This document shows positions 1-64,000 of a stretch of 64,000 bases of DNA, one piece after another (within the stretch, counting starts at the first letter, position 1; each line of letters begins with the position of its first letter). The stretch spans positions 1 to 64,000 of the forward strand of contig CAVWLW010000056.1 of NCBI GenBank assembly GCA_963755715.1, written 5' to 3'. This stretch comes from an uncultured delta proteobacterium. Lineage in GTDB: Bacteria > Desulfobacterota > Binatia > UBA9968. Under the pieces are notes generated by a model. It was not told the origin of the DNA, searched no databases, and saw only the letters and a list, made by a program, of their open reading frames with translations. The position numbers and the translations under genes are program-made.

Positions 1-506
1 GGCTAGCGAGCTGCGCCGCGAGATCGAGGAATTCTTATATTTCGAAGCGGAATTGCTCGACGACAGAAGGTTGCGCGAGTGGTTCGATTATTCGCCGACG
101 ATATTCGCTACTGGATGCCGATCCGCTACAACCTGTTCGAGCGGCCCGAAGATATCCGCGACGAGCTGTCAAAGCCCGGCGAAGGTTTCTACTTCGACGA
201 CGATAGGAGAGCCTCAAGATCCGAGTTGAGCGCGCCTACGCCAAAAACGCCTGGGCGGAGATGCCGCCGTCGCGCACGCGCCATTTGATTACCAACATTC
301 GTATCAAGAAAGATGACGGCCGCGAGATCGAAGTCCACAGCAATTTCCTCGTTTACCGCACGCGCATGGAAAACGACCAGGATATGTTCGTCGGAGAGAG
401 GCAAGACATTCTGCGCCGCGTCGACGGCGGCTTTAAGATCGCCAAGCGGACGATCATCTTGGATCAGGCGGTGTTGACGGCGAAGAATATCAGCGTGTTT
501 TTGTAG
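1..506 (+). CDS. Aromatic-ring-hydroxylating dioxygenase beta subunit (SnoaL-like), 5' truncated by window, two apparent frameshifts (~88, ~210)
   Basis: Joining frames gives EIEEFLYFEAELLDDRRLREW...IRYWMP...WAEMPPSRTRHLITNI...SNFLVYRTR...GERQDILRR...KIAKRTIILDQAVLTAKNISVFL, typical of the beta subunit family. Confidence 0.85.
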
Positions 507-606
507 CAGTTTTCCTTGTTGCTTTTGATCTAATTATTTATCCGACGTAGGTGTCATTGATTACGTCCCTGGGCCTTCGTGCCGAGACGTGCGATAGATC
601 CAAAGA

Positions 607-630
607 GGGCGCGATGAATCGCGCCCCTAC
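607..630 (-). repeat. REP palindrome, GTAG family (GTAGGGGCGCGATTCATCGCGCCC)
   Basis: gggcgcgatgaatcgcgcccctac directly upstream of RAYT; near-identical copies elsewhere in the window. Confidence 0.85.
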
Positions 631-632
631 CG

Positions 633-1221
633 ATGCAACGTATGAAATACGACGGTGAAAAACACAAAAGGCGGTCGGTTCGATTGTCTGGATACGATTA
701 CGCTCAATCGGGGGCGTACTTTGTGACCATCTGCACACAGAATCGGGCTTGTTTGTTCGGTACTGTAACAGACGGTAAAGTGCGGTTGAACGATGCCGGG
801 CGAATCATACAAAACATGTGGTCGGAGTTGCCGGGTCGATTTTCACAGATAGATGTAGATAGCTTCGTTGTTATGCCCAATCACATTCATGGCATTATCG
901 TGGTAGGGGCGCAATTTATTGCGCCCTCAAATTCGTTGCCTAGTATAGGTCGAAGACGCCGCCCGGGGCGCGATGAATCGCGCCCCTACAGTGGGAGAGA
1001 TCATACGCATGTACAAGGCTGTATCGGCGCGTGCAATTCGATCCACCATAAACGCGGATTTTAGATGGCAGCGCAATTACTACGAGCATATCGTTCGCAA
1101 TGAAGAGTCTTTGAATCGCATCCGGCAATACATCGTCGATAATCCGATCCGGTGGGATTCGGACCGAGATAATCCGGCGGTAATAACTCCCGAACCGAAA
1201 GATGCGTGGCAATTGCGATAG
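633..1221 (+). mobile_element. REP-associated tyrosine transposase (RAYT, Y1/IS200-like HUH), split by a frameshift at ~945-965
   Basis: Motifs RRSVRLSGYDY, YFVTICT, VVMPNHIHGI (HUH), WQRNYYEHIVR, YIVDNP across ORFs 633..1064 and 973..1221; flanked by GTAG REPs. Confidence 0.9.
903..989. repeat. Inverted pair of GTAG REPs inside the RAYT coding sequence
   Basis: gtaggggcgcaatttattgcgccc (903-926) and ggggcgcgatgaatcgcgcccctac (965-989); translated as VGAQFIAP and GAMNRAPT. Confidence 0.85.
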
Positions 1222-1246
1222 TCTATACGCTCAACGGGAAGAAAGA

Positions 1247-1269
1247 GGGCGCGATGCATCGCCCCCTAC
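1247..1269 (-). repeat. REP palindrome, GTAG family (variant)
   Basis: gggcgcgatgcatcgccccctac downstream of RAYT. Confidence 0.75.
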
Positions 1270-1276
1270 ACAGAAA

Positions 1277-2557
1277 TTACTGCTTCTCATTCGATTGCAG
1301 CGCGTCCAGCGCTTTCTGCACCAGTTTTCGCCGCAGCTCTTTTTCCTCCGCGGGCGGCAGTTTAGCATCGCCGGTGACGTGCACGATGCCCGTGCCCAAG
1401 ACGACGCGGTTGGAACCGACCATTTTGGCGATCGGCTTCGCGGCGGTAATTTGTACCACCGGGATGCCGGCTTTTTCCAGTTCGGTCGTGATCGCAGCGC
1501 CGCTGCGAGTGCTGGTTCCTCACGTCGAGGTGAGAATGATCGCATCGATGCCGTCCCGTTTGGCCTTTTCCGCTATCTCTCGGCCGAGGCGGCGTGTGTT
1601 TGACAGAGGATTGGATCGGCCGCAGGTGGAGATGAATTCGTCGTGCAGTTTGCCGATGACGCCGTTTTTCTCCATCTCGCGCATGGCGTCGAGGGGCACC
1701 AGCCGGTCGGGATCTTCCTGAACGAATCGGGTGTCGTAGCCGCCGTGGGAAACTTCATAGTCTTCCCCGCGCAAATCATCGCTCCCTTCGATGTTGTAAG
1801 AACCCCAACGGGTCGCCGCGGTGCCTTCGATCCGATCGGGATTGCCCTTAGGCACAAGCCCGCCATCCGTGATCAGCATGACTTTCGCCATCGATAAATC
1901 CCTGATTGCCGCCGGCATGGGCACCGGCGCGAAGGAGGTCGCCGGCATCTCAGATTCAAAGGCCTCTCCTTTCATTTTGGCCAAGAGCATGTCGACGAGC
2001 CGGGTTCCAGCCCTTTTCTCGACCAGTTGGTCGCGCAGCCAGCCCCGGCGCAAATAACCTTCTTCGGCCGGCGAACCGATCGGCTCGTTGGCTGAAAGTT
2101 TTTTGCCGAGCGCTGCCATCTCGGTGACCACGTCGCGCAGCTTGGTGACGTTGGTGCCGGAGTCGATGATATAGAGAGCATCGCGATAAAGATCGACGCC
2201 GGGATTCTCCTCGCTCATGGCGGTGACGACGGGAATGCCCAATTCAGCTTGGACTGCGCGGCAGAGCGCGCCGGCTGCCATGCCGTAGCGGCCGGCATCG
2301 AAGCAGGGGCCGGCGACAAACAGATCCACGTTCACCTCGCGGAGTTTTTTCAGGACGGCAGCCGTGAGCTCGTCTTGATGCTCGACGGCGTAATTATCAC
2401 CGCAGACAAAAGTTAGCGCGACGTGCGCACCATCGAGCGACGATTCCAATAATTTGCCGGGACCCACCGCGCCGTCGCGAATTTCCAAGCCGATGCCGGC
2501 GTGCTCTTCCGCGCCGATGCCGCCGAAGAATTGATTGAGATAGTGCGCGATTTGCAT
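1277..2557 (-). CDS. grdB: Glycine/sarcosine/betaine reductase selenoprotein B-like, in-frame UGA (Sec) at 1520-1522
   Basis: HYLNQFFGGIG, CGDNY, GPCFDAGRYG, HGGYD, DPDRLVPLD; reads through ILTST-U-GTSTRSGAAITTELEKAGIPVVQIT...VGSNRVV in the same frame to the stop at 1277; substrate specificity unknown. Confidence 0.88.
1492..1508 (-). promoter_or_regulatory. Putative bacterial SECIS hairpin of the grdB-like gene
   Basis: On the minus strand UCGCAGC-GGC-GCUGCGA (7-bp stem, G-starting loop); the loop begins 19 nt after the UGA. Confidence 0.55.
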
Positions 2558-2568
2558 AGGTGACTCCT

Positions 2569-2653
2569 AAGGCAATAGGCACAGGCAATAGTCGGAAACA
2601 CATTTCGGGCGCTTTGCTCCTACTAATGCCTATTGCCTGGTGCCTAATGCCTT
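2569..2653. repeat. Intergenic inverted repeat built from AGGCAAT-like units
   Basis: aaggcaataggcacaggcaatag ... ctattgcctggtgcctaatgcctt. Confidence 0.6.
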
Positions 2654-2655
2654 TT

Positions 2656-3936
2656 TCAGTAAACCATTGCTCTCATTCTCGATGCGCCCTGCTGATTGGT
2701 TACGCCGACGATGTTGGCGGCGTCGACCGTCATCGGCCCCGCGAGCAATTCAGTGAATTCCGCCGTCGCTGCGATGATCCGGTCGAGCCGCGGCACCTGC
2801 CATTTCGTGCCGTTGCCGCCGTTGTAGACGATCGCGTCGACTTCCGGGACGTTGAATAGCAGCGCCGACTCGACACGCCGGTCGCGCGAAACGTCAGACA
2901 CCATCACCGCCGTTCGTATTCCCATGTTTTCGAGCAAGCGCGCGGTTTCGGCAAGATCGGCGTGGGGCAAGCCACCGCCGTATTTTGACAACACCGCGCC
3001 GTCGGCTTGCAAGTTCCATTTGACGAGATTGGCAGCGGCACGGCAATGGCGGTCGCGATCGAAGTTGTCCGAACCGGCGATGGTCGCGACCGTCCCGACG
3101 AAATTTATTTCGCGCGCGTGATGGCGGCGGTAGAGATCGAGAATGATCGGATGATTTTGATAAAAATAGGTTTCCGTGCCGCCAAACCAGGAATGCAACG
3201 ACGGCACGACGGCGCCGTCGAGCCATTCATCGGGATGAAGCATGATCGGCAACATGCCATCGGTGTTGGCGCCGTAAAGAATCGGCTCGTCGACCTCCGG
3301 TTTGCGCTGGCGTGAAAAAATCTGTCCGACATAAGCGACGCGCGGCAGACCTTCTCGCGTCTTATCCGCGGGGCTCACGGGCTCGAAAGTTTCCACCGTT
3401 GCCGAGGGATGACTGAGCGCAAGCCGTGCTAGCGCGACAGCGACTTTAATGCCGGCCACGCGATAAACTTTTTCGATTGCTTGGCGCGCCAGTCCAGGTT
3501 TGGTGTGCGGGATCACCAGCAAGTGCATAAGCGCCGCGTAATCGCTCGCCGCTGCCGGCGCTCCGCTCATCTCCAACACCCGGCCGGTGGCACTGCGCGT
3601 CAGGTCAGGAGAAATTTCGGCTAAGACAGATACTGCGGCGCCCCGCAGAACATGTGTCGTTCCGATACCCGCGGTGGTCGCCGCTCCCAAAATGCCGGGA
3701 AAATCAGAACCGTTGCCGGGCGCTTTCGCGCGCGGTTCGATGACATCGAAGATCGGTCCGGCACGGCACGCTTCGCCGGGGCGAACGATGTCGAAATCGA
3801 TGCTGACGATGGAGTCGTCCTCGAGAAGCAGCGAACGCAGCACGGCCGGATCAACGGTCAAAACCGTCTCGTCGAGACGTGTCGGAGAACCGAACTGCAA
3901 ATCGGTGATTGGATGATCCGCCAAAGTTAGCTGCAT
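2656..3936 (-). CDS. grdE: Glycine/sarcosine/betaine reductase component B alpha/beta proprotein-like
   Basis: N-terminus ITDLQFGSPTRLDETVLTVD, IVRPGE, FDVIEPRAK, DFPG, GTTHVLRG, LHPDEWLDGAVV, TYFYQNHPII, directly upstream of grdB-like gene. Confidence 0.8.
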   Translation of the reverse strand: MQLTLADHPITDLQFGSPTRLDETVLTVDPAVLRSLLLEDDSIVSIDFDIVRPGEACRAGPIFDVIEPRAKAPGNGSDFPGILGAATTAGIGTTHVLRGAAVSVLAEISPDLTRSATGRVLEMSGAPAAASDYAALMHLLVIPHTKPGLARQAIEKVYRVAGIKVAVALARLALSHPSATVETFEPVSPADKTREGLPRVAYVGQIFSRQRKPEVDEPILYGANTDGMLPIMLHPDEWLDGAVVPSLHSWFGGTETYFYQNHPIILDLYRRHHAREINFVGTVATIAGSDNFDRDRHCRAAANLVKWNLQADGAVLSKYGGGLPHADLAETARLLENMGIRTAVMVSDVSRDRRVESALLFNVPEVDAIVYNGGNGTKWQVPRLDRIIAATAEFTELLAGPMTVDAANIVGVTNQQGASRMRAMVY

Positions 3937-4123
3937 GGATTCTTACTCTGGCTCGGCTACGCCGAGCAAAATCAATCGCCGCGACTGGCGGAATCTTATG
4001 CCTTGGCGCAGAAGCTTGTCAACGCGCGATAAAAGTAAGGTTGTGGGTTCATTTTCAATCCACCATGGGTCTTAACTCGAGAAGTATTCCTTGCCGGCCG
4101 GAACCACAACCAAATCAGCATTT

Positions 4124-4249
4124 GTCATCTCGAACCCTTCGGACAGACTCAGGGTAAACTCCGTGAGAGATCTTTCCCAAACGGAACCATCACCTAAATT
4201 GCTCCGAGGCTTTGAGAAAGAAAGATCCCTCACGTTCGTTCGGGATGAC
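4124..4249. repeat. Inverted pair of GTCATC...GATCT REP-like elements
   Basis: gtcatctcgaac...cgtgagagatcttt versus aaagatccctcacgttcgttcgggatgac; related copy at 44821-44847. Confidence 0.6.
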
Positions 4250-4387
4250 AAGAGCTTGCATGTGATTCAAAGCAGATGTTTATCGAGTGAAACCACGTAT
4301 GACCCCGTGCCCTGAGATTGGAGGGGTTCTGTATGTTTCTCATGAAGCTGAAAGAATGATAATGAACGCTTGCGGACGTATGAAGCC

Positions 4388-5872
4388 ATGAATCGCTTTT
4401 CACCAAATCCAAACTCGGCTCATTTGATTCATTGGACCGAGTCCGAAGACGACGCCTTTCGAAAAGCGCGCGAACAAGACCGGCCTATTATGCTTTTTTT
4501 GGCGGCGTTCTGGTGTCGCTACTGCCAGCGCATGGACGAGGGGGCGTTTTCCGACCGGGAAAACATGGCTTTGCTGAACGCCTATTTCATCGCGCTCCGA
4601 ATCGAAAACGCCAAGCGGCCCGACATCGACGCGCGCTATAATCTCAACGGCTGGCCGACGATCGCCTTTCTGACTCCCAACGGTAAACTTCTCGCGGCGG
4701 CCAATTATCTTCCCAGCGACGAGTTCAAAGAGTTTTTGCTTAACGTGTACATGGAGTACGAGCAACGGAAAGACGAGTTGCGAATAAGCGACACTACCGA
4801 AACCGCAGACGTGCCGGCGCTCCAGACCACTGAAAAAATTGCGCCGAGCGTCTCCAGTCTTCGACAGATTACGAATTCAATCTTAACGCTGGCTGATCGC
4901 GTGAACGGCGGCTATGGCAACGGGCAAAAATTCATTCACGCTGAAGCGAATGAATTCCTCCTTTCTTGTTATGAAGCGACCAAAGACTCGGCCTGCCTCG
5001 ATCACGCGCGCTTAACGCTGGAGCGGATGCGCGCAGGCCCGATCTATGATGAAAAAGAAGACGGCTACTTTCGCACGACGACCGGCGCCGACTGGACGCA
5101 GCCGCACCGGGAGAAGCTTTTGGCCGAGCAGGCTGGCTTGCTGGCCAATTGCCTGCGCCTGTTTCGTATCACGCAACGCCCCGATTATGCGCGTATGGCT
5201 GAAGAAATAATCGGATATCTGAATAAAAAACTCTTCGACCCTTCCAAGCCGGCATTCTTTGGCTGTGAAGATTTCCTGCGCCGGGACGAGAGCACGAGGA
5301 CCGACGAGTTCTTTACCATCATCGACGAATGCATCTACTGCGATGCCAATGCAGCGGCGATCGTCGCGTATTTGGATGCCGCGCGGATTTTGCATCGAGC
5401 GGATCTTAGAACGCAGGCGCTGGGTGTGCTTGAGTTTCTTTGGGATCGCTGCCGCAGCGCCGATGAAGGCATGTATCACTGCTTTGACGAGGGACCACGA
5501 GCGCCCGGATTGCTCATCGATCAGGCGCGCATGGGAATGGCGCTGGTGCAAGCGTTCCACGCAACCGGCAAAGCTGTTTTTCTCGAGCGCGCGAAGGAAC
5601 TGGCGAAGATTATCGTATTGCGACTCGCCAATTCAAAAGGCGGTTACTTCGATCGTGGGCAGAGCGAGCTGGCCTTTTTTGGCGCGCCTTTGACGTTGAT
5701 CGATCAAAACGGCGTCGCGGCTTCGTTCTTTCTCAGGCTCGCCGCAGCGAGCGGCGAGCCTGCATACCGCGATGCCGCGCTTCGGGCCTTGGGCGCCTTT
5801 AGCGGGGACTTCGCGGCTTACGGTATCGATGCGGCTCCGTACGGCCACGCGTTGAGTGAATTTTTCGCCTAA
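4388..5872 (+). CDS. Thioredoxin-domain protein, YyaL/DUF255 (SPATA20-like) family
   Basis: IHW..AFRKAREQDRPIML..FWCRYCQRMD, LNAYFI..RPDIDARY, GWPTIAFLTP, DW..PH.EKLL..QA, followed by an (alpha/alpha)6-like region. Confidence 0.8.
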   Translation: MNRFSPNPNSAHLIHWTESEDDAFRKAREQDRPIMLFLAAFWCRYCQRMDEGAFSDRENMALLNAYFIALRIENAKRPDIDARYNLNGWPTIAFLTPNGKLLAAANYLPSDEFKEFLLNVYMEYEQRKDELRISDTTETADVPALQTTEKIAPSVSSLRQITNSILTLADRVNGGYGNGQKFIHAEANEFLLSCYEATKDSACLDHARLTLERMRAGPIYDEKEDGYFRTTTGADWTQPHREKLLAEQAGLLANCLRLFRITQRPDYARMAEEIIGYLNKKLFDPSKPAFFGCEDFLRRDESTRTDEFFTIIDECIYCDANAAAIVAYLDAARILHRADLRTQALGVLEFLWDRCRSADEGMYHCFDEGPRAPGLLIDQARMGMALVQAFHATGKAVFLERAKELAKIIVLRLANSKGGYFDRGQSELAFFGAPLTLIDQNGVAASFFLRLAAASGEPAYRDAALRALGAFSGDFAAYGIDAAPYGHALSEFFA

Positions 5873-5910
5873 CAAACAGGTCGCCCCAATGCGCGTATCA
5901 GTTTGTTTCC

Positions 5911-7443
5911 CTACCTGATCTTCATATCGGCAACGATGATTTCGTTGTTCGGATTGCCTTGCCAAATAATATTTCGCGCTAGGCCGTAAATTTCCGCGAG
6001 CGTGTAGAGCGGCACGACCGGGGCATCTTCCATCACGATACGCCCGGCCTGCTGCAGCACGGCAATCCGTTTTTTATGATCGCCGGTCTGCTGTTCTTCC
6101 TCGATGAGCTTATCCAGCTCAGGATTGCTGTAGCCGGTGCGCTTGGTTACGCCGGTGTGAAAGTATTGATCGTAAAAAGTATCAGCGTCATATGCGGAGC
6201 GGCCGGCATAGTAGAAGGGCAGCTTGCCGCCGTTGACGCCGTCGCGTCCCCAATAGATCGGATACTCTTGCGGCACGAGCTCTGCTTTGATGCCGCTCTC
6301 GGCGAGTTGCCGCGCGATCACCTGGCAGACTTCCTTGCCTTTGAGATGACGGTCGGGCGCCAGGTAAAGCTTAACCTCCAAACCGTTCGGGTAACCCGCT
6401 TTGGCGAGCAGCTCGCGCGCTTTTTTGGGATCGAACGGGTAGCGCTTGATCGCCGGGTCGTAGCCGATCATGTTCGAGCTTAACGGGCCGTTCAGCGCAT
6501 AGCCGTTTCCCTCGAAGATGTGTCTCAGAATGACCGTCGGGTCGACGGAATAATTGAATGCCTGGCGCACGAGCTTATTGTCGAACGGCTTGTGGGTCAC
6601 GTTCATCGTCAAAAAATACATGCGGTAACCCTGAACTTTTTCGACCCGCGTACGCGGGTTCTTAACCACCCGTTCGATTTCTTCGATCGGCAGGTTGCTG
6701 ATCGCATCCGCCTGACCGGCCAAGAGCCCGGCAACGCGCGCCGATTCTTCCTTGACCGTCTTAAACAGAACTTCTTTGATCTCCGGCTTGGCGCGCCAAT
6801 AATCGTCATTGCGCGCGAGCACTAAATTCCCCGCGCGCTGCCAACTGACGAGCTTGTAGGGCCCGGTGCCGATTTTATAATTGTCGAGCTCATTCGCGGT
6901 TTTTTCGACCGCCGATTGGCTGACGATGAAGCGATTATTCAAGCGTTCGAGCAGCACTGCGTTAGGCTGTTTGGTCGCGATGGTTACGGTGTAATCGTCG
7001 GGAGCCTCGATATTTGTCACTTCGTTGAAATTGGACGCTTGTAGACTCTTGCGGTCTTTGACCATGCGGTCGAAGGAGAACAACACGTCTTTGGACGTAA
7101 ACGGTGAGCCGTCGTGAAAACGAATATTCTTGCGCAAGCGAAAGAGCCATTTTCTCCCCTGAAACTCCCACGACTCGGCCAATACACCGACATATTCGGC
7201 GCGCGAATAGTCCATTTCGATCAACGGCTCGATGACGTGCTGCCAAATGCCGCTGATGCCGCCGCCGCTATAGGCGTAAGGGTGCAGCGAATCCAGGCCG
7301 ACGCCTTGAAACACGACGACGCGACTTTTCGAGGCGGCGAATGCCGTGCCCGTGCGGGCGGCGACGGTTAAACCGGTGAGCCCTAGAACAGCGGCGCTTT
7401 TCAAAAACTGACGACGATTTAACTGGGAATCATTCGCACCCAT
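5911..7443 (-). CDS. ABC transporter substrate-binding protein, family 5 (peptide/nickel-like), Tat signal
   Basis: RRQFLK Tat motif; LAESW, FHDGSPFTSKDVLFSF, IGTGPYK, VRQAFNYSVD. Confidence 0.9.
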   Translation of the reverse strand: MGANDSQLNRRQFLKSAAVLGLTGLTVAARTGTAFAASKSRVVVFQGVGLDSLHPYAYSGGGISGIWQHVIEPLIEMDYSRAEYVGVLAESWEFQGRKWLFRLRKNIRFHDGSPFTSKDVLFSFDRMVKDRKSLQASNFNEVTNIEAPDDYTVTIATKQPNAVLLERLNNRFIVSQSAVEKTANELDNYKIGTGPYKLVSWQRAGNLVLARNDDYWRAKPEIKEVLFKTVKEESARVAGLLAGQADAISNLPIEEIERVVKNPRTRVEKVQGYRMYFLTMNVTHKPFDNKLVRQAFNYSVDPTVILRHIFEGNGYALNGPLSSNMIGYDPAIKRYPFDPKKARELLAKAGYPNGLEVKLYLAPDRHLKGKEVCQVIARQLAESGIKAELVPQEYPIYWGRDGVNGGKLPFYYAGRSAYDADTFYDQYFHTGVTKRTGYSNPELDKLIEEEQQTGDHKKRIAVLQQAGRIVMEDAPVVPLYTLAEIYGLARNIIWQGNPNNEIIVADMKIR

Positions 7444-7547
7444 GGGCGACCTCCGTATTCGATCGAGGCGAGATGCGGTAAGGGATTGCTGTCCGCTTAT
7501 AGCTGCACCGCAGGATTATCGTCAAGGTGTTTTCGTTGTGTGGCAGA

Positions 7548-7569
7548 GGGCGCGATGAATCGCGCCCCT
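7548..7569 (-). repeat. REP palindrome, GTAG family (distant copy)
   Basis: gggcgcgatgaatcgcgcccct, same core as 607-630, next to the copD stop codon. Confidence 0.75.
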
Positions 7570-7570
7570 C

Positions 7571-9610
7571 CTAGTGCACGTGATCGTCGGGGGCCGGTGC
7601 GCGGGGTTTTTCTTTGCGCAGGAGATCGACCTGCGCCATTAATAATTCGCTCTTTCGCCATGCGTCATTTTCCGCGGGCAGCCAGCGCGCCCGAATGTAG
7701 CCTTGCTTGTCGATCAGATATTCCACGTGGGGTGTATTTAAGACGGGGTTTTCATCGTTGAACGATCGGGCGAAGAGTTTATAGGTCTCGGTGATTTCCC
7801 GGCCGCCTTCACTGACGATGGCTCCAGGTAACTTGTCGGCGACGTAGAACTGATCGATGAGGTTGGGGATGATGATAATCTCGACGCCGGAGGATTGTAA
7901 TTGGGGCAGAATACGGTCGAGTTGCTTCAACCGTTCTTCAGTGTCCTGCAGATTGAGCATGACAAGCAGCACGATCTTGGTGCCGCGATGATCCTTGAGC
8001 GTTTTCGGTTCTCCGGCATTGGTCCCATAGGCAAAATCCGGCGCGACGAGCCACGGGTTATCGTCGATGATCGGCGCCAGCGCGCGGGCTCGCTCGCCGC
8101 TCGAGAGCGCGCGCAGGTAATTGATCAGGTCCCAGCGTTCTTCTTCGCTCAGGCTCGCGCTGAATCCCGGCATGGCGGATGATTGCTTGACGCCATAACT
8201 CAACCACCAAAAAAGATCGCCAGCAGTGTGCGCGTTGGCGTGGGGCGCAGTGAGATCGGCGGCTTTTGGATTTAGCTCCTGCCCGGCGGGGCCATCGCCG
8301 TAGCCGAGGGCGCCGTGACAAGCGACGCAACCGGTTTCTTCATAAAGTCCTTTGCCGTTGGCGACGGAGATCGCGTGGTACGCGACGGACGGTCGCTTGT
8401 AGGTCGCGGGGTAGGCGTCGATCGAGACCGCGGTATGAACAGCGTCGCCGCCATAGCCGAGCGCGCCCAAGCCGATTACCATCATCATCATGCGCCGACG
8501 TCGGCGCATGAGACCGGCGATCAGCGCGACGGCGCCGACCGCCATCCAAACCATGCCGCGTTCGACTTCAGCGCGCGCTTTGGGCGCCTTGTCGAGAATG
8601 CTCCAATCCCAACGGACAGAAAGCGGCCAGTCGGGCTGGACGTGGCGCGCCGGCGGCGTCACGTTCATGTGGCCGACGATCAACAGGATGAATAAGCCGA
8701 GCACGACTTCGATCATCACATTGCGAGTTAGTTGCTTTAGGTGATCGGTAGCTTCTCTAAGCTGAGTTGAGGGTGCCTCGAAAATGTTCGCCTTGAGCCG
8801 CAAACGATTGACGGCGGCGACAGCCAGCAAGGGAATCAGGAGGGCGATTTTTAGGAGCAACAAATTGCCATAATGCGTGCCGAGCAACGCTGCGAAACCA
8901 CCGACCAAGTTCCAAGCGTTGTAGGCGCCTGTGGCGATAAGAACTGCGACGCTGAAAACGCCGATGCGGGAAAAGCGTCGCGTCGCTTCTCTCGCAATCG
9001 CTAGCGCTGTGCTGTCATGGTCCCGATCACATTCTCGGAGTAGAACCGCGAGAGGAACGAGTCCGCCCAACCATATGCCGCTCGCCAACAGATGAAGCGC
9101 GTCGGCTGAAATCTGCATCGCCAAGGCTGCGCCCTCTGCTGTCGCGGCATGGCCCGAGAGTGATATTGAAATTAGCAAACACGCGCTCAAGCCGAAGCCG
9201 CCGGCGAGAACAAAAAACGAATCGTACCTAAGGCGATTTATTTCGGCGTGAAATAGAAGCGCCGGGAGCAAACTGAGCAGAACCATGCGCCCCAACCAGA
9301 CTTTTCCAAATTGTGTATCAGTCAGTAGAGATACAGGGTCAAGCCGATCGAAGAATGTCTGAGCTGTGGAATCGCTGACATTGATGACTTGGATACAGAG
9401 ACTGAGAACAGCAGACACGGAAAGCACGAATATGCTCCAGATTACGATCTGTCGGTGAAATCTTAGGTTTAGGATATCTCGACCATCGATTCCGATGCCG
9501 GCTTTTTCAACGGCGGAGCGAGCAATGAGCAAATTAAAAGCGAAGCTGCCGGTCAGGACCACAGCAGCTACGATCTGAACAAAGCGAACGACAGCCGATA
9601 GCTCAGTCAT
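7571..9610 (-). CDS. copD: CopD copper-transport domain fused to a cytochrome c domain and a C-terminal redoxin-like domain
   Basis: LSGHAA, DALHLLASGIWLGGL, RFSRIG, THYG.LLLLKIAL, PPARH; heme motif CVACHG with PKAADLT, AGDLFWWLSYG, MPGF; C-terminal APDF..TLKDHRG..EYLIDKQGYIRARW. Confidence 0.85.
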   Translation of the reverse strand: MTELSAVVRFVQIVAAVVLTGSFAFNLLIARSAVEKAGIGIDGRDILNLRFHRQIVIWSIFVLSVSAVLSLCIQVINVSDSTAQTFFDRLDPVSLLTDTQFGKVWLGRMVLLSLLPALLFHAEINRLRYDSFFVLAGGFGLSACLLISISLSGHAATAEGAALAMQISADALHLLASGIWLGGLVPLAVLLRECDRDHDSTALAIAREATRRFSRIGVFSVAVLIATGAYNAWNLVGGFAALLGTHYGNLLLLKIALLIPLLAVAAVNRLRLKANIFEAPSTQLREATDHLKQLTRNVMIEVVLGLFILLIVGHMNVTPPARHVQPDWPLSVRWDWSILDKAPKARAEVERGMVWMAVGAVALIAGLMRRRRRMMMMVIGLGALGYGGDAVHTAVSIDAYPATYKRPSVAYHAISVANGKGLYEETGCVACHGALGYGDGPAGQELNPKAADLTAPHANAHTAGDLFWWLSYGVKQSSAMPGFSASLSEEERWDLINYLRALSSGERARALAPIIDDNPWLVAPDFAYGTNAGEPKTLKDHRGTKIVLLVMLNLQDTEERLKQLDRILPQLQSSGVEIIIIPNLIDQFYVADKLPGAIVSEGGREITETYKLFARSFNDENPVLNTPHVEYLIDKQGYIRARWLPAENDAWRKSELLMAQVDLLRKEKPRAPAPDDHVH

Positions 9611-9966
9611 TGCTTGACGCTGAAGGGAAGCTGATCTTGAACGACATGGCCGTCGACGGACAGGACGCGATATTTGATCAGATAGCGTCCGGCGGGCAGA
9701 GTTTTGACCGACGCAGAGAGTTGCTTGGGATCGTCCCCGTTCACCTCGGCTTTGCCTATATCGACAGTTTTACCTTCAGCATCGCTCACGGTGAATGAAG
9801 AGTAGCGGGGTTCTAATCGCTCGTTGAACCAGAGTTGAATCTTTGCGGGCGCGCGAAAAAGCACCGCGCGTTGCGCAGGCACTGACTTGACGAGATAGGC
9901 GTGCGCGGAGACGGTCGATGGCGCAAGCAGCAAAATGATCAGCAGCGCGGCGCACGATCTAGACAT
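9607..9966 (-). CDS. copC: Copper resistance protein CopC
   Basis: Signal peptide then AHAYLVKSVP, LWFNERLE, YRVLSVDGH; start at 9966 overlaps upstream stop (TAATG). Confidence 0.9.
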   Translation of the reverse strand: MSRSCAALLIILLLAPSTVSAHAYLVKSVPAQRAVLFRAPAKIQLWFNERLEPRYSSFTVSDAEGKTVDIGKAEVNGDDPKQLSASVKTLPAGRYLIKYRVLSVDGHVVQDQLPFSVKQ

Positions 9967-10394
9967 TAGCGGCGGGTGGTTTCCAGCGGGTAGCCACGCT
10001 TGACCCAGCCGGCGTAGCCTTCCGGCATCACGAAGATATTGCGATAGCCGCGATATTCCAAAAACACGGCACGATCCGCAACATCGTACGGTTTGCAGTC
10101 GCAATAAAGCACCACTCGGCCGGACTTGGGAATCTCGTTGAAGCGGTTCGCCATTTCAGCGAGCGGGATCGAGCGCGCTCCTGGAATACGTTTTTCTTGA
10201 AACTCTTTGGCCGGTCTGAGATCGATGAACGTCAGCTTTTCGCCGGCGTCTATCAGCTGTTTCACTTTTTCCACCGGCAGCGTATCGACGGTATCTTCCA
10301 CGCCATGGCCGGCCAGTGCGACGGCAGGAGGGAAGACACCGAGCAGCAGCAAAATGACGAGCAGCTGGCGTTTAATTCTCCGGCCGCTTTTCAT
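9966..10394 (-). CDS. Exported rhodanese-like domain protein
   Basis: Signal peptide; FIDLRP.KEFQEKRIPGARSIP, VVLYCDC, EGYAGW...GYP. Confidence 0.85.
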   Translation of the reverse strand: MKSGRRIKRQLLVILLLLGVFPPAVALAGHGVEDTVDTLPVEKVKQLIDAGEKLTFIDLRPAKEFQEKRIPGARSIPLAEMANRFNEIPKSGRVVLYCDCKPYDVADRAVFLEYRGYRNIFVMPEGYAGWVKRGYPLETTRR

Positions 10395-11778
10395 ATTTTA
10401 TTGTCACGTTTTTATTGTCCGCTGTCCATTCCACGGTGCCTTTGGTACCGGGAGTGTGGCGCATGATCCAGAAACCGCCGCCAGGATCAGACGAGCTGGC
10501 GAAAACCAGACCGTTCTCATGGACGAACACGTCGTCGGCGTGACCGGCGTCAGAATTCACGCGACGAAAAACCGGCGGAACAAAATGGCCAACCGATTTC
10601 GGCCGATAGGGATCGGAGATATCGATTGCCCAAAACCCAGAATTTTCCCAGGCGCTGAAGACGATGTTTCCTTTGACCATGCGCTCGATGTCGTGAATAC
10701 CGAAGCGCCGCCCCGGCCGGTCGGGCGGGCAGAAGCGATTGAGCGGCAAGCGGAAAGTCCCGATCTGCACCGGATTCGGCTCATGACGCACGTCGATCAC
10801 GTGCAGGTAGCCGAACGGGCATTGTTTCGCCGAAGTAATTTCGTCGGTGGCGAGGATGACGTCCGGTCTGCCGCCGTGCTGCGGCACGACGATGCCGATG
10901 CTGTGCGTGTTGCCTTCTTCGGGCGGCGACCATTTGATCTGGCTGATTTTGGTCGGCTTGCGAATGTCGCTGATGTCGAGAATGATCACGCCCTGATCGC
11001 GATAGGCGAGATAAGCGCGGTCCTTGTAGGTCGTCATGTCGTGGAGCGAAACCCAGATCTTCGGCAAGCCGTCGCGCAAGCCGCCATCGTCGATCCAGTT
11101 CTCGCCGAGCTTTTCTCCGCCCGCGGTGTGCTGCCCGGGAAACCACCAGCGCGAGATTTCCTTCGGGTTCGCCGGATCGTTGATGTCGACGATCATCAAG
11201 ATCGCGCCGAAGTAACCCTGCAGGGTGGTCGCAATGAATGCGAACTTGCCTTGCTTCGGATCTTCGTGGAGCCAAAAGCCGTGCACGCCGCGGTTGGGAG
11301 CCACGTCGGTTTTAAAAAAGCCGACTTCCTTGGGCTTGGCCGGGTCGGAGACGTCGAAAAGACGAATCCCCGACGTCCACGTCTTGACGTCATCGGAGCG
11401 CACGCCCTCCTGGTTCACGACGAGCAGATTGCCCAGGACGTCAATATACTGGCTTTGCACGCTCTTGTCGTTTTTAATTTGCGAAACTACTCGCGGCCGC
11501 GCCGGGTCGCTGACATCGACGACGCTGAAGCCTTGATAGTTCGAGATGTAAGCGTGCTTGCCGTCTTTGCTGACGCGAAACTCGGCGGCTTGGTCCCATC
11601 CTTCGAGATCGCTGTAGGAGAGGATCGTGAAATTCTCCAGCTCGCCGTAGCTGGGCTGGCGCTCCTTGGCGCCGCCGAGGATGTTCGGACTTTGTCCAAA
11701 CGCGCTGGGAACCGCCGTCGCAATCGACAGCAGCAAGAATCCAATGCGCACACCTCGTGAAAAAAGCGTTGAGGTCAT
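10372..11778 (-). CDS. Secreted LVIVD-repeat beta-propeller protein
   Basis: Signal peptide; repeats FSVVDVSDPARP, LFDVSDPAKP, LMIVDINDPANP, IILDISDIRKP, LHVIDVRHEPNP, FWAIDISDPYRP. Confidence 0.85.
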   Translation of the reverse strand: MTSTLFSRGVRIGFLLLSIATAVPSAFGQSPNILGGAKERQPSYGELENFTILSYSDLEGWDQAAEFRVSKDGKHAYISNYQGFSVVDVSDPARPRVVSQIKNDKSVQSQYIDVLGNLLVVNQEGVRSDDVKTWTSGIRLFDVSDPAKPKEVGFFKTDVAPNRGVHGFWLHEDPKQGKFAFIATTLQGYFGAILMIVDINDPANPKEISRWWFPGQHTAGGEKLGENWIDDGGLRDGLPKIWVSLHDMTTYKDRAYLAYRDQGVIILDISDIRKPTKISQIKWSPPEEGNTHSIGIVVPQHGGRPDVILATDEITSAKQCPFGYLHVIDVRHEPNPVQIGTFRLPLNRFCPPDRPGRRFGIHDIERMVKGNIVFSAWENSGFWAIDISDPYRPKSVGHFVPPVFRRVNSDAGHADDVFVHENGLVFASSSDPGGGFWIMRHTPGTKGTVEWTADNKNVTIKYEKRPEN

Positions 11779-11987
11779 AGAGCACGTCCTCCTGAAGATT
11801 GATCACTTGAGCGGGGTTGGGTCATATCGAGCAGATGCTCACATACCGCTGCTGGGTTTAGCTGTCAACTAAGAAAGCGGCGGAGGTGGCACCTGGGCGC
11901 GCGGCGATTGTTAAATCGGCAAATTAGCCAGTGCCTCGCGCCGACAAAAATGGTACTTTTAGCGCGATTTGAATGAAGGAGGCGGCC

Positions 11988-13157
11988 ATGGCCTATAAGA
12001 TACGGACTCGCGACGAACATTTCCTCAACGATGGAACGCCCAAACGAATCTTGGCGCTCGATGGCGGCGGTCTGCGCGGCATTCTCACGCTGTCGTATCT
12101 CGCAGAAATCGAGTCGGTGCTGCGTGAACGGCACGGCGGCTCTCAAGATTTCCGATTGCATCACTACTTCGACCTGATTGCCGGAACCTCGACGGGCTCG
12201 ATTATTGCCGCGGCCTTGGCGCGCGGCATGGCGGTGGCGGACATCATCAAAAAGTACAACGACCTCGGTCAGCGGGTATTTCAAAAAAGCTGGTTGCGCC
12301 AAGGCTACGTCCGGGCGTTTTATGACGAGGCGGGGCTGATCAAAGAACTGAAGGATGTCTACGGCGCCGATACGACGATGGGCGATCCGTCGCTGCAGAC
12401 CGGTTTGTTGGTGATCACCAAGCGGCTCGATAGCGGGAGTGCGTGGCCGATCTCGAACAATCCGCGCGGCCGCTATTTCGGCGTGCGGCCGAACCAGAGC
12501 GTCGTGGCTAATTCCCAATATCCGTTGTGGCAAGTGGTGCGGGCTTCCACGGCGGCGCCGCGCTATTTCGATCCGGAAAGAATCGTGATCGCCCAGGGCA
12601 GCGGCGAACAGAAATCGGTGCAAGGCGAGTTCGTCGACGGCGGCGTCAGCCCGTTCAACAACCCCGCGCTCCAGGCCGTGATGTATGCGACTTTCGATGG
12701 CTACCGTATCGGGTGGTCGACGGGCGCCGACAAGCTGATGGTGGTTTCAATCGGCACCGGCAGCCGCGACCCGAAAACGGCGCCGGCTAGTCTAGCGATG
12801 GAAAATGCGTTGAAGGCTGTGATTTCTGTGATGGACGACTGCGCCGATCTGATGGAAATCGTGCTCCAATGGATGTCGAACAGTCACACCGCTCGCGTGA
12901 TCGATCGCGAGATGGGTGATCTGCGCCATGATTCGATCGCGCCGGCGCCACTGATTAATTATCTGCGTTACAATATCACTCTGAGCAAAGAATCATTGAC
13001 CCCTCTCGGCATCGATTTGCCGGACGCCAAATTCGAAAGCCTGAGCGCCATGGACGATCCCGCCAACATGCCAACGTTGCAAGATATCGGCGCGCGGGCG
13101 GCAAGGCAGCAAGTCCGCGGCGAGGATTTTTCGTCGAATTTCGATCTCACAAATTAG
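11988..13157 (+). CDS. Patatin-like phospholipase
   Basis: LALDGGGLRG oxyanion motif, GTSTG nucleophile elbow, ASTAAP, FVDGG catalytic Asp; AGGAGG RBS. Confidence 0.92.
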   Translation: MAYKIRTRDEHFLNDGTPKRILALDGGGLRGILTLSYLAEIESVLRERHGGSQDFRLHHYFDLIAGTSTGSIIAAALARGMAVADIIKKYNDLGQRVFQKSWLRQGYVRAFYDEAGLIKELKDVYGADTTMGDPSLQTGLLVITKRLDSGSAWPISNNPRGRYFGVRPNQSVVANSQYPLWQVVRASTAAPRYFDPERIVIAQGSGEQKSVQGEFVDGGVSPFNNPALQAVMYATFDGYRIGWSTGADKLMVVSIGTGSRDPKTAPASLAMENALKAVISVMDDCADLMEIVLQWMSNSHTARVIDREMGDLRHDSIAPAPLINYLRYNITLSKESLTPLGIDLPDAKFESLSAMDDPANMPTLQDIGARAARQQVRGEDFSSNFDLTN

Positions 13158-13238
13158 GCCCTTCAGGTGGATTAGGGGCCAGCATTTTGCGGCGTTGTTA
13201 AATGCCCAGGCCGAAGCCAAGCCGATGAGGTGCAGATC

Positions 13239-15236
13239 ATGAAAAGCGTTTTTATCGTTCGTCCATTCGGCACAAAAAGCGGCATCAATTTTGATCAGGT
13301 TGAAGAAGATCTCATTCGCCCGGCAATGGCGCAGGCCAACTTGACTGGCGGCACCACCGTCGAATTCATACAACAAGGCAACATTCGAGCCGACATGTTC
13401 GAGCAATTGCTTGTCGCCGATCTGGTGATTGCCGACATCTCGATCCACAATGCCAATGCATTTTACGAACTAGGCATCCGTCACGCGTTGCGCGATAAAC
13501 GGACGTTTCTTATCAAATCCAAACAAGCTACGCCGGGGGAACGTGATGCAAAGGATACTGATGTGCCGTTCGATCTGAAAACCGACCGTTATCTTGCCTA
13601 CGATCAAAATCAACTTGGTGGGGCTGTGGAGATTCTTGCCGCGGCGCTCAAACTCACTATGGATGCTCAAAGAGCCGACAGCCCGATTTATCAATTGCTG
13701 CCCGCGTTGAAGCCTGCTGATCCGGAGGACGTGCTAGTGGTGCCGCTCGACTTTAGCGAAGAGGTCGAACGCGTCGAAGCGGCGACAAATTGCGGTGATC
13801 TGCAATTGTTGGCCGCCGAGGTCGACGGCTTCGCCTGGCGAGTCGCCGGCTTGCGCATGATCGGCCACGCGCAGTTTCGCTTGAAGGACTGGACGGGCGC
13901 CAAGGTCACTTGGATCGCCGTCCGCGAGTATGGCGACATGGACGTTGAAGCCAACACGATGCTCGGGACGATCTTTCAACGCCTCGGCGATCTGGTCAGC
14001 TCGGATCAAGCCGTCGAGCGGGCGCTTCAGAACAATGGGATTTCTGCGAGCGGACGCGCCGAGATTCGTACGTTGATGGGACGAAACGCCAAAAATAGAT
14101 GGGAGCAGAGTTGGGCAAATTTGACGACAGTTGACGCGGCGCAAAAGGCGGCTCTGGCCTCGCAGTATTTGGAGAATTCTTTCGACCTTTGCCGCGCGGG
14201 TTTTATCGAAGACCGGAATCATTTTTACTCGGGCCTTAATGCGTTAGCGATGGTCACCATGCTGACAGAGCTGGCGCAGGCGCAGCCGCGGGGCTGGGAA
14301 GATAGCTTCGATACTGGAGAGGAGGCCGCGCAAAAGTTGCAAAAGCTCAAAGAATTGCGCAACGACCTCGCCGCGGGTGTGCGGCTGGCGATCGAGTCCA
14401 AGCAAACGGCCTTGCAACGCAGCGGCAAAAGCGACGTGTGGGTCGATATCAGCACCGCGGATCTCATTTGTTTGACCTCCACGCGACCGAATCGGGTCGC
14501 ACAGTCCTACAAGAAGGCGCTCACCGTCGCTTCGGATCAAGCGCGCGACGCCGTCCGGAGACAACTGCTGCTCTACCAGCGTCTCGGGATACTAAAGGAG
14601 AATATTCAAGCTGGCCTCGAAAGCATCGCGCCGGTGGCGGCGCAGGTCCAGGAAGCGCCGCCGCGGGTGATTTTGTTTACTGGCCACCGGATCGACGCGC
14701 CTGCTCGCCCGACGCCGCGCTTTCCGGCCGTCAAGGAAGAGCAGGCGCGCGCGATGATCCGCGATGCAGTCACGAACATCAAGGCCAAAACTGATGGCAA
14801 GCTACTGGGCATCTCCGGCGGCGCCGCCGGCGGCGATATTTTGTTTCACGAAGTCTGCGAAGAATTGAACATCCCGAGCCAAATGTATCTGGTGCTGCCG
14901 AGAAACGATTACATCAAGGCTTCGGTGGCGGACAGCGGGCCGGGTTGGGTGGAACGCTTCAATCGACTCTACGAAAAGCTCAAAGCCAAAGTCTTGTCCG
15001 ATTCAGATCGCTTGCCGCGCTGGTTGCGTGCTAAAAAAGACTACAGCATCTGGCAGCGTTCCAACCTCTGGATGCTGCATAATGCACTTTACATTTCGCA
15101 GGAGCATCTTACGCTGATGGCTTTGTGGAACGGCAGCAGCGGCGACGGTCCCGGCGGCACCGAGGATATGGTGAAGCGGGCGGTGGACCGTGGCGCCACT
15201 TTTATTCATCTCGATACCCGCAAACTGATCGAATAA
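13239..15236 (+). CDS. Multidomain protein: nucleoside deoxyribosyltransferase/deoxyribohydrolase-like (DUF4071-associated) N-terminus, TPR-like helical region, C-terminal SLOG-like domain
   Basis: VFIVRPFG, ADLVIADISIHNANAFYELGIRHALR, VPFD; helical middle with YSGLNALAM; VILFTGHRID, GISGGAAGGDILFHE, ALWNG..GDGPGGTEDMV. Confidence 0.75.
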   Translation: MKSVFIVRPFGTKSGINFDQVEEDLIRPAMAQANLTGGTTVEFIQQGNIRADMFEQLLVADLVIADISIHNANAFYELGIRHALRDKRTFLIKSKQATPGERDAKDTDVPFDLKTDRYLAYDQNQLGGAVEILAAALKLTMDAQRADSPIYQLLPALKPADPEDVLVVPLDFSEEVERVEAATNCGDLQLLAAEVDGFAWRVAGLRMIGHAQFRLKDWTGAKVTWIAVREYGDMDVEANTMLGTIFQRLGDLVSSDQAVERALQNNGISASGRAEIRTLMGRNAKNRWEQSWANLTTVDAAQKAALASQYLENSFDLCRAGFIEDRNHFYSGLNALAMVTMLTELAQAQPRGWEDSFDTGEEAAQKLQKLKELRNDLAAGVRLAIESKQTALQRSGKSDVWVDISTADLICLTSTRPNRVAQSYKKALTVASDQARDAVRRQLLLYQRLGILKENIQAGLESIAPVAAQVQEAPPRVILFTGHRIDAPARPTPRFPAVKEEQARAMIRDAVTNIKAKTDGKLLGISGGAAGGDILFHEVCEELNIPSQMYLVLPRNDYIKASVADSGPGWVERFNRLYEKLKAKVLSDSDRLPRWLRAKKDYSIWQRSNLWMLHNALYISQEHLTLMALWNGSSGDGPGGTEDMVKRAVDRGATFIHLDTRKLIE

Positions 15237-15265
15237 AAGGAAAGGATTTTCTCCTGAGGTCGACA

Positions 15266-16270
15266 ATGACGAATCCGGCTTATCGCGGTTCGGTTATAAA
15301 GATCATCTCTATTGCGCTCGCTTTCTGGTTGGTGTTGGCCGGAGGCGCCGCCGCCGCGCCGCTCGTCGTCGGTTATTCGGCGGTGACATCGGTGTTTTTG
15401 CCTTTTTGGATCGGCAAGGAAAATGGATTCTACAAGAAAGAAGGTCTCGATACCCAACTCGTGTACATCGCCAGTTCGACGACCATGGCGCAGGCGATGT
15501 TTGCGCGACAGGTAGCAATCTCGACGGTCAACAGCGGCAGTGTCGTCACCAGCACGTTACAGGGCGGCGATCTGGTGCTCATGGGCGCGGTCATGAACGC
15601 CGCGGCTTTTTACATCATGACTCGGCCGGAGATCGCCAACGTTCAGGATCTTAAAGGCAAGAAAATCGGGGTGACGCGATTGGGCTCGTCTTCCGACTTC
15701 GCGATTCGCGAGTATCTGCAGAAAAACAAACTGCAACCCAACCGCGACGTCAGCATTGTCCAGGTGGGCGGGATGCCTGAACTGGCCGCCGCATTGAACA
15801 ACGGTTCGATCAGCGCGGCGCCGCTGTCGTCGCCCAGTTCGCACATCGCTGAACAAAAGGGCAACAGAGTCATCGCCAATCTGGCCAACGAAGGAATTTA
15901 CTTTGTCATTGCCGGTCTGACGACGACGCGGCGGTTTCTGCGCGAGCAACGCAGCGACGCCAAGACGTTTCTGCGCGCGTTCGGACGGGCGACGCATTTC
16001 ATGTTTCAACAAAGAGACGAGGCGAAAAAGATTCTGACGAAATACGCCAAGATCGATGATCCCGCTATGCTCGAAGGCAGCTTGAAGTATGCCCACGACT
16101 TCACGGAAAAAATTCCGCTGGTGAAGCGGGAGGGCGTGCAGGTGGTGCTCGAACAAGAGGCCGCGAAAAATCCGCAAGCCAAAGAGTTCACCGCCGAGCG
16201 ATTTTACGATAACAGTTTGGTGCAAGAGCTGATCAACGAAGGATTCTACAAATCGCTCTGGGGCAAGTGA
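15266..16270 (+). CDS. ABC transporter substrate-binding protein (NMT1/SsuA/TauA-like)
   Basis: Signal peptide; GFYKKEGLD, DLKGKKIGVTRLGSSSD, DNSLVQELINEGF. Confidence 0.88.
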   Translation: MTNPAYRGSVIKIISIALAFWLVLAGGAAAAPLVVGYSAVTSVFLPFWIGKENGFYKKEGLDTQLVYIASSTTMAQAMFARQVAISTVNSGSVVTSTLQGGDLVLMGAVMNAAAFYIMTRPEIANVQDLKGKKIGVTRLGSSSDFAIREYLQKNKLQPNRDVSIVQVGGMPELAAALNNGSISAAPLSSPSSHIAEQKGNRVIANLANEGIYFVIAGLTTTRRFLREQRSDAKTFLRAFGRATHFMFQQRDEAKKILTKYAKIDDPAMLEGSLKYAHDFTEKIPLVKREGVQVVLEQEAAKNPQAKEFTAERFYDNSLVQELINEGFYKSLWGK

Positions 16271-16287
16271 AAGGGAGAGAAACCGCG

Positions 16288-17322
16288 ATGAACTACGCGC
16301 CGATCGATGCCGATGGACATGTGATGGAAACCGACGACGAGCTGCGCCGTTATCTGCCCGCGCCGTTTGAAGGACGGCGCGCGTTGACTGCGCTGTTCCC
16401 ATCGTTGGACGGCTGGCCGCGCAGCACGCGCAAGGCGCCTGACAATACGCCGTGTTTGCAAAAGTGGCGCATGTTTTTGGACGGCTCAGGCGTCGCCGGA
16501 TCGGTGCTCTATCCGACGATGGGATTGGCGATGGCGCACATCAAAGACGTAAAGTGGGCGGCGGTGATGGCGCGCTGCTACAACGATTATCTTTACGGCG
16601 AGTATCTCGAGAAGGAGCCGCGGCGTCTTTGGGGTGTCGCGCTGTTGCCCGTTCAAGACATCACGGCGGCGGCGGAAGAATTGGAACGCTGCGTCAAGGA
16701 TTTGAAAATGGTCGGCGGTGTTATCCCCGCGGCTGGTTTATCGAGAGGGCTCGGCCATCCGATGTACGATCCGCTCTATCAAACCGCGGTGCGTCTTAAT
16801 GTGCCGCTGGCGGTGCACGGCGGCTCGAGCGCGGGACTTGGCCTCGATCTCTACGATTCCTTCGTGAAGATCCTTGTGATGGAGCACGCCGTCGCGCAGC
16901 AGATTCACTTCACGAGCTATCTGCTCGATGGCGCGCCGGTGCGCTTTCCCGCATTAAAAATGGCGTTTCTCGAAGCCGGGGTCGGCTGGGTGCCGTATTT
17001 AATGGAGAGGCTGGACGAGAAATACGAAAAGCTGCCGCAGCAGGCGCCGCTGCTTTCGAAGGAACCAAGCTATTACGTCAAGAATCATCCGATTTATTTT
17101 TCCTGCGAGCTCGAAGAGAAAATCTTGCCCTACGTGCTCGGCCTCGGCCTGGAAAAAAAGATCATGTATCCATCGGACTATCCGCACGAGCGGCCGACAC
17201 TGGAAGAGTTCCTGGCTGACATTCCCCGCTTTCGCGCCCGAAAAGATCTGTCAGACGAAATTAAAAAGCTCATCCTGCGCGACAATTGCATCGATTTTTA
17301 TTCCTTAAAGCTTTCGAAGTAA
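16288..17322 (+). CDS. Amidohydrolase family protein (Amidohydro_2)
   Basis: IDADGHVME, VLYPT, YNDYL, AVHGG, FLEAGVGW, SDYPH. Confidence 0.9.
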   Translation: MNYAPIDADGHVMETDDELRRYLPAPFEGRRALTALFPSLDGWPRSTRKAPDNTPCLQKWRMFLDGSGVAGSVLYPTMGLAMAHIKDVKWAAVMARCYNDYLYGEYLEKEPRRLWGVALLPVQDITAAAEELERCVKDLKMVGGVIPAAGLSRGLGHPMYDPLYQTAVRLNVPLAVHGGSSAGLGLDLYDSFVKILVMEHAVAQQIHFTSYLLDGAPVRFPALKMAFLEAGVGWVPYLMERLDEKYEKLPQQAPLLSKEPSYYVKNHPIYFSCELEEKILPYVLGLGLEKKIMYPSDYPHERPTLEEFLADIPRFRARKDLSDEIKKLILRDNCIDFYSLKLSK

Positions 17323-17398
17323 CCGGACAGACCTTCGGCTTTCATCGCCCGGTCAGATCTGCGCGTCGGTAAACTCGTCTTTTATTTCTGTACGATGT

Positions 17399-17412
17399 GA
17401 GCGTGCACGCTC
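17399..17412. promoter_or_regulatory. Perfect 14-bp palindrome, candidate operator of the ABC operon
   Basis: GAGCGTGCACGCTC about 80 bp upstream of the ATPase start. Confidence 0.4.
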
Positions 17413-17491
17413 TAACAAAAATTTGACCGACTCTGGAGGGAACTCTTCAGAGCAGGTAAAGTAACCACGCGATGAGCCGAAAAGCCGTTCG

Positions 17492-18277
17492 ATGAATCTA
17501 GATTCGCATCCAGACAGAAGCAAATCGGGCGCCGCAGTTGTCGGCGAGGAGATTTCGCGCGCTTTTACCGGCACCGGCTTGGTGCTCGACCGGATCAGTT
17601 TCCAAATACGACCCGGTGAATTCGTCGCTTTGCTTGGCCCTTCCGGCTCCGGCAAGTCTTCTCTCTTGAGGCTGATCGCCGGACTCGATCGAGCGGATAC
17701 CGGACGGCTGGCGATCGAAACGATGGACGGCGCGCTTTCGCGCGGTTTTGTTTTTCAAGAGCCGACCTTGATGCCCTGGCGCACCGTGCTGCGCAACACC
17801 ACTTTGCCGTTGGAACTCGAGGGATGGTCACGCGACAGTGCGAAAGCGCGCGCTGAAGAAGAGTTGCGGCGCGTTCGCTTGGCGGAGTTTGGCGCGCGTT
17901 ATCCCCACGAGCTTTCCGGCGGTATGAAGATGCGCACCTCGGTGGCGCGGGCTTTGACGACGCGGCCGAACCTGCTGCTACTCGACGAGCCCTTCGCCGC
18001 CTTGGACGAGCCGACCCGCCACGGATTGCAAATGCAGCTGCGGGAAATTTGGACCGCGCTGCGCATGACCGTGCTGTTTGTCACCCATTCGGTCATGGAA
18101 GCGGTTTTTTTAGCGGATCGGATCATCGTCTTGTCGCACCGGCCGGCGCGGATTATTTTGGATGAATCCATCACATTGCCGCCGATACGATCCACGGCTC
18201 TGCGCACATCGATCGAGTATATGAATGAGGTCAGGCGAATCAGCGGCGCAGTGCCGGCCGTGGCAGAGGCGCTATGA
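17492..18277 (+). CDS. ABC transporter ATP-binding protein (NitT/TauT family)
   Basis: Walker A GPSGSGKS, LSGGM, LLLLDEPF, FVTH. Confidence 0.95.
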   Translation: MNLDSHPDRSKSGAAVVGEEISRAFTGTGLVLDRISFQIRPGEFVALLGPSGSGKSSLLRLIAGLDRADTGRLAIETMDGALSRGFVFQEPTLMPWRTVLRNTTLPLELEGWSRDSAKARAEEELRRVRLAEFGARYPHELSGGMKMRTSVARALTTRPNLLLLDEPFAALDEPTRHGLQMQLREIWTALRMTVLFVTHSVMEAVFLADRIIVLSHRPARIILDESITLPPIRSTALRTSIEYMNEVRRISGAVPAVAEAL

Positions 18278-19047
18278 CGTTCAGAGCGCGGATGGCGGCG
18301 TTTTTACCGCCCTTGCTGCCTTTGATTTTATCGATCTGTGTAGCCGAGACCGCGGTGCGTATGGCATGGGTTCCATCCTATTTGATTCCCGCGCCGAGCG
18401 AGGTTTTCCATTCTCTGCTGGACGATCGGCGCGAGCTTGCGCTGGCGGCATGGGAAACTCTCAGCTCGGCCCTGGTCGGTCTCCTGATCAGCTTTGCCGC
18501 AGGCACGGTATTCTCCGTGGCGCTCTCCTCGTCCGACTTGGCGCGCCGCGCCTTTTACCCCTACGCGGTTTTCTTTCAAACCGTACCGATTATTTCGATC
18601 GCGCCGCTGTTGGTGATTTGGTTCGGTTTCGGGCGGCCGACGGTCATCGCCTCCGCCGCCATCGTTTCAGTTTTTCCGATCATCGCCAGCACCTTGCTCG
18701 GCTTGAAATCCACGGAGCCGTCGTTGGTCGACCTTTTCAAGCTCTATTCGGCAACCGGCCGGCAAACGCTCTGGATGTTAAAAATCCCCTTCGCTCTGCC
18801 GCAAATTTTTTCCGGTTTGAGAATCGCCTCGGGGCTGGCCGTGGTCGGCGCCATCGTCGGCGAGTTTATCGGCGGCGGCGGTCTCGGCAGCGTGGTCGAC
18901 TCGGCGCGCACGCAGCAAAGGATCGACCGGGTTTTTGCGGCGGTGCTGATTTCTTCATTGCTCGGCATCGTACTTGTCGGCGCGGTCAATCTCGTTTCAT
19001 CTCTTTCATTGGGTTCATGGCATACTTCGGAAAGGAAATCTTCATGA
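18274..19047 (+). CDS. ABC transporter permease (NitT/TauT family)
   Basis: Hydrophobic; PAPSEV, QTVPIISIAPLLVIWFGFG, ALPQIFSGLRI, GAIVGEF. Confidence 0.93.
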   Translation: MTFRARMAAFLPPLLPLILSICVAETAVRMAWVPSYLIPAPSEVFHSLLDDRRELALAAWETLSSALVGLLISFAAGTVFSVALSSSDLARRAFYPYAVFFQTVPIISIAPLLVIWFGFGRPTVIASAAIVSVFPIIASTLLGLKSTEPSLVDLFKLYSATGRQTLWMLKIPFALPQIFSGLRIASGLAVVGAIVGEFIGGGGLGSVVDSARTQQRIDRVFAAVLISSLLGIVLVGAVNLVSSLSLGSWHTSERKSS

Positions 19048-19991
19048 GCATTGTCTTGTTTCTTCTTGCATCGATTCTGCTTGCATTCCCTGCCACGGCG
19101 GCGCAATCCGCGCCGGTCAATTTGCAGTTTGCGCTCAATTGGAAAGCCGAGCCGGAGTTCGGCGGCTTTTACGCTGCCAAGCTCTCAGGGTATTTCGAAA
19201 AACGCGGGCTCAACGTCGATATCACCGAAGGCGGCGCGGGCACCCCGGTCGTGCAAATGGTCGCCAACAGCAAAGTTCCTTTTGGCATCGCGGCGGGCGA
19301 CGAAGTGGCGATTGCGCAAGCGCGCGGCGCTGACGTGATCGCGCTATTTGCCGTCTACCAAATCAACCCGCAGGGAATCATGGTTCACCCGGAGCGGGGA
19401 TTCAAATCCATCGCCGACGTATTCAATTCGCCGGGAACCCTGGCGATCCAAAACGGCGCGCCGCATACGCTGTTTTTGCAAGCCAAGTTCGGCAAAGCCA
19501 AAGTAAAGCTGGTTCCATACCCAGGCGGGATTGCGACCTTCCTCACCGATTCCAACTACTCGCAACAATGCTTTGTGACCTCCGAGCCTTTGTTGGCGAA
19601 GAAAAAATCGGTTCCGGCAAAAAGTTTTTTGATTGCCGATGAGGGCTTCAAACCCTACGGCACCGTCGTCATCGCGCGCCGCCAGTATGTCGAGAAAAAC
19701 CAGAAGCAAACCCGCGATCTGATCGATGCTATTCGTGCAGGCTGGCAGGAATATCTGCGCGCGCCGGAAACCGCCAATGCCCGAATGGCAAAACTCAACC
19801 CGGCCATGGACGCTGAAACCATGAGGGAAGCCGCCGAAGTGCAAAAACCGTTTATCATCGCCGCCAACGCGCCAGCCCAGGAGCTGGGCAAAATGACGGT
19901 CGATCGTTGGACGACGTTGGTGGAGCAGCTTTATGATATCAAGTTGATCAAGACCAAACCGGCCGCAGAAAAACTTTATCAGAATTTCTGA
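19044..19991 (+). CDS. ABC transporter substrate-binding protein (NMT1/THI5-like)
   Basis: Start ATG 19044 overlaps permease stop; signal peptide; LNWKAEPEFGGFYAA, GLNVDI.EGG. Confidence 0.9.
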   Translation: MSIVLFLLASILLAFPATAAQSAPVNLQFALNWKAEPEFGGFYAAKLSGYFEKRGLNVDITEGGAGTPVVQMVANSKVPFGIAAGDEVAIAQARGADVIALFAVYQINPQGIMVHPERGFKSIADVFNSPGTLAIQNGAPHTLFLQAKFGKAKVKLVPYPGGIATFLTDSNYSQQCFVTSEPLLAKKKSVPAKSFLIADEGFKPYGTVVIARRQYVEKNQKQTRDLIDAIRAGWQEYLRAPETANARMAKLNPAMDAETMREAAEVQKPFIIAANAPAQELGKMTVDRWTTLVEQLYDIKLIKTKPAAEKLYQNF

Positions 19992-20053
19992 TCGGCAGAT
20001 TGACTGATCTCACTCCGCAATTCTATGATGCCGCGAATAAAAGGAGAGGCACT

Positions 20054-20467
20054 ATGACAATCGCAGGACTGCGTTTCGGACACGTCGCTTTCAAGGTCGC
20101 GGACACTGAGCGTAGCGTGCGCTGGTATGCCGATGCTTTCGGGGCGAAAAAAATTTACCACGTCGAGGCGCAAGGCGAACGGCCGGAATTGATGTTTCTC
20201 GAATTTGCCAACGGCCAATGCATTGAATTGTTTCCCGGCGGCAAAAATATGTTGGCATCGCCGCCTGATCCGATCGGCTACATCCATTTCTGTCTGGTAT
20301 TGGACAACTTGGAACAGGCGCTCGAACATCTGGCCAAGATGAACATCAAACCGGAAAGAAAATTTATCGGCCGCGCCAAACAGCGCATCGCTTTTGTCTC
20401 CGACCCCGACGGCAATAGCATCGAGCTGATGGAAATACCGCCCGAGTCGGAAATTTATCGAGCTTAA
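20054..20467 (+). CDS. VOC/glyoxalase family protein
   Basis: GHVAFKVADTERSVRWY, IELF, HFCLV, DPDGNSIEL; AGGAG RBS. Confidence 0.9.
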   Translation: MTIAGLRFGHVAFKVADTERSVRWYADAFGAKKIYHVEAQGERPELMFLEFANGQCIELFPGGKNMLASPPDPIGYIHFCLVLDNLEQALEHLAKMNIKPERKFIGRAKQRIAFVSDPDGNSIELMEIPPESEIYRA

Positions 20468-20471
20468 TGCT

Positions 20472-21455
20472 GTGTCGCGCGCTTCGACGCACGCCGGCAT
20501 TTTCTTTTTTCTCGTTGCGCTGCTCGCTTTGCCGCTTGCCCAAGCGCAGACCGCCGGCGCAAAAAAATTCCCGATCAAGATTATCTACAGCGCCTTGACC
20601 GCATCGAACGCGCCGGTGTGGGTCGCCGGCGATCAAGGGCTTTACGATAAATACGGCCTCGACGTCCAGATCGTGCACGGCCGCGGCGCTTCGCCGATTC
20701 AAGCGCTCGCCGGCGGTACGGTGGAGCTAGGGCATTTTGCCGGCGCTTCGGTGATCGCCGCCAACCTCGCGGGCAGCGATCTGGTGTTCGTCGCGGCGCA
20801 ATCGAACTATGTCGTATTGTCGATGTGGACGAAGAAAGACTCGCCGGTGAAGAACCTGGCGGATTTAGCCGGAAAAAATATCGGTGTCAGCGCGCCAGGC
20901 TCGGCGACTCATACGATCGCGCGCATCACGCTCAGGAAGATTGGCGTCGCTGAGAAAGACGTTAAATTCATCCATCACGGCGCCCTACCGGATATCTTTG
21001 TGTCGTTGGACAAAGGTTTAGTCGATGTCGGGATCGCTTCCGCGCCTCGTCCCGGACTGCGCGAACTGGTCGACCTGGCGACGCAGAAGATTCCGTTTCT
21101 GCAAGGGGCGATTATCGTCAACCGCAGTTATTTACTGCGCGAACGCCCGCTGGTGCTCAATTTCGTCAAGGCTTTCGTCGAGGGCATGAAAGTTGTCCGG
21201 GAAAAGCCGGACGTCGTCGTCGCTTCTCTGGTGAAACATTTGCGCATTCCACCCGATGTTGCGCGCGGTGCGTATCGTTCTTTCGTCAATGTGTGGGAAG
21301 AAGTGCCTTACGTGCGCGCGGAGTCGGTGCAAGCGATCTTGGATTTTCTGCCGAAAGAGCAGGTGAAAGACATCAGCGCGGAAAAGTACGTCGATAACAG
21401 CTTAATGAAAGAGCTGGAAACCTCCGGTTTCATCAAGAATCTTTACCGAAAATGA
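20472..21455 (+). CDS. ABC transporter substrate-binding protein (NMT1/SsuA-like)
   Basis: Signal peptide; GLYDKYGLDV, DLAGKNIGVSAPGS, DNSLMKELETSGF. Confidence 0.88.
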   Translation: MSRASTHAGIFFFLVALLALPLAQAQTAGAKKFPIKIIYSALTASNAPVWVAGDQGLYDKYGLDVQIVHGRGASPIQALAGGTVELGHFAGASVIAANLAGSDLVFVAAQSNYVVLSMWTKKDSPVKNLADLAGKNIGVSAPGSATHTIARITLRKIGVAEKDVKFIHHGALPDIFVSLDKGLVDVGIASAPRPGLRELVDLATQKIPFLQGAIIVNRSYLLRERPLVLNFVKAFVEGMKVVREKPDVVVASLVKHLRIPPDVARGAYRSFVNVWEEVPYVRAESVQAILDFLPKEQVKDISAEKYVDNSLMKELETSGFIKNLYRK

Positions 21456-21463
21456 TTTGCTAT

Positions 21464-22543
21464 TCAGTACGGCTCGAAGTCGCGTAGCGCGGGTATTACC
21501 TCTGACCCGAAAAGTTTGATCGAGCGCATTAGATCCTCTTCGGCGATCGCGCCGATGTTGAACTCGCCCATCACGGTATTGAAGACGCCTTCGCGGGCAG
21601 CGGCTTTGATTTGTTCGATCACGGTTGGCGGCGAGCCGACAAACGCTAAGTTGCGTTCACGCAGGTAATCGACATCGATCGCATGACGCGCGATCTCGGC
21701 GCCGCCGGGATTGCCGCGTTTGGCGTGGTTTTCCGCCAGTCTGAGATAACCGATCCCACCGTCAGCTCGGGTGCCGAAAACCCTGGTGAAACAGTGTTCG
21801 AAGTAGGGTTTTGCTTTCGCCACGGCCTGGGCGTCGGTCTCGTCAACATAGACCAACACCCAATAGCCGATGTTCGGTTTGCCTGCATGACGCGCGTCAT
21901 TCCATAGCCGTAAATATTCGCGATAGCGCGGCGCGACATCGCCGCGCGGCACCAAGAAAAGATAACCGGTGTGCGCGCCTTCGCGCGCGAGCAGCGCCAG
22001 CGTGTCGGCGTCGCGCGAGTGAATCCAGATCGGCGGATGGGGTTTCTGCAGCGGTTTTACGCCGAGTGTGACGTCTTGATACCGACGGGATTCGCCGGCG
22101 AAGTTGAACGCGCCGTCGCTCGAAAGCGCTTGCTTGATGAACAGCAGCGCTTCGTGGGTGAGCGCGCGGCGGTTTTGGAAGTCAGCGCCGTAGGGACCGA
22201 AGAAGTCCGGCACGATGCCCGAAACCAAGCCGAGCTCGAAGCGGCCGTTGGCGACGTTGTCTAAAACCGCCGCGTCTTCGGCGATGCGCAGCGGATCGTA
22301 GAGCGGCACGATGTTGCCCATCGTGCCGATGCGGAGCCGGCGCGTGCGCGCCGCCGCCACCGCGCAGTAGATCGACGGCGACGGCATCCAACTTTCGTTG
22401 GGATTGAAGTGATGCTCGACGCAGAAACCGAAGTCGAAGCCAGATTCATCGGCGAGCGCCAGCTCACGCCACAGCTGTTCATAGCGGGCGGCCGCAGTCA
22501 TGCCCGGTTTGTTCCAGACGTGAGAGAAGTGCGCGAACTTCAT
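21464..22543 (-). CDS. LLM class flavin-dependent oxidoreductase
   Basis: CVEHHF, PSP, TRRLRIG, PLRIAED..LD..GRFELG, KPLQKPHPPIW. Confidence 0.92.
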   Translation of the reverse strand: MKFAHFSHVWNKPGMTAAARYEQLWRELALADESGFDFGFCVEHHFNPNESWMPSPSIYCAVAAARTRRLRIGTMGNIVPLYDPLRIAEDAAVLDNVANGRFELGLVSGIVPDFFGPYGADFQNRRALTHEALLFIKQALSSDGAFNFAGESRRYQDVTLGVKPLQKPHPPIWIHSRDADTLALLAREGAHTGYLFLVPRGDVAPRYREYLRLWNDARHAGKPNIGYWVLVYVDETDAQAVAKAKPYFEHCFTRVFGTRADGGIGYLRLAENHAKRGNPGGAEIARHAIDVDYLRERNLAFVGSPPTVIEQIKAAAREGVFNTVMGEFNIGAIAEEDLMRSIKLFGSEVIPALRDFEPY

Positions 22544-22571
22544 CCTGCTACTCGAGACGACGCCTCAAAAA

Positions 22572-22654
22572 TCACCGCAGAGACACGGCGGGCGCGGAGC
22601 AAAGCTCTTTAGAACAAAATTCCGAACTCTGTTTGCTCTGCGTCTCCGCGGTGA
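22572..22654. repeat. Intergenic inverted repeat (CACCGCAGAGAC type)
   Basis: tcaccgcagagacac ... gcgtctccgcggtga. Confidence 0.55.
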
Positions 22655-22671
22655 ATTACTTCTTGAACGAG

Positions 22672-23535
22672 TCAGTAGCCGTATTTTTTTTCCAACGCCT
22701 TAAGCTCCTCATTGCCCAAGTTGGCGTACCATTTGCGCGTGTCTTCGATGCCCGGTGTTTGTTTGAAGTAGGCTGCTTCGGTGCCGCTCTTTTTCAGTTC
22801 CTCCAAGCACTGGCGCATGCCATGCAACGCGGCCACTTGCAAGACGGTAGGAATGCAGCCGACGCGCCCGCCGAGCTCGCCCCAGCGTGAAAGCGGCATG
22901 AGCTGGCGCGGCGGAACGCCGACCATCGGTTTGCCGATCTTGGCAAATGCTTTGATCTCGTCTTCGGTGCGGGCGCTCAGCCAAACGGCGTCTGCTCCCG
23001 CCTCGCAGCACGCCGAGACGCGATCGATGCGTTCCTGCAAAGAATCTTTGGCTTCGGAGCGCGCGATGATGATCAAGTTCTCGTCGCGCCGCGTGTCGAG
23101 CGCCGCTTTGATTTTGTTAACGAACTCTTCGCGCGAAACCAGGCCGACGTCGAAACCTTCGTGGCCGGCGCGTTTGGGCGTCATCTGATCTTCGATGTGC
23201 AGCGCAGCGACGCCAGCCTTCTCGAACTCGCGGACGCTGCGCACCGTGTTGACGGCGTTGCCATAGCCGGTTTCACCATCGCTGACGATGGGAATGTTGA
23301 CCGCGTCGACGATGTCGCGCGCCTTGTTGACCATTTCCGTAAGCGTCAGCAGCCCGGCATCGGCGAAGCCGAGCGAGCGGTGCTGTCCGCTGCCGGAGAT
23401 ATGCACGAGGGGAAAGCCCAGCCATTCGACCAGACGAGCTTGAATGCCGTCGTTGCAGCTCGGCGCAATATGACAGGTCGGCTCGCCGAGCATTTTCCTC
23501 AGGGCTTGACGTTTTTCTGCTGCGGTTGATTCCAT
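22672..23535 (-). CDS. Isocitrate lyase/PEP mutase family enzyme (catalytic loop KRAGH)
   Basis: GFADAGLLT, DGETGYG, LHIEDQ..PKRAGH, IIARSEA, EAGADAVW. Confidence 0.9.
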   Translation of the reverse strand: MESTAAEKRQALRKMLGEPTCHIAPSCNDGIQARLVEWLGFPLVHISGSGQHRSLGFADAGLLTLTEMVNKARDIVDAVNIPIVSDGETGYGNAVNTVRSVREFEKAGVAALHIEDQMTPKRAGHEGFDVGLVSREEFVNKIKAALDTRRDENLIIIARSEAKDSLQERIDRVSACCEAGADAVWLSARTEDEIKAFAKIGKPMVGVPPRQLMPLSRWGELGGRVGCIPTVLQVAALHGMRQCLEELKKSGTEAAYFKQTPGIEDTRKWYANLGNEELKALEKKYGY

Positions 23536-23577
23536 GTTTTCTTCCTTTCAGGTGATAATGTTGCTGTTTCTGTGCAT

Positions 23578-23600
23578 GGGCGACCGCCGGTCGCCCCTAC
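23578..23600 (-). repeat. GTAG REP of a second palindrome variant (GTAGGGGCGACCGGCGGTCGCCC)
   Basis: gggcgaccgccggtcgcccctac; its TAG ends the predicted aldolase ORF. Confidence 0.7.
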
Positions 23601-24322
23601 ATATTGTTGCGCCAAAGGCTTTGGCGGTGCAAATTTATTACGCTCGTTGCGTGCCCGCGCTTGGCGAATTCGTCTCTGCGACCGACAGTGGCTTTGAGCA
23701 ACTCAGGCGGAATATTTTTCGCGCCGCCGAGCACTTCGGCGAAGATCGCCATCTGCGCCGCTTCCTCGACGATCAGATTGGCGCGGGCTGCCGCGGCGGG
23801 ATTCGCGCCGAACGCCAGCACGCCGTGATTTTCCAGCAGCACGGCTTTGGTATTTTTCGTCGCGCTCAAAGCATCGGCGATGTTCGATACCGATTCAGCG
23901 GAACCGCGCGGCCCATATTTGGCGAGCGGGATGCCATCGGTCATCTCCGAGCGCACCAACGCTTCGTAGGAACAACCGATCGAGCGGCTCGCCAACGCAA
24001 AACTCGTCGCGTAGGTCGAGTGAGTGTGGACCACCGCGCCGGTGTCGGGCCGCTCTTTGTAAACGATCGCGTGCATGTGCACGATCTCGGCGTTGGTCGG
24101 ATTGATCTCGCCTTCAATCAGCTCGCCGTCGAGATCGAGGATGGCGAGATTTTCCGGTTTCAAATTGTCGAAGGAGCTGGTGGCCGTTAGCAGGATCGTG
24201 TCCGTATTGGGCACGCGGACACTAAAATTGCCGTGGTGGCTCATCGAGATTGCGCCGGTGCGAACAAGCATGTTCGCGCTATCGATCACCGCCTGACGAA
24301 GCTCCGAATGATTCATCGCCAT
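23597..24322 (-). CDS. Class II aldolase/adducin family protein (true stop possibly ~23638 if a 1-nt error is present)
   Basis: GNFSVR, E..HMH..YK.RPD.GAVVHTHS, LLENHG. Confidence 0.88.
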   Translation of the reverse strand: MAMNHSELRQAVIDSANMLVRTGAISMSHHGNFSVRVPNTDTILLTATSSFDNLKPENLAILDLDGELIEGEINPTNAEIVHMHAIVYKERPDTGAVVHTHSTYATSFALASRSIGCSYEALVRSEMTDGIPLAKYGPRGSAESVSNIADALSATKNTKAVLLENHGVLAFGANPAAAARANLIVEEAAQMAIFAEVLGGAKNIPPELLKATVGRRDEFAKRGHATSVINLHRQSLWRNNM

Positions 24323-24362
24323 AATTTCTCCTTCGCATGTGCGCAGAGACCTTCTGCTGCTT

Positions 24363-25043
24363 TCATGACACTTCCGCTCGGCTGCTGAAATATTCCCAGG
24401 CCCGGTTGGACACTTCTTCGCCAGAGACCTGGGCGTAAATAACTTCCAACTCTTGCGGAGTGAAGTAGCGCGGTTTGCCCGCCGCCATGGCGCGCAATTG
24501 ATAATTGGCTGCTTCTTCCATCCAGAGAGTCATCACGCACACGCGCCGGACATCTTTGTCGGCGACGTTGACGCCGTGGCCGCGCAGCAGCATCGCGCCA
24601 TGGGGCCCGAGGGTTTTGGCGACCTGATCGCCGAGCTCGCGCGTGCGAATCAAGGTGATCGGGTCAAAAACCTGGACGTTGTTTTTAAAAATTGCGCCGG
24701 AAGCGTGCAGCGGCCGAATGGTTTCGCCAAGCGAGCCAAGCACGACACAGCTCGGCGGATGGACGTGGCAGACCGACTGAACGTCGGGACGCGCTTTGTA
24801 GATGCGCGCGTGAATCCAAAATTCGGTATTCGGCCGGCCCTCGCCGGATAGTTGATTTCCTTCCACGTCAAGCTCGAGCAGATTATCCAGCCGGACCAGC
24901 GCCGGACTCATTCGCGGCGGAAAGATAAACCTTTCGGTGCCAGGGATGCGCCCACTCACATGGCCGAACGCCGCGGCGATACCTTGCTGGTGTAAAATAT
25001 GACTGGCGGTGACGATGTCTTGCTTAATTTGTGCGAGGTCCAT
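24363..25043 (-). CDS. Class II aldolase/adducin family protein
   Basis: FGHVSGR, EFWIHARIYKARPDVQSVCHVHP, LLRGHG. Confidence 0.9.
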   Translation of the reverse strand: MDLAQIKQDIVTASHILHQQGIAAAFGHVSGRIPGTERFIFPPRMSPALVRLDNLLELDVEGNQLSGEGRPNTEFWIHARIYKARPDVQSVCHVHPPSCVVLGSLGETIRPLHASGAIFKNNVQVFDPITLIRTRELGDQVAKTLGPHGAMLLRGHGVNVADKDVRRVCVMTLWMEEAANYQLRAMAAGKPRYFTPQELEVIYAQVSGEEVSNRAWEYFSSRAEVS

Positions 25044-25169
25044 TATGCAATTAATTTTGTCTCCAGCGTTTTCAACTCACATACGCCAGGAAGTTACAAA
25101 TGTCCACCGGCGGCATTCGCGAAGTTGTAAAATTGACAGCACCGTCGTTTGTTCGATATATCCAAGCCC

Positions 25170-26877
25170 ATGCTGACGCAAACCTGGAAAACTTCAGAGC
25201 GAAAATATCGCGTGTGCGAGGAACGGGATTTTTCAATTCCGACCTCTGACGGTACCAGGCTCAACAGTTATCTCTACCGGCCCGACGCCGACGGAAAATT
25301 CCCCGTGATCCTGGGAGTGTGCGCTTATTCTCTCGACGATCAGGTGGCGCCGGTGATGCCCGTCGGCGCCGGCGGCATCCGCGGCCACATGGAAGCGGGT
25401 GATCCGAATTTTTACGTCTCGCGCGGTTACGTGCATGTGATTCTCAATGTGCGCGGCACCGGCAAGTCCGAAGGCTATTACGACTTTCTCGGCCGCCAAG
25501 AAATTCAGGATGTTTACGACGCGATCGAATGGCTGGCGAAGCAACCTTGGTCGAACGGCAACGTCGGCATGTTCGGCCCGTCGTATTTCACCATGGTGCA
25601 AAAGCGCGTTGCCGCGCTCAATCCGCCGTCTTTGAAATGCGTTTTTGCTATGTACGGTCTTACGGATTTATACCGCGATCTCGATTATCACGGCGGCATT
25701 TTGCATCACAATTTTCGTACGCGCTGGATTCCCAAGCTCGCCAACCTGCGCTTTAAGAATCGGATGAAAGATAAACTCGGGGACGAAGAGTATCAGCGCC
25801 GGGTGCAGGGGGCTTTGAGCTGATCCGGAAGTGACGGCGATTCCCGCGCTTGTCGATGCTCTGCGCGATCCGGACAAAGGGCGCAACGCGTGGATCGTCG
25901 AGCCACTGCTGTTTCCGCAGTATTCGGAGTTCTGGCAAGAATGGCACGCAGCGACTCAAGGCGAGCTAAAAATTCCCGCTTATCTCGGCAGTTGCTGGGG
26001 CGTGTACGGTATTCATCTCGCCGGCGATATGCGCTCGTGGGAGGAATGGCAAGGACCGAAGAAATTCACCGTCGGCCCGCCGATCTATCTCGACCGGCCG
26101 GTGTATCAGTATCATTACGAGTCACTGCGCTGGTTCGATTTGTGGCTCAAGGGCAACGACACCGGGCTTATGGATGAACCGCCCGTGCACGTGTTTCTCG
26201 ATGGTGGCGAAGGTGAATGGATCGAAGCGAACGAGTGGCCGCTGTCGCAGACGCGCTGGACGCCGTTCTATCTACACGAACATGGGCTTCTCTCTGAGCA
26301 TGAATTCTGGGCGAATGAACCGTCGACTGTGTACATCGATTCGCCGTACGAGCGCGGCAGCGCAGTTTTCCGTACGCCCGCGATGGTCGAAGCCACTGAC
26401 GTCTGCGGTCCGATGGCGCTGACGCTTTACGGCTCGACGACCGACAACGAGGTGTTGTGGTTTGTGCAATTGCTGGAAATCGATCCGAAGGGCAATGAAC
26501 GTTTGTTGACGCGCGGCTGGCTCAGAGGCTCGCAGCGGCGGATCGATCCCAGTCGCTCGAAGCCGTGGGCGCCGTATCACACCCACGAGCAGCGCGAACC
26601 GCTGACGCCCAATCAGATTTACGAATTCAATATCGAGATTCGCCCGTACGGCATTCGTCTCCGTCCCGGCTATCGGTTGGCAATCCGCATTTCCGGCCAC
26701 GACGGTGATCCGCCGACGCATCACCTGCACGGCATTGCGTCTGGTCACGTGGCTCGGCAAGCGAGCTCGCGCGTGACGATCTACCACGACACGGATCATC
26801 CATCGCATCTGCTCGTGCCGGTGACACGCGGCAATCGCATCGGCACGTTTATCTCCGGCGGCAATATTACGACTTAA
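25170..26877 (+). CDS. CocE/NonD family hydrolase (alpha/beta hydrolase S15), frameshifted at ~25818
   Basis: DGTRL...YRP..GKFPVIL, RGTGKSEG, EWLAKQPWSNGNVGMFGPSY; C-terminal RWFD.WLKG, RGWLRGSQR, PSHLLVPV in the next frame. Confidence 0.88.
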
Positions 26878-26896
26878 TGACCGACGGGTTGGTGAT

Positions 26897-27841
26897 TTAC
26901 GGTTTCGCCGTCGCGCGCGATAGGTAAGTTCGATCGAAGAATTGTTCGGGCTCGCCCTTGATTCCCAGGGCTGAAAGTAAGGCGGCGATGTTTTCTCTCT
27001 CAATATCGACGTCGAGATCTTGGGCGAAGTAAGTGAGCGCTCTGCGTTGGGTGTCGGGATTGCCGCGCAGTTTCCCGGCCACGGCCAGTTGTATCGCTTT
27101 GTCTCCGTTAGTTTTAATGAATTGCATCGACTTGCCGAGAGCGCGAATGAAGCGCACGACAAGATCCGGATCTTTCGCCGTAAATGCTTTAGCGGCGACC
27201 GCCACTGCGAAAGGAATTTCCGGAACAACTTTGCCGACTTCCAACAGCACCGGATAACCTTCGTCTTCGAGCGTGTGGCGTTCGCCGGAACTGAGGGGAA
27301 TGGCGTCGACCTTGCCGCCTTTGAGCGCACCGATACGCAATTGAGTGCTGCCGGCGGCGAGCAATTTGTAATCTTTGTCTCTGACGAAACCGCGCCGTTT
27401 CAAGGCTTCGAGCACGGCGAACTCAGAAAAGCTGCCGGCGCTCGTGACGCCGACGGTTTTGCCTCGTAAGTCTTCGAGCCGCGCAACTCGCTTGGAGCCG
27501 ATCAGCGCGAAATCTATTTTATTCTGGTAACCAGACACCACGGTGACCGGCGCGCCGCGATCGATGGCGCGCATGATCGCGGCGACGCCCGAAACGACGA
27601 GGTCGGCGTGGCCGCTGGTAAGGATCGCTACCATCAACGTCCCGCCGCTGGCGATCGTTACGCTATGAACGTTTAAGCCTTCTTCTTTGAAATATCCTGC
27701 TTGCTGAGCCACGACGACCGGCAACTGCGTGCTTATATTCGGCGATACCAAACCAAGTGTGATGGTGCGCAGCTCCGCGGCTTCAGCGGTCGCACATAAG
27801 AATAGCCCTAGCACTAGTCGCAGGAGAGATGTTTTCACCAT
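26897..27841 (-). CDS. ABC transporter substrate-binding protein (NMT1/SsuA-like)
   Basis: Signal peptide; GYFKEEGLNV, DLRGKTVGVTSAGS, ALKGGKVDA. Confidence 0.88.
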   Translation of the reverse strand: MVKTSLLRLVLGLFLCATAEAAELRTITLGLVSPNISTQLPVVVAQQAGYFKEEGLNVHSVTIASGGTLMVAILTSGHADLVVSGVAAIMRAIDRGAPVTVVSGYQNKIDFALIGSKRVARLEDLRGKTVGVTSAGSFSEFAVLEALKRRGFVRDKDYKLLAAGSTQLRIGALKGGKVDAIPLSSGERHTLEDEGYPVLLEVGKVVPEIPFAVAVAAKAFTAKDPDLVVRFIRALGKSMQFIKTNGDKAIQLAVAGKLRGNPDTQRRALTYFAQDLDVDIERENIAALLSALGIKGEPEQFFDRTYLSRATAKP

Positions 27842-28001
27842 ATGGAATCGGCACTCCGCGTTCGTCCGTGCTCGGTTTATCATAGGGCCGCGTCAATTTG
27901 CTAGAAAATTTGCGCTGCCCTTCCTGTCCCGTAAATGCGCAATTGAATCGCAAGCAGCAATTCGGCGGCTAGGATCGGAAGCGGTGGTTTTTTGCGCCGT
28001 C

Positions 28002-28047
28002 AACAAAAAAAAGCCGGCTCGACTTAGACCGTCGAGCCGGCTTTGTT
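28002..28047 (-). terminator. Rho-independent terminator of the metalloprotease gene
   Basis: Stem aagccggctcgac/gtcgagccggctt, followed on the minus strand by a T8 tract. Confidence 0.85.
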
Positions 28048-28070
28048 CGGTGGACGTGGATTAGACTGGT

Positions 28071-29872
28071 TTACTTGGCTGTCGCGCTGGCGATGTTCGA
28101 ATAGGCCGAGTTCGTTGCGCCGGAATAGGCGCGCACGCGATAGTAATATTTCCTGCCGGAACGCAGGCCGGTGTCGGAGATCGTGGTGATGTTGGAGCCC
28201 ACGGTGGCAAATTGCGAATAGCTCTTGCCGTTGGTGGATCGCTCGATCTTAAAACCACTCTCGCCGGCAGATTTATCGGTCCAGCTAAGATCGATTGTCT
28301 TGGTCACGCTTGAAGTGGCGGAAAGCGCGCTCGGCGCCGACAACGGGGCGACGACGGTTATCGGCAGCGCGGCGGTGTCCGAGCCGCCTCGGCCGTCCGA
28401 AACGCTGACCGTAAAGGAGTTGAGCCCGACATCTGCACTGCCGGGCGTGCCGCTCAAGCTGCCGCTCGACGCAACCGACAGCCATGCCGGGCCGCTGGTT
28501 TTGGCGAATGTGAGCGGATCGGCGTCGGATCGCTAGCGTTGCCGGCGATGCTGCCGCTGTACGCCAGTCCTTGGGTCGCGTTGGTTTTGACGATCGGGTC
28601 GCTGGTGAATGCCGGTGGATTATTTGTGCCGCTGCCACCGCCGGCGCGGAAGTTGGCGACGATCGGCGCGGTCAGATCGCCGGTTTGAGCGTTGTCGCGC
28701 TGATTCAAAATCCCGGTGGGAATCCCGTTGTAGAGAACATCCGGATTGGAATAATGCAGCACGCGCGGACAACTGAGCGAACACACATCGTAAGACATGA
28801 TGGTGCGAAACGCGCCGTTCACGTAATGACCGAACGACCAGGGATAGGAAGCGCCCGATGGTGAAATGCCGGCGCTCGCGGGATCATGTTCCATGCCCAT
28901 GTTGTGGCCGTGTTCATGGGCGAGGGTGCTATTGGATAAACAGGCGAGCCACGTGACCTGGAAGGCGTAGCCAGCAAAGCTCGATCCGGGATTTCTCTGC
29001 ACCCAACCGATGCCGCAGTAGCCGCCGCCGTTGTTAGTGATCAGCGATACCATGTCGGCAGAGTATGTGTTGCGCAGCGAAGCGACACTGGAGTTGGAAG
29101 TTACCCAATTCAAGTCGGTCTCGATATTTCCCGAGTCGTTATAAGCAACTTCCTCGGTGTGGGACAGAAAAAACCGGGTGATCATATTGCTATTGACGAA
29201 AGCGGTGTTGGCTTGGTCGATTGCCGCTTGGATCTGCGCCTGAATTTGCGTTATGCCGCCGGCCGCTGCGCGTGCCTGGGGAGTGTAAACCGACATCAGA
29301 ACGATTTGCACCGTGCCGTCCGCAGCGGTCGCGTTGGGCGCGCTCGACGAGTCTTGTTGCGGCATATCGCCGCCGGTCGGCGGCGGGACTTTTTCATGAC
29401 CATGAGTCGCGGCGTCATGTCCCCACTCCGGCGCGAAACTGTCGGAATTGAGTTTTTCAACCAACGTACGACCGTTCGCTCCCGGTCGGATGGCAAACAC
29501 GTCGCTACCGCTCTCAATGCGACCGTAGAGGAGACCTTCGTGCAGCGTCAGCGTAACGTTGCCGCGATCCAATTGACCGCGGCCGCGCCAAACCATGCTT
29601 TTCGGTCCGCGCCGCTCGTGACCTGTGCGATCGAATCCGAGATCGGGCTTTCCGGGCACGACAATAGTCAAGCCTGCAGGCCCTGCTGTCAGCGCCGCTT
29701 CGTCGATATCGCCGACTTCAGCCGCCACGCCATGGCTACCGGGCGTAGCCGTTACGGGGCGCTGGCGAAACAAATTAGGATGCGTTTGCGCCTGGGCGAT
29801 GGCGCCGAGCGAAACGAAGATCGCAGCGCTCAGCAGCACTGAAAACCGCCTGAAGATTACGTTTGCATTCAT
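28071..29872 (-). CDS. Secreted zinc metalloprotease (metzincin, reprolysin/peptidyl-Asp-like) with Ig-like and FN3 domains, frameshifted at ~28525
   Basis: Signal peptide, prodomain, HEHGHNMGMEH zinc motif, Met-turn RTIMSY; C-terminal LSGTP...VSDG Ig repeat and FN3 (LSWTD...YYYRVRA) in the next frame. Confidence 0.87.
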
Positions 29873-29999
29873 AAATGCTTTCCTTTCCTCTTGCCGTCGT
29901 AGCCTGCGGTCAAAGTTTCTCAGAAACTATCGACGGCGCCTTAAGTTTGCCTGGCATACTTGCTTTAGAAATCATCAATCGAGACAGCGCAGAAATCTG

Positions 30000-30015
30000 A
30001 GCACGCCCCATGCCA
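30000..30015 (-). promoter_or_regulatory. Putative sigma54 (-24/-12) promoter
   Basis: TGGCATGGGGCGTGCT (GG-N10-GC) ~130 bp upstream of the protease start. Confidence 0.55.
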
Positions 30016-30205
30016 ACGAGGAGTGGTCCAACGTTGTCCTTAGAGTTTGGTCGTTGACACCTTGTGTCATCTTTTACGGTCATCGCTAAGATGAGAAGCG
30101 GGCCGTCATTGACACTTTGTGCCATCGACATTTGCGCACACGACAGATCGCGCCGAGTTTCGACGCTCGCGCAATCGTGCCATTACTTTGCCGGTCTCCG
30201 ACGGT

Positions 30206-32407
30206 TCATCGCGGTGTTGTAGCGGTGGCCGTGTTCGAGTAAGCGGAGGCACCTGCGCTGTTGAAAGCGCGCACGCGGTAGCGATAGGTGGTATTTCGCT
30301 TGAGGCCAGTGTTCGTATAGTTTTTGATATTCGCGCCCACCGTGGTGATCTCGATAAAATTAGTGCAGTTGGCTCCGGCGCAACGTTCGATCCTGAAGCC
30401 GGTCTCGTTGGCAGAATTGTCGGTCCACGACAGACTGATTTGAGTCTTGGATAACGCGCTCGCAAGCAGATTACTCGGAGCGGCGGGAATGGTTGGCGGA
30501 ATGGTATTGACCTGGATCGTTGCCGTGCTCGAACTGCTCGCGCCTTGGTTGTCGGTGACAGTGAGGCGCGCGATGTAAGTACCCGGCACGGAGTATGTAT
30601 GGTTGGTTGTTACCCCGGAGCCTGTTGCGCTATCGCCGAAGTTCCAGGCGTAGGAAACGATCGAACCGTCGGCATCGGATGAGCTACCGCCGTCGAAAGA
30701 GACATTCAGGGGCGCGACACCAGAAGTTGGCGCAGCTGCCATAACAGCAACGGGCGACTGATTGCCGCTCGCCACGGAGAGCACAAAAAGCGTGATGCTT
30801 TGGGCTGGCAGAGTGGCGCCGAACGTATTTCCGCTGAAGCTAACATCCGTGAGACGACTGATGGCGTTCGCCCCAGTTAGCTGCCACACCTGCGCCACAC
30901 CGTTGTGCGGAAAATTCGCGATATTGAAGCTTGCCGGCGTGTTGCCGGAGAGATATTTGCTGATGACCATGATGGTCAGACCGCCATCAGCTGAGCGTTC
31001 AGCGGCGAAAACGGAAACATTATCGGGATTCGGCCCGGTTGCAGCGATGCTGGTGTCGCCGAAGCTGGACTTGTTGCCGTCATAATTCCGATACATTTTC
31101 ATCGCCTTGTACGTTGGCGTGCTTGGGTCCGGCGTCGTCCAGCGCGCCGCCATGTCCAAACCCTCGCGCCCGAAGATGCCCAAGATATCCGCTTGTGCCG
31201 TAGCGCCATTGATATGATTCTCGGCGCCCCAATTGTATTCGGTGACGCCGGTGAGCGTGCCGGAATAGTAGCTATTCACCCAGGATTTAAGCCGCGGTAC
31301 TAGTTGAACGCGATCGTTGATCCAGGTTTCGTCGATGTAGCTCGGGTCCCAGAGCGAGCGGGTCGAGCGATTGCGCCTGAGTTGCATGGCGCTGGAAGTG
31401 TCGTTGCTGAATTCGCCGCCCTGCGGATAGTAGTGCACCGTGAAAACATCGAGTAACCGTTTGCCCGTGGCATTATTATTCTGCCGCAACTGATCGAGGA
31501 GCCAAGGCAAATAATCCCAACCGCCGTGATTGCTGCGATCGGGCATGAAGCTCCAGCCGTGCAAGCTGCCGTACTGTTGATCGTAGCCGCTCAAAATGTA
31601 ACCGCTCCAACCCCATTCTTCGGGGCCGACTACGAGCGCCGTCGGGTCAATCGCTTTGATCTTGCCCGCGTAGTCGATCATCTTATTTTTGATTTCATCC
31701 ATCGTCGCGCCGGTCGGATGAACATCGCGGTGAGTGGAATGCCAAATGCTCGGCTCGTTGTCGAGAATGTAATAGCGCAAGCCACCATTCACGTTCGTAC
31801 CCCAGCGGTTGACGAGATGTTGCGCCCAACCTTGCTGATAAATTGAATTCGACGGCACATTGGCGTCGGTGGGATCGTTGCCGGTGACGTATTGACCGCT
31901 GGTTCGAATGCCATTGCCCGCGTCCGCAAACCATTGCCAGTCGTTGCCGGTTTGCGCGCCGTATTTGGCGATGGAAAAACTCGCGAGCTTGCTGCGGTTG
32001 ACGCCGAGTTTAGCGACCCAATCGATCATCGGAATCGTTAACATCGCTTGAGCGTTTGCAGCCTTCGCATTTGTAATAAACGTATCCCCACGCTCGCCGG
32101 CGACGGCGCTTGGCTCCGGAATGCTTTCGAAATACCAATCGTTGGCCCGATTATCGGCGTTCAACTGCCAGTTATAGCGCGTGGTGTTGTTGCCGCCGTT
32201 ACGGTTGAGCGGGCTGTTCAGATCGTTCAATTGCGCTGTCGTCGCGTGCGCTACTCCATAAATGTTTGGATTGATCGCGCGGCGGCTCGCGTTGGCATCG
32301 ACGGTGATTGTTACGGCAGCATTTTGCGCGCTGAGCGAAAAGGGAAAGAAAAACAGAGAGAGAACGAGTAGCAGACAAAAAGACCTGACGATGTTCCTAA
32401 CATGCAT
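30206..32407 (-). CDS. Secreted glycoside hydrolase family 44 (endoglucanase/xyloglucanase) with PKD and FN3 domains
   Basis: GGNNTTRYNW..NADNRANDWYFES, LDNEPSIWHSTHRDVHP, VHYYPQ, TEYNWG; PKD SYAWNFGD...LTVTD; FN3 YRYRVRA. Confidence 0.9.
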   Translation of the reverse strand: MHVRNIVRSFCLLLVLSLFFFPFSLSAQNAAVTITVDANASRRAINPNIYGVAHATTAQLNDLNSPLNRNGGNNTTRYNWQLNADNRANDWYFESIPEPSAVAGERGDTFITNAKAANAQAMLTIPMIDWVAKLGVNRSKLASFSIAKYGAQTGNDWQWFADAGNGIRTSGQYVTGNDPTDANVPSNSIYQQGWAQHLVNRWGTNVNGGLRYYILDNEPSIWHSTHRDVHPTGATMDEIKNKMIDYAGKIKAIDPTALVVGPEEWGWSGYILSGYDQQYGSLHGWSFMPDRSNHGGWDYLPWLLDQLRQNNNATGKRLLDVFTVHYYPQGGEFSNDTSSAMQLRRNRSTRSLWDPSYIDETWINDRVQLVPRLKSWVNSYYSGTLTGVTEYNWGAENHINGATAQADILGIFGREGLDMAARWTTPDPSTPTYKAMKMYRNYDGNKSSFGDTSIAATGPNPDNVSVFAAERSADGGLTIMVISKYLSGNTPASFNIANFPHNGVAQVWQLTGANAISRLTDVSFSGNTFGATLPAQSITLFVLSVASGNQSPVAVMAAAPTSGVAPLNVSFDGGSSSDADGSIVSYAWNFGDSATGSGVTTNHTYSVPGTYIARLTVTDNQGASSSSTATIQVNTIPPTIPAAPSNLLASALSKTQISLSWTDNSANETGFRIERCAGANCTNFIEITTVGANIKNYTNTGLKRNTTYRYRVRAFNSAGASAYSNTATATTPR

Positions 32408-32451
32408 GGCATCCACTCCGTGACCCGGTGAAATCGAACGGCGGGATGAGG

Positions 32452-32467
32452 AGCACGATCTATGCCG
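32452..32467 (-). promoter_or_regulatory. Putative sigma54 (-24/-12) promoter
   Basis: CGGCATAGATCGTGCT (GG-N10-GC) 45 bp upstream of the GH44 start. Confidence 0.5.
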
Positions 32468-32678
32468 CGCTAACAGCGCATGGTCGCCGCGAATTTTGTA
32501 AGAATTTTTGTCAGGCCGAAGCTCAATAATCGTCAAACATGACGTCGCAATTGCGGCCGAGATGACAATGCTCGGCCGTGTTGACGGCGTGCCTGGTTTT
32601 TGGATATTTTCGTCAACATCGTGGCACAGCAGACGTGCATGGAGAATTCCTGCGACTGCTGATGACAAAAGGAGAATT

Positions 32679-34658
32679 GTGGCCAAACTTCATCAAGCGC
32701 ATGGGTTCGATGCCTCCATGGTTTCGTCGTCGATCGAGCGACAGATGGTTTATTGCCAGGCCCCCGAAGTGGCACGACTCCTCGAGGGAGACGGCTTATT
32801 TTGGCAGATCGCGCCGCTCGCTGAAGATTTCGCCAAGGAGATCAATGGCCCGACGGTTATCGTCGGCTCCGATCCAGGAATTTTCTCCAGCCCTGTGCGC
32901 GTAGCCATCGGGCTGGATCAAGCAAGACTCATTTACATTTCGGAAGAGGTGGCAATGCTGCCGCCTCGCGCGAATGACGTGCCGATCTTCGGTATTCTCT
33001 CTCGAACAGTGGGCGCGGAAACGCTTCGGAGTATGGTCGCCGCGGCGTTCGACAATCTTTCGCGCAGCCGTCGCCAAGCGAAACTCGAACAAGACCTTCG
33101 CCGCGCCAAGGGCGAGATCGATCAGTTGAACGAGATCGGCATCGCACTGTCAACGCAACGCGACCGCGAATCATTGCTCAACCTGATTTTGCAAAAAAGT
33201 TGCGACATTACCGATAGCGACGCGGGGTCGCTTTACTTGGTCGAGGAAAATGATCAGGGCACCAAGCAGCTGCGCTTCAAGACAACGCAAAACAACAGCA
33301 TGAGACTGTATCTTGGCGAATCTCTCCTGCCTTTGGATCGCACGAGTCTGGCGGGCTACGTAGCGTCGACCGGCGACGAAGTTCATCTCCCGGACGTTTA
33401 CCAGATCCCGTCGTCTTATCCCTTTACCTTCAATCGCAAGTTCGACGAGGAGAGCGGTTATCGCTCGAAGTCGATGCTCGTCGTGCCCATGAAAGATCCG
33501 CGCGGCGAGATCCTCGGCGTCATTCAGCTCATCAACTGCAAGCGTGACCCCGGCGCCGGGCGCCGACCAGCGACCGAGGCAAACGTGGTTCCTTTCCCTG
33601 AAGAATGCCGCGCGCTGCTCAGATCTTTGGCGAGTCAGGCAGCCGTCGCGCTCGAAAACATTCGGCTCTATCAAAGCATCGAAACGTTATTCGAAGGTTT
33701 CGTCCGAGCGTCGGTGAGCGCCATTGAAGCGCGCGATCCGACAACCTCCGGCCATTCCTTCCGGGTCGCCGATTTGACGGTGGCATTGGCGGAAGTCGTG
33801 GACCGCGCCGCATCGCACCGGTTTCGCGACATTCGTTTTAGCCACGCAGAGATGAAGGAAATTCGCTACGCTTCGCTGCTGCACGACTTCGGCAAGGTCG
33901 GTGTGCGCGAAGAGGTCCTGGTCAAGGCAAAAAAACTCTATCCTATGCAACTCGATATCGTGAAGGAGCGCTTCGCCTACGCGCGCAAGAGCCTGGAGCA
34001 TGAGCAGAGCGAGCGAAAACTCGCCTATCTTTTGGAAAAAGGCCGCGAAGCATTTCTCCAGCGCAGCGCGGCATTCGAGCGCGAGCTTGAAGAACAGGTG
34101 CACGAGCTCGACGAGTTTCTTAAATTCATCGTGAAATGCAACGAGCCGACGATTTTGCGCGAGGACAATTTCGCTCGATTGGGTGAGTTTGCTGCCCACC
34201 AGTTCGTCGATTCGGCGGGGCGGCGCCGCCCTTTGCTTTCGGCGCAGGAGCTGCGATTGCTGTCGATTTCACGGGGTAATTTGGACGATCAGGAGCGATC
34301 GCAAATCGAGTCCCATGTGAGTCACACGTTGAACTTTTTACGCCAGATTCCCTGGACCAAGGAGATCAAAAACATTCCCGCGATTGCGTCAGCGCATCAC
34401 GAAAAGCTCGATGGCACCGGCTATCCGAATAATTTATTCGCGCCGGAGATTCCGATTCAAGCCAAGATGATGACGATCTCGGATATCTATGATGCGCTGT
34501 CCGCAACCGACCGGCCGTACAAGAAAGCGGTGCCGGCGGAGCTGGCGCTCGATATTCTTTTTGACGAAGCCAAACGTGGGTTGGTCGACGCCGAGCTCTT
34601 GAATCTGTTCCAAGAAGCGGAGGTTTTCCGATTGACATCATCGTCCACCACCACCTGA
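32679..34658 (+). CDS. GAF + HD-GYP cyclic-dinucleotide phosphodiesterase
   Basis: GTG start behind AGGAG; GAF (DAGSLYL, SMLVVPM, GVIQLIN); TSGHS, LLHDFGKVGV, insertion, HHEKLDGTGYP, DIYDAL...RPYK. Confidence 0.9.
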   Translation: MAKLHQAHGFDASMVSSSIERQMVYCQAPEVARLLEGDGLFWQIAPLAEDFAKEINGPTVIVGSDPGIFSSPVRVAIGLDQARLIYISEEVAMLPPRANDVPIFGILSRTVGAETLRSMVAAAFDNLSRSRRQAKLEQDLRRAKGEIDQLNEIGIALSTQRDRESLLNLILQKSCDITDSDAGSLYLVEENDQGTKQLRFKTTQNNSMRLYLGESLLPLDRTSLAGYVASTGDEVHLPDVYQIPSSYPFTFNRKFDEESGYRSKSMLVVPMKDPRGEILGVIQLINCKRDPGAGRRPATEANVVPFPEECRALLRSLASQAAVALENIRLYQSIETLFEGFVRASVSAIEARDPTTSGHSFRVADLTVALAEVVDRAASHRFRDIRFSHAEMKEIRYASLLHDFGKVGVREEVLVKAKKLYPMQLDIVKERFAYARKSLEHEQSERKLAYLLEKGREAFLQRSAAFERELEEQVHELDEFLKFIVKCNEPTILREDNFARLGEFAAHQFVDSAGRRRPLLSAQELRLLSISRGNLDDQERSQIESHVSHTLNFLRQIPWTKEIKNIPAIASAHHEKLDGTGYPNNLFAPEIPIQAKMMTISDIYDALSATDRPYKKAVPAELALDILFDEAKRGLVDAELLNLFQEAEVFRLTSSSTTT

Positions 34659-34805
34659 TCGGCGGAGCTCAAAGTGCGCCTCGGAGCGGCGAACCGACCG
34701 CAGAGAATGAAATTAGCAAAACTCGATGGCAGACCATGTGAAATCGGCATGGACGGACGATGGCGCAGAATAATGCCGTCGTAAGAACCCAGCACTGCTG
34801 CGATT

Positions 34806-35853
34806 TCACTTTGAATACATTTGCCGGATAAAGCCCGACGCTTGCACTTCCTGGACAAAACTTAGGTCGACAAACTCTTTTGGATTCACCTTGGCGGCTT
34901 CAGGTCGAGTCGCGGACAGATAATCAAGATATGTCTTAACACCTTCAGGCGATGGTGTCGGTGTTTCGGGCAATAATTTCGCGAAAGCCTGATGAGTCCG
35001 TTCGAGGCTGTCGGGATTCGTGATTCGGGTGAACTTGCTGATGATCTTCATGGTGGAATCTTTGTCCGTTTTAAAGATGTGAATGGCTTCCGACCAACGC
35101 GCGTACAAACTTGGTCATCAACGAGGCCTTCGACCGGATCGTGGCCTCTCGCGTGAGGGCGGCGTTCCAGTGAAACGGGATATTTAACGCACTGATGTCG
35201 ACGAGAGACTTGAAGCCGAGTTTCTCCGCCTCGCGAACGAAGGGTTCGACCAAGATGCTGAATTGCACGACTCCTTTTGAAAGCGCAGCGAGCGCGTCGG
35301 CCGTCGCTCCCACGGGCACAAGTTTGACATCGGTGTTGGGATCGATGCCCAGCCGGCTCAGCCCGAGGCGCATGCCGATTTCCGTCGTGGTCCCGGCGCG
35401 CCCGACTCCGCCGATTTTGCCTCTGAGCTGTTTTATGTCCGTGATGCTCTTTGGCGTGACGATGTGCGCGGGAAACGTCGGCACGATCGAGGCGATCATG
35501 ACCACGTCGGCGCCGGTCAAACGCGAATTCACCAGCGTGGTTACCGATGTAACGATTACATCGAGCTCGCCTGCGATCATTGCCTGCAGCGCCATCGGGC
35601 TGGCGTTGACGGAAATGAATTCTGCATTGACGCCTTGCTTTTTCAGCAAGCCTTTCTCTTGAACGATCCAAATGGTGGCGTTGGACGCGCCGCCTGCCCA
35701 GGCCACACGCAGCCGCTCCTGCGCTGTGGCGCGATCGCCAAAAGCCATCGCGCCTAACATTAAGGCGAGAGCGAGGATAAACTTACTTGATGCAAAATTC
35801 ATCGATGCATTTTGGCGTAGGTACGAGTTTCGTGCGGGATTCGTCCGTGTCAC
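34806..35853 (-). CDS. ABC transporter substrate-binding protein (NMT1/SsuA-like), frameshifted at ~35100
   Basis: ORFs 35071..35853 and 34806..35108 join into one SBP (GLLKKQGV, LRGKIGGV, DLSFVQEVQASGFI). Confidence 0.85.
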
Positions 35854-36869
35854 TTTTCGTAAAGCTTTTTAATAAATCCCGTTTTGTCGAGCTCTTCGAC
35901 AAAGCTTCGGTCGACATACTCCTCGGGCTTGTGCTCCATCACTTCGGGCCGAGTCGCGGAGACGTACTCGAAGCTGGTCTTCATGCCGGCCGTGTTCGGA
36001 TAGGGCGCGGGCAGAAACGCTTTCGCGAAAAGATCGTAGGATTCGTTGGCCAGTTCTTCATTGTCCAAGCGCAGCGTCTTCTTGATCACTTTCTTGCCGA
36101 ACTCGCGGTCGCGCTTGAATAGCGCCGTCGCTTCCAAATGGGCCTTCATGTAATTCATCACCAGCTCGCGGTCTTTCTGGATGATCGAGCGCCGAGTGGT
36201 GATCTCGATCCACGGATAGTCGATCTCCTTTGCCGAGTTCCAGAGCATCGGAAAACCCATTTTCATGGCGATGCCGTAGCCGGGAAACGACAGCGACGCC
36301 GCGTCGATGGAGCCTTGCTTGAGCGCGCCGATGCGCTCCGGGTCGCCGCCGATCTGGATGAGCGCGACGTCGCGCTGAGGGTTGAGGCCTTTCTTGCGCA
36401 GATGAAATTGGACGAGAAAATCGGTGAGCGAGCCGAAGGTGGTGACGCCGATCTTTTTGCCCTTGAGATCTTCGACCCTTTTGATCTCCGGCTTGACGAT
36501 CATAGCGTGGACGACGCCCGGCAAAGTGTGGCCGAGGATCACGAGATCGGCGCCGGAAAGGCCGGCATTGATCACCGTCGGAGTCGCGATCGGCGAGAAT
36601 TGGATGCTGCCGCCGATCATCGCCTTGGACGACTCGCCCGAACCGCGCATGGCGACCGGGTCGGCGTAGAGCCCGTATTTTTCGTAGAGCTTGGCTTCTT
36701 TGGCGACGAAGATGATGATGTTGCCCATGCTGACGGAGGAAACGCCAATGTAAATATGCTTGAGCGGTTTGGACTGTCCGAGAGCGCTCCAGGGCAGAGC
36801 AAGTGACAGTAAAAGTGCAGTAAGCAACCACGCTGAAAAATGAGGAGAAAACCGGCGTGCGTTAACCAT
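35850..36869 (-). CDS. ABC transporter substrate-binding protein (NMT1/SsuA-like)
   Basis: Signal peptide; LYEKYGL, DLKGKKIGVTTFGS, DRSFVEELDKTGFI. Confidence 0.9.
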   Translation of the reverse strand: MVNARRFSPHFSAWLLTALLLSLALPWSALGQSKPLKHIYIGVSSVSMGNIIIFVAKEAKLYEKYGLYADPVAMRGSGESSKAMIGGSIQFSPIATPTVINAGLSGADLVILGHTLPGVVHAMIVKPEIKRVEDLKGKKIGVTTFGSLTDFLVQFHLRKKGLNPQRDVALIQIGGDPERIGALKQGSIDAASLSFPGYGIAMKMGFPMLWNSAKEIDYPWIEITTRRSIIQKDRELVMNYMKAHLEATALFKRDREFGKKVIKKTLRLDNEELANESYDLFAKAFLPAPYPNTAGMKTSFEYVSATRPEVMEHKPEEYVDRSFVEELDKTGFIKKLYEK

Positions 36870-36925
36870 CTTTCACCTCCCACTTAGGCTGGTCAATCCA
36901 ACGAGGAGAGCGTTGACGAACCGCG

Positions 36926-38088
36926 CTACTTGATCACACTTTCGGCGCGCAGCGCGCTTAGCTCGGTGGTGCCCAATCCCAAAACTCTACCGAGAACTTC
37001 GTCGGTGTGCTGTCCCAGGGCCGGCGAGTCGTCGCGAATGCTCGCCGGCGTTTTCGACATGTGAATCCAGGGCGCGAGCAATTTCGTCGGACCGGCGGTG
37101 GGATGATTGCGGTCGATGAACGCTTTTCGTTCTTTGATATGCGGATCTTCGATCACTTCGCCCATCGACAACACCGGCGCGCCGAAATAGTCGATTTCGC
37201 GCAGCCCGTCCCATAATTCCTGGCGTTTCTTGCCGCGTATCCACGAGCGGATGAGCTCGTACAATTCGGCGCGATGTTGTTTGCGCGCCGGCGCCGTCGC
37301 GAAGCGCGCGTCCTCGAGCAGATCGTCGCGCTCCATGAACTTCGCGAGCTTTACCCAGCCGCGGTCACTGAGATCCGGAATGCGCAGAGTAAAATAACCG
37401 TCGGCCACGGGGACGGGCTTGTTGCCGATCTCGATGCCGATAAAGTGCTCGTGAAATTCGCTGATCATGAAACCGAGCAACGCTTCCTGCATCGACACGA
37501 CGATTCTTTGCCCCTCGCCGGTGCGCTCGCGGGCGTGGAGCGCGGCGAGAATGCCGCACACCATGCTGACGCCGGCGGCCTCGTCGCCGATGCCGATCGC
37601 TTTGGTGCCCGGCGCGCCGCTGTAGTTCCAGCCGGTGTGCGTCCAGCCGGTCATGCTGTTGTTCGTATGCGCCGTGCTGCCGTAGTCCTTGTACGGCCCG
37701 ATTCGCCGAAGCCGCGCGAGCAAGAATAGATGATGCGCGGATTGATTTTCTTCAGGTCGTCGTAGCCGAGGCCGAACTTTTCCATCGTTCCCGTATGATA
37801 ATTTTCCACCACGACATCTGCTTTCGCAATTAGCTGGCGCGCTAAATCGGCCCCTCGCGCATCTTTCAGATTGAGCACCACGCTCTTCTTGTTGGCGTTG
37901 ATCCATAAAAATTCGTAGCCGTCGATCTTACTGTTGGGCGGCATCCACGAGCGGCGAAAACCATCGCCCGCGGGCGGCTCGATTTTTATGATCTCCGCGC
38001 CCATGTGGCCGAGCATCATCGTGCAGAACGGACCGTTCAGCGCGTGAGTAAAGTCGATCACGCGAATGTCTTCCAGTGCGCCGGGCAT
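36926..38088 (-). CDS. CoA-transferase family III (CaiB/BaiF), frameshifted at ~37705
   Basis: LEDIRVIDFT..LNGPF, GAEIIKIEPP.GD, NANKKSVVLNLK, DVVVENY; C-terminal ARERTGEGQ, PALGQHTDEVL. Confidence 0.9.
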
Positions 38089-38366
38089 GATTACCTCCTC
38101 GATTTAGGAAAGGATGAAGATGAAGGCGGAAAGATGAAGTGAACACGAGAGCTGATTCGGCTTCGTCGATTGTTGATGGCCCCAATCATCGTAGACGACC
38201 GGACCATACCACGAATGGATAAGGAGGCAACAGAAATTCCGCCGGCGCGATTCGCAATTCTTCCCCGCTCGAAAACCTTGACAGCACGGCGGCGCCGGTA
38301 ATAGCGTGCACAACGGTCGCAGCCATTCGGGAAAAAGCCAGGTCGGAGCATGAAAATTCAGGAGGT

Positions 38367-39458
38367 ATGATGGCGATTCAAATTACACGCGTATGGGTTC
38401 TAACGGTCTCGGCAGTCATGCTCTGCCTTCTGGAGAGTTCGTGGATTTCCGCCGCGACTGTCGAGGAGATTGCCTTGATGAAATCAACCAATCGGGAAAA
38501 ACTTCTCGTCGAAGGCGCAAAGAAAGAAGGCAAGGTCGTGTTTTACACGGGCCTGATCGTCGATCAAGTCGTTCGGCCGGTGAAGGCCGCCTTCGAAAAA
38601 GAGTATCCGTTTGTTCAAGTGGATTTTTTCCGCGGCAACGCGGAAAGGTTGGCGCAAAAGATGCTGGCTGAGTATCAGGCGAAAAGATACGACGTCGACA
38701 TAGTCAGCGGCAGCGCCACGTCGACGATCGTGCAGCGCGCGGGCTTCATGCAGCGCTTCTACTCGCCGCATCTGGCCGAGTATCCGGCGGAGCTGAAAGA
38801 TCCCAAGGGATTTTGGGGCAGCACCAACGTTTATTTCATGACCCTCGGATACAACACACGCAGCGTTAAAGCGGCCGACTTGCCGAAGAGCTACGAAGAT
38901 CTGCTCAACCCGCGCTGGAAAGGCCAGATGATGTGGGCGACCAGCCGCGGCTCCGGCGCGCCGCAGTTCATCGGCAACATTTTTGTGACGATGGGGCAGG
39001 AAGCGGGTAAGGCGTATCTGCAAAAATTGAAGCAACAAAACATCGCCAAAAGCACCGCCAGCGCGCGCCAGATTCTCGACATGGTGATCGCCGGCGAGTA
39101 TCCGATGGCGATCCAGATTTTTAATCACCATGCCTACATCAGCAAGACGGCCGGCGCGCCGGTCGATTGGCAGCCGCTGGAGCCGGTCACGGCGACCAAC
39201 AATACCATCGGCGTCGCCAAGAACGCGCCACATCCTTACGCGACGATGCTGTTTATCGACTTTGTGCTGTCGCGACAGGGCCAGAAAGTTTTTCAAGCGT
39301 CCAATTATCTGCCGGCCCATCCGGACGTGCCTGCCTTGCAGGCTGATCTCAAACCGGGCGGCGGCCGCTTCAAAAAAGTGAACTATCTGAGCCCGGACCT
39401 GATCTATGACAAGAGCAACGAGTGGGGCGACTATTTCGACAAAGAGTTTCTCCGGTAA
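38367..39458 (+). CDS. Extracellular solute-binding protein (Fe3+/thiamine-type SBP family)
   Basis: EGAKKEGKVVFYT, YNT..V...PKSYEDLLNPRWKG, KNAPHP..AT.LFIDFVLS; CAGGAGG RBS. Confidence 0.88.
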   Translation: MMAIQITRVWVLTVSAVMLCLLESSWISAATVEEIALMKSTNREKLLVEGAKKEGKVVFYTGLIVDQVVRPVKAAFEKEYPFVQVDFFRGNAERLAQKMLAEYQAKRYDVDIVSGSATSTIVQRAGFMQRFYSPHLAEYPAELKDPKGFWGSTNVYFMTLGYNTRSVKAADLPKSYEDLLNPRWKGQMMWATSRGSGAPQFIGNIFVTMGQEAGKAYLQKLKQQNIAKSTASARQILDMVIAGEYPMAIQIFNHHAYISKTAGAPVDWQPLEPVTATNNTIGVAKNAPHPYATMLFIDFVLSRQGQKVFQASNYLPAHPDVPALQADLKPGGGRFKKVNYLSPDLIYDKSNEWGDYFDKEFLR

Positions 39459-39579
39459 CTTAAATTCTCTGGAAACTCGTTGTGGTATGAACCCTCCGGT
39501 AGTGGCATACTAGGGAAACAATCCGTTGTATGGTGCGCCTGGTAATTCGGTAGTTCGAGATTGGATGAGGGTAGCAACC

Positions 39580-39779
39580 ATGTCGAAGGTAGAAAAGCTC
39601 AAGATTGAAATCGAAACACTTCCTAAAGAAGAGTTCGCTGAACTCATCCGCTGGTTGTCAGAGAAAGATTGGGACACCTGGGATAGGGAGATCGAAGCCA
39701 TTCTCAGGCCGGCAATCTGGATTTCCTAGTACGCGAAGCGCATGACGCTAAAACGAAAAAAACTCTCAAGAACCTGTGA
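39580..39779 (+). CDS. Putative antitoxin of a RelE/ParE-like TA pair, frameshifted at ~39700
   Basis: MSKVEKLKIEIETLPKEEFAELIRWLSEKDWDTWDREIEA(D)SQAGNLDFLVREA...; stop overlaps toxin GTG. Confidence 0.65.
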
Positions 39780-40038
39780 GGCACCGCACAACCTCTCGAT
39801 TCTGGTCATGCTTTGGAATATTACCGGATGCGGTCCAGGCAGTGGCTCGGCGAAATTTCAATCTCCTCAAACAAAATCCTGCACACCCATCTCTCCATTT
39901 CAAAAAGGTTGGCAAACTTTGGTCCATAAGGGCAGGGCCGCATCATCGAGGTTAGCTACCGAAGATGGCCCAGATTTCATCTGGGTCTGGATCGGGTCGG
40001 ACGATGAGTACGAGCGTCTCATCAAGCAGCAGGGATAG
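39776..40038 (+). CDS. Putative RelE/ParE-like toxin, frameshifted at ~39950
   Basis: VRHRTTSRFWSCF..LP..VQ..ARRNF.LLK.NP.HPSLHFKKVG.LWSIRAG..HR / LA..DG..FIWVWIGS.DEYERLI. Confidence 0.7.
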
Positions 40039-40055
40039 AACTTTTCATCGGGCTA

Positions 40056-40334
40056 TTGGAGCCGGTGACCGCGACAAACAATTCCATCGGCCTCGCCAAA
40101 AATGCGCCGCACCCCAATGCCGCGATGCTTTTTTTAGATTTCGTGTTGTCCAAAAAAGGCCAGAGGGTTTTTCAAGCTGTAAACTACCTCCCCGCGCATC
40201 CTGAAGTTGCCGCGCTGCAGGCGGACTTGAAGCCCGGTATACGATTCAAAAAGGCCAACTATTTGAGTCCGGACGTTCTGTTGGACAAAGGGAATGAGTG
40301 GTCGGATTATTTTGATAAGGAATTTCTCCGGTGA
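40056..40334 (+). pseudogene. 3' fragment of an SBP paralogous to 38367..39458
   Basis: EPVTATNNSIGLAKNAPHP...DYFDKEFLR aligns with the last ~93 aa of the upstream SBP; no signal peptide or N-terminal domain. Confidence 0.8.
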
Positions 40335-40425
40335 GCGGCGTTAAATGACGGAGAAAGTATCGTTGTCGTGATTTTTAAAATTCCGTTTACACAGGCGGTA
40401 GGTTGATAGTTTGGGATCGACGTCC

Positions 40426-41085
40426 ATGATTCTCAAAGCGGACGCAGCGTGGCGATTCATAACGGGGTACAAGAAACTCCTCTTTGAGATCGACGGCGAA
40501 AGTAGGAGCGCCAAGGATGGTATTGTCCCGAAGCTGGCCGAAGCCAGAGCGAAATTGATGGAACAGCCCGCCTTGCTTCAGGAGGCGCAAGCCCGCTTAG
40601 TGGCCAGGTCAGAGTCAATTGATCCTGAAGTGCTCCAGGCTGTGGAGGGCTTGGAAGTGAGAGACTGGGTGTATCTGAAGGATACGAAAGTTTATTCGAT
40701 CTTCATGGATGCTGAAGCCAAGCGAGCGTTCGGTGTGCTAGGGCTGACCGATCGTCTGCGCGATATCGTTGGCGGTTCGGGGATTGTGCTTGAAACCGGT
40801 CTTGTACGCTATCGAGGACGCTTTGTTTGTGACGGTCTGATGTACAAAAAACTGTGGCTTGGGCCGGGCTACAAAAAGAGTTTTCACGCTGCTTTTTCGG
40901 AAATGAAAGCAGCGGGGCGATTTTATGTTGCGTGCGATGCCGACAGGGTGTCGCGTACTCTTCGATTGAGCGTGCCCGCGGACGCTTGCACTGCTTCGAG
41001 AATCCGGAAGCGTGTCGTAGTGGGAACGGTAAGCGACAACTTGAGGAAGGGCTGGCGGCCTGATGAAGGATCAGTATTTTGGTGA
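40426..41085 (+). CDS. Hypothetical protein
   Basis: 220-codon ORF, codon usage differs from neighbours; no family recognised. Confidence 0.55.
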   Translation: MILKADAAWRFITGYKKLLFEIDGESRSAKDGIVPKLAEARAKLMEQPALLQEAQARLVARSESIDPEVLQAVEGLEVRDWVYLKDTKVYSIFMDAEAKRAFGVLGLTDRLRDIVGGSGIVLETGLVRYRGRFVCDGLMYKKLWLGPGYKKSFHAAFSEMKAAGRFYVACDADRVSRTLRLSVPADACTASRIRKRVVVGTVSDNLRKGWRPDEGSVFW

Positions 41086-41830
41086 CATTAACGACTTCCG
41101 CAAGTATGGCTTGCTTCGCTTGCTGTGCGTTTCTGATCGCCTCCGATTGGGTGTTTGCTGGATGCTGACGGATACTGACAGCAGAACGGACGGGAAGTTT
41201 CTTAACTATCTTCATCAGCCGAAGAAATACCGGCATCGCGATCCTGAGCTATTCGATTGGCTGCAAAACGTGGTCGGGGTGGAACAAGATCGTCGCACGG
41301 CGCGAATCGAAGCCTCCATCCTCCTCGGTTCAGTGTTATTCGAGTCTGGGATTTTGGCGGATCACAAAGATAAACGGAGCGCCTATTTCTCTAAGTGTGC
41401 CACTTGTTTCGCTGGTTGTGACTTGGTCTTCTTCGATCCAGACAACGGCTTAGAGATCAAGTCAACTCATCTAGGACACAAGGACTCCAGTAAATTCCTA
41501 TATTGGAATGAGGTGTGCGGCACCTTTGAAGCGGGGTCATCGGTGCTGATTTACCAGCACTTCATTCGTGAAGAGCGAGACGGGTTCATTGCTAGAATGG
41601 CTTCCGAGTTGCAGCGCCGAACGAAGGCAGCTGCCGTTTTCTCATTCAGGACGCCACACGTTTTGTTCGTATTAGCGTCGCAAGAGAGACATGCTGCTGG
41701 CTTCCGGAAGAAACTCGGCGTTATTAAGTCGTTCTGGGCGCCAGAAGGAGATTGTCGCCCTGGAGCATGCGTCGCCGAACCATGCGCTGCATCTGACCGG
41801 GGTCGCCATTCCGATTTCGCAGAATTCTTA
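41063..41830 (+). CDS. Conserved hypothetical protein (MKxQYFGDINDFRKYGLLR type), 3' end uncertain and running into an attC-like site
   Basis: N-terminal QYFGDINDFRKYGLLR, DLVFFDPDNGLE, SVLIYQH; ORF-track extension to 42070 overlaps an opposite-strand gene. Confidence 0.65.
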
Positions 41831-41871
41831 GCCGCTCAGGCGGCACCGGCATGTGGGTTTGGTGGTTACGA
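41774..41871 (+). mobile_element. Degenerate integron attC-like recombination site
   Basis: R'' GCCGAAC, L''-like catgcgctgcatctgaccgggg, central stem ccggggtcgcc/ggcggcaccgg, R' GTTACGA; ~98 bp, at the 3' end of an ORF. Confidence 0.55.
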
Positions 41872-41933
41872 CAATGGCACAGACGGATCCAACTGCTTCG
41901 AGAAAAAGCTTCTCTGGTCCATTACCCCTCTTT

Positions 41934-43021
41934 CTACAATCCATAAAACGTCTTCGCATTGTCGTAGAGAATCTTCTGCACGGCGGACTGTGCGTAATCT
42001 CGCCTTGTCCGCGCGTTCTTTGAGCAAGCGCGGAAATTCGTATTCCATCGATGAATCGCGGTGGGTGTAGTCGGAGCCGACCATCAGGCTGTCTTCGCCG
42101 GCGACTTTTAGAATATAGGGCAGGTCTTCATCGACCTGGCAGGTGACGTACATGCGGTTGGCTTTGAGCAAATCCGAGGACAGCGAGTAGCGGGCGAACT
42201 GGCTGAAAGTCCCGGAACCGTCGGCGGCTTTTTCCATGCGCCGTTTGAGTTCCCAGGCGATGAAGGGAATCCATGAACAGCCGGCTTCGATGATGCCGAA
42301 ACGGAGCTTGGGATATTTCACCGGCAGTTGGTGGCGGATGATCGTGTGAAAGGCGTGCACCGTCGGGAGCTGCGAGCGCATGAACGAGCCGAGGGAAAAT
42401 TCGCGCGCCGGAACGAAGTCGGGCGTGCCGGAGCCGATGTGGACGCAGATCGGCAGGTCCAGGCGATTGGCTTCTTCGTACAAAGGAGAGAAATACGGAT
42501 CGGCGGGCCACTTGCCGGCTTCCAAGTCGCCTTTCTTCAAGAATGCCGCAGGCGCCGTGATCTTTGGCGAACTGGAGTTCCTTGATCGTTTCGTCCATGT
42601 TCATCAGCGGCGGCAGGCAGACCCAACGCAAGCGGCCATGGGATTCGGCGCAGCGGTCGGCGAGCCAGCGGTTGTAGCTGCGCCGTAGCGCAGTGGAAAC
42701 TTCCGGGCGCTCGGTTGCTTCCATCAAAAATAGCGTCGGATAAAGCACTTGCACTTCGGTGCCCATGGCGTCCATGTCGCGCAGCCGTTTCTGCACGTCC
42801 AATAGTTCGCGAGTCTCCACAGTCGTGCGCGTGTTGTTGTCATCGCGGACAAATCTCATCTGGCGGTGACCGTCGACGAGCCAGTAGCGAGTCGGGTTCT
42901 TCGAAGGATCGACACGGCTCGGATACTGGGTGATCGGTTTATACTCTTGCTCAAATTCGCGCAGATATTCCCAGGTCGCCTCGGTTTCGTCGATATGAGT
43001 GTCGGCATCGATGATTGGCAT
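41934..43021 (-). CDS. Amidohydrolase family protein (Amidohydro_2), frameshifts at ~42540 and ~42000
   Basis: IIDADTHIDE, VLYPT, YNRWLAD, CVHIG, IEAGCSW, GSDYTH, KILYDNAKTFYGL after frame correction. Confidence 0.85.
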
Positions 43022-43084
43022 GTTACACCTCTCGGTCGAATTTAAGTTTTGCGTTCGCCCCATCAATTGATAATCCAATCGCGA

Positions 43085-44188
43085 TCACTTTGTAAATAAC
43101 TTCTCTTGCAGGGCTTGCCACCTGTCGCTTTGCTCCAAAACCATGTCCGGGCGAAAAAAATTGGCCTTGGCGAATCGGCCGCCGCCTGGTTTCAGCTCTG
43201 GAGTTTTTGCCGCGACCTTCGGATGAGCCGGCAGATAATCGGCGCGCTGCAACACTCTTTGTCCTTCTTCGGACAAAAGAAAATCGGTGAACAACATCGC
43301 GGCATGGGGCCGCGGCGCATTCTTCGCCACGCCCGTAGTCCCCATGGGCGCGGGCACCGGCTCTAGAGGTTGCCAGTCCACCGGCGCGCCGGCGTTTTTG
43401 CTGATCTCGGCATGGTTGTTAAAAATATTGATGGCGATATCGTACTCGCCAGCGACCACCAGATCGACAATACCGCGGGCGCTGGCGGTGGCGGAAATAA
43501 CATTTTGTTTGGCCAGATTCTGCAAATAAGCAGTGCCGGCTTTTTCTCCAAGCGTCGAAATAATATTACCGATAAACAGCGGCGTGCCGGTGTTGGAAGC
43601 CATGTGCCAGGCCATGCGGCCTTTCCATTTCGGCTGCAATAAATCAGCGTAAGTCTTGGGCGCTTCGTTGGGTTTGATCCGGCGGGTGTTGTACGCCAGG
43701 GCCATAAAATACAAGTTGGTCGTGCTCCAATAACCCTGAGCGTCTTTCAGTTCTGCAGGGTAGTCGCGCAATGACGGCGAAGCAATGCGCAGCAGCAGAC
43801 CGGCTTTCTTGCCAAGCATGGTCACTTCGCTGCCGCCAACCACATCGGCTTCATAGCGCTTTGCGGTATTTTCGCTAAGCCACTTTTGCACCAGGCCGCG
43901 CGAGTTGGCGCGGTGGAAATCGACTGTGATGAACGGATACTTCTTCTCGAAGGCTTCTTTGAGCGGGCGCACCGCCTGATTGACGATCAGGGGCGTGTAC
44001 CACACCACCTTGCCTTCTTTCTTGGCCCCTTCTTCGAGAATTTTCTGACGCTCGGGGCTATTGAGCAAGGCGACTTCGGCGGCGGTCAAGGGTTGGGCCG
44101 CAGGACTAACTTGCGCCTCGGCCAAGGTTAGAAAAACACCGAGCAGACACGCGCTGACAAGCCTGAGTCTTTCAGACCCGTATGTCAT
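43085..44188 (-). CDS. Extracellular solute-binding protein, paralog of 38367..39458
   Basis: EGAKKEGKVVWYT, VVRP/AVRP, YPAELKD, AGAPVDWQPLEPV, LKPGGGRF shared with 38367 SBP. Confidence 0.88.
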   Translation of the reverse strand: MTYGSERLRLVSACLLGVFLTLAEAQVSPAAQPLTAAEVALLNSPERQKILEEGAKKEGKVVWYTPLIVNQAVRPLKEAFEKKYPFITVDFHRANSRGLVQKWLSENTAKRYEADVVGGSEVTMLGKKAGLLLRIASPSLRDYPAELKDAQGYWSTTNLYFMALAYNTRRIKPNEAPKTYADLLQPKWKGRMAWHMASNTGTPLFIGNIISTLGEKAGTAYLQNLAKQNVISATASARGIVDLVVAGEYDIAINIFNNHAEISKNAGAPVDWQPLEPVPAPMGTTGVAKNAPRPHAAMLFTDFLLSEEGQRVLQRADYLPAHPKVAAKTPELKPGGGRFAKANFFRPDMVLEQSDRWQALQEKLFTK

Positions 44189-44237
44189 TGCTTTCGCTCC
44201 GTGCAAAAAATCTTGCCTATCGCCCACCGAAACTGCG

Positions 44238-44262
44238 CGGGCCACTCGCTAGGAGTGGCCCG
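44238..44262. terminator. Hairpin between cupin and SBP genes (terminator or processing stem)
   Basis: cgggccactc-gctag-gagtggcccg 10-bp stem; no clear U tract. Confidence 0.4.
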
Positions 44263-44297
44263 TAACAACCGTGATCCGAATTTAGCAGGCCAAAAGA

Positions 44298-44789
44298 CTA
44301 GCCCGCCGACTCGGCAAAGAATTTGCCCATTTCGATGGGCGGCTTATTGCGGTTTTCCGGTGTGCCGCTGATGAGAGGTTTGCCGTCCGCGCCGAGGCGT
44401 GTTTCCTGACCGGCTTGCTGCTGTCCTTTTGTACCTGCGCCGACGCGTATCACGACCAGATTACCGTCGCCGGTATTGAGATAGCGGTAGTAAGCGCCCT
44501 TCGGTATCATCACGCCTTGATACTGTTTGACTTCGATCTCATTGCCGTTTTCATCGAACACGCTCATCTGGCCTTCCAGGACAATAAACGCGTGATCCTC
44601 GTTCAGATGCTTATGAATTTCATTTTCGCCGCCTTCGGCATTGATCTTGGTGTGAATCCATAGATTCGGCGTCTCGGCGACAAGTTGGGTGACGCGACCC
44701 TGTTTCATATAAGGCGTCTTCAATGAGAAAAGCTGTGTCTTTGGCTTGTCTTCAGCGCGGATTTTCGCTGCGGTCGCACTGGTTTGCAT
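44298..44789 (-). CDS. Cupin domain protein
   Basis: GGENEIHKH.NEDHAFIVLEG, GVMIPKGAYY.Y.NTG. Confidence 0.85.
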   Translation of the reverse strand: MQTSATAAKIRAEDKPKTQLFSLKTPYMKQGRVTQLVAETPNLWIHTKINAEGGENEIHKHLNEDHAFIVLEGQMSVFDENGNEIEVKQYQGVMIPKGAYYRYLNTGDGNLVVIRVGAGTKGQQQAGQETRLGADGKPLISGTPENRNKPPIEMGKFFAESAG

Positions 44790-44820
44790 TTTTCGTCTCC
44801 TTTGAAATTTTTTTCGGTGG

Positions 44821-44847
44821 AGATCCTTCGCATTCGCTCAGGATGAC
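44821..44847 (-). repeat. GTCATCCTGAGCGAATGCGAAGGATCT REP-like element
   Basis: agatccttcgcattcgctcaggatgac, same family as 4124-4249. Confidence 0.6.
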
Positions 44848-44874
44848 TTGCGCACGCTTTTTTGCGTGCGCAAG

Positions 44875-45930
44875 TCAGTTGTTAATACCGTCGATCTTCA
44901 GATCGTACAGCTTGATCACGTTTTCGCGCACGACTTTGCGCAGGACGTCTTTGGGCAGATGGCCAAGCTCGCGCGCGATTACGTCCCGCGAGTGCGGCCA
45001 GGTCGACGCGGCGTGCGGATAGTCGTTGGACCACATAAAGGTATCCTGGCCGAAGCGGTTCATCAGCTGGCCGCCGCACGGATCGCTAAAAAACGTCGCA
45101 TACACTTGATCGTTGACATATTCGCCGGGCAGTTTTTTCATGAACGGCAGCGGCACTTTGTTTTTGAAGCGCACATAATACTTGTCCCATTCATGCATGT
45201 AGAAGGGCAGCCAGGCGACTTCGTTCTCGACATAGACCAATTTCAATTTCGGAAAGCGCGCCAGCACGCCGGTAAATACCAGATCAAATAATGTGTTCGC
45301 CGCGTCATTGACCTTATCGTTCACGGCGGTCTTGTACGTATCGAGTCCCTTGCGCTCGAAGCGGCTGTAGTTAAAGCCGGTCAAGATGTGCAGGTTGACG
45401 GGCATATTCAGTTCGGCCGAGGCTTCCCAAAAGGGATCGTAATAATCGCTGGTAAAGGGCAGATGTGCGGGCGGCACCTGCCAGATCAAGCTGCCGATCA
45501 GCCCCGCCTTCTTGCAGCGCTCGAGCTCCTTGATGGCATTCTTGATATTGTAAAGCGAGATCATCGGGATGCCGATCAAGCGCCCCGGTGTCACTTTGCA
45601 GTAATCGATCATCCAGTCGTTGGCGATCTGGAAGCAGGCTTCCTGAAGTTCGGCGTCTTCTAACGCGAACAACCGCAGCCCGAGCGTGGGATAAAGCACT
45701 TCAGCGGAAACTCCGTCGACTTCCATCTCGCTGATGCGCGCCTTGGGGTCCCAACCGCCGTCGCGCTCGCCGGGCGAATTCCGTTTGGGAAAGTCGGGAT
45801 ACTTCGGTTTGAGAGACGGAGTGAGATTCTTGACCCACAAATCGTCCGCCTCCATGATGTGTGAATCCGCCGAAATGATTTTTTCGCCTGCCAACACCGA
45901 GTCGGCGGTATACGCTGCGGCTGTGCTCAT
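44875..45930 (-). CDS. Amidohydrolase family protein (Amidohydro_2)
   Basis: ISADSHIME, EVLYPTLG, NDWMIDYC, NLHI, VENEVAW, WSNDYPH. Confidence 0.92.
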   Translation of the reverse strand: MSTAAAYTADSVLAGEKIISADSHIMEADDLWVKNLTPSLKPKYPDFPKRNSPGERDGGWDPKARISEMEVDGVSAEVLYPTLGLRLFALEDAELQEACFQIANDWMIDYCKVTPGRLIGIPMISLYNIKNAIKELERCKKAGLIGSLIWQVPPAHLPFTSDYYDPFWEASAELNMPVNLHILTGFNYSRFERKGLDTYKTAVNDKVNDAANTLFDLVFTGVLARFPKLKLVYVENEVAWLPFYMHEWDKYYVRFKNKVPLPFMKKLPGEYVNDQVYATFFSDPCGGQLMNRFGQDTFMWSNDYPHAASTWPHSRDVIARELGHLPKDVLRKVVRENVIKLYDLKIDGINN

Positions 45931-46043
45931 CGCTAAATCCCTCGCTTTCAGTCAATCTTACCGTCGCCGATAACAGAAAATCTGCACATTTCAAACTGTG
46001 GAAACTTGCTCTTTCCTACGAAACCCACGTCATGAAGTCAAAC

Positions 46044-46943
46044 TCACTTTTTCTTCAACGGCAGCTTGCCGGCGCGCCACGGGGTTAGCCGGCTGTTTCC
46101 CGGAGTGACGGCAGTGCCTTCCATCTTCCCGTCGTTGATATTGCCGGTGAACTGATACGGATTCGCGCCGATCGCTAGTTTGAAGCTGATCTCGTTTCCT
46201 CGCAACAATGGCTCTTCGATTTTCATCGCACCGAGCCCGTAATCCGCCCATGCGCTTGTCAGCCGCTGATACTGTTGATCGAACGTCAAGACGACCATCT
46301 GTCGTTTGCCGCCGCCCAAATCGAGCTCCATGCGCCAGTCGCCGGTGACCAGGGTGGGAACGATCCATAAATAAATATATGCCTTGTCGGTGCCGTTGGC
46401 CGCCCTTTTTTCCGGCACGGTGAGGCTGACCTGGCGGTCCGGGTACCATTCGCTCATGTAATAATCGTGCGCGACAATGCGCGTACCGGGTTTCAACTCC
46501 GCCATGAGCTTGGGACGAAGCTTCTCCATGAAGTCCGGCAAAACATAGAGCGTCACCACCGTGGCTTTGCTGATATCAGCTTTGAACATGTCTTGCTCAA
46601 TGAACTTAGCGCGATCGCCGACGCCGTCGGACGTCGCCTGTTTGTTGGACAAGTTCACTAGCTTCGCATCGATGTCGACGCCGACGCCGCTGGCGCTAAA
46701 ATTTCGGGCAGCGGTGATAATCATCCGGCCGTCGCCCGAACCGAGATCGATGACAAAATCTTTCGCCGTGACACCAGCCAGCTTCAACATCTCATCGACC
46801 ACGATTTGCGGCGTTGGCACGTAAGGTAGCTTGCTTAACTCCTGGGCGTTCAGCGAGCTGGATAGAACGAGCGCAAATCCCGCCAACCAAAGTTTATTGA
46901 GCACGCGGATAAAAGCGGATGTCACGAGCTGCGATAGTTTCAT
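46044..46943 (-). CDS. Class I SAM-dependent methyltransferase with N-terminal signal peptide
   Basis: PYVPTP, VIDLGSGDGR, GVDID, ATVVTLY, LKPGTRIVAHDY. Confidence 0.85.
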   Translation of the reverse strand: MKLSQLVTSAFIRVLNKLWLAGFALVLSSSLNAQELSKLPYVPTPQIVVDEMLKLAGVTAKDFVIDLGSGDGRMIITAARNFSASGVGVDIDAKLVNLSNKQATSDGVGDRAKFIEQDMFKADISKATVVTLYVLPDFMEKLRPKLMAELKPGTRIVAHDYYMSEWYPDRQVSLTVPEKRAANGTDKAYIYLWIVPTLVTGDWRMELDLGGGKRQMVVLTFDQQYQRLTSAWADYGLGAMKIEEPLLRGNEISFKLAIGANPYQFTGNINDGKMEGTAVTPGNSRLTPWRAGKLPLKKK

Positions 46944-47133
46944 GTAGGTTCCTAAAAGGCCCGACCCATAATAACCCCATTTCATCGTGTGATTGCAAAT
47001 CACCGCGGGCGAATTTGTCGCGCAGTTACTTGACGCCCTTAATAAATCCCCCTATTTTCAGTGTTCCGACGTGGGACGGTGACGGGTCGCTAAAGTCGTC
47101 CGGCTGATTGTCGAAGCAAGGAGATCTGAGACC

Positions 47134-48168
47134 GTGAAATTCGGCTATTACATTCTCAACACCTATGTTCCGGAATTGGACGGCGGCAGCAGCGACGTGT
47201 ACAGCCATTGGTTGGAGCAGTTTGATGCGGCGGAATCGCTGGGTTTTGACACTCTTTGGGTGACCGAACACCATTTCCGTAATTTTGGCGGCATGATGCC
47301 GAGTCCATCGGTGATTCTCGCCGCTGCGGCCCAGCGCACCAAGCGCATGCGTCTGGGCGCCGCGGTCTCGATCATCCCGATGCACAATCCACTGCGCATC
47401 GCCGAAGAATTTGCCATGGTGGACCAGCTCTCCAGCGGGCGCCTGAACTTCGGCGCGGGACGCGGCATGCACCCGACGGAGTACACGGTCTTCGGTTATG
47501 ACTGGAGCAATGCGCAAAAGCGGCTACCCGAGGCGCTCGACATCGTCACGCGGGCGTGGAGCGGTGGCGAGTTCGAATGGCAGGGCGAGCACTATCGCTT
47601 TCCCAAGCTTCGGGTTTATCCTCAACCGCGTCAGAAACCACACCCGCCGATCTACGTCACAGCGAACCGCGATCCGGAAAGTTTCCAAATGATCGGGAAG
47701 CGGGGCTATCATTTGATGACGCTGCCGTGGGTCGCGACCAATGAGGAGCAGCGACTGCGCGTCGAGATATATTTGGCCGCCCTGCGCGACGGCGGTCACG
47801 CAGTCGAAGACAAAGACGTCTTTACGATGTATCCGATTTACGTCGGCGACAGTGACGCGCAGGCGCGCGCCGAAGTGATCGAGCACTGGTATCGTTGGCG
47901 CATATTTGCCCTCGAGGCGCAGAATTTCACTCCAGACAATCCGATGTACCAACGGGTCTTCGGCCACTTGGATTACGACGCGATGGTGCGCGACAGCCGA
48001 GGAATTTTCGGCGGACCGGAAACCTGCGTGCGAATTCTCAAGCGCGTTATCGAAGTTGTCGGCACGACGCACGTCGGCTTGACCTTTCACTTCGGCGGCT
48101 TGAGCCAGGAAAAAGTGCTGAAGTCGATGGAGCGCTGCGCTAGGCTGGTCTTGCCCGAGCTGCGATGA
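47134..48168 (+). CDS. LLM class flavin-dependent oxidoreductase
   Basis: WVTEHHF, PSPSV, TKRMRLG, PLRIAEEFAMVD..SGR..FG.GRG, PQPRQKPHPP. Confidence 0.92.
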   Translation: MKFGYYILNTYVPELDGGSSDVYSHWLEQFDAAESLGFDTLWVTEHHFRNFGGMMPSPSVILAAAAQRTKRMRLGAAVSIIPMHNPLRIAEEFAMVDQLSSGRLNFGAGRGMHPTEYTVFGYDWSNAQKRLPEALDIVTRAWSGGEFEWQGEHYRFPKLRVYPQPRQKPHPPIYVTANRDPESFQMIGKRGYHLMTLPWVATNEEQRLRVEIYLAALRDGGHAVEDKDVFTMYPIYVGDSDAQARAEVIEHWYRWRIFALEAQNFTPDNPMYQRVFGHLDYDAMVRDSRGIFGGPETCVRILKRVIEVVGTTHVGLTFHFGGLSQEKVLKSMERCARLVLPELR

Positions 48169-48244
48169 TCCGATATTGCCTACTCTAACTTCGCATACTC
48201 TTAACGCAATTTTGCGGTATCCTAATTGACTGGGCTTCAGCACC

Positions 48245-49750
48245 ATGTTACGAAGCCGAAAATTTTACGCGAATAATGCTGTGAAAACCCCACCATTCGA
48301 AGAACTCAGGTCATTGGATTTACAAAAGTGCAACAGCGTCGGCGATATCGTCAACGCCATGCGCTACTGCGCCTTCGGCGCGCGCATGCTTGGCGAAGTC
48401 GCCCACACGATTTTCGAGATGGTGACGGCGAAAGACAAGCCGATTCTCATCTATAGCGGCATCGCGGATGCGCCGCTCGGATTGCTATTAAAAAAATTCG
48501 TCTCGAATCGGTGGTGTCGCCGAATCATGCTGCCGTCGCAGTACGCGCGGGCGAAAAGCCGGGGCGAAAACGTCATCGTCGTCGGCGCTTTTTCCGAGCG
48601 CAACGCCGAGGCCATCTACAAAAAACCGGCGCGGGCGATCTTTATCAATCCATTCGACATGGCCCGCCCCGGACAGATTCGCGACGGCTATTTCCCCGAT
48701 GCGGTTTTCGCCGATCCGCGCTATGTGGTGCCGGTAATTTACGCGGCTCTCGATGAATGGATCAATGGCAAAGGGGGCAAACGGGGTTCGATCGGTGCGT
48801 TGCTTAGCGGGCTGGCGCGCTTCGGCGGCCTGGCGGCGCAAGTAGCGCGCGGCGCAAAGGCGCTCGAAGCGATGATTCACGACAAGCATTGCGCGCGCTT
48901 TTTAACCGTCAGCGGCGCGATGACCGTCGGCAAGATGGATCTGATCATTTGCGACATGATCGAGCAGGGGATGATTCAGGCGATCTCATCGACGGGCGCG
49001 CTGATGGCGCATGGTCTGGTCTCGTCGATCGGCTTGAAGCACTACAAGTACAATCCTAAATACGATGATACCGAGCTCGCCCGGCGCAAGCTCAACCGAG
49101 TGACGGACACTTTGGAGCCTGAAACCAACCTCGATACGGTAGAGGAAGTCATCGGCAAAGTGATCGAAAAGATCGACGGCAAAGAGATGTTCAGCCCGAT
49201 CGCGCTGAACAAGCTGATTGGCAAACATCTCGCCGAACATTATCCGAACGACCGCGGCATTCTGAAGTCGGCTTATCTCCACGGCGTGCCCGTGTTCGTG
49301 CCGGCTTTTGTCGATTCCGAGTTGGGCAACGACATTTACATCCACAACATCAAGCGGCGGCGGCGCGGCAAGAAACCGGTCCTGATGGATCTGGAGCGCG
49401 ACAGCAAGGAGCTGATCCGGCTCGTCACCGGCTCGAAACGCTTCGGTATTTTTTCCATCGGCGGCGGCGTGCCGCGCAACAACGTGCAAAACGTCGCGCC
49501 GCTGATCGAAATTATCAACGAGCGGCTCGGCCCGACTTTGCCCAATCGCCGCTTCAGTTACGGCGTGCGCATCTGCCCCGACAAGCCTCACTTCGGCCAT
49601 CTCTCGGGCTGCACCTATTCGGAAAACGAATCCTGGCGCAAGGCGGATAAGAACGGCATCTATGCCGAGATGCTCGCCGACGCGACACAAGTGTGGCCGT
49701 TTCTGGTCAAGTCCATCATGGAGAAAAGAGACGGCGGGTCGGCGCGATAA
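48245..49750 (+). CDS. Deoxyhypusine synthase / homospermidine synthase-like protein with N-terminal extension
   Basis: SGAMT, ISSTGA, PAFVDSELG, IGGGVPRN, GHLSGCTYSE..SWRK (catalytic Lys), DATQVWP. Confidence 0.85.
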   Translation: MLRSRKFYANNAVKTPPFEELRSLDLQKCNSVGDIVNAMRYCAFGARMLGEVAHTIFEMVTAKDKPILIYSGIADAPLGLLLKKFVSNRWCRRIMLPSQYARAKSRGENVIVVGAFSERNAEAIYKKPARAIFINPFDMARPGQIRDGYFPDAVFADPRYVVPVIYAALDEWINGKGGKRGSIGALLSGLARFGGLAAQVARGAKALEAMIHDKHCARFLTVSGAMTVGKMDLIICDMIEQGMIQAISSTGALMAHGLVSSIGLKHYKYNPKYDDTELARRKLNRVTDTLEPETNLDTVEEVIGKVIEKIDGKEMFSPIALNKLIGKHLAEHYPNDRGILKSAYLHGVPVFVPAFVDSELGNDIYIHNIKRRRRGKKPVLMDLERDSKELIRLVTGSKRFGIFSIGGGVPRNNVQNVAPLIEIINERLGPTLPNRRFSYGVRICPDKPHFGHLSGCTYSENESWRKADKNGIYAEMLADATQVWPFLVKSIMEKRDGGSAR

Positions 49751-49853
49751 GCGAAACCATCATGAGGTCTCGCTCTTTCCGATAAACGGATTAGGTAAAG
49801 TGTTCTGACTCCCAAAGGATGGATTCAGCGAAAACGGCGATCGGAGGACGAAA

Positions 49854-51008
49854 ATGAAACGCAGCACCGACCGAATTCTCATTACCCATGTAGGTAGCTT
49901 GGCGCGGCCCAAGGATTTAATGGACATGCTTTTGGCGCGCAACGAAGGCAAGCCGTTCGACAACAGTGCTCTCGCTCGGCGCACCCGCGAAGCCGTCGCC
50001 GAAGTCGTGGAGAAACAAATCGAATGCGGCGTCGACGTCATCAACGACGGCGAATTGGGAAAATCGAATTTCTCCCGTTATACGAAGGAGAGACTGGGCG
50101 GATTCGTCGAGCGTGCGGCGGGCCCCGATTTCAAACCGACGTCGATTTTCGGACGCGACCTGTTGGAGTTCACCGAATATTTCAACCGCGGCGGCAGGAC
50201 GTCCATCGGCCACCACGCGCGGGTCTTCCATTGCGTGGAACCGCTGAAATACGTCGGCCAGGAGGAAGTGAATGCCGACATCGCAAATCTCAAATTCGCG
50301 CTTCAGGACAAGAAATATGAAGAAGCATTTTTGCCCGCCGTGGCGCCGGGCACCCTGGAACATTGGATGAAGAATGATTTTTATAAAACCAATGAGGAAT
50401 ATCTCTTCGCTATCGCGGACGCCATGCGCGAAGAATACAAGGCCATCGTCGAAGCTGGCTTTATCTTGCAAATCGACGATCCGGACCTCGCCGACGCCTG
50501 GCAAATGCATCCCGAAATGAGCGTCGCGGATTATCGAAAGTATCAGGAGATGCGCATCGACGCGCTCAATCACGGGCTGCGCGATTTGCCGATCGATCGG
50601 ATTCGTTTTCACATGTGCTGGGGCAGTTATCACGGCCCGCACAAGTACGACATTCCTCTGAAAGACATCGCCGATCTCATCCTCAAAGTGCGTGCGGACG
50701 CTTACTCCATCGAGGCGTCGAATCCGTGTCACGATCACGAGTGGCGGGTGTGGGAAGACACAAAATTGCCGGATGGAAAGATTCTTATTCCCGGGGTAGT
50801 CGGTCACTACAGCGATTTCATTGAACACCCTCAGGCGATCGCTGATCGCTTGGTGCGTTATGCTAAAATCGTCGGTCGGGAAAATGTCATTGCCGGCACC
50901 GACTGCGGCATCGGTTCACGCGTCGGCCACCCGCAAGTCGGTTGGGCAAAATTTCAGGCGATGGCGGAAGGCGCGCGCATCGCGACCAAGGAATTGTGGG
51001 GCGAGTGA
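49854..51008 (+). CDS. Cobalamin-independent methionine synthase II family protein (MetE C-terminal-like)
   Basis: THVGSLARP, DVINDGE, LQIDDP, Zn ligands HMCWG, IEA, GTDCG. Confidence 0.9.
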   Translation: MKRSTDRILITHVGSLARPKDLMDMLLARNEGKPFDNSALARRTREAVAEVVEKQIECGVDVINDGELGKSNFSRYTKERLGGFVERAAGPDFKPTSIFGRDLLEFTEYFNRGGRTSIGHHARVFHCVEPLKYVGQEEVNADIANLKFALQDKKYEEAFLPAVAPGTLEHWMKNDFYKTNEEYLFAIADAMREEYKAIVEAGFILQIDDPDLADAWQMHPEMSVADYRKYQEMRIDALNHGLRDLPIDRIRFHMCWGSYHGPHKYDIPLKDIADLILKVRADAYSIEASNPCHDHEWRVWEDTKLPDGKILIPGVVGHYSDFIEHPQAIADRLVRYAKIVGRENVIAGTDCGIGSRVGHPQVGWAKFQAMAEGARIATKELWGE

Positions 51009-51069
51009 CCTTTTTTGATGATTGCCCCGACCAGGGCAGTGAATCGGATTGCGCGCAATCCAAAACAAC

Positions 51070-51663
51070 TTATTTGGTTATAGCCAAGATCTGCGTGCCG
51101 TACAGTTTTATCAATTGGTCGCGCTCGTCGGATTCCGGTAAGTTTTTCAAACGATCTTCGATCCGGCCGCGTTCTTCCTGTTTCAGTTCGCTCCAGCGCT
51201 CCAAGTCTTTTTGCATTTTATCCCGCTCATCGGCAGACAGCGGTTGTACCACTGGCTCGATTTTAGCGGCCGCTGCTCGTGCATCGGCAACGTCCGGCCG
51301 CGCGCTAAGCACAACGGCGCGGTGTGGATGTCCTTTTTCGTCATACATGAAGGCGAAATTTTTGTAACCGATTGAAGAAATGAGCGAGCGCACAGCGGGC
51401 TCCAGGGGTTGGTGATCTAGCTTGAGGTTGACCATCTTCGTCGCCGATGCAGGCGGGACAACTATTTGAAATCCCGTCGTGGCGTGGATCGCGGATAGCG
51501 CGAATGGAATCGGCGTCTGATCAAATGCCAGAGAAACCGCGCCGTTTCGATAATCGACCCAGGGTCGGTAAAAGTCATCCGGGCCGGTTTGAGCGAGAGC
51601 TGGCGAGAGCCGTGATATCCAGCAGAGCGCCAGCAGCGAGATTATCAGCTCACGTGTTTTCAT
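51070..51663 (-). CDS. Secreted hypothetical protein (possible STN/secretin N-domain-like plus helical C-terminus)
   Basis: Signal peptide; VSLAFDQTPI..AL..I..TGF.IV....VNLKL...PLE.AVRSL; GGAGG RBS. Confidence 0.65.
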   Translation of the reverse strand: MKTRELIISLLALCWISRLSPALAQTGPDDFYRPWVDYRNGAVSLAFDQTPIPFALSAIHATTGFQIVVPPASATKMVNLKLDHQPLEPAVRSLISSIGYKNFAFMYDEKGHPHRAVVLSARPDVADARAAAAKIEPVVQPLSADERDKMQKDLERWSELKQEERGRIEDRLKNLPESDERDQLIKLYGTQILAITK

Positions 51664-51691
51664 GGATTTGACCTCCGCTAGGGTCAAACAG

Positions 51692-51707
51692 AGCAACGTC
51701 CATACCG
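51692..51707 (-). promoter_or_regulatory. Putative sigma54 (-24/-12) promoter
   Basis: CGGTATGGACGTTGCT (GG-N10-GC) 29 bp upstream of the start at 51663. Confidence 0.5.
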
Positions 51708-52127
51708 CGCTGTTCTATGCCCCCAAGAGCCAAAAACTCACTTTTTGCGCTCAATCTTTCCCTTTCGACGCCAGATGTCGTTCGACTTGGAACAAATTTG
51801 TGCTGATTATTTGTCAATCAACGGAGGAGGTCTGAAGCGGTCGACCGTTTAGAGAGGCTTGACGGGCACCGGATTCACCCGGCAAATCTCTTGAGCGTAT
51901 CACCTGACAGCGCGGTCACTGGAGAATCGTCCCATGTGCGCCACGTTCAAAATGCGACTTGCGGCTCCAGCCCTCGACGTCGAGATAGGCGAGGGAAGCT
52001 TTCCATTGACCCGTCGACGTCCGCTTCAAATTCGGCCACAGCAAACCGTTTACTCACATCCGGATGGCGCTTTGGAAAGGAACTCGGTCGTCTGACTTGC
52101 GACTCACAGGAGCCGGATCACGCCATT

Positions 52128-53153
52128 CTATACCCCGCCGAATCCTTCATCTTGCGCTTCGGCGAGAAGCCACGGATCTTTGATCTCCGTCGTCGGGCCT
52201 TTGCCGCTCAAGACGTTGGCGACTTCGCGCGCCGCGTGAGTTTGGCAGTCGACATAGGATTCGTCCGAGTTCGCCGCCGTGTGGCAGGTGACGATGACGT
52301 TGGGCAGAGTAAGCAACTTGTGATCAGCCGGCAGCGGTTCGGGCTCGGTTACATCCAACGCGGCGCCAGCAAGTTCGCCGGCGACCAGCGCGTCATAGAG
52401 CGCGTCGGAATCGACCAAGCCGCCGCGCGCGCAGTTGATTAGGTAAGCCGTGTTTTTCATCGCTTTGAATTGTGGCGCGCCGAACATATGGCGCGTCTGT
52501 TTGGTGAGCGGCGCGTGTACGCTGATGAAATCCGAGGTTTTTACCAGCTCATCGAAGGAAACCATCTTGACGCCCATTTTTTCCGCGACCTTCGGGTCCA
52601 GATAGGGATCGAAGGTTTGCACGTTGAGCCGCATGCCTTGAGCGCGCGGCGCCACTTGCTTGCCCACGTGTCCCAGCCCGACGATGCCCATCGTGCATCC
52701 TTGGATGCGATAGACTCGTCCGCGGTAGGCGTGCAGCTCGGCCGTATGGCGCCGCCATTTGCCGTCGTGCACGTACTGGTTCATGCGCATGAGCTTGCGT
52801 GAGATAGCGATCAGCAGGCCGATCGCTTGCTCGGAGACTTCGATGGAGTTACAGCCCGCCGCGTTGCAGATGATCAGGCCGTGATCGCTGGCGGCTTTGA
52901 GATCCATGCGATCGACGCCGACACCGGTGCGGGCGACGACTTTGGTGCGCTTGAGCTGCGCAATGATTTCGCGCGTCAGCGGCACCGACCCGTGCATGAT
53001 GATGCCGTCGGCGTCTTTGCCCATCTCGACCACTTCGGCGTCGTTGGTCGGGCGGCGAATCGTCATGTCGGCGTCGATCTCGGCCAAAATCGGTTTGATC
53101 AAATCGACCGGCACGTCGTTGCTGCCGAAATAAACTACGTGAAATTTGCTCAT
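52128..53153 (-). CDS. D-isomer-specific 2-hydroxyacid dehydrogenase (SerA/CtBP-like)
   Basis: RTGVGVD, GIVGLGHVG, SVHAPLT, INCARGGLVD, ALDVTEPEP, TCHTA. Confidence 0.93.
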   Translation of the reverse strand: MSKFHVVYFGSNDVPVDLIKPILAEIDADMTIRRPTNDAEVVEMGKDADGIIMHGSVPLTREIIAQLKRTKVVARTGVGVDRMDLKAASDHGLIICNAAGCNSIEVSEQAIGLLIAISRKLMRMNQYVHDGKWRRHTAELHAYRGRVYRIQGCTMGIVGLGHVGKQVAPRAQGMRLNVQTFDPYLDPKVAEKMGVKMVSFDELVKTSDFISVHAPLTKQTRHMFGAPQFKAMKNTAYLINCARGGLVDSDALYDALVAGELAGAALDVTEPEPLPADHKLLTLPNVIVTCHTAANSDESYVDCQTHAAREVANVLSGKGPTTEIKDPWLLAEAQDEGFGGV

Positions 53154-53158
53154 GGGAA

Positions 53159-54296
53159 TTAAACCTCCAGTCCGTATAAGCGCACCGGGTTGTCCCAGAG
53201 AATTTTCCGCCGCGCTTGCTGTGAAATGTGATTGTTCTTGGTGAGATCGCCCACGGTGCGATCGGGGAATTTGCCGATGCAGTCGCTATGCGGATAGTCG
53301 GTGGCGATGGTCAAGTAATCGTCGCCGACATGCTCGATAAAAACCGGCGCGAGCTCTTCGCCCGCCTCGCAACTCGCCCAACATTGGCGCTTGAAATAAT
53401 AGCTCGGCTTTTCTTTGGTGGTCTTTGCCTGGCCGTGACCTTCGTGTTCCCAGTGTTCGTCCATGCGCTCGAGCCAAAACGGCACCCAACCGCAGCCGGA
53501 TTCCAAATAGGCGACTTTGAGCTTGGGAATTTTTTCCAGCACGCCGTCGGCGCAGAAATTTAAACTGGCGAGCATCTGTTCGAGCGGATGGCAGGCGATA
53601 TGGCGGCCGAATTCGCTGTAGCGGTCGGAGCCGGCTTGTTCGAGCACCGTGCGCGCGCCTTCATGGACGCAGATCGCGACGCCGAGGTCCGCGGCGGTTT
53701 CATAGATCGGGAAATAGTCGGGGCTCGCGAGCGTGCGTCCGCATAGTTTGTTGGGCCGCCAGAAAATGCCGACATGGCCGAGTTTCTCTTTGGCGTATTT
53801 CAGTTCTGTCCACCGCGCGCGCCGGGTCTTGGAGTGGAACCAGGCAAACACCGTGCAGCCGTTTGGGATCGTAACTGCAATAGTCGGCGAGCCAAGTATT
53901 ATACGCCCGGCAAATCGCCGCGCTCAGCTCCGGATCGAGATTGTCGCGCCACATGATGTAGAGGCCAAGAGTCGGAAACAAGACACTGACGTCGACGCCT
54001 TCGCGATCCATATCGCGCACGTTGGAAGCGGCGTCGAATTTCGCCGCCAGCGCTTCGGCGAAAGTCTCGCGCCAGCGCTTCGATGCGCCGAAGGTAAAGC
54101 CGTAATCTTCCTGCTTGACTGTCGGCCGCATCTTATCGGCATCGGAGATCGGCTCGCCGTCGATGGCGCGGCGCGATTGGTTCGGCCCTTCGATTTTCAC
54201 CCGCCCGCGAAATTTAGCGGGTAAATATTTCTCGAACAAGTCGCTCGGCTCGAGCACATGGCGATCGGCATCGATGACCTTGAAATTATCTCGCAT
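53159..54296 (-). CDS. Amidohydrolase family protein (Amidohydro_2), frameshifted at ~53820
   Basis: IDADRHVLEP, LFPTLGL, YNTWLADYC; next frame CVHEG, LESGCGW, TDYPH, ILWDNP. Confidence 0.88.
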
Positions 54297-54576
54297 GATT
54301 TCACTCCTTCTCTCTTTGCCCGCACGTTGAGGCGATTCGGTCGCTGGATTAATGCTCGTCTGATTAGCTCTTCATAGATAGGCACGAGTCGCAGTAGACG
54401 AAATCAACAGCGAGTTGACGACGGCATGGTATGGCACGAGCCAGAGCGTGAATGAGAAAGAAGTCGCTGATGACAACAGAGCTTGTCGCTCGAACGAAGT
54501 GGCCATCGTTGCCAACTCCTGAGTTCGGCAACATAGACGGCGGCCGCGGAGTCGTAGTAGATTGGCCACGCACACT

Positions 54577-56257
54577 ATGAATATACGCCGCACGCGCCTG
54601 ACCACCGGATTGGTTTTGCTCACTTATTTGTCGACGCATTTGCTCAACCATGCGCTCGGCTTGATCTCGCTCGACGCGATGAACGACGGTCGAGTTTGGT
54701 TTCTGGCCTTGTGGCGCAATCCGGCGGGGACGGCGCTGCTATATACGTCTTTACTCACGCATTTTTCGCTGGCTCTCTGGTCGCTTTATCAGCGCCGCCA
54801 TCTGCGCATCCCGCTATGGGAAGCGCTGCAATTGACGCTCGGCTTGTCGATCCCGCCGCTGCTTTCGCTTCATTTCGTCGGCACGCGGATGCAGCATGAA
54901 TGGTTTGGCGTGGATGATTCCTACTCTCTGTTGGTTCTGACACTGTGGCATGCCCAGCCGTGGGATGGACTGAAGCAAGCGACTCTCATCACCGTCGCCT
55001 GGCTGCACGGCTGCATCGGCTTTCATTTTTGGCTGCGGCTGCGACCGTGGTATCGCCGGGTGGCGCCGATTTTTCTCGGCTGCGCTTTACTGCTGCCGGT
55101 CTTGGGGCTGCTCGGATTCACGCAAGCCGGTCATGAGGTTGACAGTCTAGTGGCGCGCAACCCCGACTGGATTGCCCAAGTTGTGCAGCAGTCGAACGTG
55201 CCGCCGCGCAGCCAACGCGAATCTCTTTATCGTCTCGACGACGCCATTGTGGCGACCTATGTGCTCGCGGTTATTTTGACGCTGCTCGCCCGCATCGCGC
55301 GCGATATCTTTGAGCGGCGCAGCAGAATCCGTATCAGATATCCGGGCGAGCGCGAAGTCCAGGTGCCGCGCGGTTTTTCAGTCCTCGAAGCGAGCCGCTT
55401 TGCCGGTCTCCCCCATGCTTCGGTTTGCGGTGGCCGCGGCCGCTGCTCGACTTGCCGGATTCGCGTCACCGACGGACTTTCGAAACAACCGCTGCCGAGC
55501 ACTGCGGAGCAAAGGGTGCTGCAGCGCGTCGGCGCGCCGCCGAACGTGCGCTTGGCTTGCCAACTGCGGCCGGTGGAAAACCTTTCAGTTACGCCGCTCG
55601 TGCCCGCCAATGCGCACGCGAGCGACGGTTACGCCCAGCCGTCCTATCTTGCCGGTCAGGAAAGAACCATCGCGGTTTTATTCGCCGATCTGCGCACGTT
55701 TACCGGCATCGCTGAGCAAAAACTGCCGTACGATTTGGTTTTCCTGCTAAACAGTTATTTCGAAACGGTCGGCGAGAGCATCGCCAGCGCCGGCGGTATG
55801 GTCGACAAATTCATCGGCGACGGTGTCATGGCTTTGTTCGGCATCGAAGCGGGGCCGGCGGAGGGTTGCCGCCAAGCGCTGGCGGCGGCGCAGCGCATGG
55901 TCGACCAGGTCCAAATGCTCAGCCAGGCGCTCGCCGAGGAGTTGGCGGAACCACTCAGGATCGGCGTCGGCATACACTGCGGACCGGCGGTGGTCGGCCG
56001 CATGGGTTATGGCGCCACCATTCATTTGACGGCCATCGGCGACACGGTCAACGTGGCGAGCCGCCTGCAGGATCTGACAAAGGAATTCAGTTGCCACTTG
56101 GTGATCTCCGAAGAAGTGGCGCAGCAGGCGGGATTGAACTTGAGCGCGATTGCCGAGGCACGAGATCACGGTGAGAAATCGCCGTGAAGCGCTGGCGATC
56201 TTTGTCGTTGACGATGTCGCGGCGTTAGCAATTCATCAGGATGCCGCGATTACTTAG
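54577..56257 (+). CDS. Class III adenylate cyclase with His-rich membrane domain and 2Fe-2S ferredoxin (CyaC-like); C-terminal frameshift at ~56148
   Basis: TM His motifs THLLNH, THF, LHF, WLHG; CGGRGRCSTC...RLAC; LFADLRTFT, KFIGDG, GDTVNVASRLQ; corrected end HEITVRNRREALAIF. Confidence 0.87.
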
Positions 56258-56341
56258 GGCCTAACTTTATTCTCTCTTGCGATTCGACCCACTGCAGCGG
56301 CGTGTCCAAAACGGGGCAAAAGTCAGAGCGACGGAGTGATG

Positions 56342-56921
56342 TCAATCTAACTTACTGGCCGGCGCCAGCCCCGCAGACGTGTCGCCGAGCACCGCGCCGT
56401 GATCGATGCCGAGGGTCTTGATCCAGCGCTGTTGGCCGAGCGTAAGGCCGATGAAAAAGCCGAGCTCGACCAGTTCAGGAATCGTGAAGTGACTGATGGA
56501 GTTTTTCCCAGAGCGCGTCATCGGCGATGTCGGAATTCCAGGCGATAGCGCTGGTGTAAGTCAGCGCGACTTTTTCCCGCTCGGTGAACTTGTCCGAGTC
56601 GGCGAAATTGAGCAGCTCATCATACTTCTCTTCGGTGAGGCCCTGCCGTCCAGCCTGGACGGAGCGTTGCACGCCTCAATATTCGCACTGGATCGATTTC
56701 GAGACGTAGACCCGGCAGAGCTCTTTCAACGCGTGATCGAGGACGCCGTTCCGAAAGGTAAGCTCCCATGCTTGGGAGAAGGCGCGGATGACGTTGGGCA
56801 CATGGGCGCGTACCGCCTGGCTTTCAGGCCGCGGCGTGCCTTCGCGGCGGGCGCGTTCGAGATAGCCTTTGATTTCCGGGTCGGTGACTTTATCAGGATC
56901 GACGTAAGGAATTCGCGGCAT
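56342..56921 (-). CDS. Carboxymuconolactone decarboxylase/AhpD-like selenoprotein, CxxU motif (UGA at 56676-56678); frameshift at ~56488
   Basis: LKELCRVYVSKSIQCEY-U-GVQRS reads in frame into FTEREKVAL.Y...DDALWEKLH; after a 1-nt correction HFTIPELVELGFFIGL. Confidence 0.78.
56646..56662 (-). promoter_or_regulatory. Putative bacterial SECIS hairpin of the AhpD-like gene
   Basis: Minus strand CCGUCCA-GGC-UGGACGG; the loop begins 21 nt after the UGA. Confidence 0.55.
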
Positions 56922-56941
56922 GGATCACCTCTTTCTTGTGT

Positions 56942-57040
56942 AAATCCGAAATCCGAAGCTCGAAATGCCAAACAAACACTCGGCGAGCAGCTTCGAGTTT
57001 TGGGTTTTTTGATCATTTAGAGTTGTTTCGAGTTTCGGAT
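56942..57040. repeat. Intergenic inverted repeat of AAATCCG/TTCGGAT-like units
   Basis: aaatccgaaatccgaagctcgaaatgccaaac ... gttgtttcgagtttcggat. Confidence 0.5.
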
Positions 57041-57076
57041 GTCCAGTTTGTTTCTAGGTCTTGACGTTCGCTGTCA

Positions 57077-58069
57077 CTACAGACCTAGTAATCTGGCGGC
57101 ATTGCCGCCGAGCACGTTTTCTTTGTCCTTCGCGGTAAGCCCATCGATTTGATTAACGAGCGAAACCTGATCGGCACCCATCATCGGCGTTGGATAGTCG
57201 GTGCCGAGCAGGACGTGATCACTCCCCATGGTTTTAATCAGAAACTCAAGGGACGCCGGATCGAAAACGCAGGTGTCGAAGTACATGCGGCCGAGATATT
57301 CATCGATCGGGCGGGTAATCACCTCCCTCGCTTCATACCGGCTTGACTGACCATGGCGCCAGCGACCGCGAATCCACGGCGAATAGCCGCCGCCGTGAGC
57401 GCAGCAGATTTTCAATTCGGGCAATCGCTCGAGCACGCCGCCGAAGATCAAACTCGCTTGCGCGATGGTGGTTTCCAGCGGGTTGCCGATTAAATTAGCC
57501 AGCGCATATTTCTTTAATCGATCGGCGGCGGCGACTTCGTGCGGATGTATGAAGATAAGCACGCCGCGCTCCTGAGCGCGCTCGAAGAACGGAAAAAATT
57601 CCGCTTCGTCCAAATTCTTGCCGTGGTGGCTCGCCGGGATTAACACCGTGCGCATGCCATGTTCCTTGACGACCCGGTCGAGCTCGCAAATCGCCTCGCC
57701 GACGTCCTGAAAGGGCACGATGGCCATGCCCACCATGCGTCCGGGATAGCGCTTCGCGTCTTCGGCTATGGCGTCATTGACTACCTGGCAAACGCGCACG
57801 CCGACCGCCGTCGGCGCCCACAGCGGCAAGAGCGGCGGCAATAGCGACTCGACGATGACGTCGACTTGCTCCGCGGCCATCTCGCGCAGGCGGAGCTCCG
57901 GCTCGATCAGATTCGTACGCACGCGCGTCGAGCGGCCGTTGTCCTGCACGACCGATTCGCGTCCCTGGTCGTCTTTTTCGACGCGGCAGCCCATGCTCCT
58001 GGGGTCGCGCCGGATCGCTTCGAGGTACTTCGCCGGCGCGGTGTGGCTGTGGATGTCTGCTCTCATCAT
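57077..58069 (-). CDS. Amidohydrolase family protein (ACMSD-like decarboxylase/hydratase)
   Basis: DIHSH, VNDAIA, IFIHP, GNPLET, AHGGG, YFDT, LGTDYP. Confidence 0.92.
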   Translation of the reverse strand: MMRADIHSHTAPAKYLEAIRRDPRSMGCRVEKDDQGRESVVQDNGRSTRVRTNLIEPELRLREMAAEQVDVIVESLLPPLLPLWAPTAVGVRVCQVVNDAIAEDAKRYPGRMVGMAIVPFQDVGEAICELDRVVKEHGMRTVLIPASHHGKNLDEAEFFPFFERAQERGVLIFIHPHEVAAADRLKKYALANLIGNPLETTIAQASLIFGGVLERLPELKICCAHGGGYSPWIRGRWRHGQSSRYEAREVITRPIDEYLGRMYFDTCVFDPASLEFLIKTMGSDHVLLGTDYPTPMMGADQVSLVNQIDGLTAKDKENVLGGNAARLLGL

Positions 58070-58109
58070 TCTTTTCCTCGTATGGTTGATGGTACGGTTA
58101 TATTCGTCT

Positions 58110-59135
58110 CTACTTCGCGGCGAACTGTTTGAAGAAGCCTTCCTCTTCGAGTTTTCTGAGAAATTTTCGCTCGATGAAGTCGGCTGGATTTTTACCCTTG
58201 AGCGCGGGGCGCTGTTCGGCGAGGTAGTCGAGAATAAACTTGACACCCTCAGGAGACGGCGTCAGCGTTAAATTCAAATGTTTCGCGAACGTCTCCTGCG
58301 ACTGAATCAACGCCGGGTCGTCTTTGGGCACCCGCATATATCTCGCGATCACCGGGAGGGTCTGTTCAGGACGAGTTTTGTATAAATAAATCGCTTCCGA
58401 GGTTGCGCGCAGAATGTTCAAGATAGTTTCCGGATTCCCTTCGCTGTATTTTCTCGTGCTCACCACCGAAAGAGTCGGGAAGGGAAAATCCAAACTTGCA
58501 AGATCAAAAATTTCCCGGAAGCCATTGCGTGCCGCTAAATGAGTCGTCGGGGCCGTCAACACGCCGGCGGGAAATCTTCCTTGCATCAGTGCATTGAGCA
58601 CGTCGGGCGAGCCGCCCGAAGCGAAGAGCATCACGTCCTTGTTCGGTGCCCAGCCGAAGTTGTTGAGAAACAGCAGGGCTGCGAAGTAGGTATTCCCGCC
58701 CACGCTGCCAGTAGCGAGTGCTTTCCCCTTGAGGTCGCTGATCTGCTTGATCTGCGCGCTAGCATGTACGGCGAAGTTGAGCCGAGTAAATACGGTGCCA
58801 AGAATGGCAACGTCCGCACCCTGCGCCGCGGCCGCAACGGTTGCCGCGCCGCCGACTTGCGAAACATCGATCGAGCCACCGAGCATCGCTTGGATTGGTC
58901 TGGCGCCGGAGACGTAAACCAACTCCGTATCGAGACCATACTTCTCGAATAATTTCAGCTCCTGAGCAATCCAGAACGGCGGGTTGGCATAGGCGAAAGC
59001 GCTGTACGCCAAGCGTACTTTCTTCAAAGGCGTCGCGGCCATGAGGCGCGGCACTAATATAACTGCGGCAAGCAAAAGCAGCGCGTGTATCGTGGTGAGG
59101 CGAATAATCGTTGCGACTTTGGTCATGCCGCCCAT
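58110..59135 (-). CDS. ABC transporter substrate-binding protein (NMT1/SsuA-like)
   Basis: Signal peptide; LFEKYGLDTELVY, DLKGK, KLEEEGFFKQ. Confidence 0.88.
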   Translation of the reverse strand: MGGMTKVATIIRLTTIHALLLLAAVILVPRLMAATPLKKVRLAYSAFAYANPPFWIAQELKLFEKYGLDTELVYVSGARPIQAMLGGSIDVSQVGGAATVAAAAQGADVAILGTVFTRLNFAVHASAQIKQISDLKGKALATGSVGGNTYFAALLFLNNFGWAPNKDVMLFASGGSPDVLNALMQGRFPAGVLTAPTTHLAARNGFREIFDLASLDFPFPTLSVVSTRKYSEGNPETILNILRATSEAIYLYKTRPEQTLPVIARYMRVPKDDPALIQSQETFAKHLNLTLTPSPEGVKFILDYLAEQRPALKGKNPADFIERKFLRKLEEEGFFKQFAAK

Positions 59136-59148
59136 AGCGAAAATAAAT

Positions 59149-59640
59149 TCACCTTTGCGTGGACTGTTCCCATTCTTTGAGAATGTCGTTGAGCTGATCG
59201 CGAATTTCGCCTTCGCTTTTGCTCAGGTCCATCGGTTTGCCGAAAGGCTGCGGCACGTCGACGCCGCTCGGCCAATAGACTTCCACCGAATTGCCGTCGG
59301 GATCCTGCGCATAGACGCTGACTGTATTGCCGTGGCTGACGACGCGGTTGATCGGCACGTGATTATCGACGAAGGTTTTGTAGAAATCTTTGACGTCTTT
59401 GAGCGTCGCGCAGCGGAAGGAGATTTGCTGCAGCACGTGAACGTCGCCCTCGTCGTTGCGGCCGGGCGCAAGAAGCAATTCGTGATGTTCCACCGCGCGG
59501 TCCTGGGCGGTCATGAAAACACCGCCTCTCGGGCTCCGGTCGCTCACTTGCAGGCCGAGAATATCGCGATAGAAAGCCACCGAGCGTTCGATGTCGCGCA
59601 CGTGAACGCCCACGTGGCCCAACGAATTGACTTTCGGCAT
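59149..59640 (-). CDS. VOC family protein (glyoxalase/extradiol dioxygenase-like)
   Basis: LGHVGVHVRDIERSVAFYRDILGL, EHHEL, HG..SVY..DPDGNSVEVY. Confidence 0.9.
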   Translation of the reverse strand: MPKVNSLGHVGVHVRDIERSVAFYRDILGLQVSDRSPRGGVFMTAQDRAVEHHELLLAPGRNDEGDVHVLQQISFRCATLKDVKDFYKTFVDNHVPINRVVSHGNTVSVYAQDPDGNSVEVYWPSGVDVPQPFGKPMDLSKSEGEIRDQLNDILKEWEQSTQR

Positions 59641-59738
59641 AGGACCTCCTTTGGACGGCTGGATTGTTAAATACTCGGACAGACGCTGTCAATGCTTGGG
59701 CGGTTTGGCATTTTGGATCTTTGCGGCCGAGTTCTACT

Positions 59739-61376
59739 CTAGCTGCGGCGAAGAAGCCGGGCGAATCTTCCAACGACGGCATTTCTGGCCTCGTTCAATT
59801 CCTCGACTCGCAATAAGCGACAGCTCCAGTAAAAAACCATTGCCGCTAAACCGATCGCGCCGATCACTTGGACTAGATGAAGCGCGAGCCCGCGGAGCGG
59901 CAGTCTAGATAGAGATTCGCTCACGAGCCATGCGACGGCCGCCATCGCGAGCGATGCGACGGTGACGCGCAGCACCGTACTGCCGAGTTGCCGTCCGCCC
60001 AATCTGCCGAGACGGCGGCGCATGAAGAGCGCCAGCAGGAGAAAATTTACAAGGGCGACGGTCGACGTCGAAAAAGCCAAACCGACATGGCCGAACGGAC
60101 CGACGAGCAGCGAATTCATCACGAAGTTGACCGCGATCGAGCCGAGGCTGATCAGCATCGGCGTGCGTGCGTCGTTCAGCGCATAAAACGCCGGGGAAAG
60201 CACTTTAACGGCGGCATAGCCGGCGAGACCGATGGCATAAGCGGCCAAGGCATTCGCCGTTTGCATGGTATCGAAGCTGGTAAACTTGCCGTGCTCGAAC
60301 ACCAGCGCCACGATCGGTCGGCCTAAAACCGCCAGACCGACCGCGGAGGGAATACACAGGAGAAAAACCAGCGCCAACGAGTGTGCCAGTGTTTGGCGAA
60401 ATTCGACATAGTCCGGATTCGTCGTGCTGCGCGACAACGGCGGCAACGCTGCGGTCGCGATGGCGACGCCGAACACGCCGATCGGAAACTGCATAAAGCG
60501 GAAAGCATAGCTTAACCAAGACACCGGGCCGTTGAGCACGGCGCCGGTCGCCGGATCGACGATTTCCGAAGCGAAGTTGGTGTTCACGAAAACATTGATC
60601 TGAACTGCGGCGGTGCCGATGATCGCGGGGCCCATGAGGCGCATGATCTGACGCACTCCCGGATCGGTGAAGTTCAGCATGGGCCGGTATCTGAAACCGG
60701 CGCGGCGCAGACTCGGCCACTGCACGGCGAATTGGAGAAAGCCGCCGACGAGGGTGCCGTATGCCATGCCTTCGATGGCACTGAGACCGAAAAACGGTCC
60801 CATTGTAAAACCGAGGAATAATCCGCCGATGATCGAGCCCAGATTGAAAAACACCGGGGCGATGGCCGGAATCGCAAAGTTGTTGCGCGCATTCAATATG
60901 CCCATCGCTTTTGCGGCGAGCGCGATCAGCAGCAAGAACGGAATCATGATGCGGGTCAGGTGTATGGTCAACTCCGCCTTGCCGGGCACGTCGAAAAAAC
61001 CGGGAGCCAGTAAATAGACGATGGATGGCGCAAAGATCCAACCGACAATGCAGATCAGGCCCAGCAGGATCATCAACGCCGTGGCGACCCGATTTGATAA
61101 ACGAAAGGCTTCCTCTGCGCCTTTGCTTTGCTGAACCTGCGTAAAGGTGGTGACGAAAGCCGCGGACAGGGCGCCTTCGGCGAACAAATCGCGCAGCAAA
61201 TTCGGAATGCGGAACGCGGTGAGAAAAGCATCGTACTGGAGTCCGGCACCGAATAACGCGGCAAACACCTGATCGCGCACCAATCCCAATATACGGCTCG
61301 CCATGACTGCTAGGCTGATGACACCGGCATTGCGCGCGACGCTGGCGCGGCCTTGTTGAATGCGATCTTTTTCCAT
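59739..61376 (-). CDS. murJ: Lipid II flippase MurJ (MviN)
   Basis: SRILGLVRD, AFRIPNLLRDLFAEGALSAAFV, QFPIGVFGVAIAT, FYALNDARTP. Confidence 0.96.
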   Translation of the reverse strand: MEKDRIQQGRASVARNAGVISLAVMASRILGLVRDQVFAALFGAGLQYDAFLTAFRIPNLLRDLFAEGALSAAFVTTFTQVQQSKGAEEAFRLSNRVATALMILLGLICIVGWIFAPSIVYLLAPGFFDVPGKAELTIHLTRIMIPFLLLIALAAKAMGILNARNNFAIPAIAPVFFNLGSIIGGLFLGFTMGPFFGLSAIEGMAYGTLVGGFLQFAVQWPSLRRAGFRYRPMLNFTDPGVRQIMRLMGPAIIGTAAVQINVFVNTNFASEIVDPATGAVLNGPVSWLSYAFRFMQFPIGVFGVAIATAALPPLSRSTTNPDYVEFRQTLAHSLALVFLLCIPSAVGLAVLGRPIVALVFEHGKFTSFDTMQTANALAAYAIGLAGYAAVKVLSPAFYALNDARTPMLISLGSIAVNFVMNSLLVGPFGHVGLAFSTSTVALVNFLLLALFMRRRLGRLGGRQLGSTVLRVTVASLAMAAVAWLVSESLSRLPLRGLALHLVQVIGAIGLAAMVFYWSCRLLRVEELNEARNAVVGRFARLLRRS

Positions 61377-61649
61377 GATTATTGCGACGGCTATTTGAAT
61401 ACGGGTAGCATGAAACGCGCGGTGCGTCGACGCGACACCTGCGAGCGCTTGGCGCGCAGCTCCGAGCGCTCACAAATATTTTCACAAAGCACAACACTGA
61501 TCGTTGACAGGACGCCCGCTCTTCGCATAGCCTCCGGCATCTCGCAACGATGAAACCTTGGACTTGGCTATTGCTATCCAGCTCACGCTTCACAACTCTA
61601 TTGCTGCGTCAACGCGAACGATTGAAAGCAGCGGAAGGAGCTGACGAAA

Positions 61650-62703
61650 ATGCCTGAGCGCTCAAGACAATTGTGTATTTGCGTCGTCATGTGTCTGATC
61701 ACGGCTTGGCTCGCGCCTCTCGCCTGGAGCCAGAACGAGCCTTTTTACCAAGGCAAAACGCTTAGATTCGTGGTCGGCTCGGCGCCGGCTAATTTCTACG
61801 ACTCTTGGGCGCGGTTGATCGCGCGTTATTGGGGCAAGCATATTCCGGGGAATCCCAATGTGATCGTGCAAAATATGCCCGGCGCGGGTTCCATTACGGC
61901 GGTCAATTATGTTTACGGCGTCGCCAAGGCAGACGGCTTGACGGTGGTTCTGCCGAACAACAGCATCTACATCGAACAACTGATCGGACGCCGGGAGGCG
62001 CAGTTCGACCTGCGCAAGTATCACTGGCTCGGTTCGGCGGCTCAGGAATCGATCATGTTCTACATGCGCGCGGATACGCCGTACAAAAACATCGGCGAAA
62101 TCATCAGGGCTAAACAACCGCCCAGTTGCGGCGGCTCGGGAACCACCAGCTCGGATTACATCGTGGCGAAGATTCTGGAGCTGGCGGTGGGCGCGAAGAT
62201 CAACTCGGTTTCGGGTTATCAAGGCGGCAGCGACGCTGATCTGGCGGTGGAAAAGGGCGAGATCGTCTGCCGCGCGCATACGCTCGCGTCCCATTTCGGC
62301 CGCGAGCCGTTCAATTCCTGGCACAAGAAGGGATTTGACCTTCACCTGCTTCAATCCGGACGCAAGCGCGATCCGCGCGCGCCGGAGGCGCCGACTCTGT
62401 ATGAGGTATTGGAGGAATTTAAAGTTCCTGACGGCAAAGCGGCGCGTCGCCCAGGCGCTGTTGTCCGGCGGTGAATTCGGCCGTCCGGTGTTGGTGACGC
62501 CGGGAACGCCGCGGGATAGAATTAAAATTCTCCGCGATAGCTTTCGCAACGTCATGAAAGACGCAGACCTCTTGGCAGAGGCGAAGAAGAGCCGGATGGA
62601 TGTGGAGTACACCGCGGGCGAAGAGTTGGAGGCATTGCTCAAAGAAGTCTTGACCCAGCCTCCCGAGGTAATCGAACAAGCGCGAAAAATCTTAGGCAAT
62701 TAA
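61650..62703 (+). CDS. Tripartite tricarboxylate transporter substrate-binding protein (TctC/Bug-like), frameshifted at ~62437
   Basis: FYQGKTLRFVVG, HIPGNPNVIVQNMPGAG, KADGLT, GYQG..A.EKGE; next frame FGRP..TPGTP, D..LLAEAKK. Confidence 0.87.
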
Positions 62704-62715
62704 CCGGAGGAAAAC

Positions 62716-64000
62716 ATGGACGTCACCGCAAAGCTGGCCGGGTTCGTGACCGATCTTAACTACGAAGCCATACCGCGCAAGGCCGTGGACGCCGCAAAAA
62801 TCGCCGTGCGCGATGGTCTCGGCGTGGCGCTCGCCGGCAGCAGAGAAGAGGACGCGAGGATCGCGGCCGAAATCGCGCGCCAGGAAGGCGCCCGGGAGGA
62901 GACGAGCGTCATCGGTCAAGGCTTCAAAACCTCCGCGTTGAATGGCGCGCTCGCCAACGGCACCGCGGCGCACGCCCTCGACTTCGATCACAGCTTTACA
63001 ATGATGGGTCAACCGACCGCGCCGATCGTTCCGGCGACCTTTGCCCTGGGAGAAACGCTCGGCGCGAGCGGCCGTCGGATGATCGAAGCCTACGTCGCCG
63101 GTTTTGAAGTCACGGCGAAACTGGTTCACTCGTTGCGCGACAGCGGCCACGACGGCTGGCATGCGCCGAGCACGTTGGGTTCCTTTGGCGCCTCCGCGGC
63201 GTGCGGCAAACTGCTCGGTCTCGATGCTGCGCAAATGCAAATGGCGTTAGGTATCACGGCGTCGATGGCGAGCGGCATCGTCGCCAACTTCGGCACCATG
63301 ACCAAACCTTTGCACGTCGGTCTGGGCGCGCGAAACGGCGTCCTGGCGGCCAAACTCGCGCGCGGCGGTTACACGGCGAACGCGAAAGCGATCGAAGGCG
63401 GCTTTGGATTTTACCAAGTGTTGCATCAAGACGCGCCGATTAACGAGCCAGCGATCGAAGAGCTAGGCCGCTCCTATGCGCTTGTGACCGATGGCTTACG
63501 CATCAAGCCCTATCCTTGCGGCGGGCTCACCCATCAAGTGATCGATTCGGTGCTCGAGTTCAGAGCCCAACACGGCTTGACTGCGGAGATGATCGAGCGG
63601 ATCGACGTCGACGTGGTCAAGCATACTTTCGACAGGATCGTTTTCCGCGTGCCGCAAACCGGCATCCAGGGCAAGTTCTGCATGCCTTATCTGGTGGCGC
63701 GGGCGATCATCGACGGCAAGATCGGCCTGCATATTTTCACCGACGGCGCGGTGCGCGATCAAAATGTGCTAAAGCTCGCCGAGCGAGTGCAGATGAATCT
63801 GGATCCCAATCTGAAAAAGACCGACGCCGCAGGTCGTCCCTGCCGCGTCACGATTCGCTTGAAAAACGGGCAAACCTTCGTTCGCGAAGCGCAGCACGCC
63901 AAGGGCGGCCCCGAACACCCCATGACCGAAGACGAGCTCCGAGGAAAATTTACCGAATGCGCGCGGGAAGCGCTCGACGCGAGCAGCGCCGCGCGGGCTT
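62716..64000 (+). CDS. MmgE/PrpD family protein, 3' truncated by window (absent from ORF track)
   Basis: GGAGG RBS; MDVTAKLAGFV, NGTAAHALDFD, GWHAPSTLG, GTMTKPLHVG, KPYPCG..TH, GKFCMPY, KGGPEHP. Confidence 0.9.
   Translation, partial: MDVTAKLAGFVTDLNYEAIPRKAVDAAKIAVRDGLGVALAGSREEDARIAAEIARQEGAREETSVIGQGFKTSALNGALANGTAAHALDFDHSFTMMGQPTAPIVPATFALGETLGASGRRMIEAYVAGFEVTAKLVHSLRDSGHDGWHAPSTLGSFGASAACGKLLGLDAAQMQMALGITASMASGIVANFGTMTKPLHVGLGARNGVLAAKLARGGYTANAKAIEGGFGFYQVLHQDAPINEPAIEELGRSYALVTDGLRIKPYPCGGLTHQVIDSVLEFRAQHGLTAEMIERIDVDVVKHTFDRIVFRVPQTGIQGKFCMPYLVARAIIDGKIGLHIFTDGAVRDQNVLKLAERVQMNLDPNLKKTDAAGRPCRVTIRLKNGQTFVREAQHAKGGPEHPMTEDELRGKFTECAREALDASSAARA

Follow-up and report, generated by a model that had tools for sequence, protein, structure and literature searches.

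The locus studied here raises the question of what function unites four genes, encoding an LVIVD-type beta-propeller, a rhodanese-like protein, CopC and a CopD fusion, that overlap on the minus strand of the window (the whole stretch of 64,000 nucleotides that was analysed, from an uncultured delta proteobacterium of the Binatia). The initial annotation had read them as a possible copper-dependent system for periplasmic redox and sulfur chemistry. To us the operon has the appearance of an uncharacterised enzyme system for handling copper and not for oxidising sulfur, and our leading, still tentative reading is that it forms a module for the capture, reduction and delivery of copper that would serve an uncharacterised periplasmic metallo-propeller.

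The propeller gene (10372-11778, minus strand, ORF of 468 aa) is followed by the rhodanese-like gene (9966-10394, minus, 142 aa), the CopC gene (9607-9966, minus, 119 aa when counted from the ATG inside TAATG; the ORF listing also allows a longer form that begins with TTG at 10104) and the gene of the CopD fusion (7571-9610, minus, 679 aa). Reading of the sequence confirmed the three overlapping stop/start junctions described earlier, i.e. 23 nt between the propeller stop and the rhodanese-like start (10372-10394), 1 nt at the rhodanese-like/CopC junction (TAATG) and 4 nt at the CopC/CopD fusion junction (ATGA). Inspection by eye also agrees with the earlier statement that all products are exported or membrane-bound, as the propeller, the rhodanese-like protein and CopC have N-terminal hydrophobic leaders, and are therefore predicted to be exported, and the fourth product has about ten hydrophobic segments. 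A stable stem-loop without U-tract lies directly 3' of the CopD fusion stop codon (7546-7570, minus strand; fold of 7530-7580 at -21.4 kcal/mol, z -3.5). It is absent from the list of the terminator scan, and may represent the operon end.

The first product is a seven-bladed LVIVD beta-propeller (Pfam LVIVD 68.8 bits, curated cut-off 20.2; AF2 model with pLDDT 88.2). Its best PDB relative is Sb-PTE, the haloalkylphosphorus hydrolase/phosphotriesterase of Sphingobium sp. TCM1 (PDB 5hrm, 5ioj), which is likewise a seven-bladed LVIVD-type propeller (5hrm, Foldseek E 1.3e-16, 17% identity). A search of PDB sequences with the family profile also identified 5hrm (E 3.7e-19), the only solved relative by sequence. 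Sb-PTE, the only characterised relative, is a manganese hydrolase. Residues H166, H292 and E313 align to 5hrm chain positions 171, 302 and 320, which correspond, with an offset of +87, to His258, His389 and Glu407 in 5ioj numbering, which we take to be metal ligands of Sb-PTE; H246 was aligned to Sb-PTE by eye. A Cys pair of Sb-PTE aligns with C320 and a second Cys of the window's propeller, whereas H171, H326 and H413 are additions of the long form of the family. The residue matching Glu201 of Sb-PTE, the bridging carboxylate of its binuclear centre, is not conserved and is V/Q in the long form. These alignments support homology of the His/Glu/Asp set with a known metal centre; we see no indication that the window's propeller has phosphotriesterase activity.

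Conservation was evaluated in 105 homologues, 87 of the long and 18 of the short form, after 15 of 120 sequences shorter than 360 aa had been dropped. The candidate hub set H166, H246, H292, E313, H362 and D416 is present, residue by residue, in 81-87 of the 87 long forms and in all 18 short forms. Of the recurring blade histidines pointed out in the initial annotation, H246 and H292 (87/87 each) and H166 and H362 (85/87 each) proved near-invariant in the long form and present in 18/18 short forms, but H413 of the AGHADD motif did not (72/87 and 0/18), and belongs with H171, C320 and H326 to the residues specific to the long form. The short-form paralogues, which keep the hub residues, are cytoplasmic and are encoded in 10 loci beside molybdenum hydroxylase genes in catabolic clusters, not beside copper genes.

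The rhodanese-like protein (Pfam Rhodanese 55.6 bits, cut-off 22.2) is a single-domain, predicted periplasmic protein according to Pfam, NCBIfam and its leader. In an alignment of 16 sequences, three of which are paralogues encoded on the flanks of CopC and CopD in a propeller-free locus, the YCDC loop noticed earlier is indeed present and can be read as a CxC motif (C98-x-C100) that is invariant (16/16), as is A28-(G/A)29-H30 where cleavage of the leader is predicted (16/16), giving a predicted mature N-terminus of X-His. The loop, C-D-C-K-P-Y-D, is acidic and does not form an anion-binding cradle, which argues against the proposed role as sulfane-sulfur carrier. A second CopC/CopD locus in the same genome encodes a selenoprotein paralogue with UxC (TGA), and SelB is present in that genome. 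The acidic loop, the invariant second Cys and the Sec in the paralogue point to redox or metal chemistry in this family; together with the N-terminal X-His, they suggest that the protein is involved in redox or copper handling, and not in sulfane-sulfur transfer.

CopC is recognised by Pfam (82.9 bits, cut-off 23.3), but its NCBIfam copper_CopC score (82.9 bits) is below the cut-off of 95. Its predicted mature part starts with His (cleavage between VSA and HAYLV), has a D-G-H motif near the C-terminus and contains no Met, so that by inspection it appears to be of the Cu(II)-only type. The membrane domain of the CopD fusion (8411-9610, minus; residues 1 to ~400, about ten segments by hydropathy) scores 85.3 bits with Pfam CopD (cut-off 32.1) and 185.2 bits with NCBIfam copper_CopD, below the cut-off of 195. 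Its aligned H154, H173 and H323 are invariant and predicted to be on the periplasmic side, and an RRRRR loop in the translation (residues 370-374) is predicted to be cytoplasmic. The class I c-type cytochrome domain (8081-8398, minus; residues ~405-510; Pfam Cytochrom_C 45 bits, cut-off 21.3) has its CxxCH encoded at nt 8315-8329. The Cys-less thioredoxin-fold domain (residues ~516-666) and the tail that follows it (7574-8065, minus) score only 21.3 bits with Pfam AhpC-TSA (cut-off 26); the domain has an AF2 pLDDT of 77 and, in the alignments, a His three residues before a YLID motif. The fusion described earlier, of CopD to a CxxCH cytochrome and a Cys-less redoxin fold ending in DDHVH, is borne out in all 14 aligned sequences: C428, C431, H432 and the axial Met480 are invariant (14/14), as is the HxH (H677, H679) of the tail ...APAPDDHVH (14/14), and redoxin active-site cysteines are absent from 14/14. 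Foldseek matches of this domain are to Prx-, ResA- and TlpA-type folds, including the TlpA-ScoI complex 4txo (E ~1e-6), and do not distinguish Sco from other thioredoxin folds. It thus shares its general fold with the Sco/TlpA-type copper chaperone/reductant pairs, but unlike these it has no Cys at all, and would therefore be incapable of thiol-disulfide exchange or Sco-type Cys2His copper binding.

The propeller and rhodanese-like genes form the core unit and behave as an obligate pair: the second follows the first in 16 of the 17 genome loci that were informative and whose propeller has at least 60% identity to that of the window, and does so in 68 of the 76 informative loci from metagenomes. 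To this pair, CopC and the CopD fusion are an optional and separable addition, placed directly behind it in roughly two loci out of three. Of 14 informative genome loci, 10 contain the full fusion; in metagenome propeller loci copC was found in 48/77 and copD in 33/51, CopD being absent within 3.5 kb in 18/51 informative propeller/rhodanese-like loci. Where present, CopC and the fusion are always directly behind the rhodanese-like gene with overlapping frames, and identical flanks surround loci that have the CopCD insertion and loci that lack it (L006 versus L007; L011/L024 versus L023/L002). CopCD is missing beside about one third of the pairs. The four-gene unit recurs in three different flanking contexts, and a conserved, self-contained unit is supported. 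Across the class, in 401 genomes, the fusion is encoded in 19 and the long propeller in 13; both occur together in 11, plus G672 with a frameshifted propeller copy, and in 8 genomes with the fusion, including G672, no long propeller was found at E <= 1e-90.

In propeller-free loci, CopC and the CopD fusion are accompanied by rhodanese-like paralogues and by an exported amidohydrolase of the Amidohydro_3 type, from a superfamily that is not known to use copper. Members of the rhodanese-like family thus remain associated with CopC, CopD and Sco-type loci where the propeller is missing. The cytochrome, too, is present in clusters without propeller, and since CopD is also missing from 18/51 loci, the idea that it serves as electron sink of the propeller is unsupported. 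In several lineages, close relatives of the propeller are encoded next to genes for copper or heavy metals: one adjoins CusC/CusB, another (L026) a MerR-type regulator that scores as mercury-type MerR, and in Alphaproteobacteria a relative lies near a cupredoxin-like His-rich protein with Pfam matches below cut-off.

A precedent by analogy for the pairing of a copper propeller enzyme and neighbouring copCD is the Thioalkalivibrio thiocyanate dehydrogenase (TcDH) cluster. There TcDH, a periplasmic metallo-propeller enzyme, is encoded with copCD and fccAB, so that copC and copD are its neighbours and a cytochrome is close by, and copper supply by CopCD is proposed by the authors of that work (PMC5744179). 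In that cluster the flavocytochrome is separate, whereas the window's cytochrome is fused to CopD, and the window's operon has a CxC rhodanese-like partner and no thiocyanate or sulfur genes. YcnJ of Bacillus subtilis, a CopC-CopD-YtkA fusion, resembles the window's proteins in having an extra extracytoplasmic, chaperone-like C-terminal domain; this importer's extra domain helps to load a cuproenzyme, and YcnJ depends on the binding of Cu(II) by its CopC part as well as on a site in CopD (PMC13344008). In the window CopC has a gene of its own, the place of YtkA is taken by a c-type cytochrome and a Cys-less thioredoxin fold that ends in an HxH tail, and the presumed client is the propeller instead of a haem-copper oxidase.

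In our preferred copper-delivery reading, CopC, with its N-terminal His and no Met, would capture Cu(II), which the CopD-fused cytochrome c would reduce on the periplasmic side; the resulting Cu(I) would then be carried inward or passed on by CopD, with the HxH-tailed thioredoxin fold and the rhodanese-like protein, which has an N-terminal X-His and CxC, as possible redox or chaperone carriers. The Sec-exported propeller would fold in the periplasm, receive metal at the candidate hub H166, H246, H292, H362, E313 and D416, a site that would go back to the Sb-PTE binuclear centre, and act as an enzyme. We counted in favour of copper the overlapping frames, the Sb-PTE homology and the conserved hub residues, the gene linkage, the metal contexts of relatives, the CxC/X-His family with its UxC paralogue, and the TcDH and YcnJ precedents. 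Counted against it were the manganese of Sb-PTE, the V/Q at the Glu201 position, the roughly one third of pairs without CopCD, the Amidohydro_3 partner, the short-form hub residues beside molybdenum hydroxylases, the below-cut-off cupredoxin matches and the mercury-type L026 regulator.

Several of these points would also fit an unlikely alternative, in which the propeller, like its only solved relative, would be a binuclear hydrolase that uses Mn, Zn or Fe and no copper. It would act on a periplasmic ester or amide, with the rhodanese-like protein in redox or product handling and CopC and the CopD fusion as a general copper-import module that just tends to be nearby. The hub shared with cytoplasmic short forms in 10 molybdenum hydroxylase loci, the amidohydrolase replacing the propeller in the paralogous cluster, the loci without CopCD and the 8 genomes with fusion only (frameshifted G672 included) are in line with this. 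It does not explain the invariable position of CopCD behind the rhodanese-like gene in overlapping frames, nor the ties of the rhodanese-like family to CopC, CopD and Sco-type loci, and the long form has lost the Sb-PTE bridging carboxylate and gained extra His. Moreover, Sec-exported proteins folding in the periplasm tend to acquire Cu or Zn, not Mn.

It is quite improbable that the operon serves copper tolerance or sequestration of the cop/pco kind, with the propeller as periplasmic copper-binding or oxidising part, the CxC protein buffering Cu(I) and CopCD moving copper. Adjacent, homologous CopC and CopD, in an operon with periplasmic partners, are the classical companions of CopA and CopB in copABCD/pcoABCDE (PMC7558416), propeller relatives adjoin CusC/CusB and a MerR-family metal regulator, and the operon proteins are rich in His, Asp and Glu. 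However, ORFs and Pfam matches of the operon and its immediate flanks include no copper-sensing or two-component regulator, multicopper oxidase (CopA) or P-type ATPase, and no CopB; the additional partners are other proteins, CopC is of the Met-free type without Met-rich Cu(I) site, and the predicted hub has the look of one discrete, enzyme-like site and not of a sponge rich in Met and His. CopD-type proteins are implicated in import (PMC13344008, PMC7558416).

Very doubtful is the original proposal that a copper propeller oxidises a sulfur compound, for instance thiocyanate or a thiol, with the fused cytochrome c taking electrons and the rhodanese carrying sulfane sulfur: the analogy to the TcDH cluster with copCD and a cytochrome-type acceptor (PMC5744179), the rhodanese domain and a weak SBP56 match (19.5 bits, below the Pfam cut-off of 34) are outweighed by the failure of the family profile to match any TcDH chain in the PDB sequences at E <= 1, by the redox/metal features of the rhodanese-like loop, by a cytochrome that belongs to CopD where the propeller is absent and that roughly one in three propeller loci lacks, and by the lack of sulfur-oxidation genes among the ORFs and Pfam matches near the operon. 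The host of the operon is a soil bacterium.

The operon lies on the minus strand at positions 7571–11778 of the window and consists, from 5' to 3', of a propeller gene (10372–11778, 468-aa ORF), a gene for a rhodanese-like protein (9966–10394, 142-aa ORF), copC (9607–9966, the ATG within TAATG being taken as start) and a gene for a CopD fusion (7571–9610, 679-aa ORF). The three junctions described in the initial annotation, i.e. a 23-nt overlap, TAATG and ATGA, are borne out by the sequence. The Pfam domains LVIVD, Rhodanese, CopC, CopD and Cytochrom_C were all found above their cut-offs, and AhpC-TSA below. The stop codon of the operon is followed by a stable stem-loop (z -3.5 on folding), and 127 nt further on begins the next gene, which encodes an SBP_bac_5 protein with a Tat signal; the operon was therefore taken to have four genes. 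Promoter and terminator scans gave nothing above shuffled sequence, and no Rfam match was found within 7000–12500. Contigs from RNA libraries of three studies cover small pieces only (10896–11142, parts of 7527–8404, and 9857–10087, which spans the rhodanese/copC junction), and since carry-over of DNA into such libraries is possible these pieces are no proof of transcription. The flanking genes, for a patatin, a TPR-S protein and a DUF255 thioredoxin-domain protein, look unrelated to the operon. The patatin-like phospholipase gene and the gene for the 668-aa TPR-S protein that follows it (11973–15236, both divergent from the operon) may form a conflict-system pair; the TPR-S protein has a C-terminal domain without assigned family, and its gene (family c9) is syntenic in related genomes.

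The linkage of LVIVD propeller, rhodanese and copCD put forward in the initial annotation holds for the rhodanese-like partner, but for CopCD in part of the loci only. A search of genome records with an alignment of close propellers (A2) recovered 78 loci, and at 60% identity or more the rhodanese-like gene lies 3' of the propeller gene in 16 of the 17 informative ones, with full CopC and CopD fusion following in 10/14. Metagenome contigs searched with the rhodanese-like protein yielded 80 loci: the propeller gene is directly upstream of the rhodanese-like gene in 68 of 76 informative loci, copC directly downstream in 48/77, copD next in 33/51 and the cytochrome in 15/27. The flanks of the unit are of at least three unrelated kinds. 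Loci L006 and L007 have their flanks in common, with and without a CopCD insertion, and the same applies to L011 and L024 compared to L023 and L002. Some loci (L004:3166-3285, L147, L151, L152) have only copC, or a remnant of it, after the rhodanese-like gene and no copD, which suggests that the CopCD module was lost secondarily there. In the class to which the window belongs, the fusion was found in 19 of 401 genomes, the long propeller (E <= 1e-90) in 13 and both in 11 (all three tallies including G640, which is flagged as unpublished); in a phylum-wide sample of 301 genomes, the fusion was found only in the window's own. Frameshifts or stops interrupt the propeller gene of some related genomes (G672, G626; loci L126:5301-6684, L122, L124), the genes downstream of it being intact; assembly error or gene decay could be the cause, and in G672 the frameshifted copy lies beside the fusion gene.

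Our preferred reading, which we consider possible and hold tentatively, is a module for capture, reduction and delivery of copper, working for an exported enzyme whose metal centre would derive from the one in the phosphotriesterase of Sphingobium sp. TCM1 (Sb-PTE). The module would be made up of CopC, CopD-cytochrome c, the HxH-tailed thioredoxin fold and the CxC/X-His rhodanese-like protein, and its client would be the propeller.

The propeller belongs to the LVIVD repeat family (PF08309, 68.8 bits compared to a gathering score of 20.2), with 3793 matches at E <= 0.001 among 7999 candidates scored. Family names, where given among the 120 matches listed, are 'hypothetical protein' only, and the labels of relatives in a protein atlas are likewise LVIVD or 'hypothetical'. 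According to the record descriptions, uncultured soil bacteria of Binatia type are the main source of the recovered loci. Longer fused propellers were looked for as well, but what came up were distant LVIVD surface proteins with several domains (21–36% identity) and no informative fusion. The AF2 model (pLDDT 88.2) has a seven-bladed fold, and in VIA it superimposes on the seven-bladed WD40 protein 3ow8_A with Z 32.1 and rmsd 2.0 over 286 aligned residues. Sb-PTE (PDB 5hrm, 5ioj) is the sole solved relative by sequence, with E-values of 2.3e-7 (phmmer) and 3.7e-19 (family profile); by Foldseek its E-value is 1.3e-16, with the next match at 1.3e-9. Sequence kinship to thiocyanate dehydrogenase (TcDH) and methanethiol oxidase, the copper propeller enzymes cited in the initial annotation, could not be upheld. 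The family profile run against 177,635 PDB sequences (E <= 1) retrieved two Sb-PTE entries and two unrelated weak matches, with TcDH absent; TcDH is also not among the Foldseek and VIA matches listed, both being filled by generic WD40 propellers. Foldseek beyond rank 2, a wide VIA search and a second VIA look all gave generic WD40 propellers (Z about 30–32), and do not separate TcDH, NosZ, SBP56 and Sb-PTE. The SBP56/methanethiol oxidase family (PF05694) was rejected at 19.5 bits, below its gathering score of 34.

In the profile alignment, H166, H292 and E313 of the propeller face His, His and Glu at 5hrm chain positions 171, 302 and 320, which, by the offset of +87 between 5hrm chain positions and 5ioj numbering, are residues 258, 389 and 407. 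We take His258, His389 and Glu407 to be ligands of the binuclear manganese centre of Sb-PTE, with His317 and His475 presumably further metal ligands and Glu201 presumably the bridging carboxylate. H246 pairs with His317 in a by-eye alignment only, and the H362 region falls outside the HMMER alignment; searching PDB sequences with the last 137 residues, so as to place H362 and D416, gave chance matches only. The bridging carboxylate is not matched at the equivalent positions, V107/Q108 (V in 60/87 and Q in 56/87 long-form sequences). Conservation was scored in 105 homologues, i.e. 87 of the exported long form with a leader and 18 of the cytoplasmic short form without one, after 15 of 120 had been left out as fragments. 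The five His residues to which the initial annotation drew attention do not behave alike: H166 (85/87 long form), H246 (87/87), H292 (87/87) and H362 (85/87) are near-invariant, and each is present in 18/18 short forms, but the fifth, H413, is a feature of the long form only (72/87, short form 0/18). E313 (86/87) and D416 (81/87) are also found in 18/18 short forms, and H171 (79/87), H326 (80/87) and C320 (86/87), the latter aligning with a Cys of Sb-PTE, are long-form-specific. In the AF2 model, the conserved His residues of successive blades each open a strand that follows a long loop, a predicted placement that fits a hub site. The propeller represents a large exported family with a conserved putative metal centre.

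In the main rival explanation, the metal of the propeller is Mn, Zn or Fe, as in its relative Sb-PTE, and the cop genes are merely frequent neighbours. Sb-PTE as the sole solved relative and the loci without CopCD would suit it, the unmatched bridging carboxylate and the insertion of CopCD, where present, directly after the rhodanese-like gene less so, and we regard it as rather unlikely. Relatives from Alphaproteobacteria (57–59% identity) have neither the rhodanese-like nor the cop genes. Their propeller gene is followed by one for a His-rich protein of 133–161 aa (with HLHGYD, GHxHGG, HxHG and HxH motifs) with cupredoxin/Cu-oxidase Pfam matches below cut-off, and then by genes for a membrane protein of 511 aa without known family, the predicted mature end of which starts with His, and a periplasmic metallo-beta-lactamase (L020:7346-10291, L017:7495-7923, L027:7300-7785). 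A 48%-identity relative sits between an Amidohydro_3 gene and CusC/CusB, and a 44%-identity relative follows a MerR-type regulator scoring as mercury-type. A copper tolerance operon would account for CopC and CopD and for CusC/CusB next to one relative, and less readily for the enzyme-like set of near-invariant residues in the propeller; we consider it quite improbable.

Returning to the proposed copper delivery module, CopC scores 82.9 bits in Pfam, the same score being below the NCBIfam equivalog cut-off of 95. It has a leader followed by HAYLV, a D-G-H in ...SVDGHVV and no Met in its mature part, and by inspection of the sequence it is of the Cu(II)-only type. The CopD domain of the fusion scores 85.3 bits in Pfam (cut-off 32.1) and 185.2 in NCBIfam, just below 195, and the cytochrome domain, which is of the class I c-type (PF00034), 45 bits (cut-off 21.3). 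The fusion family comprises 753 relatives at E <= 0.001 among 3646 candidates; both the CopD and the cytochrome c Pfam domains are found in 115 of the 120 relatives listed, the remaining five being short fragments. In 14/14 diverse members C428, C431 and H432 of the CxxCH haem site and the distal M480 are invariant, as are H154, H173, H323 and the C-terminal H677-x-H679. Judged by hydropathy and the positive-inside rule, the fusion would cross the membrane ten times, its RRRRR loop lying inside and its cytochrome and thioredoxin-fold parts outside. No peroxidatic Cys could be found, as the redoxin domain is free of Cys in 14/14 and 13/13 sequences of two alignments; a peroxiredoxin (AhpC/TSA) identity was rejected on this ground and on a Pfam score of 21.3 bits, below 26. 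The model of this domain (pLDDT 77) matches Prx, ResA and TlpA-type thioredoxin folds in Foldseek with E about 1e-6, and does not tell them apart.

In four loci (L127, L128, L129, L131) the CopD fusion is part of a different, propeller-less cluster, indicating that the cytochrome goes with CopD and not with the propeller, and arguing against its earlier assignment as the electron acceptor of the propeller. The fullest version (L127:4089-14971) contains, in this order, exported Amidohydro_3 genes, a rhodanese-like gene, copC, a second rhodanese-like gene, the CopD fusion, a gene for an SBP_bac_6 solute-binding protein, an exported Amidohydro_3 gene and a third rhodanese-like gene; the other three are subsets of this gene set, and in all four an Amidohydro_3 gene and then a rhodanese-like gene lie downstream of the fusion. 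Taken together, the propeller operon and the Amidohydro_3 cluster have an exported metallohydrolase-type enzyme and, after it, a CxC rhodanese-like protein, in company with CopC and CopD-cytochrome, on two unrelated scaffolds.

The rhodanese-like protein contains the rhodanese homology domain (PF00581, 55.6 bits compared to 22.2), and its best NCBIfam match is the rhodanese_LYCAU (seleno)protein NF041203, at 49.5 bits far below the equivalog cut-off of 115. An alignment of 16 sequences (A4), 13 of them propeller-linked and three being paralogues from a propeller-less locus, has C98, C100 and A28-(G/A)29-H30 among its invariant residues. The latter motif coincides with the predicted leader cleavage site, so that the mature protein would start with X-His. 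The loop at the first Cys has the sequence C98-D-C100-K-P-Y-D; position +6 carries an acidic residue in all 13 propeller-linked members of the alignment and varies in the three paralogues. In sulfurtransferase rhodaneses, a six-residue active-site loop cradles the persulfide by its backbone and basic groups; judged by its residues, the present loop appears to lack such a basic cradle. The same genome encodes a rhodanese paralogue of 39% identity on contig C75 (L141:12329-12808, about 62.3–62.8 kb), in which an in-frame TGA replaces the first Cys, giving L-Y-U-A-C if read as selenocysteine. This paralogue is probably a selenoprotein; SelB is encoded in the genome, above cut-off, and a small GU-loop hairpin 20 nt past the TGA is not significant. 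It belongs to a second copper locus (L141:3900-12500) with CopC by Pfam, a 286-aa ORF matching CopD of the window (E 1.9e-23) and, on inspection by eye alone, a pair of proteins with Sco-type CxxxC motifs and one VKOR/thioredoxin-like protein. The invariant CxC, the X-His start, the acidic loop and the UxC paralogue in a copper locus point to redox or copper chemistry of the rhodanese-like protein, away from the sulfane-sulfur transfer first assigned to it. A sulfur-oxidising system, as originally proposed, would make use of the rhodanese domain, and with these features and no sequence kinship of the propeller to TcDH found it appears highly unlikely. The predicted complex of propeller and rhodanese-like protein scored 0.01 against a mark of 0.32, in a run without controls.

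The copper delivery module finds precedents that support its design. YcnJ joins an additional chaperone-like domain to CopC-CopD (PMC13344008), and copCD lies next to the gene of the copper propeller enzyme TcDH (PMC5744179). CopD-type proteins are generally implicated in import (PMC7558416), and copper supply to periplasmic enzymes and the true roles of CopC/CopD are still being worked out (PMC13344008, PMC7558416). A CopD fused to cytochrome c could be a built-in Cu(II) reductase. In a wider and more doubtful proposal, the X-His and CxC/UxC rhodanese-like proteins would be a new class of periplasmic copper reductase/chaperone, which together with a CopD cupric reductase carrying its own cytochrome c would build the copper centre of a new cuproenzyme family arisen from an Sb-PTE-type binuclear propeller, and an exported amidohydrolase scaffold may have a parallel system of its own. 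Should the propeller prove to be a cuproenzyme, propeller hubs would have been put to copper chemistry a second time, independently, and a dedicated CxC/UxC partner would broaden the known roles of rhodanese domains. Each of the domains involved (CopC, CopD, cytochrome c, rhodanese) is already known. Judged on titles and the openings of abstracts, no paper was found that points to this gene combination; an Sb-PTE-like propeller paired with a rhodanese-like protein of the CxC kind, a fusion of CopD, cytochrome c and a Cys-less thioredoxin fold, and a rhodanese-like family that recurs in copper loci all seem to be new.

The window's own genome also has five short-form LVIVD paralogues of the propeller, with 31–37% identity, on contigs C52, C36, C69, C55 and C9 (L085-L089); the one on C69 is split by an in-frame TAA. 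Among the recovered loci, short cytoplasmic forms adjoin large subunits of molybdenum hydroxylases in 10.

Follow-up and report, generated by a model that had tools for sequence, protein, structure and literature searches.

A two-gene operon from an uncultured delta proteobacterium encodes a patatin-like phospholipase followed by a 665-amino-acid protein (hereafter the hub) in which an N-terminal DRHyd domain, a TPR-S repeat region and a C-terminal SLOG domain are joined. We consider it likely that this pair is a conflict or defence module, and it probably represents a variation on a type of immune system already known from bacteria. Both genes lie on the + strand of the window (the whole stretch of DNA that was analysed, 64,000 nucleotides), at the coordinates and with the likely start codons given in an earlier note on this DNA (ATG 11988 with AAGGAGG upstream and ATG 13239 with GAGGTG upstream):

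11975–11983, + strand: Shine-Dalgarno-like AAGGAGG, read from the sequence, 5–8 nt before ATG 11988
11988–13157, + strand: patatin-like phospholipase, 389 aa (Pfam Patatin, PADLOC, NCBIfam, motifs)
13158–13238, + strand: intergenic spacer, 81 bp, with GAGGTG before ATG 13239
13239–15236, + strand: hub, 665 aa, ATG start preceded by GAGGTG
13239–13670, + strand: N-terminal DRHyd domain of the hub (nucleoside deoxyribosyltransferase / N-(deoxy)ribohydrolase-like; DNPH1/MilB fold matches)
13677–14639, + strand: helical TPR-S repeat region of the hub, residues about 150–470 (Pfam TPR-S, ASK1 fold matches)
14658–15236, + strand: C-terminal YpsA-type SLOG domain of the hub, residues 477–668 (AlphaFold domain model, YpsA match)

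Residue numbers in the hub refer to the 668-aa open reading frame that begins at GTG 13230; numbering from the ATG start is lower by 3. The motifs quoted in the earlier note are found in the translations (DGGGLRG, GTSTG and DGG in the patatin; VIADISIHNANAFYELGIRHA, FTGHR, GGAAGGD and WNGSSGDGPGGT in the hub), and a search for a terminator-like site in the 81-bp spacer between the two genes found none. Because the genome contains only three patatin genes in 7.4 Mb, we estimate that the two genes would be adjacent by chance with a probability of about 0.1%.

The patatin matches Pfam PF01734 with 86.8 bits (cut-off 27.7; 2.8e-24), and its catalytic site is intact, as had been claimed from the letters. 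Numbered from ATG 11988, the oxyanion motif is D25-G-G-G..G31, the nucleophile is S68 in GTSTG and D217 lies in DGG, and every one of 26 partner patatins has the motifs G-G-G-x-[RK]-G, G-x-S-x-G and D-G-[GA] unchanged. The protein resembles CapV of CBASS in that its best PADLOC and NCBIfam matches are CBASS phospholipase effectors (PDLC00758, 1.6e-46; CBASS_lipase NF041079, 117.6 bits) and in its intact Ser-Asp dyad. It differs from CapV in falling below the 200-bit equivalog cut-off of NF041079 and in having a C-terminal extension of its own that is conserved among the partner patatins. In addition, the genome, which is 93.6% complete, has no match to SMODS/CD-NTase (PF18144), in agreement with the absence of a CD-NTase stated previously and setting the pair apart from CBASS. 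Patatins serve elsewhere as secreted toxins, and this is the sole point in favour of reading the present one as an ExoU- or Tle-like interbacterial or host-directed toxin, with the hub as its regulator or immunity factor. We regard that reading as highly improbable: secretion-system genes are absent from the flanks of the pair, the patatin family alignment begins at residue 1 with no conserved leader, and in related loci (see below) the place of the patatin is taken by SLATT proteins of the inner membrane and by enzymes of the cytoplasm.

The three domains assigned earlier to the hub (nucleoside deoxyribosyltransferase-like, TPR and SLOG) were recovered with Pfam, with sequence profiles and with fold searches on AlphaFold models (pLDDT 90.7 and, for the C-terminal domain, 92.6). 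A domain-by-domain fold search was required because the whole-chain Foldseek search was swamped by generic TPR proteins, which made up most of its matches. The model of the N-terminal domain matches DNPH1 (Z 13.0, rmsd 2.5 Å over 127 residues) and MilB (Z 11.9), and the profile of this domain aligns its YELG with the catalytic YELG of DNPH1 (E 0.19); against PDB sequences, the profile finds DNPH1 and ASK1 at E 0.19–1.6, values that are weak alone and that we use together with the fold match. Residues D69, N74, N76 and E80 lie within ADISIHNANAFYELG; E80 and D69 are invariant and N74 and N76 are at least 90% conserved, with E80 having been checked in 52 and 39 sequences. The N-x-N-x-x-x-E spacing is that of N82 and E86 in BcTpr, a glycosidase-TPR protein in which, according to the accessible part of its report, both residues are required for NAD+ loss, for formation of a cADPR isomer and for defence (10.1101/2023.05.26.542521). 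The DRHyd domain carries a complete N-x-N-x-x-x-E glycosidase site, and its fold together with this conserved site points to a putative glycosidase activity.

The repeat region matches TPR-S (PF20308) with 34 bits (cut-off 27.6) over residues 237–341, and with 38.9 bits in the genome search. It aligns with the central regulatory region of ASK1 (5ulm; Z 14.7, 244 residues) and with RapI (Z 14.9), although for helical repeats a Z near 13–15 is only little above background. When the N-terminal domain and the repeats are aligned jointly (residues 9–472), ASK1 (8qgy) matches with Z 12.3 over 378 residues at an rmsd of 10.6 Å. These matches uphold the resemblance to animal ASK1 (MAP3K5) that had been noticed previously, a resemblance that consists in the common order of a Rossmannoid domain and TPRs; in addition, relatives of the hub match Pfam MAP3K_TRAF_bd. 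Unlike ASK1, the hub has no kinase or PH domain (Pfam finds no kinase family in it, and its C-terminus is the SLOG domain), and the bacterial N-terminal domain keeps the catalytic Glu.

The best structural match of the C-terminal domain is YpsA of Bacillus subtilis (2nx2; Z 17.7, rmsd 3.0 Å, 158 of 178 residues, 11% identity), which is also its best Foldseek match (E 1.4e-4); YpsA is a stand-alone protein linked to cell division. Other SLOG proteins follow, namely DprA (Z 12.1), ShosA (11.8), LOG (10.0), TRPM2 (8.9) and the SLOG domain of ThsA (7uxs; 7.4), and the conserved residues of the domain are G485-H486, G534, D536, E541, W614, W633 and G642-G643. Searched against PDB sequences, the profile of this domain gave chance-level matches only, none of them significant; Pfam YAcAr matches 5 of 47 family members (best E 0.027) and not the C-terminal domain of the window itself, and the Atlas scores for YpsA/YAcAr membership (0.92 and 0.86) are leads only. 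ThsA, the SIR2-SLOG protein of type I Thoeris, has the SLOG superfamily in common with the hub, and the accessible text on Thoeris states that the SLOG domain of ThsA binds 3'cADPR and thereby activates the fused enzyme (10.64898/2025.12.03.692087). The SLOG domain of the hub, however, is far nearer to YpsA, is fused to DRHyd-TPR instead of SIR2 (Pfam reports no SIR2 family in the hub at E up to 1) and is accompanied by no ThsB.

The association of the two genes recurs in relatives. We examined 84 loci, of which 42 had flanks of at least 1250 bp on both sides and could be assessed; the loci are metagenome contigs chosen by similarity, and hence non-independent samples. A scan of genome contigs gave only five loci. 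A patatin gene adjoins the hub homologue in 20 of the 42 (on the same strand, 13 upstream and 6 downstream; 1 divergent; the gaps measure 10–641 bp), so the co-occurrence on which the earlier reading depended is real and the proximity of the two genes is no accident. In a quick tree of 40 homologues (L048, L050 and L078, with short alignments, were left out), patatin-linked rows fall in both halves, a distribution that requires at least 6–8 gains or losses. Other effectors occupy the same slot elsewhere: SLATT_1 genes lie upstream of the homologue in L074, L076, L083, L084 and L085, L079 has a giant CHAT/caspase protein in this place, and L048 a papain-like peptidase. The effector slot beside the hub is, in other words, interchangeable (patatin, SLATT, caspase/CHAT, papain). 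Fusions add to this picture, with SLATT fused to the homologue in L037 and, among database relatives, fusions to SLATT (P0173, P0186), TIR_2 (P0123), SIR2 plus an ABC ATPase (P0181) and STAND NTPases (P0148, P0164, P0165). The hub also occurs in parts, as a SLOG-only gene with a patatin directly after it (G102, in L008) and as a DRHyd-TPR gene that lacks SLOG and is followed by a patatin (L050). Plasmid and phage records contain only DRHyd+TPR cores and SLOG-only or DRHyd-only genes, and none of these records covers at least 80% of the hub. The exchangeable effectors and the fusions uphold a conflict-system context; counting against it, the effector partner is not recognisable in 14 of the 42 loci, and PADLOC v2 has no model for the hub apart from a weak TIR-effector match (17.2 bits). 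PADLOC, run on 127 flank ORFs without a control set, gave scattered mad2, IetA, helicase and Aga_TIR models, from which we claim no enrichment in defence islands.

Alternatively, the pair might have nothing to do with immunity and might instead be a set of ordinary chromosomal genes that regulate membrane lipid turnover in response to stress or nutrients, with the DRHyd and SLOG domains sensing nucleotides. ASK1, which the hub resembles, is a eukaryotic stress-signalling scaffold. The genes around the pair (encoding thioredoxin-like, solute-binding, CopC/CopD, rhodanese, LVIVD and NMT1-type binding proteins, an amidohydrolase and an ABC transporter) are metabolic and transport genes to which the pair is unrelated, as had been observed before, and by its flanking gene content the window is no defence island, which counts against the defence reading. 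In close relatives (72–91% identity) the pair is found in the same broad region of the chromosome while the adjacent cassettes vary, a pattern closer to stable inheritance than to the behaviour of a mobile defence cassette. We nonetheless think a role outside immunity improbable. Relatives have death or defence effectors as their partners and fusions (SLATT, TIR, SIR2, caspase, STAND), and the distribution of the hub is patchy: of 400 further genomes sampled from this phylum, none has a full-length homologue. Moreover, two studies, in their accessible parts, describe protection against phage by homologous cores (10.1101/2023.05.26.542521; 10.64898/2025.12.03.692087).

The pair does not lie outside the known kinds of system: ThsI and the experimentally tested BcTpr are built on the same DRHyd+TPR core. 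According to papers that cite it, the work of Burroughs and Aravind (2020, J Bacteriol) predicted DRHyd+TPR-S cores to be hubs of conflict systems. In the accessible texts, Patatin-Tpr and YspA(SLOG)-Tpr assemblies are already catalogued (10.1101/2023.05.26.542521), and DrHyd and SLOG domains are given the roles of signal makers, sensors or NADases. The hub has the marks of such TPR-S-centred systems, namely TPR-S above the gathering score, the DRHyd catalytic Glu and variable linkage to TIR, SLOG, patatin, SLATT and caspase. With BcTir/Tpr, as far as it is described there, it shares the order of an N-terminal glycosidase, bearing N..N...E, and TPR; the tested system, however, consists of TIR and Tpr only, whereas the patatin plus DRHyd-TPR-S-SLOG form is known from sequence, and searches of the literature turned up no experimental work on precisely this architecture. 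In type VIII Thoeris a TIR protein makes the signal and a DRHyd-TPR protein receives it; the accessible text presents ThsI ('CMP hydrolase + TPR') as the verified cADPR-responsive effector, and its authors say that the TPR had been predicted by Aravind and colleagues (10.64898/2025.12.03.692087). Compared at the level of architecture only, the hub has a like MilB/DNPH1-type N-glycosidase followed by TPR, and relatives of the hub share operons with TIR genes and have SLATT (ThsH-type) proteins as alternative or additional partners. The present locus differs in having no TIR gene, and thus no ThsB TIR, in its operon or contig and in adding a C-terminal SLOG domain and a patatin partner; in the accessible text of the same preprint the word 'patatin' does not appear and 'phospholipases' are named only among unverified putative effectors (10.64898/2025.12.03.692087). 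The statement in the earlier note that the pair is not Thoeris therefore stands for the gene content of the operon alone, because TIR genes are present in relatives, at 7 of 28 loci.

We tentatively propose, at somewhat short of an even chance, that the operon is a self-contained, Thoeris-like abortive-infection module that works through a NAD- or nucleotide-derived signal. The TPR-S repeats would keep the hub off and perceive a trigger, either a phage product or a small ligand; the DRHyd domain would cut the N-glycosidic bond of NAD+ or of a nucleotide, yielding an ADP-ribose-type signal, depleting the substrate, or both; the YpsA-type SLOG domain would bind this nucleotide ligand and turn binding into activation; and the patatin would then degrade membrane phospholipid, such that the infected cell is killed or arrested. 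All these functional steps are inferred, as are the roles proposed in the earlier note, the kind of signal and the part played in defence. The hub is proposed to be self-contained because the operon would need no TIR enzyme; against this, in the only verified relatives the core operates with a TIR gene, and in type VIII Thoeris the homologous core receives the signal and does not make it. A fully TIR-free circuit, in which the DRHyd domain makes a NAD-derived messenger once the TPR-S sensor has been triggered, SLOG reads it in cis or within an oligomer and the patatin kills, is possible but doubtful.

A signal made in trans is possible because the genome has nine TIR genes elsewhere. The hub, and possibly the patatin, would then receive a cADPR-type signal from one of these, with SLOG or TPR as the ligand sensor, DRHyd as a nucleotide- or NAD-depleting effector and the patatin as a second effector. 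Type VIII Thoeris operates in this manner in the accessible account (10.64898/2025.12.03.692087), and TIR_2 is the commonest further neighbour of the hub family (8 of 127 flank ORFs, all 8 confirmed, versus at most 2 for any other family), lying within the operon in three loci (TIR-hub-patatin in L055, patatin-hub-TIR in L042 and hub-SIR2-TIR in L041) and being fused in P0123. Two of the nine TIR_2 genes of the genome match ThsB_TIR as well. All nine are on contigs other than that of the window, however, 21 of the 28 loci are free of TIR among their scanned flank ORFs, and the genes of a signalling system normally form a single unit, all of which makes a TIR acting in trans rather unlikely. 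The TIRs of the genome resemble the locus-linked TIRs over the TIR domain only (34–41% identity), and because the likeness is so confined, orthology between them is unsupported.

It is also conceivable, and in our view quite unlikely, that no second messenger is involved, the hub being a directly triggered NADase or nucleotide hydrolase and the patatin being activated by contact within a complex; TPR-S would sense a phage protein, DRHyd would be toxic and SLOG would be allosteric or oligomerising. Consistent with this possibility, the accessible reports describe BcTir and BcTpr as a complex, with BcTprN alone depleting NAD+, and DrHyd domains as NADase effectors equivalent to TIR, and the two genes here are tightly coupled. 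A prediction of the complex of the patatin with hub residues 150–668 returned a score of 0.00 ('no answer'), which speaks neither for nor against binding. Against a messenger-free mechanism, the patatin is nearest to ligand-activated CBASS lipases, SLATT partners are tied, by Pfam family name, to nucleotide-signal modules, and a patatin is also found beside genes for just one half of the hub, be it the one or the other (L008, L050), which a diffusible ligand explains more easily.

Should the pair protect cells without a TIR, as the self-contained reading holds, then DRHyd or SLOG, and not TIR alone, can start NAD-derived immune signalling, and the Thoeris family gains a lipase output. The pair would, in addition, be a tractable bacterial system in which to follow the switching of an ASK1-type Rossmannoid-plus-TPR module. 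The fully TIR-free circuit, if true, would be the first immune pathway with DRHyd as signal generator and a lipase as output, and a prokaryote would then offer a working model of the N-terminal module of animal ASK1. If a TIR in trans is required, the pair amounts to no more than a relative of type VIII Thoeris with two effectors. The hub family comprises 530 clusters at 50% identity (E ≤1e-30) and occurs in lineages of soil and sediment, which are poorly represented in defence catalogues; one verified member would therefore allow many genes to be annotated.

Two open reading frames (ORFs) running in the same direction make up the patatin/large-protein region of the window:

11988-13157, + strand: patatin gene, ATG 11988 being its most likely start; 389 aa, with AAGGAGG ahead of the ATG
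13239-15236, + strand: large-protein gene, ATG 13239 being its most likely start; 665 aa, with GAGGTG ahead of the ATG

Residues of the large protein are numbered here according to the 668-aa ORF beginning at GTG 13230, the version used in our analyses. Because we found no terminator-like site in the 81-bp spacer between the two genes, it is likely that both are carried on one transcript. GC content is flat throughout the region.

TPR-S (PF20308) was the only Pfam family found in the large protein (34 bits vs 27.6; residues 237-341). Two predicted structures were obtained, namely an AlphaFold model built from a 52-sequence alignment (pLDDT 90.7, pTM 0.85) and a model of the C-terminal domain built from a 47-sequence alignment of that part (pLDDT 92.6). 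In these models residues 2-144, the DRHyd (nucleoside deoxyribosyltransferase/N-(deoxy)ribohydrolase-like) domain, resemble human DNPH1 (Z 13.0, rmsd 2.5 Å over 127 residues) and MilB (Z 11.9). A profile of this domain aligned its YELG motif with the YELG of DNPH1 at E 0.19, with DNPH1/Rcl accounting for 10 of the 14 sequences listed and ASK1 appearing at E 1.1; in homologue alignments there is no variation at D69, E80 or G82 and almost none at N74 or N76. For residues 171-473 the structural matches include the central regulatory region of ASK1 (5ulm, Z 14.7) as well as Rap proteins (Z 14.9), and ASK1 8qgy aligns with residues 9-472 (Z 12.3, 378 residues, rmsd 10.6); Z scores of this size rise only a little above background when the fold is a helical repeat. 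The closest fold match of residues 477-668 is YpsA (Z 17.7, rmsd 3.0 Å, 158 residues), followed by DprA (12.1), ShosA (11.8), LOG (10.0), the TRPM2 N-domain (8.9) and the ThsA SLOG domain (7.4); Foldseek concurs (2nx2, E 1.4e-4), and sequence-level support for the SLOG assignment is weak. The NDT-like, TPR-like and SLOG-like domains proposed in the earlier note were therefore correctly called.

The patatin scores 86.8 bits against Pfam Patatin (cut-off 27.7). Its best PADLOC matches are CBASS-type phospholipase effectors (PDLC00758, 1.6e-46), and its score of 117.6 bits with the NCBIfam model for CBASS lipases falls short of the equivalog cut-off of 200 bits. When 26 patatins that adjoin large-protein homologues were aligned, DGGG, GTSTG and DGG proved invariant and a C-terminal region past the Pfam domain proved conserved, so these partner patatins make up one subfamily. 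The genome carries three patatin genes and one TPR-S gene.

The large protein belongs to a large family, with 2766 matches at E <= 1e-3 among 8000 scored candidates and 7166, 1858 and 530 representatives in a 50%-identity library at E 1e-3, 1e-10 and 1e-30, respectively. Close relatives carry the name Candidatus Binatia, and no full-length homologue was detected in 400 other sampled genomes of the same phylum. The expectation that the two genes would co-occur elsewhere was borne out: among the 42 of 84 related loci with at least 1250 bp on both flanks, a patatin gene adjoins 20 (13 upstream on the same strand, 1 divergent and 6 downstream), and in a quick tree of 40 homologues (three rows dropped) this linkage occurs in both halves. 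Patatin also directly follows a SLOG-only gene in one genome (G102) and follows a DRHyd-TPR gene that lacks SLOG at locus L050.

At the 22 loci without an adjacent patatin, a SLATT_1 gene lies upstream in five, SLATT is fused in one, the neighbour is a 1612-aa CHAT/caspase plus TPR-S protein in one, a papain-like peptidase sits beside a homologue without SLOG in one, and no recognisable effector partner was seen in 14. The 1612-aa protein (L079, 151-4989) combines DUF7379, CHAT/caspase and a TPR-S of its own, directly upstream of the large-protein homologue. Among database relatives of the large protein we found fusions to SLATT, TIR_2, SIR2 plus ABC ATPase, or STAND NTPases. In three of these relatives (P0148, P0164 and P0165; 1196-1457 aa) a ParA/CbiA-like P-loop domain together with a STAND NTPase (nSTAND1 or NB-ARC) precedes the entire three-domain module; DrHyd effectors are mentioned in a 2026 preprint whose subject is ParA-like NTPases in immunity.

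The earlier note had also stated that neither a TIR nor a CD-NTase gene is present. The former holds for the operon and its contig, the nine TIRs of the genome all being on other contigs, and a genome search with the SMODS family gave no match. Elsewhere, in a scan of 127 additional flanking ORFs (180-666 aa; 15 longer ORFs left out) taken from 28 loci, TIR_2 was the top family, with eight members vs at most two for any other family; all eight were confirmed, spread over seven loci, and at three loci (L055, L042 and L041) the TIR lies inside the operon. A plasmid locus of Rhizobium sophoriradicis (L091, pCC511_4, 1209-7112) reads TIR, carbohydrate kinase, DRHyd-TPR (447 aa, labelled 'TRAFs-binding domain-containing protein'), DUF4231 and TIR, adjoining 7-cyano-7-deazaguanine synthase and HhH-GPD glycosylase genes; it resembles the Thoeris operons with both ThsH and ThsI that are described as mixed by Yirmiya et al. 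(bioRxiv 10.64898/2025.12.03.692087).

A TIR and glycosidase-TPR pair, BcTir/Tpr, is reported to give defence that requires N82 and E86 (bioRxiv 10.1101/2023.05.26.542521), and the Burroughs and Aravind catalogue summarised there holds 78 operons, including 29 Tpr alone, 28 Tir-Tpr, 5 YspA-Tpr and 4 Patatin-Tpr. In type VIII Thoeris the ThsB TIR makes canonical cADPR and the verified effector ThsI is a 'CMP hydrolase + TPR', phospholipases appearing there only among unverified putative effectors (bioRxiv 10.64898/2025.12.03.692087); for types VII and VIII, cADPR isomers were supplied to cells through the medium. Iyer et al. 2022 place TIR, DrHyd and SLOG in one Rossmannoid clade of possible signal makers, sensors or NADases. 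The two genes form a real and recurring two-gene module, which belongs to a known kind of conflict system that has been verified in part; a fused YpsA-type SLOG, a patatin as effector and the absence of a TIR gene set it apart, and it likely serves defence. No experimental work on the patatin plus DRHyd-TPR-S-SLOG form turned up in our literature searches; Aravind-group papers of 2015/2020 may already list this exact architecture.

Around the pair lie genes of thioredoxin-like, solute-binding, CopC/CopD, rhodanese, LVIVD and ABC-transport type, and with such metabolic and transport-type surroundings the site is not a defence island. Close relatives keep the pair in its broad position but differ in whether they have a copper cluster (about 8045-11985) or an ABC cluster (about 15.1-20 kb); the region therefore varies through cassette gain and loss. 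Close relative L009 lacks the copper-resistance cluster (8045-11985; CopD-cytochrome c, CopC, rhodanese, LVIVD), and L005 and L057 lack the NMT1/amidohydrolase/ABC cluster (15125-19991). The ABC-transporter ATPase at 17492-18277 scores 26.6 bits against Pfam nSTAND1 (cut-off 27.1), almost certainly through generic P-loop similarity.

A second DRHyd-like domain (..ADITGRNPNVLYELG..) is encoded in the same genome (L007, contig C54, about 35.1 kb; ORF 184-1833), at the C-terminus of a protein of 549 aa in which roughly the first 350 residues resemble multiple membrane helices; no TPR-S or patatin gene lies beside it in the 3.2 kb seen. DRHyd-only homologues, annotated as hypothetical, occur in 22 phage records (temperate Staphylococcus and Streptococcus phages, e.g. 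SA13 and Javan37), matching residues 4-126 at 31-34% identity.
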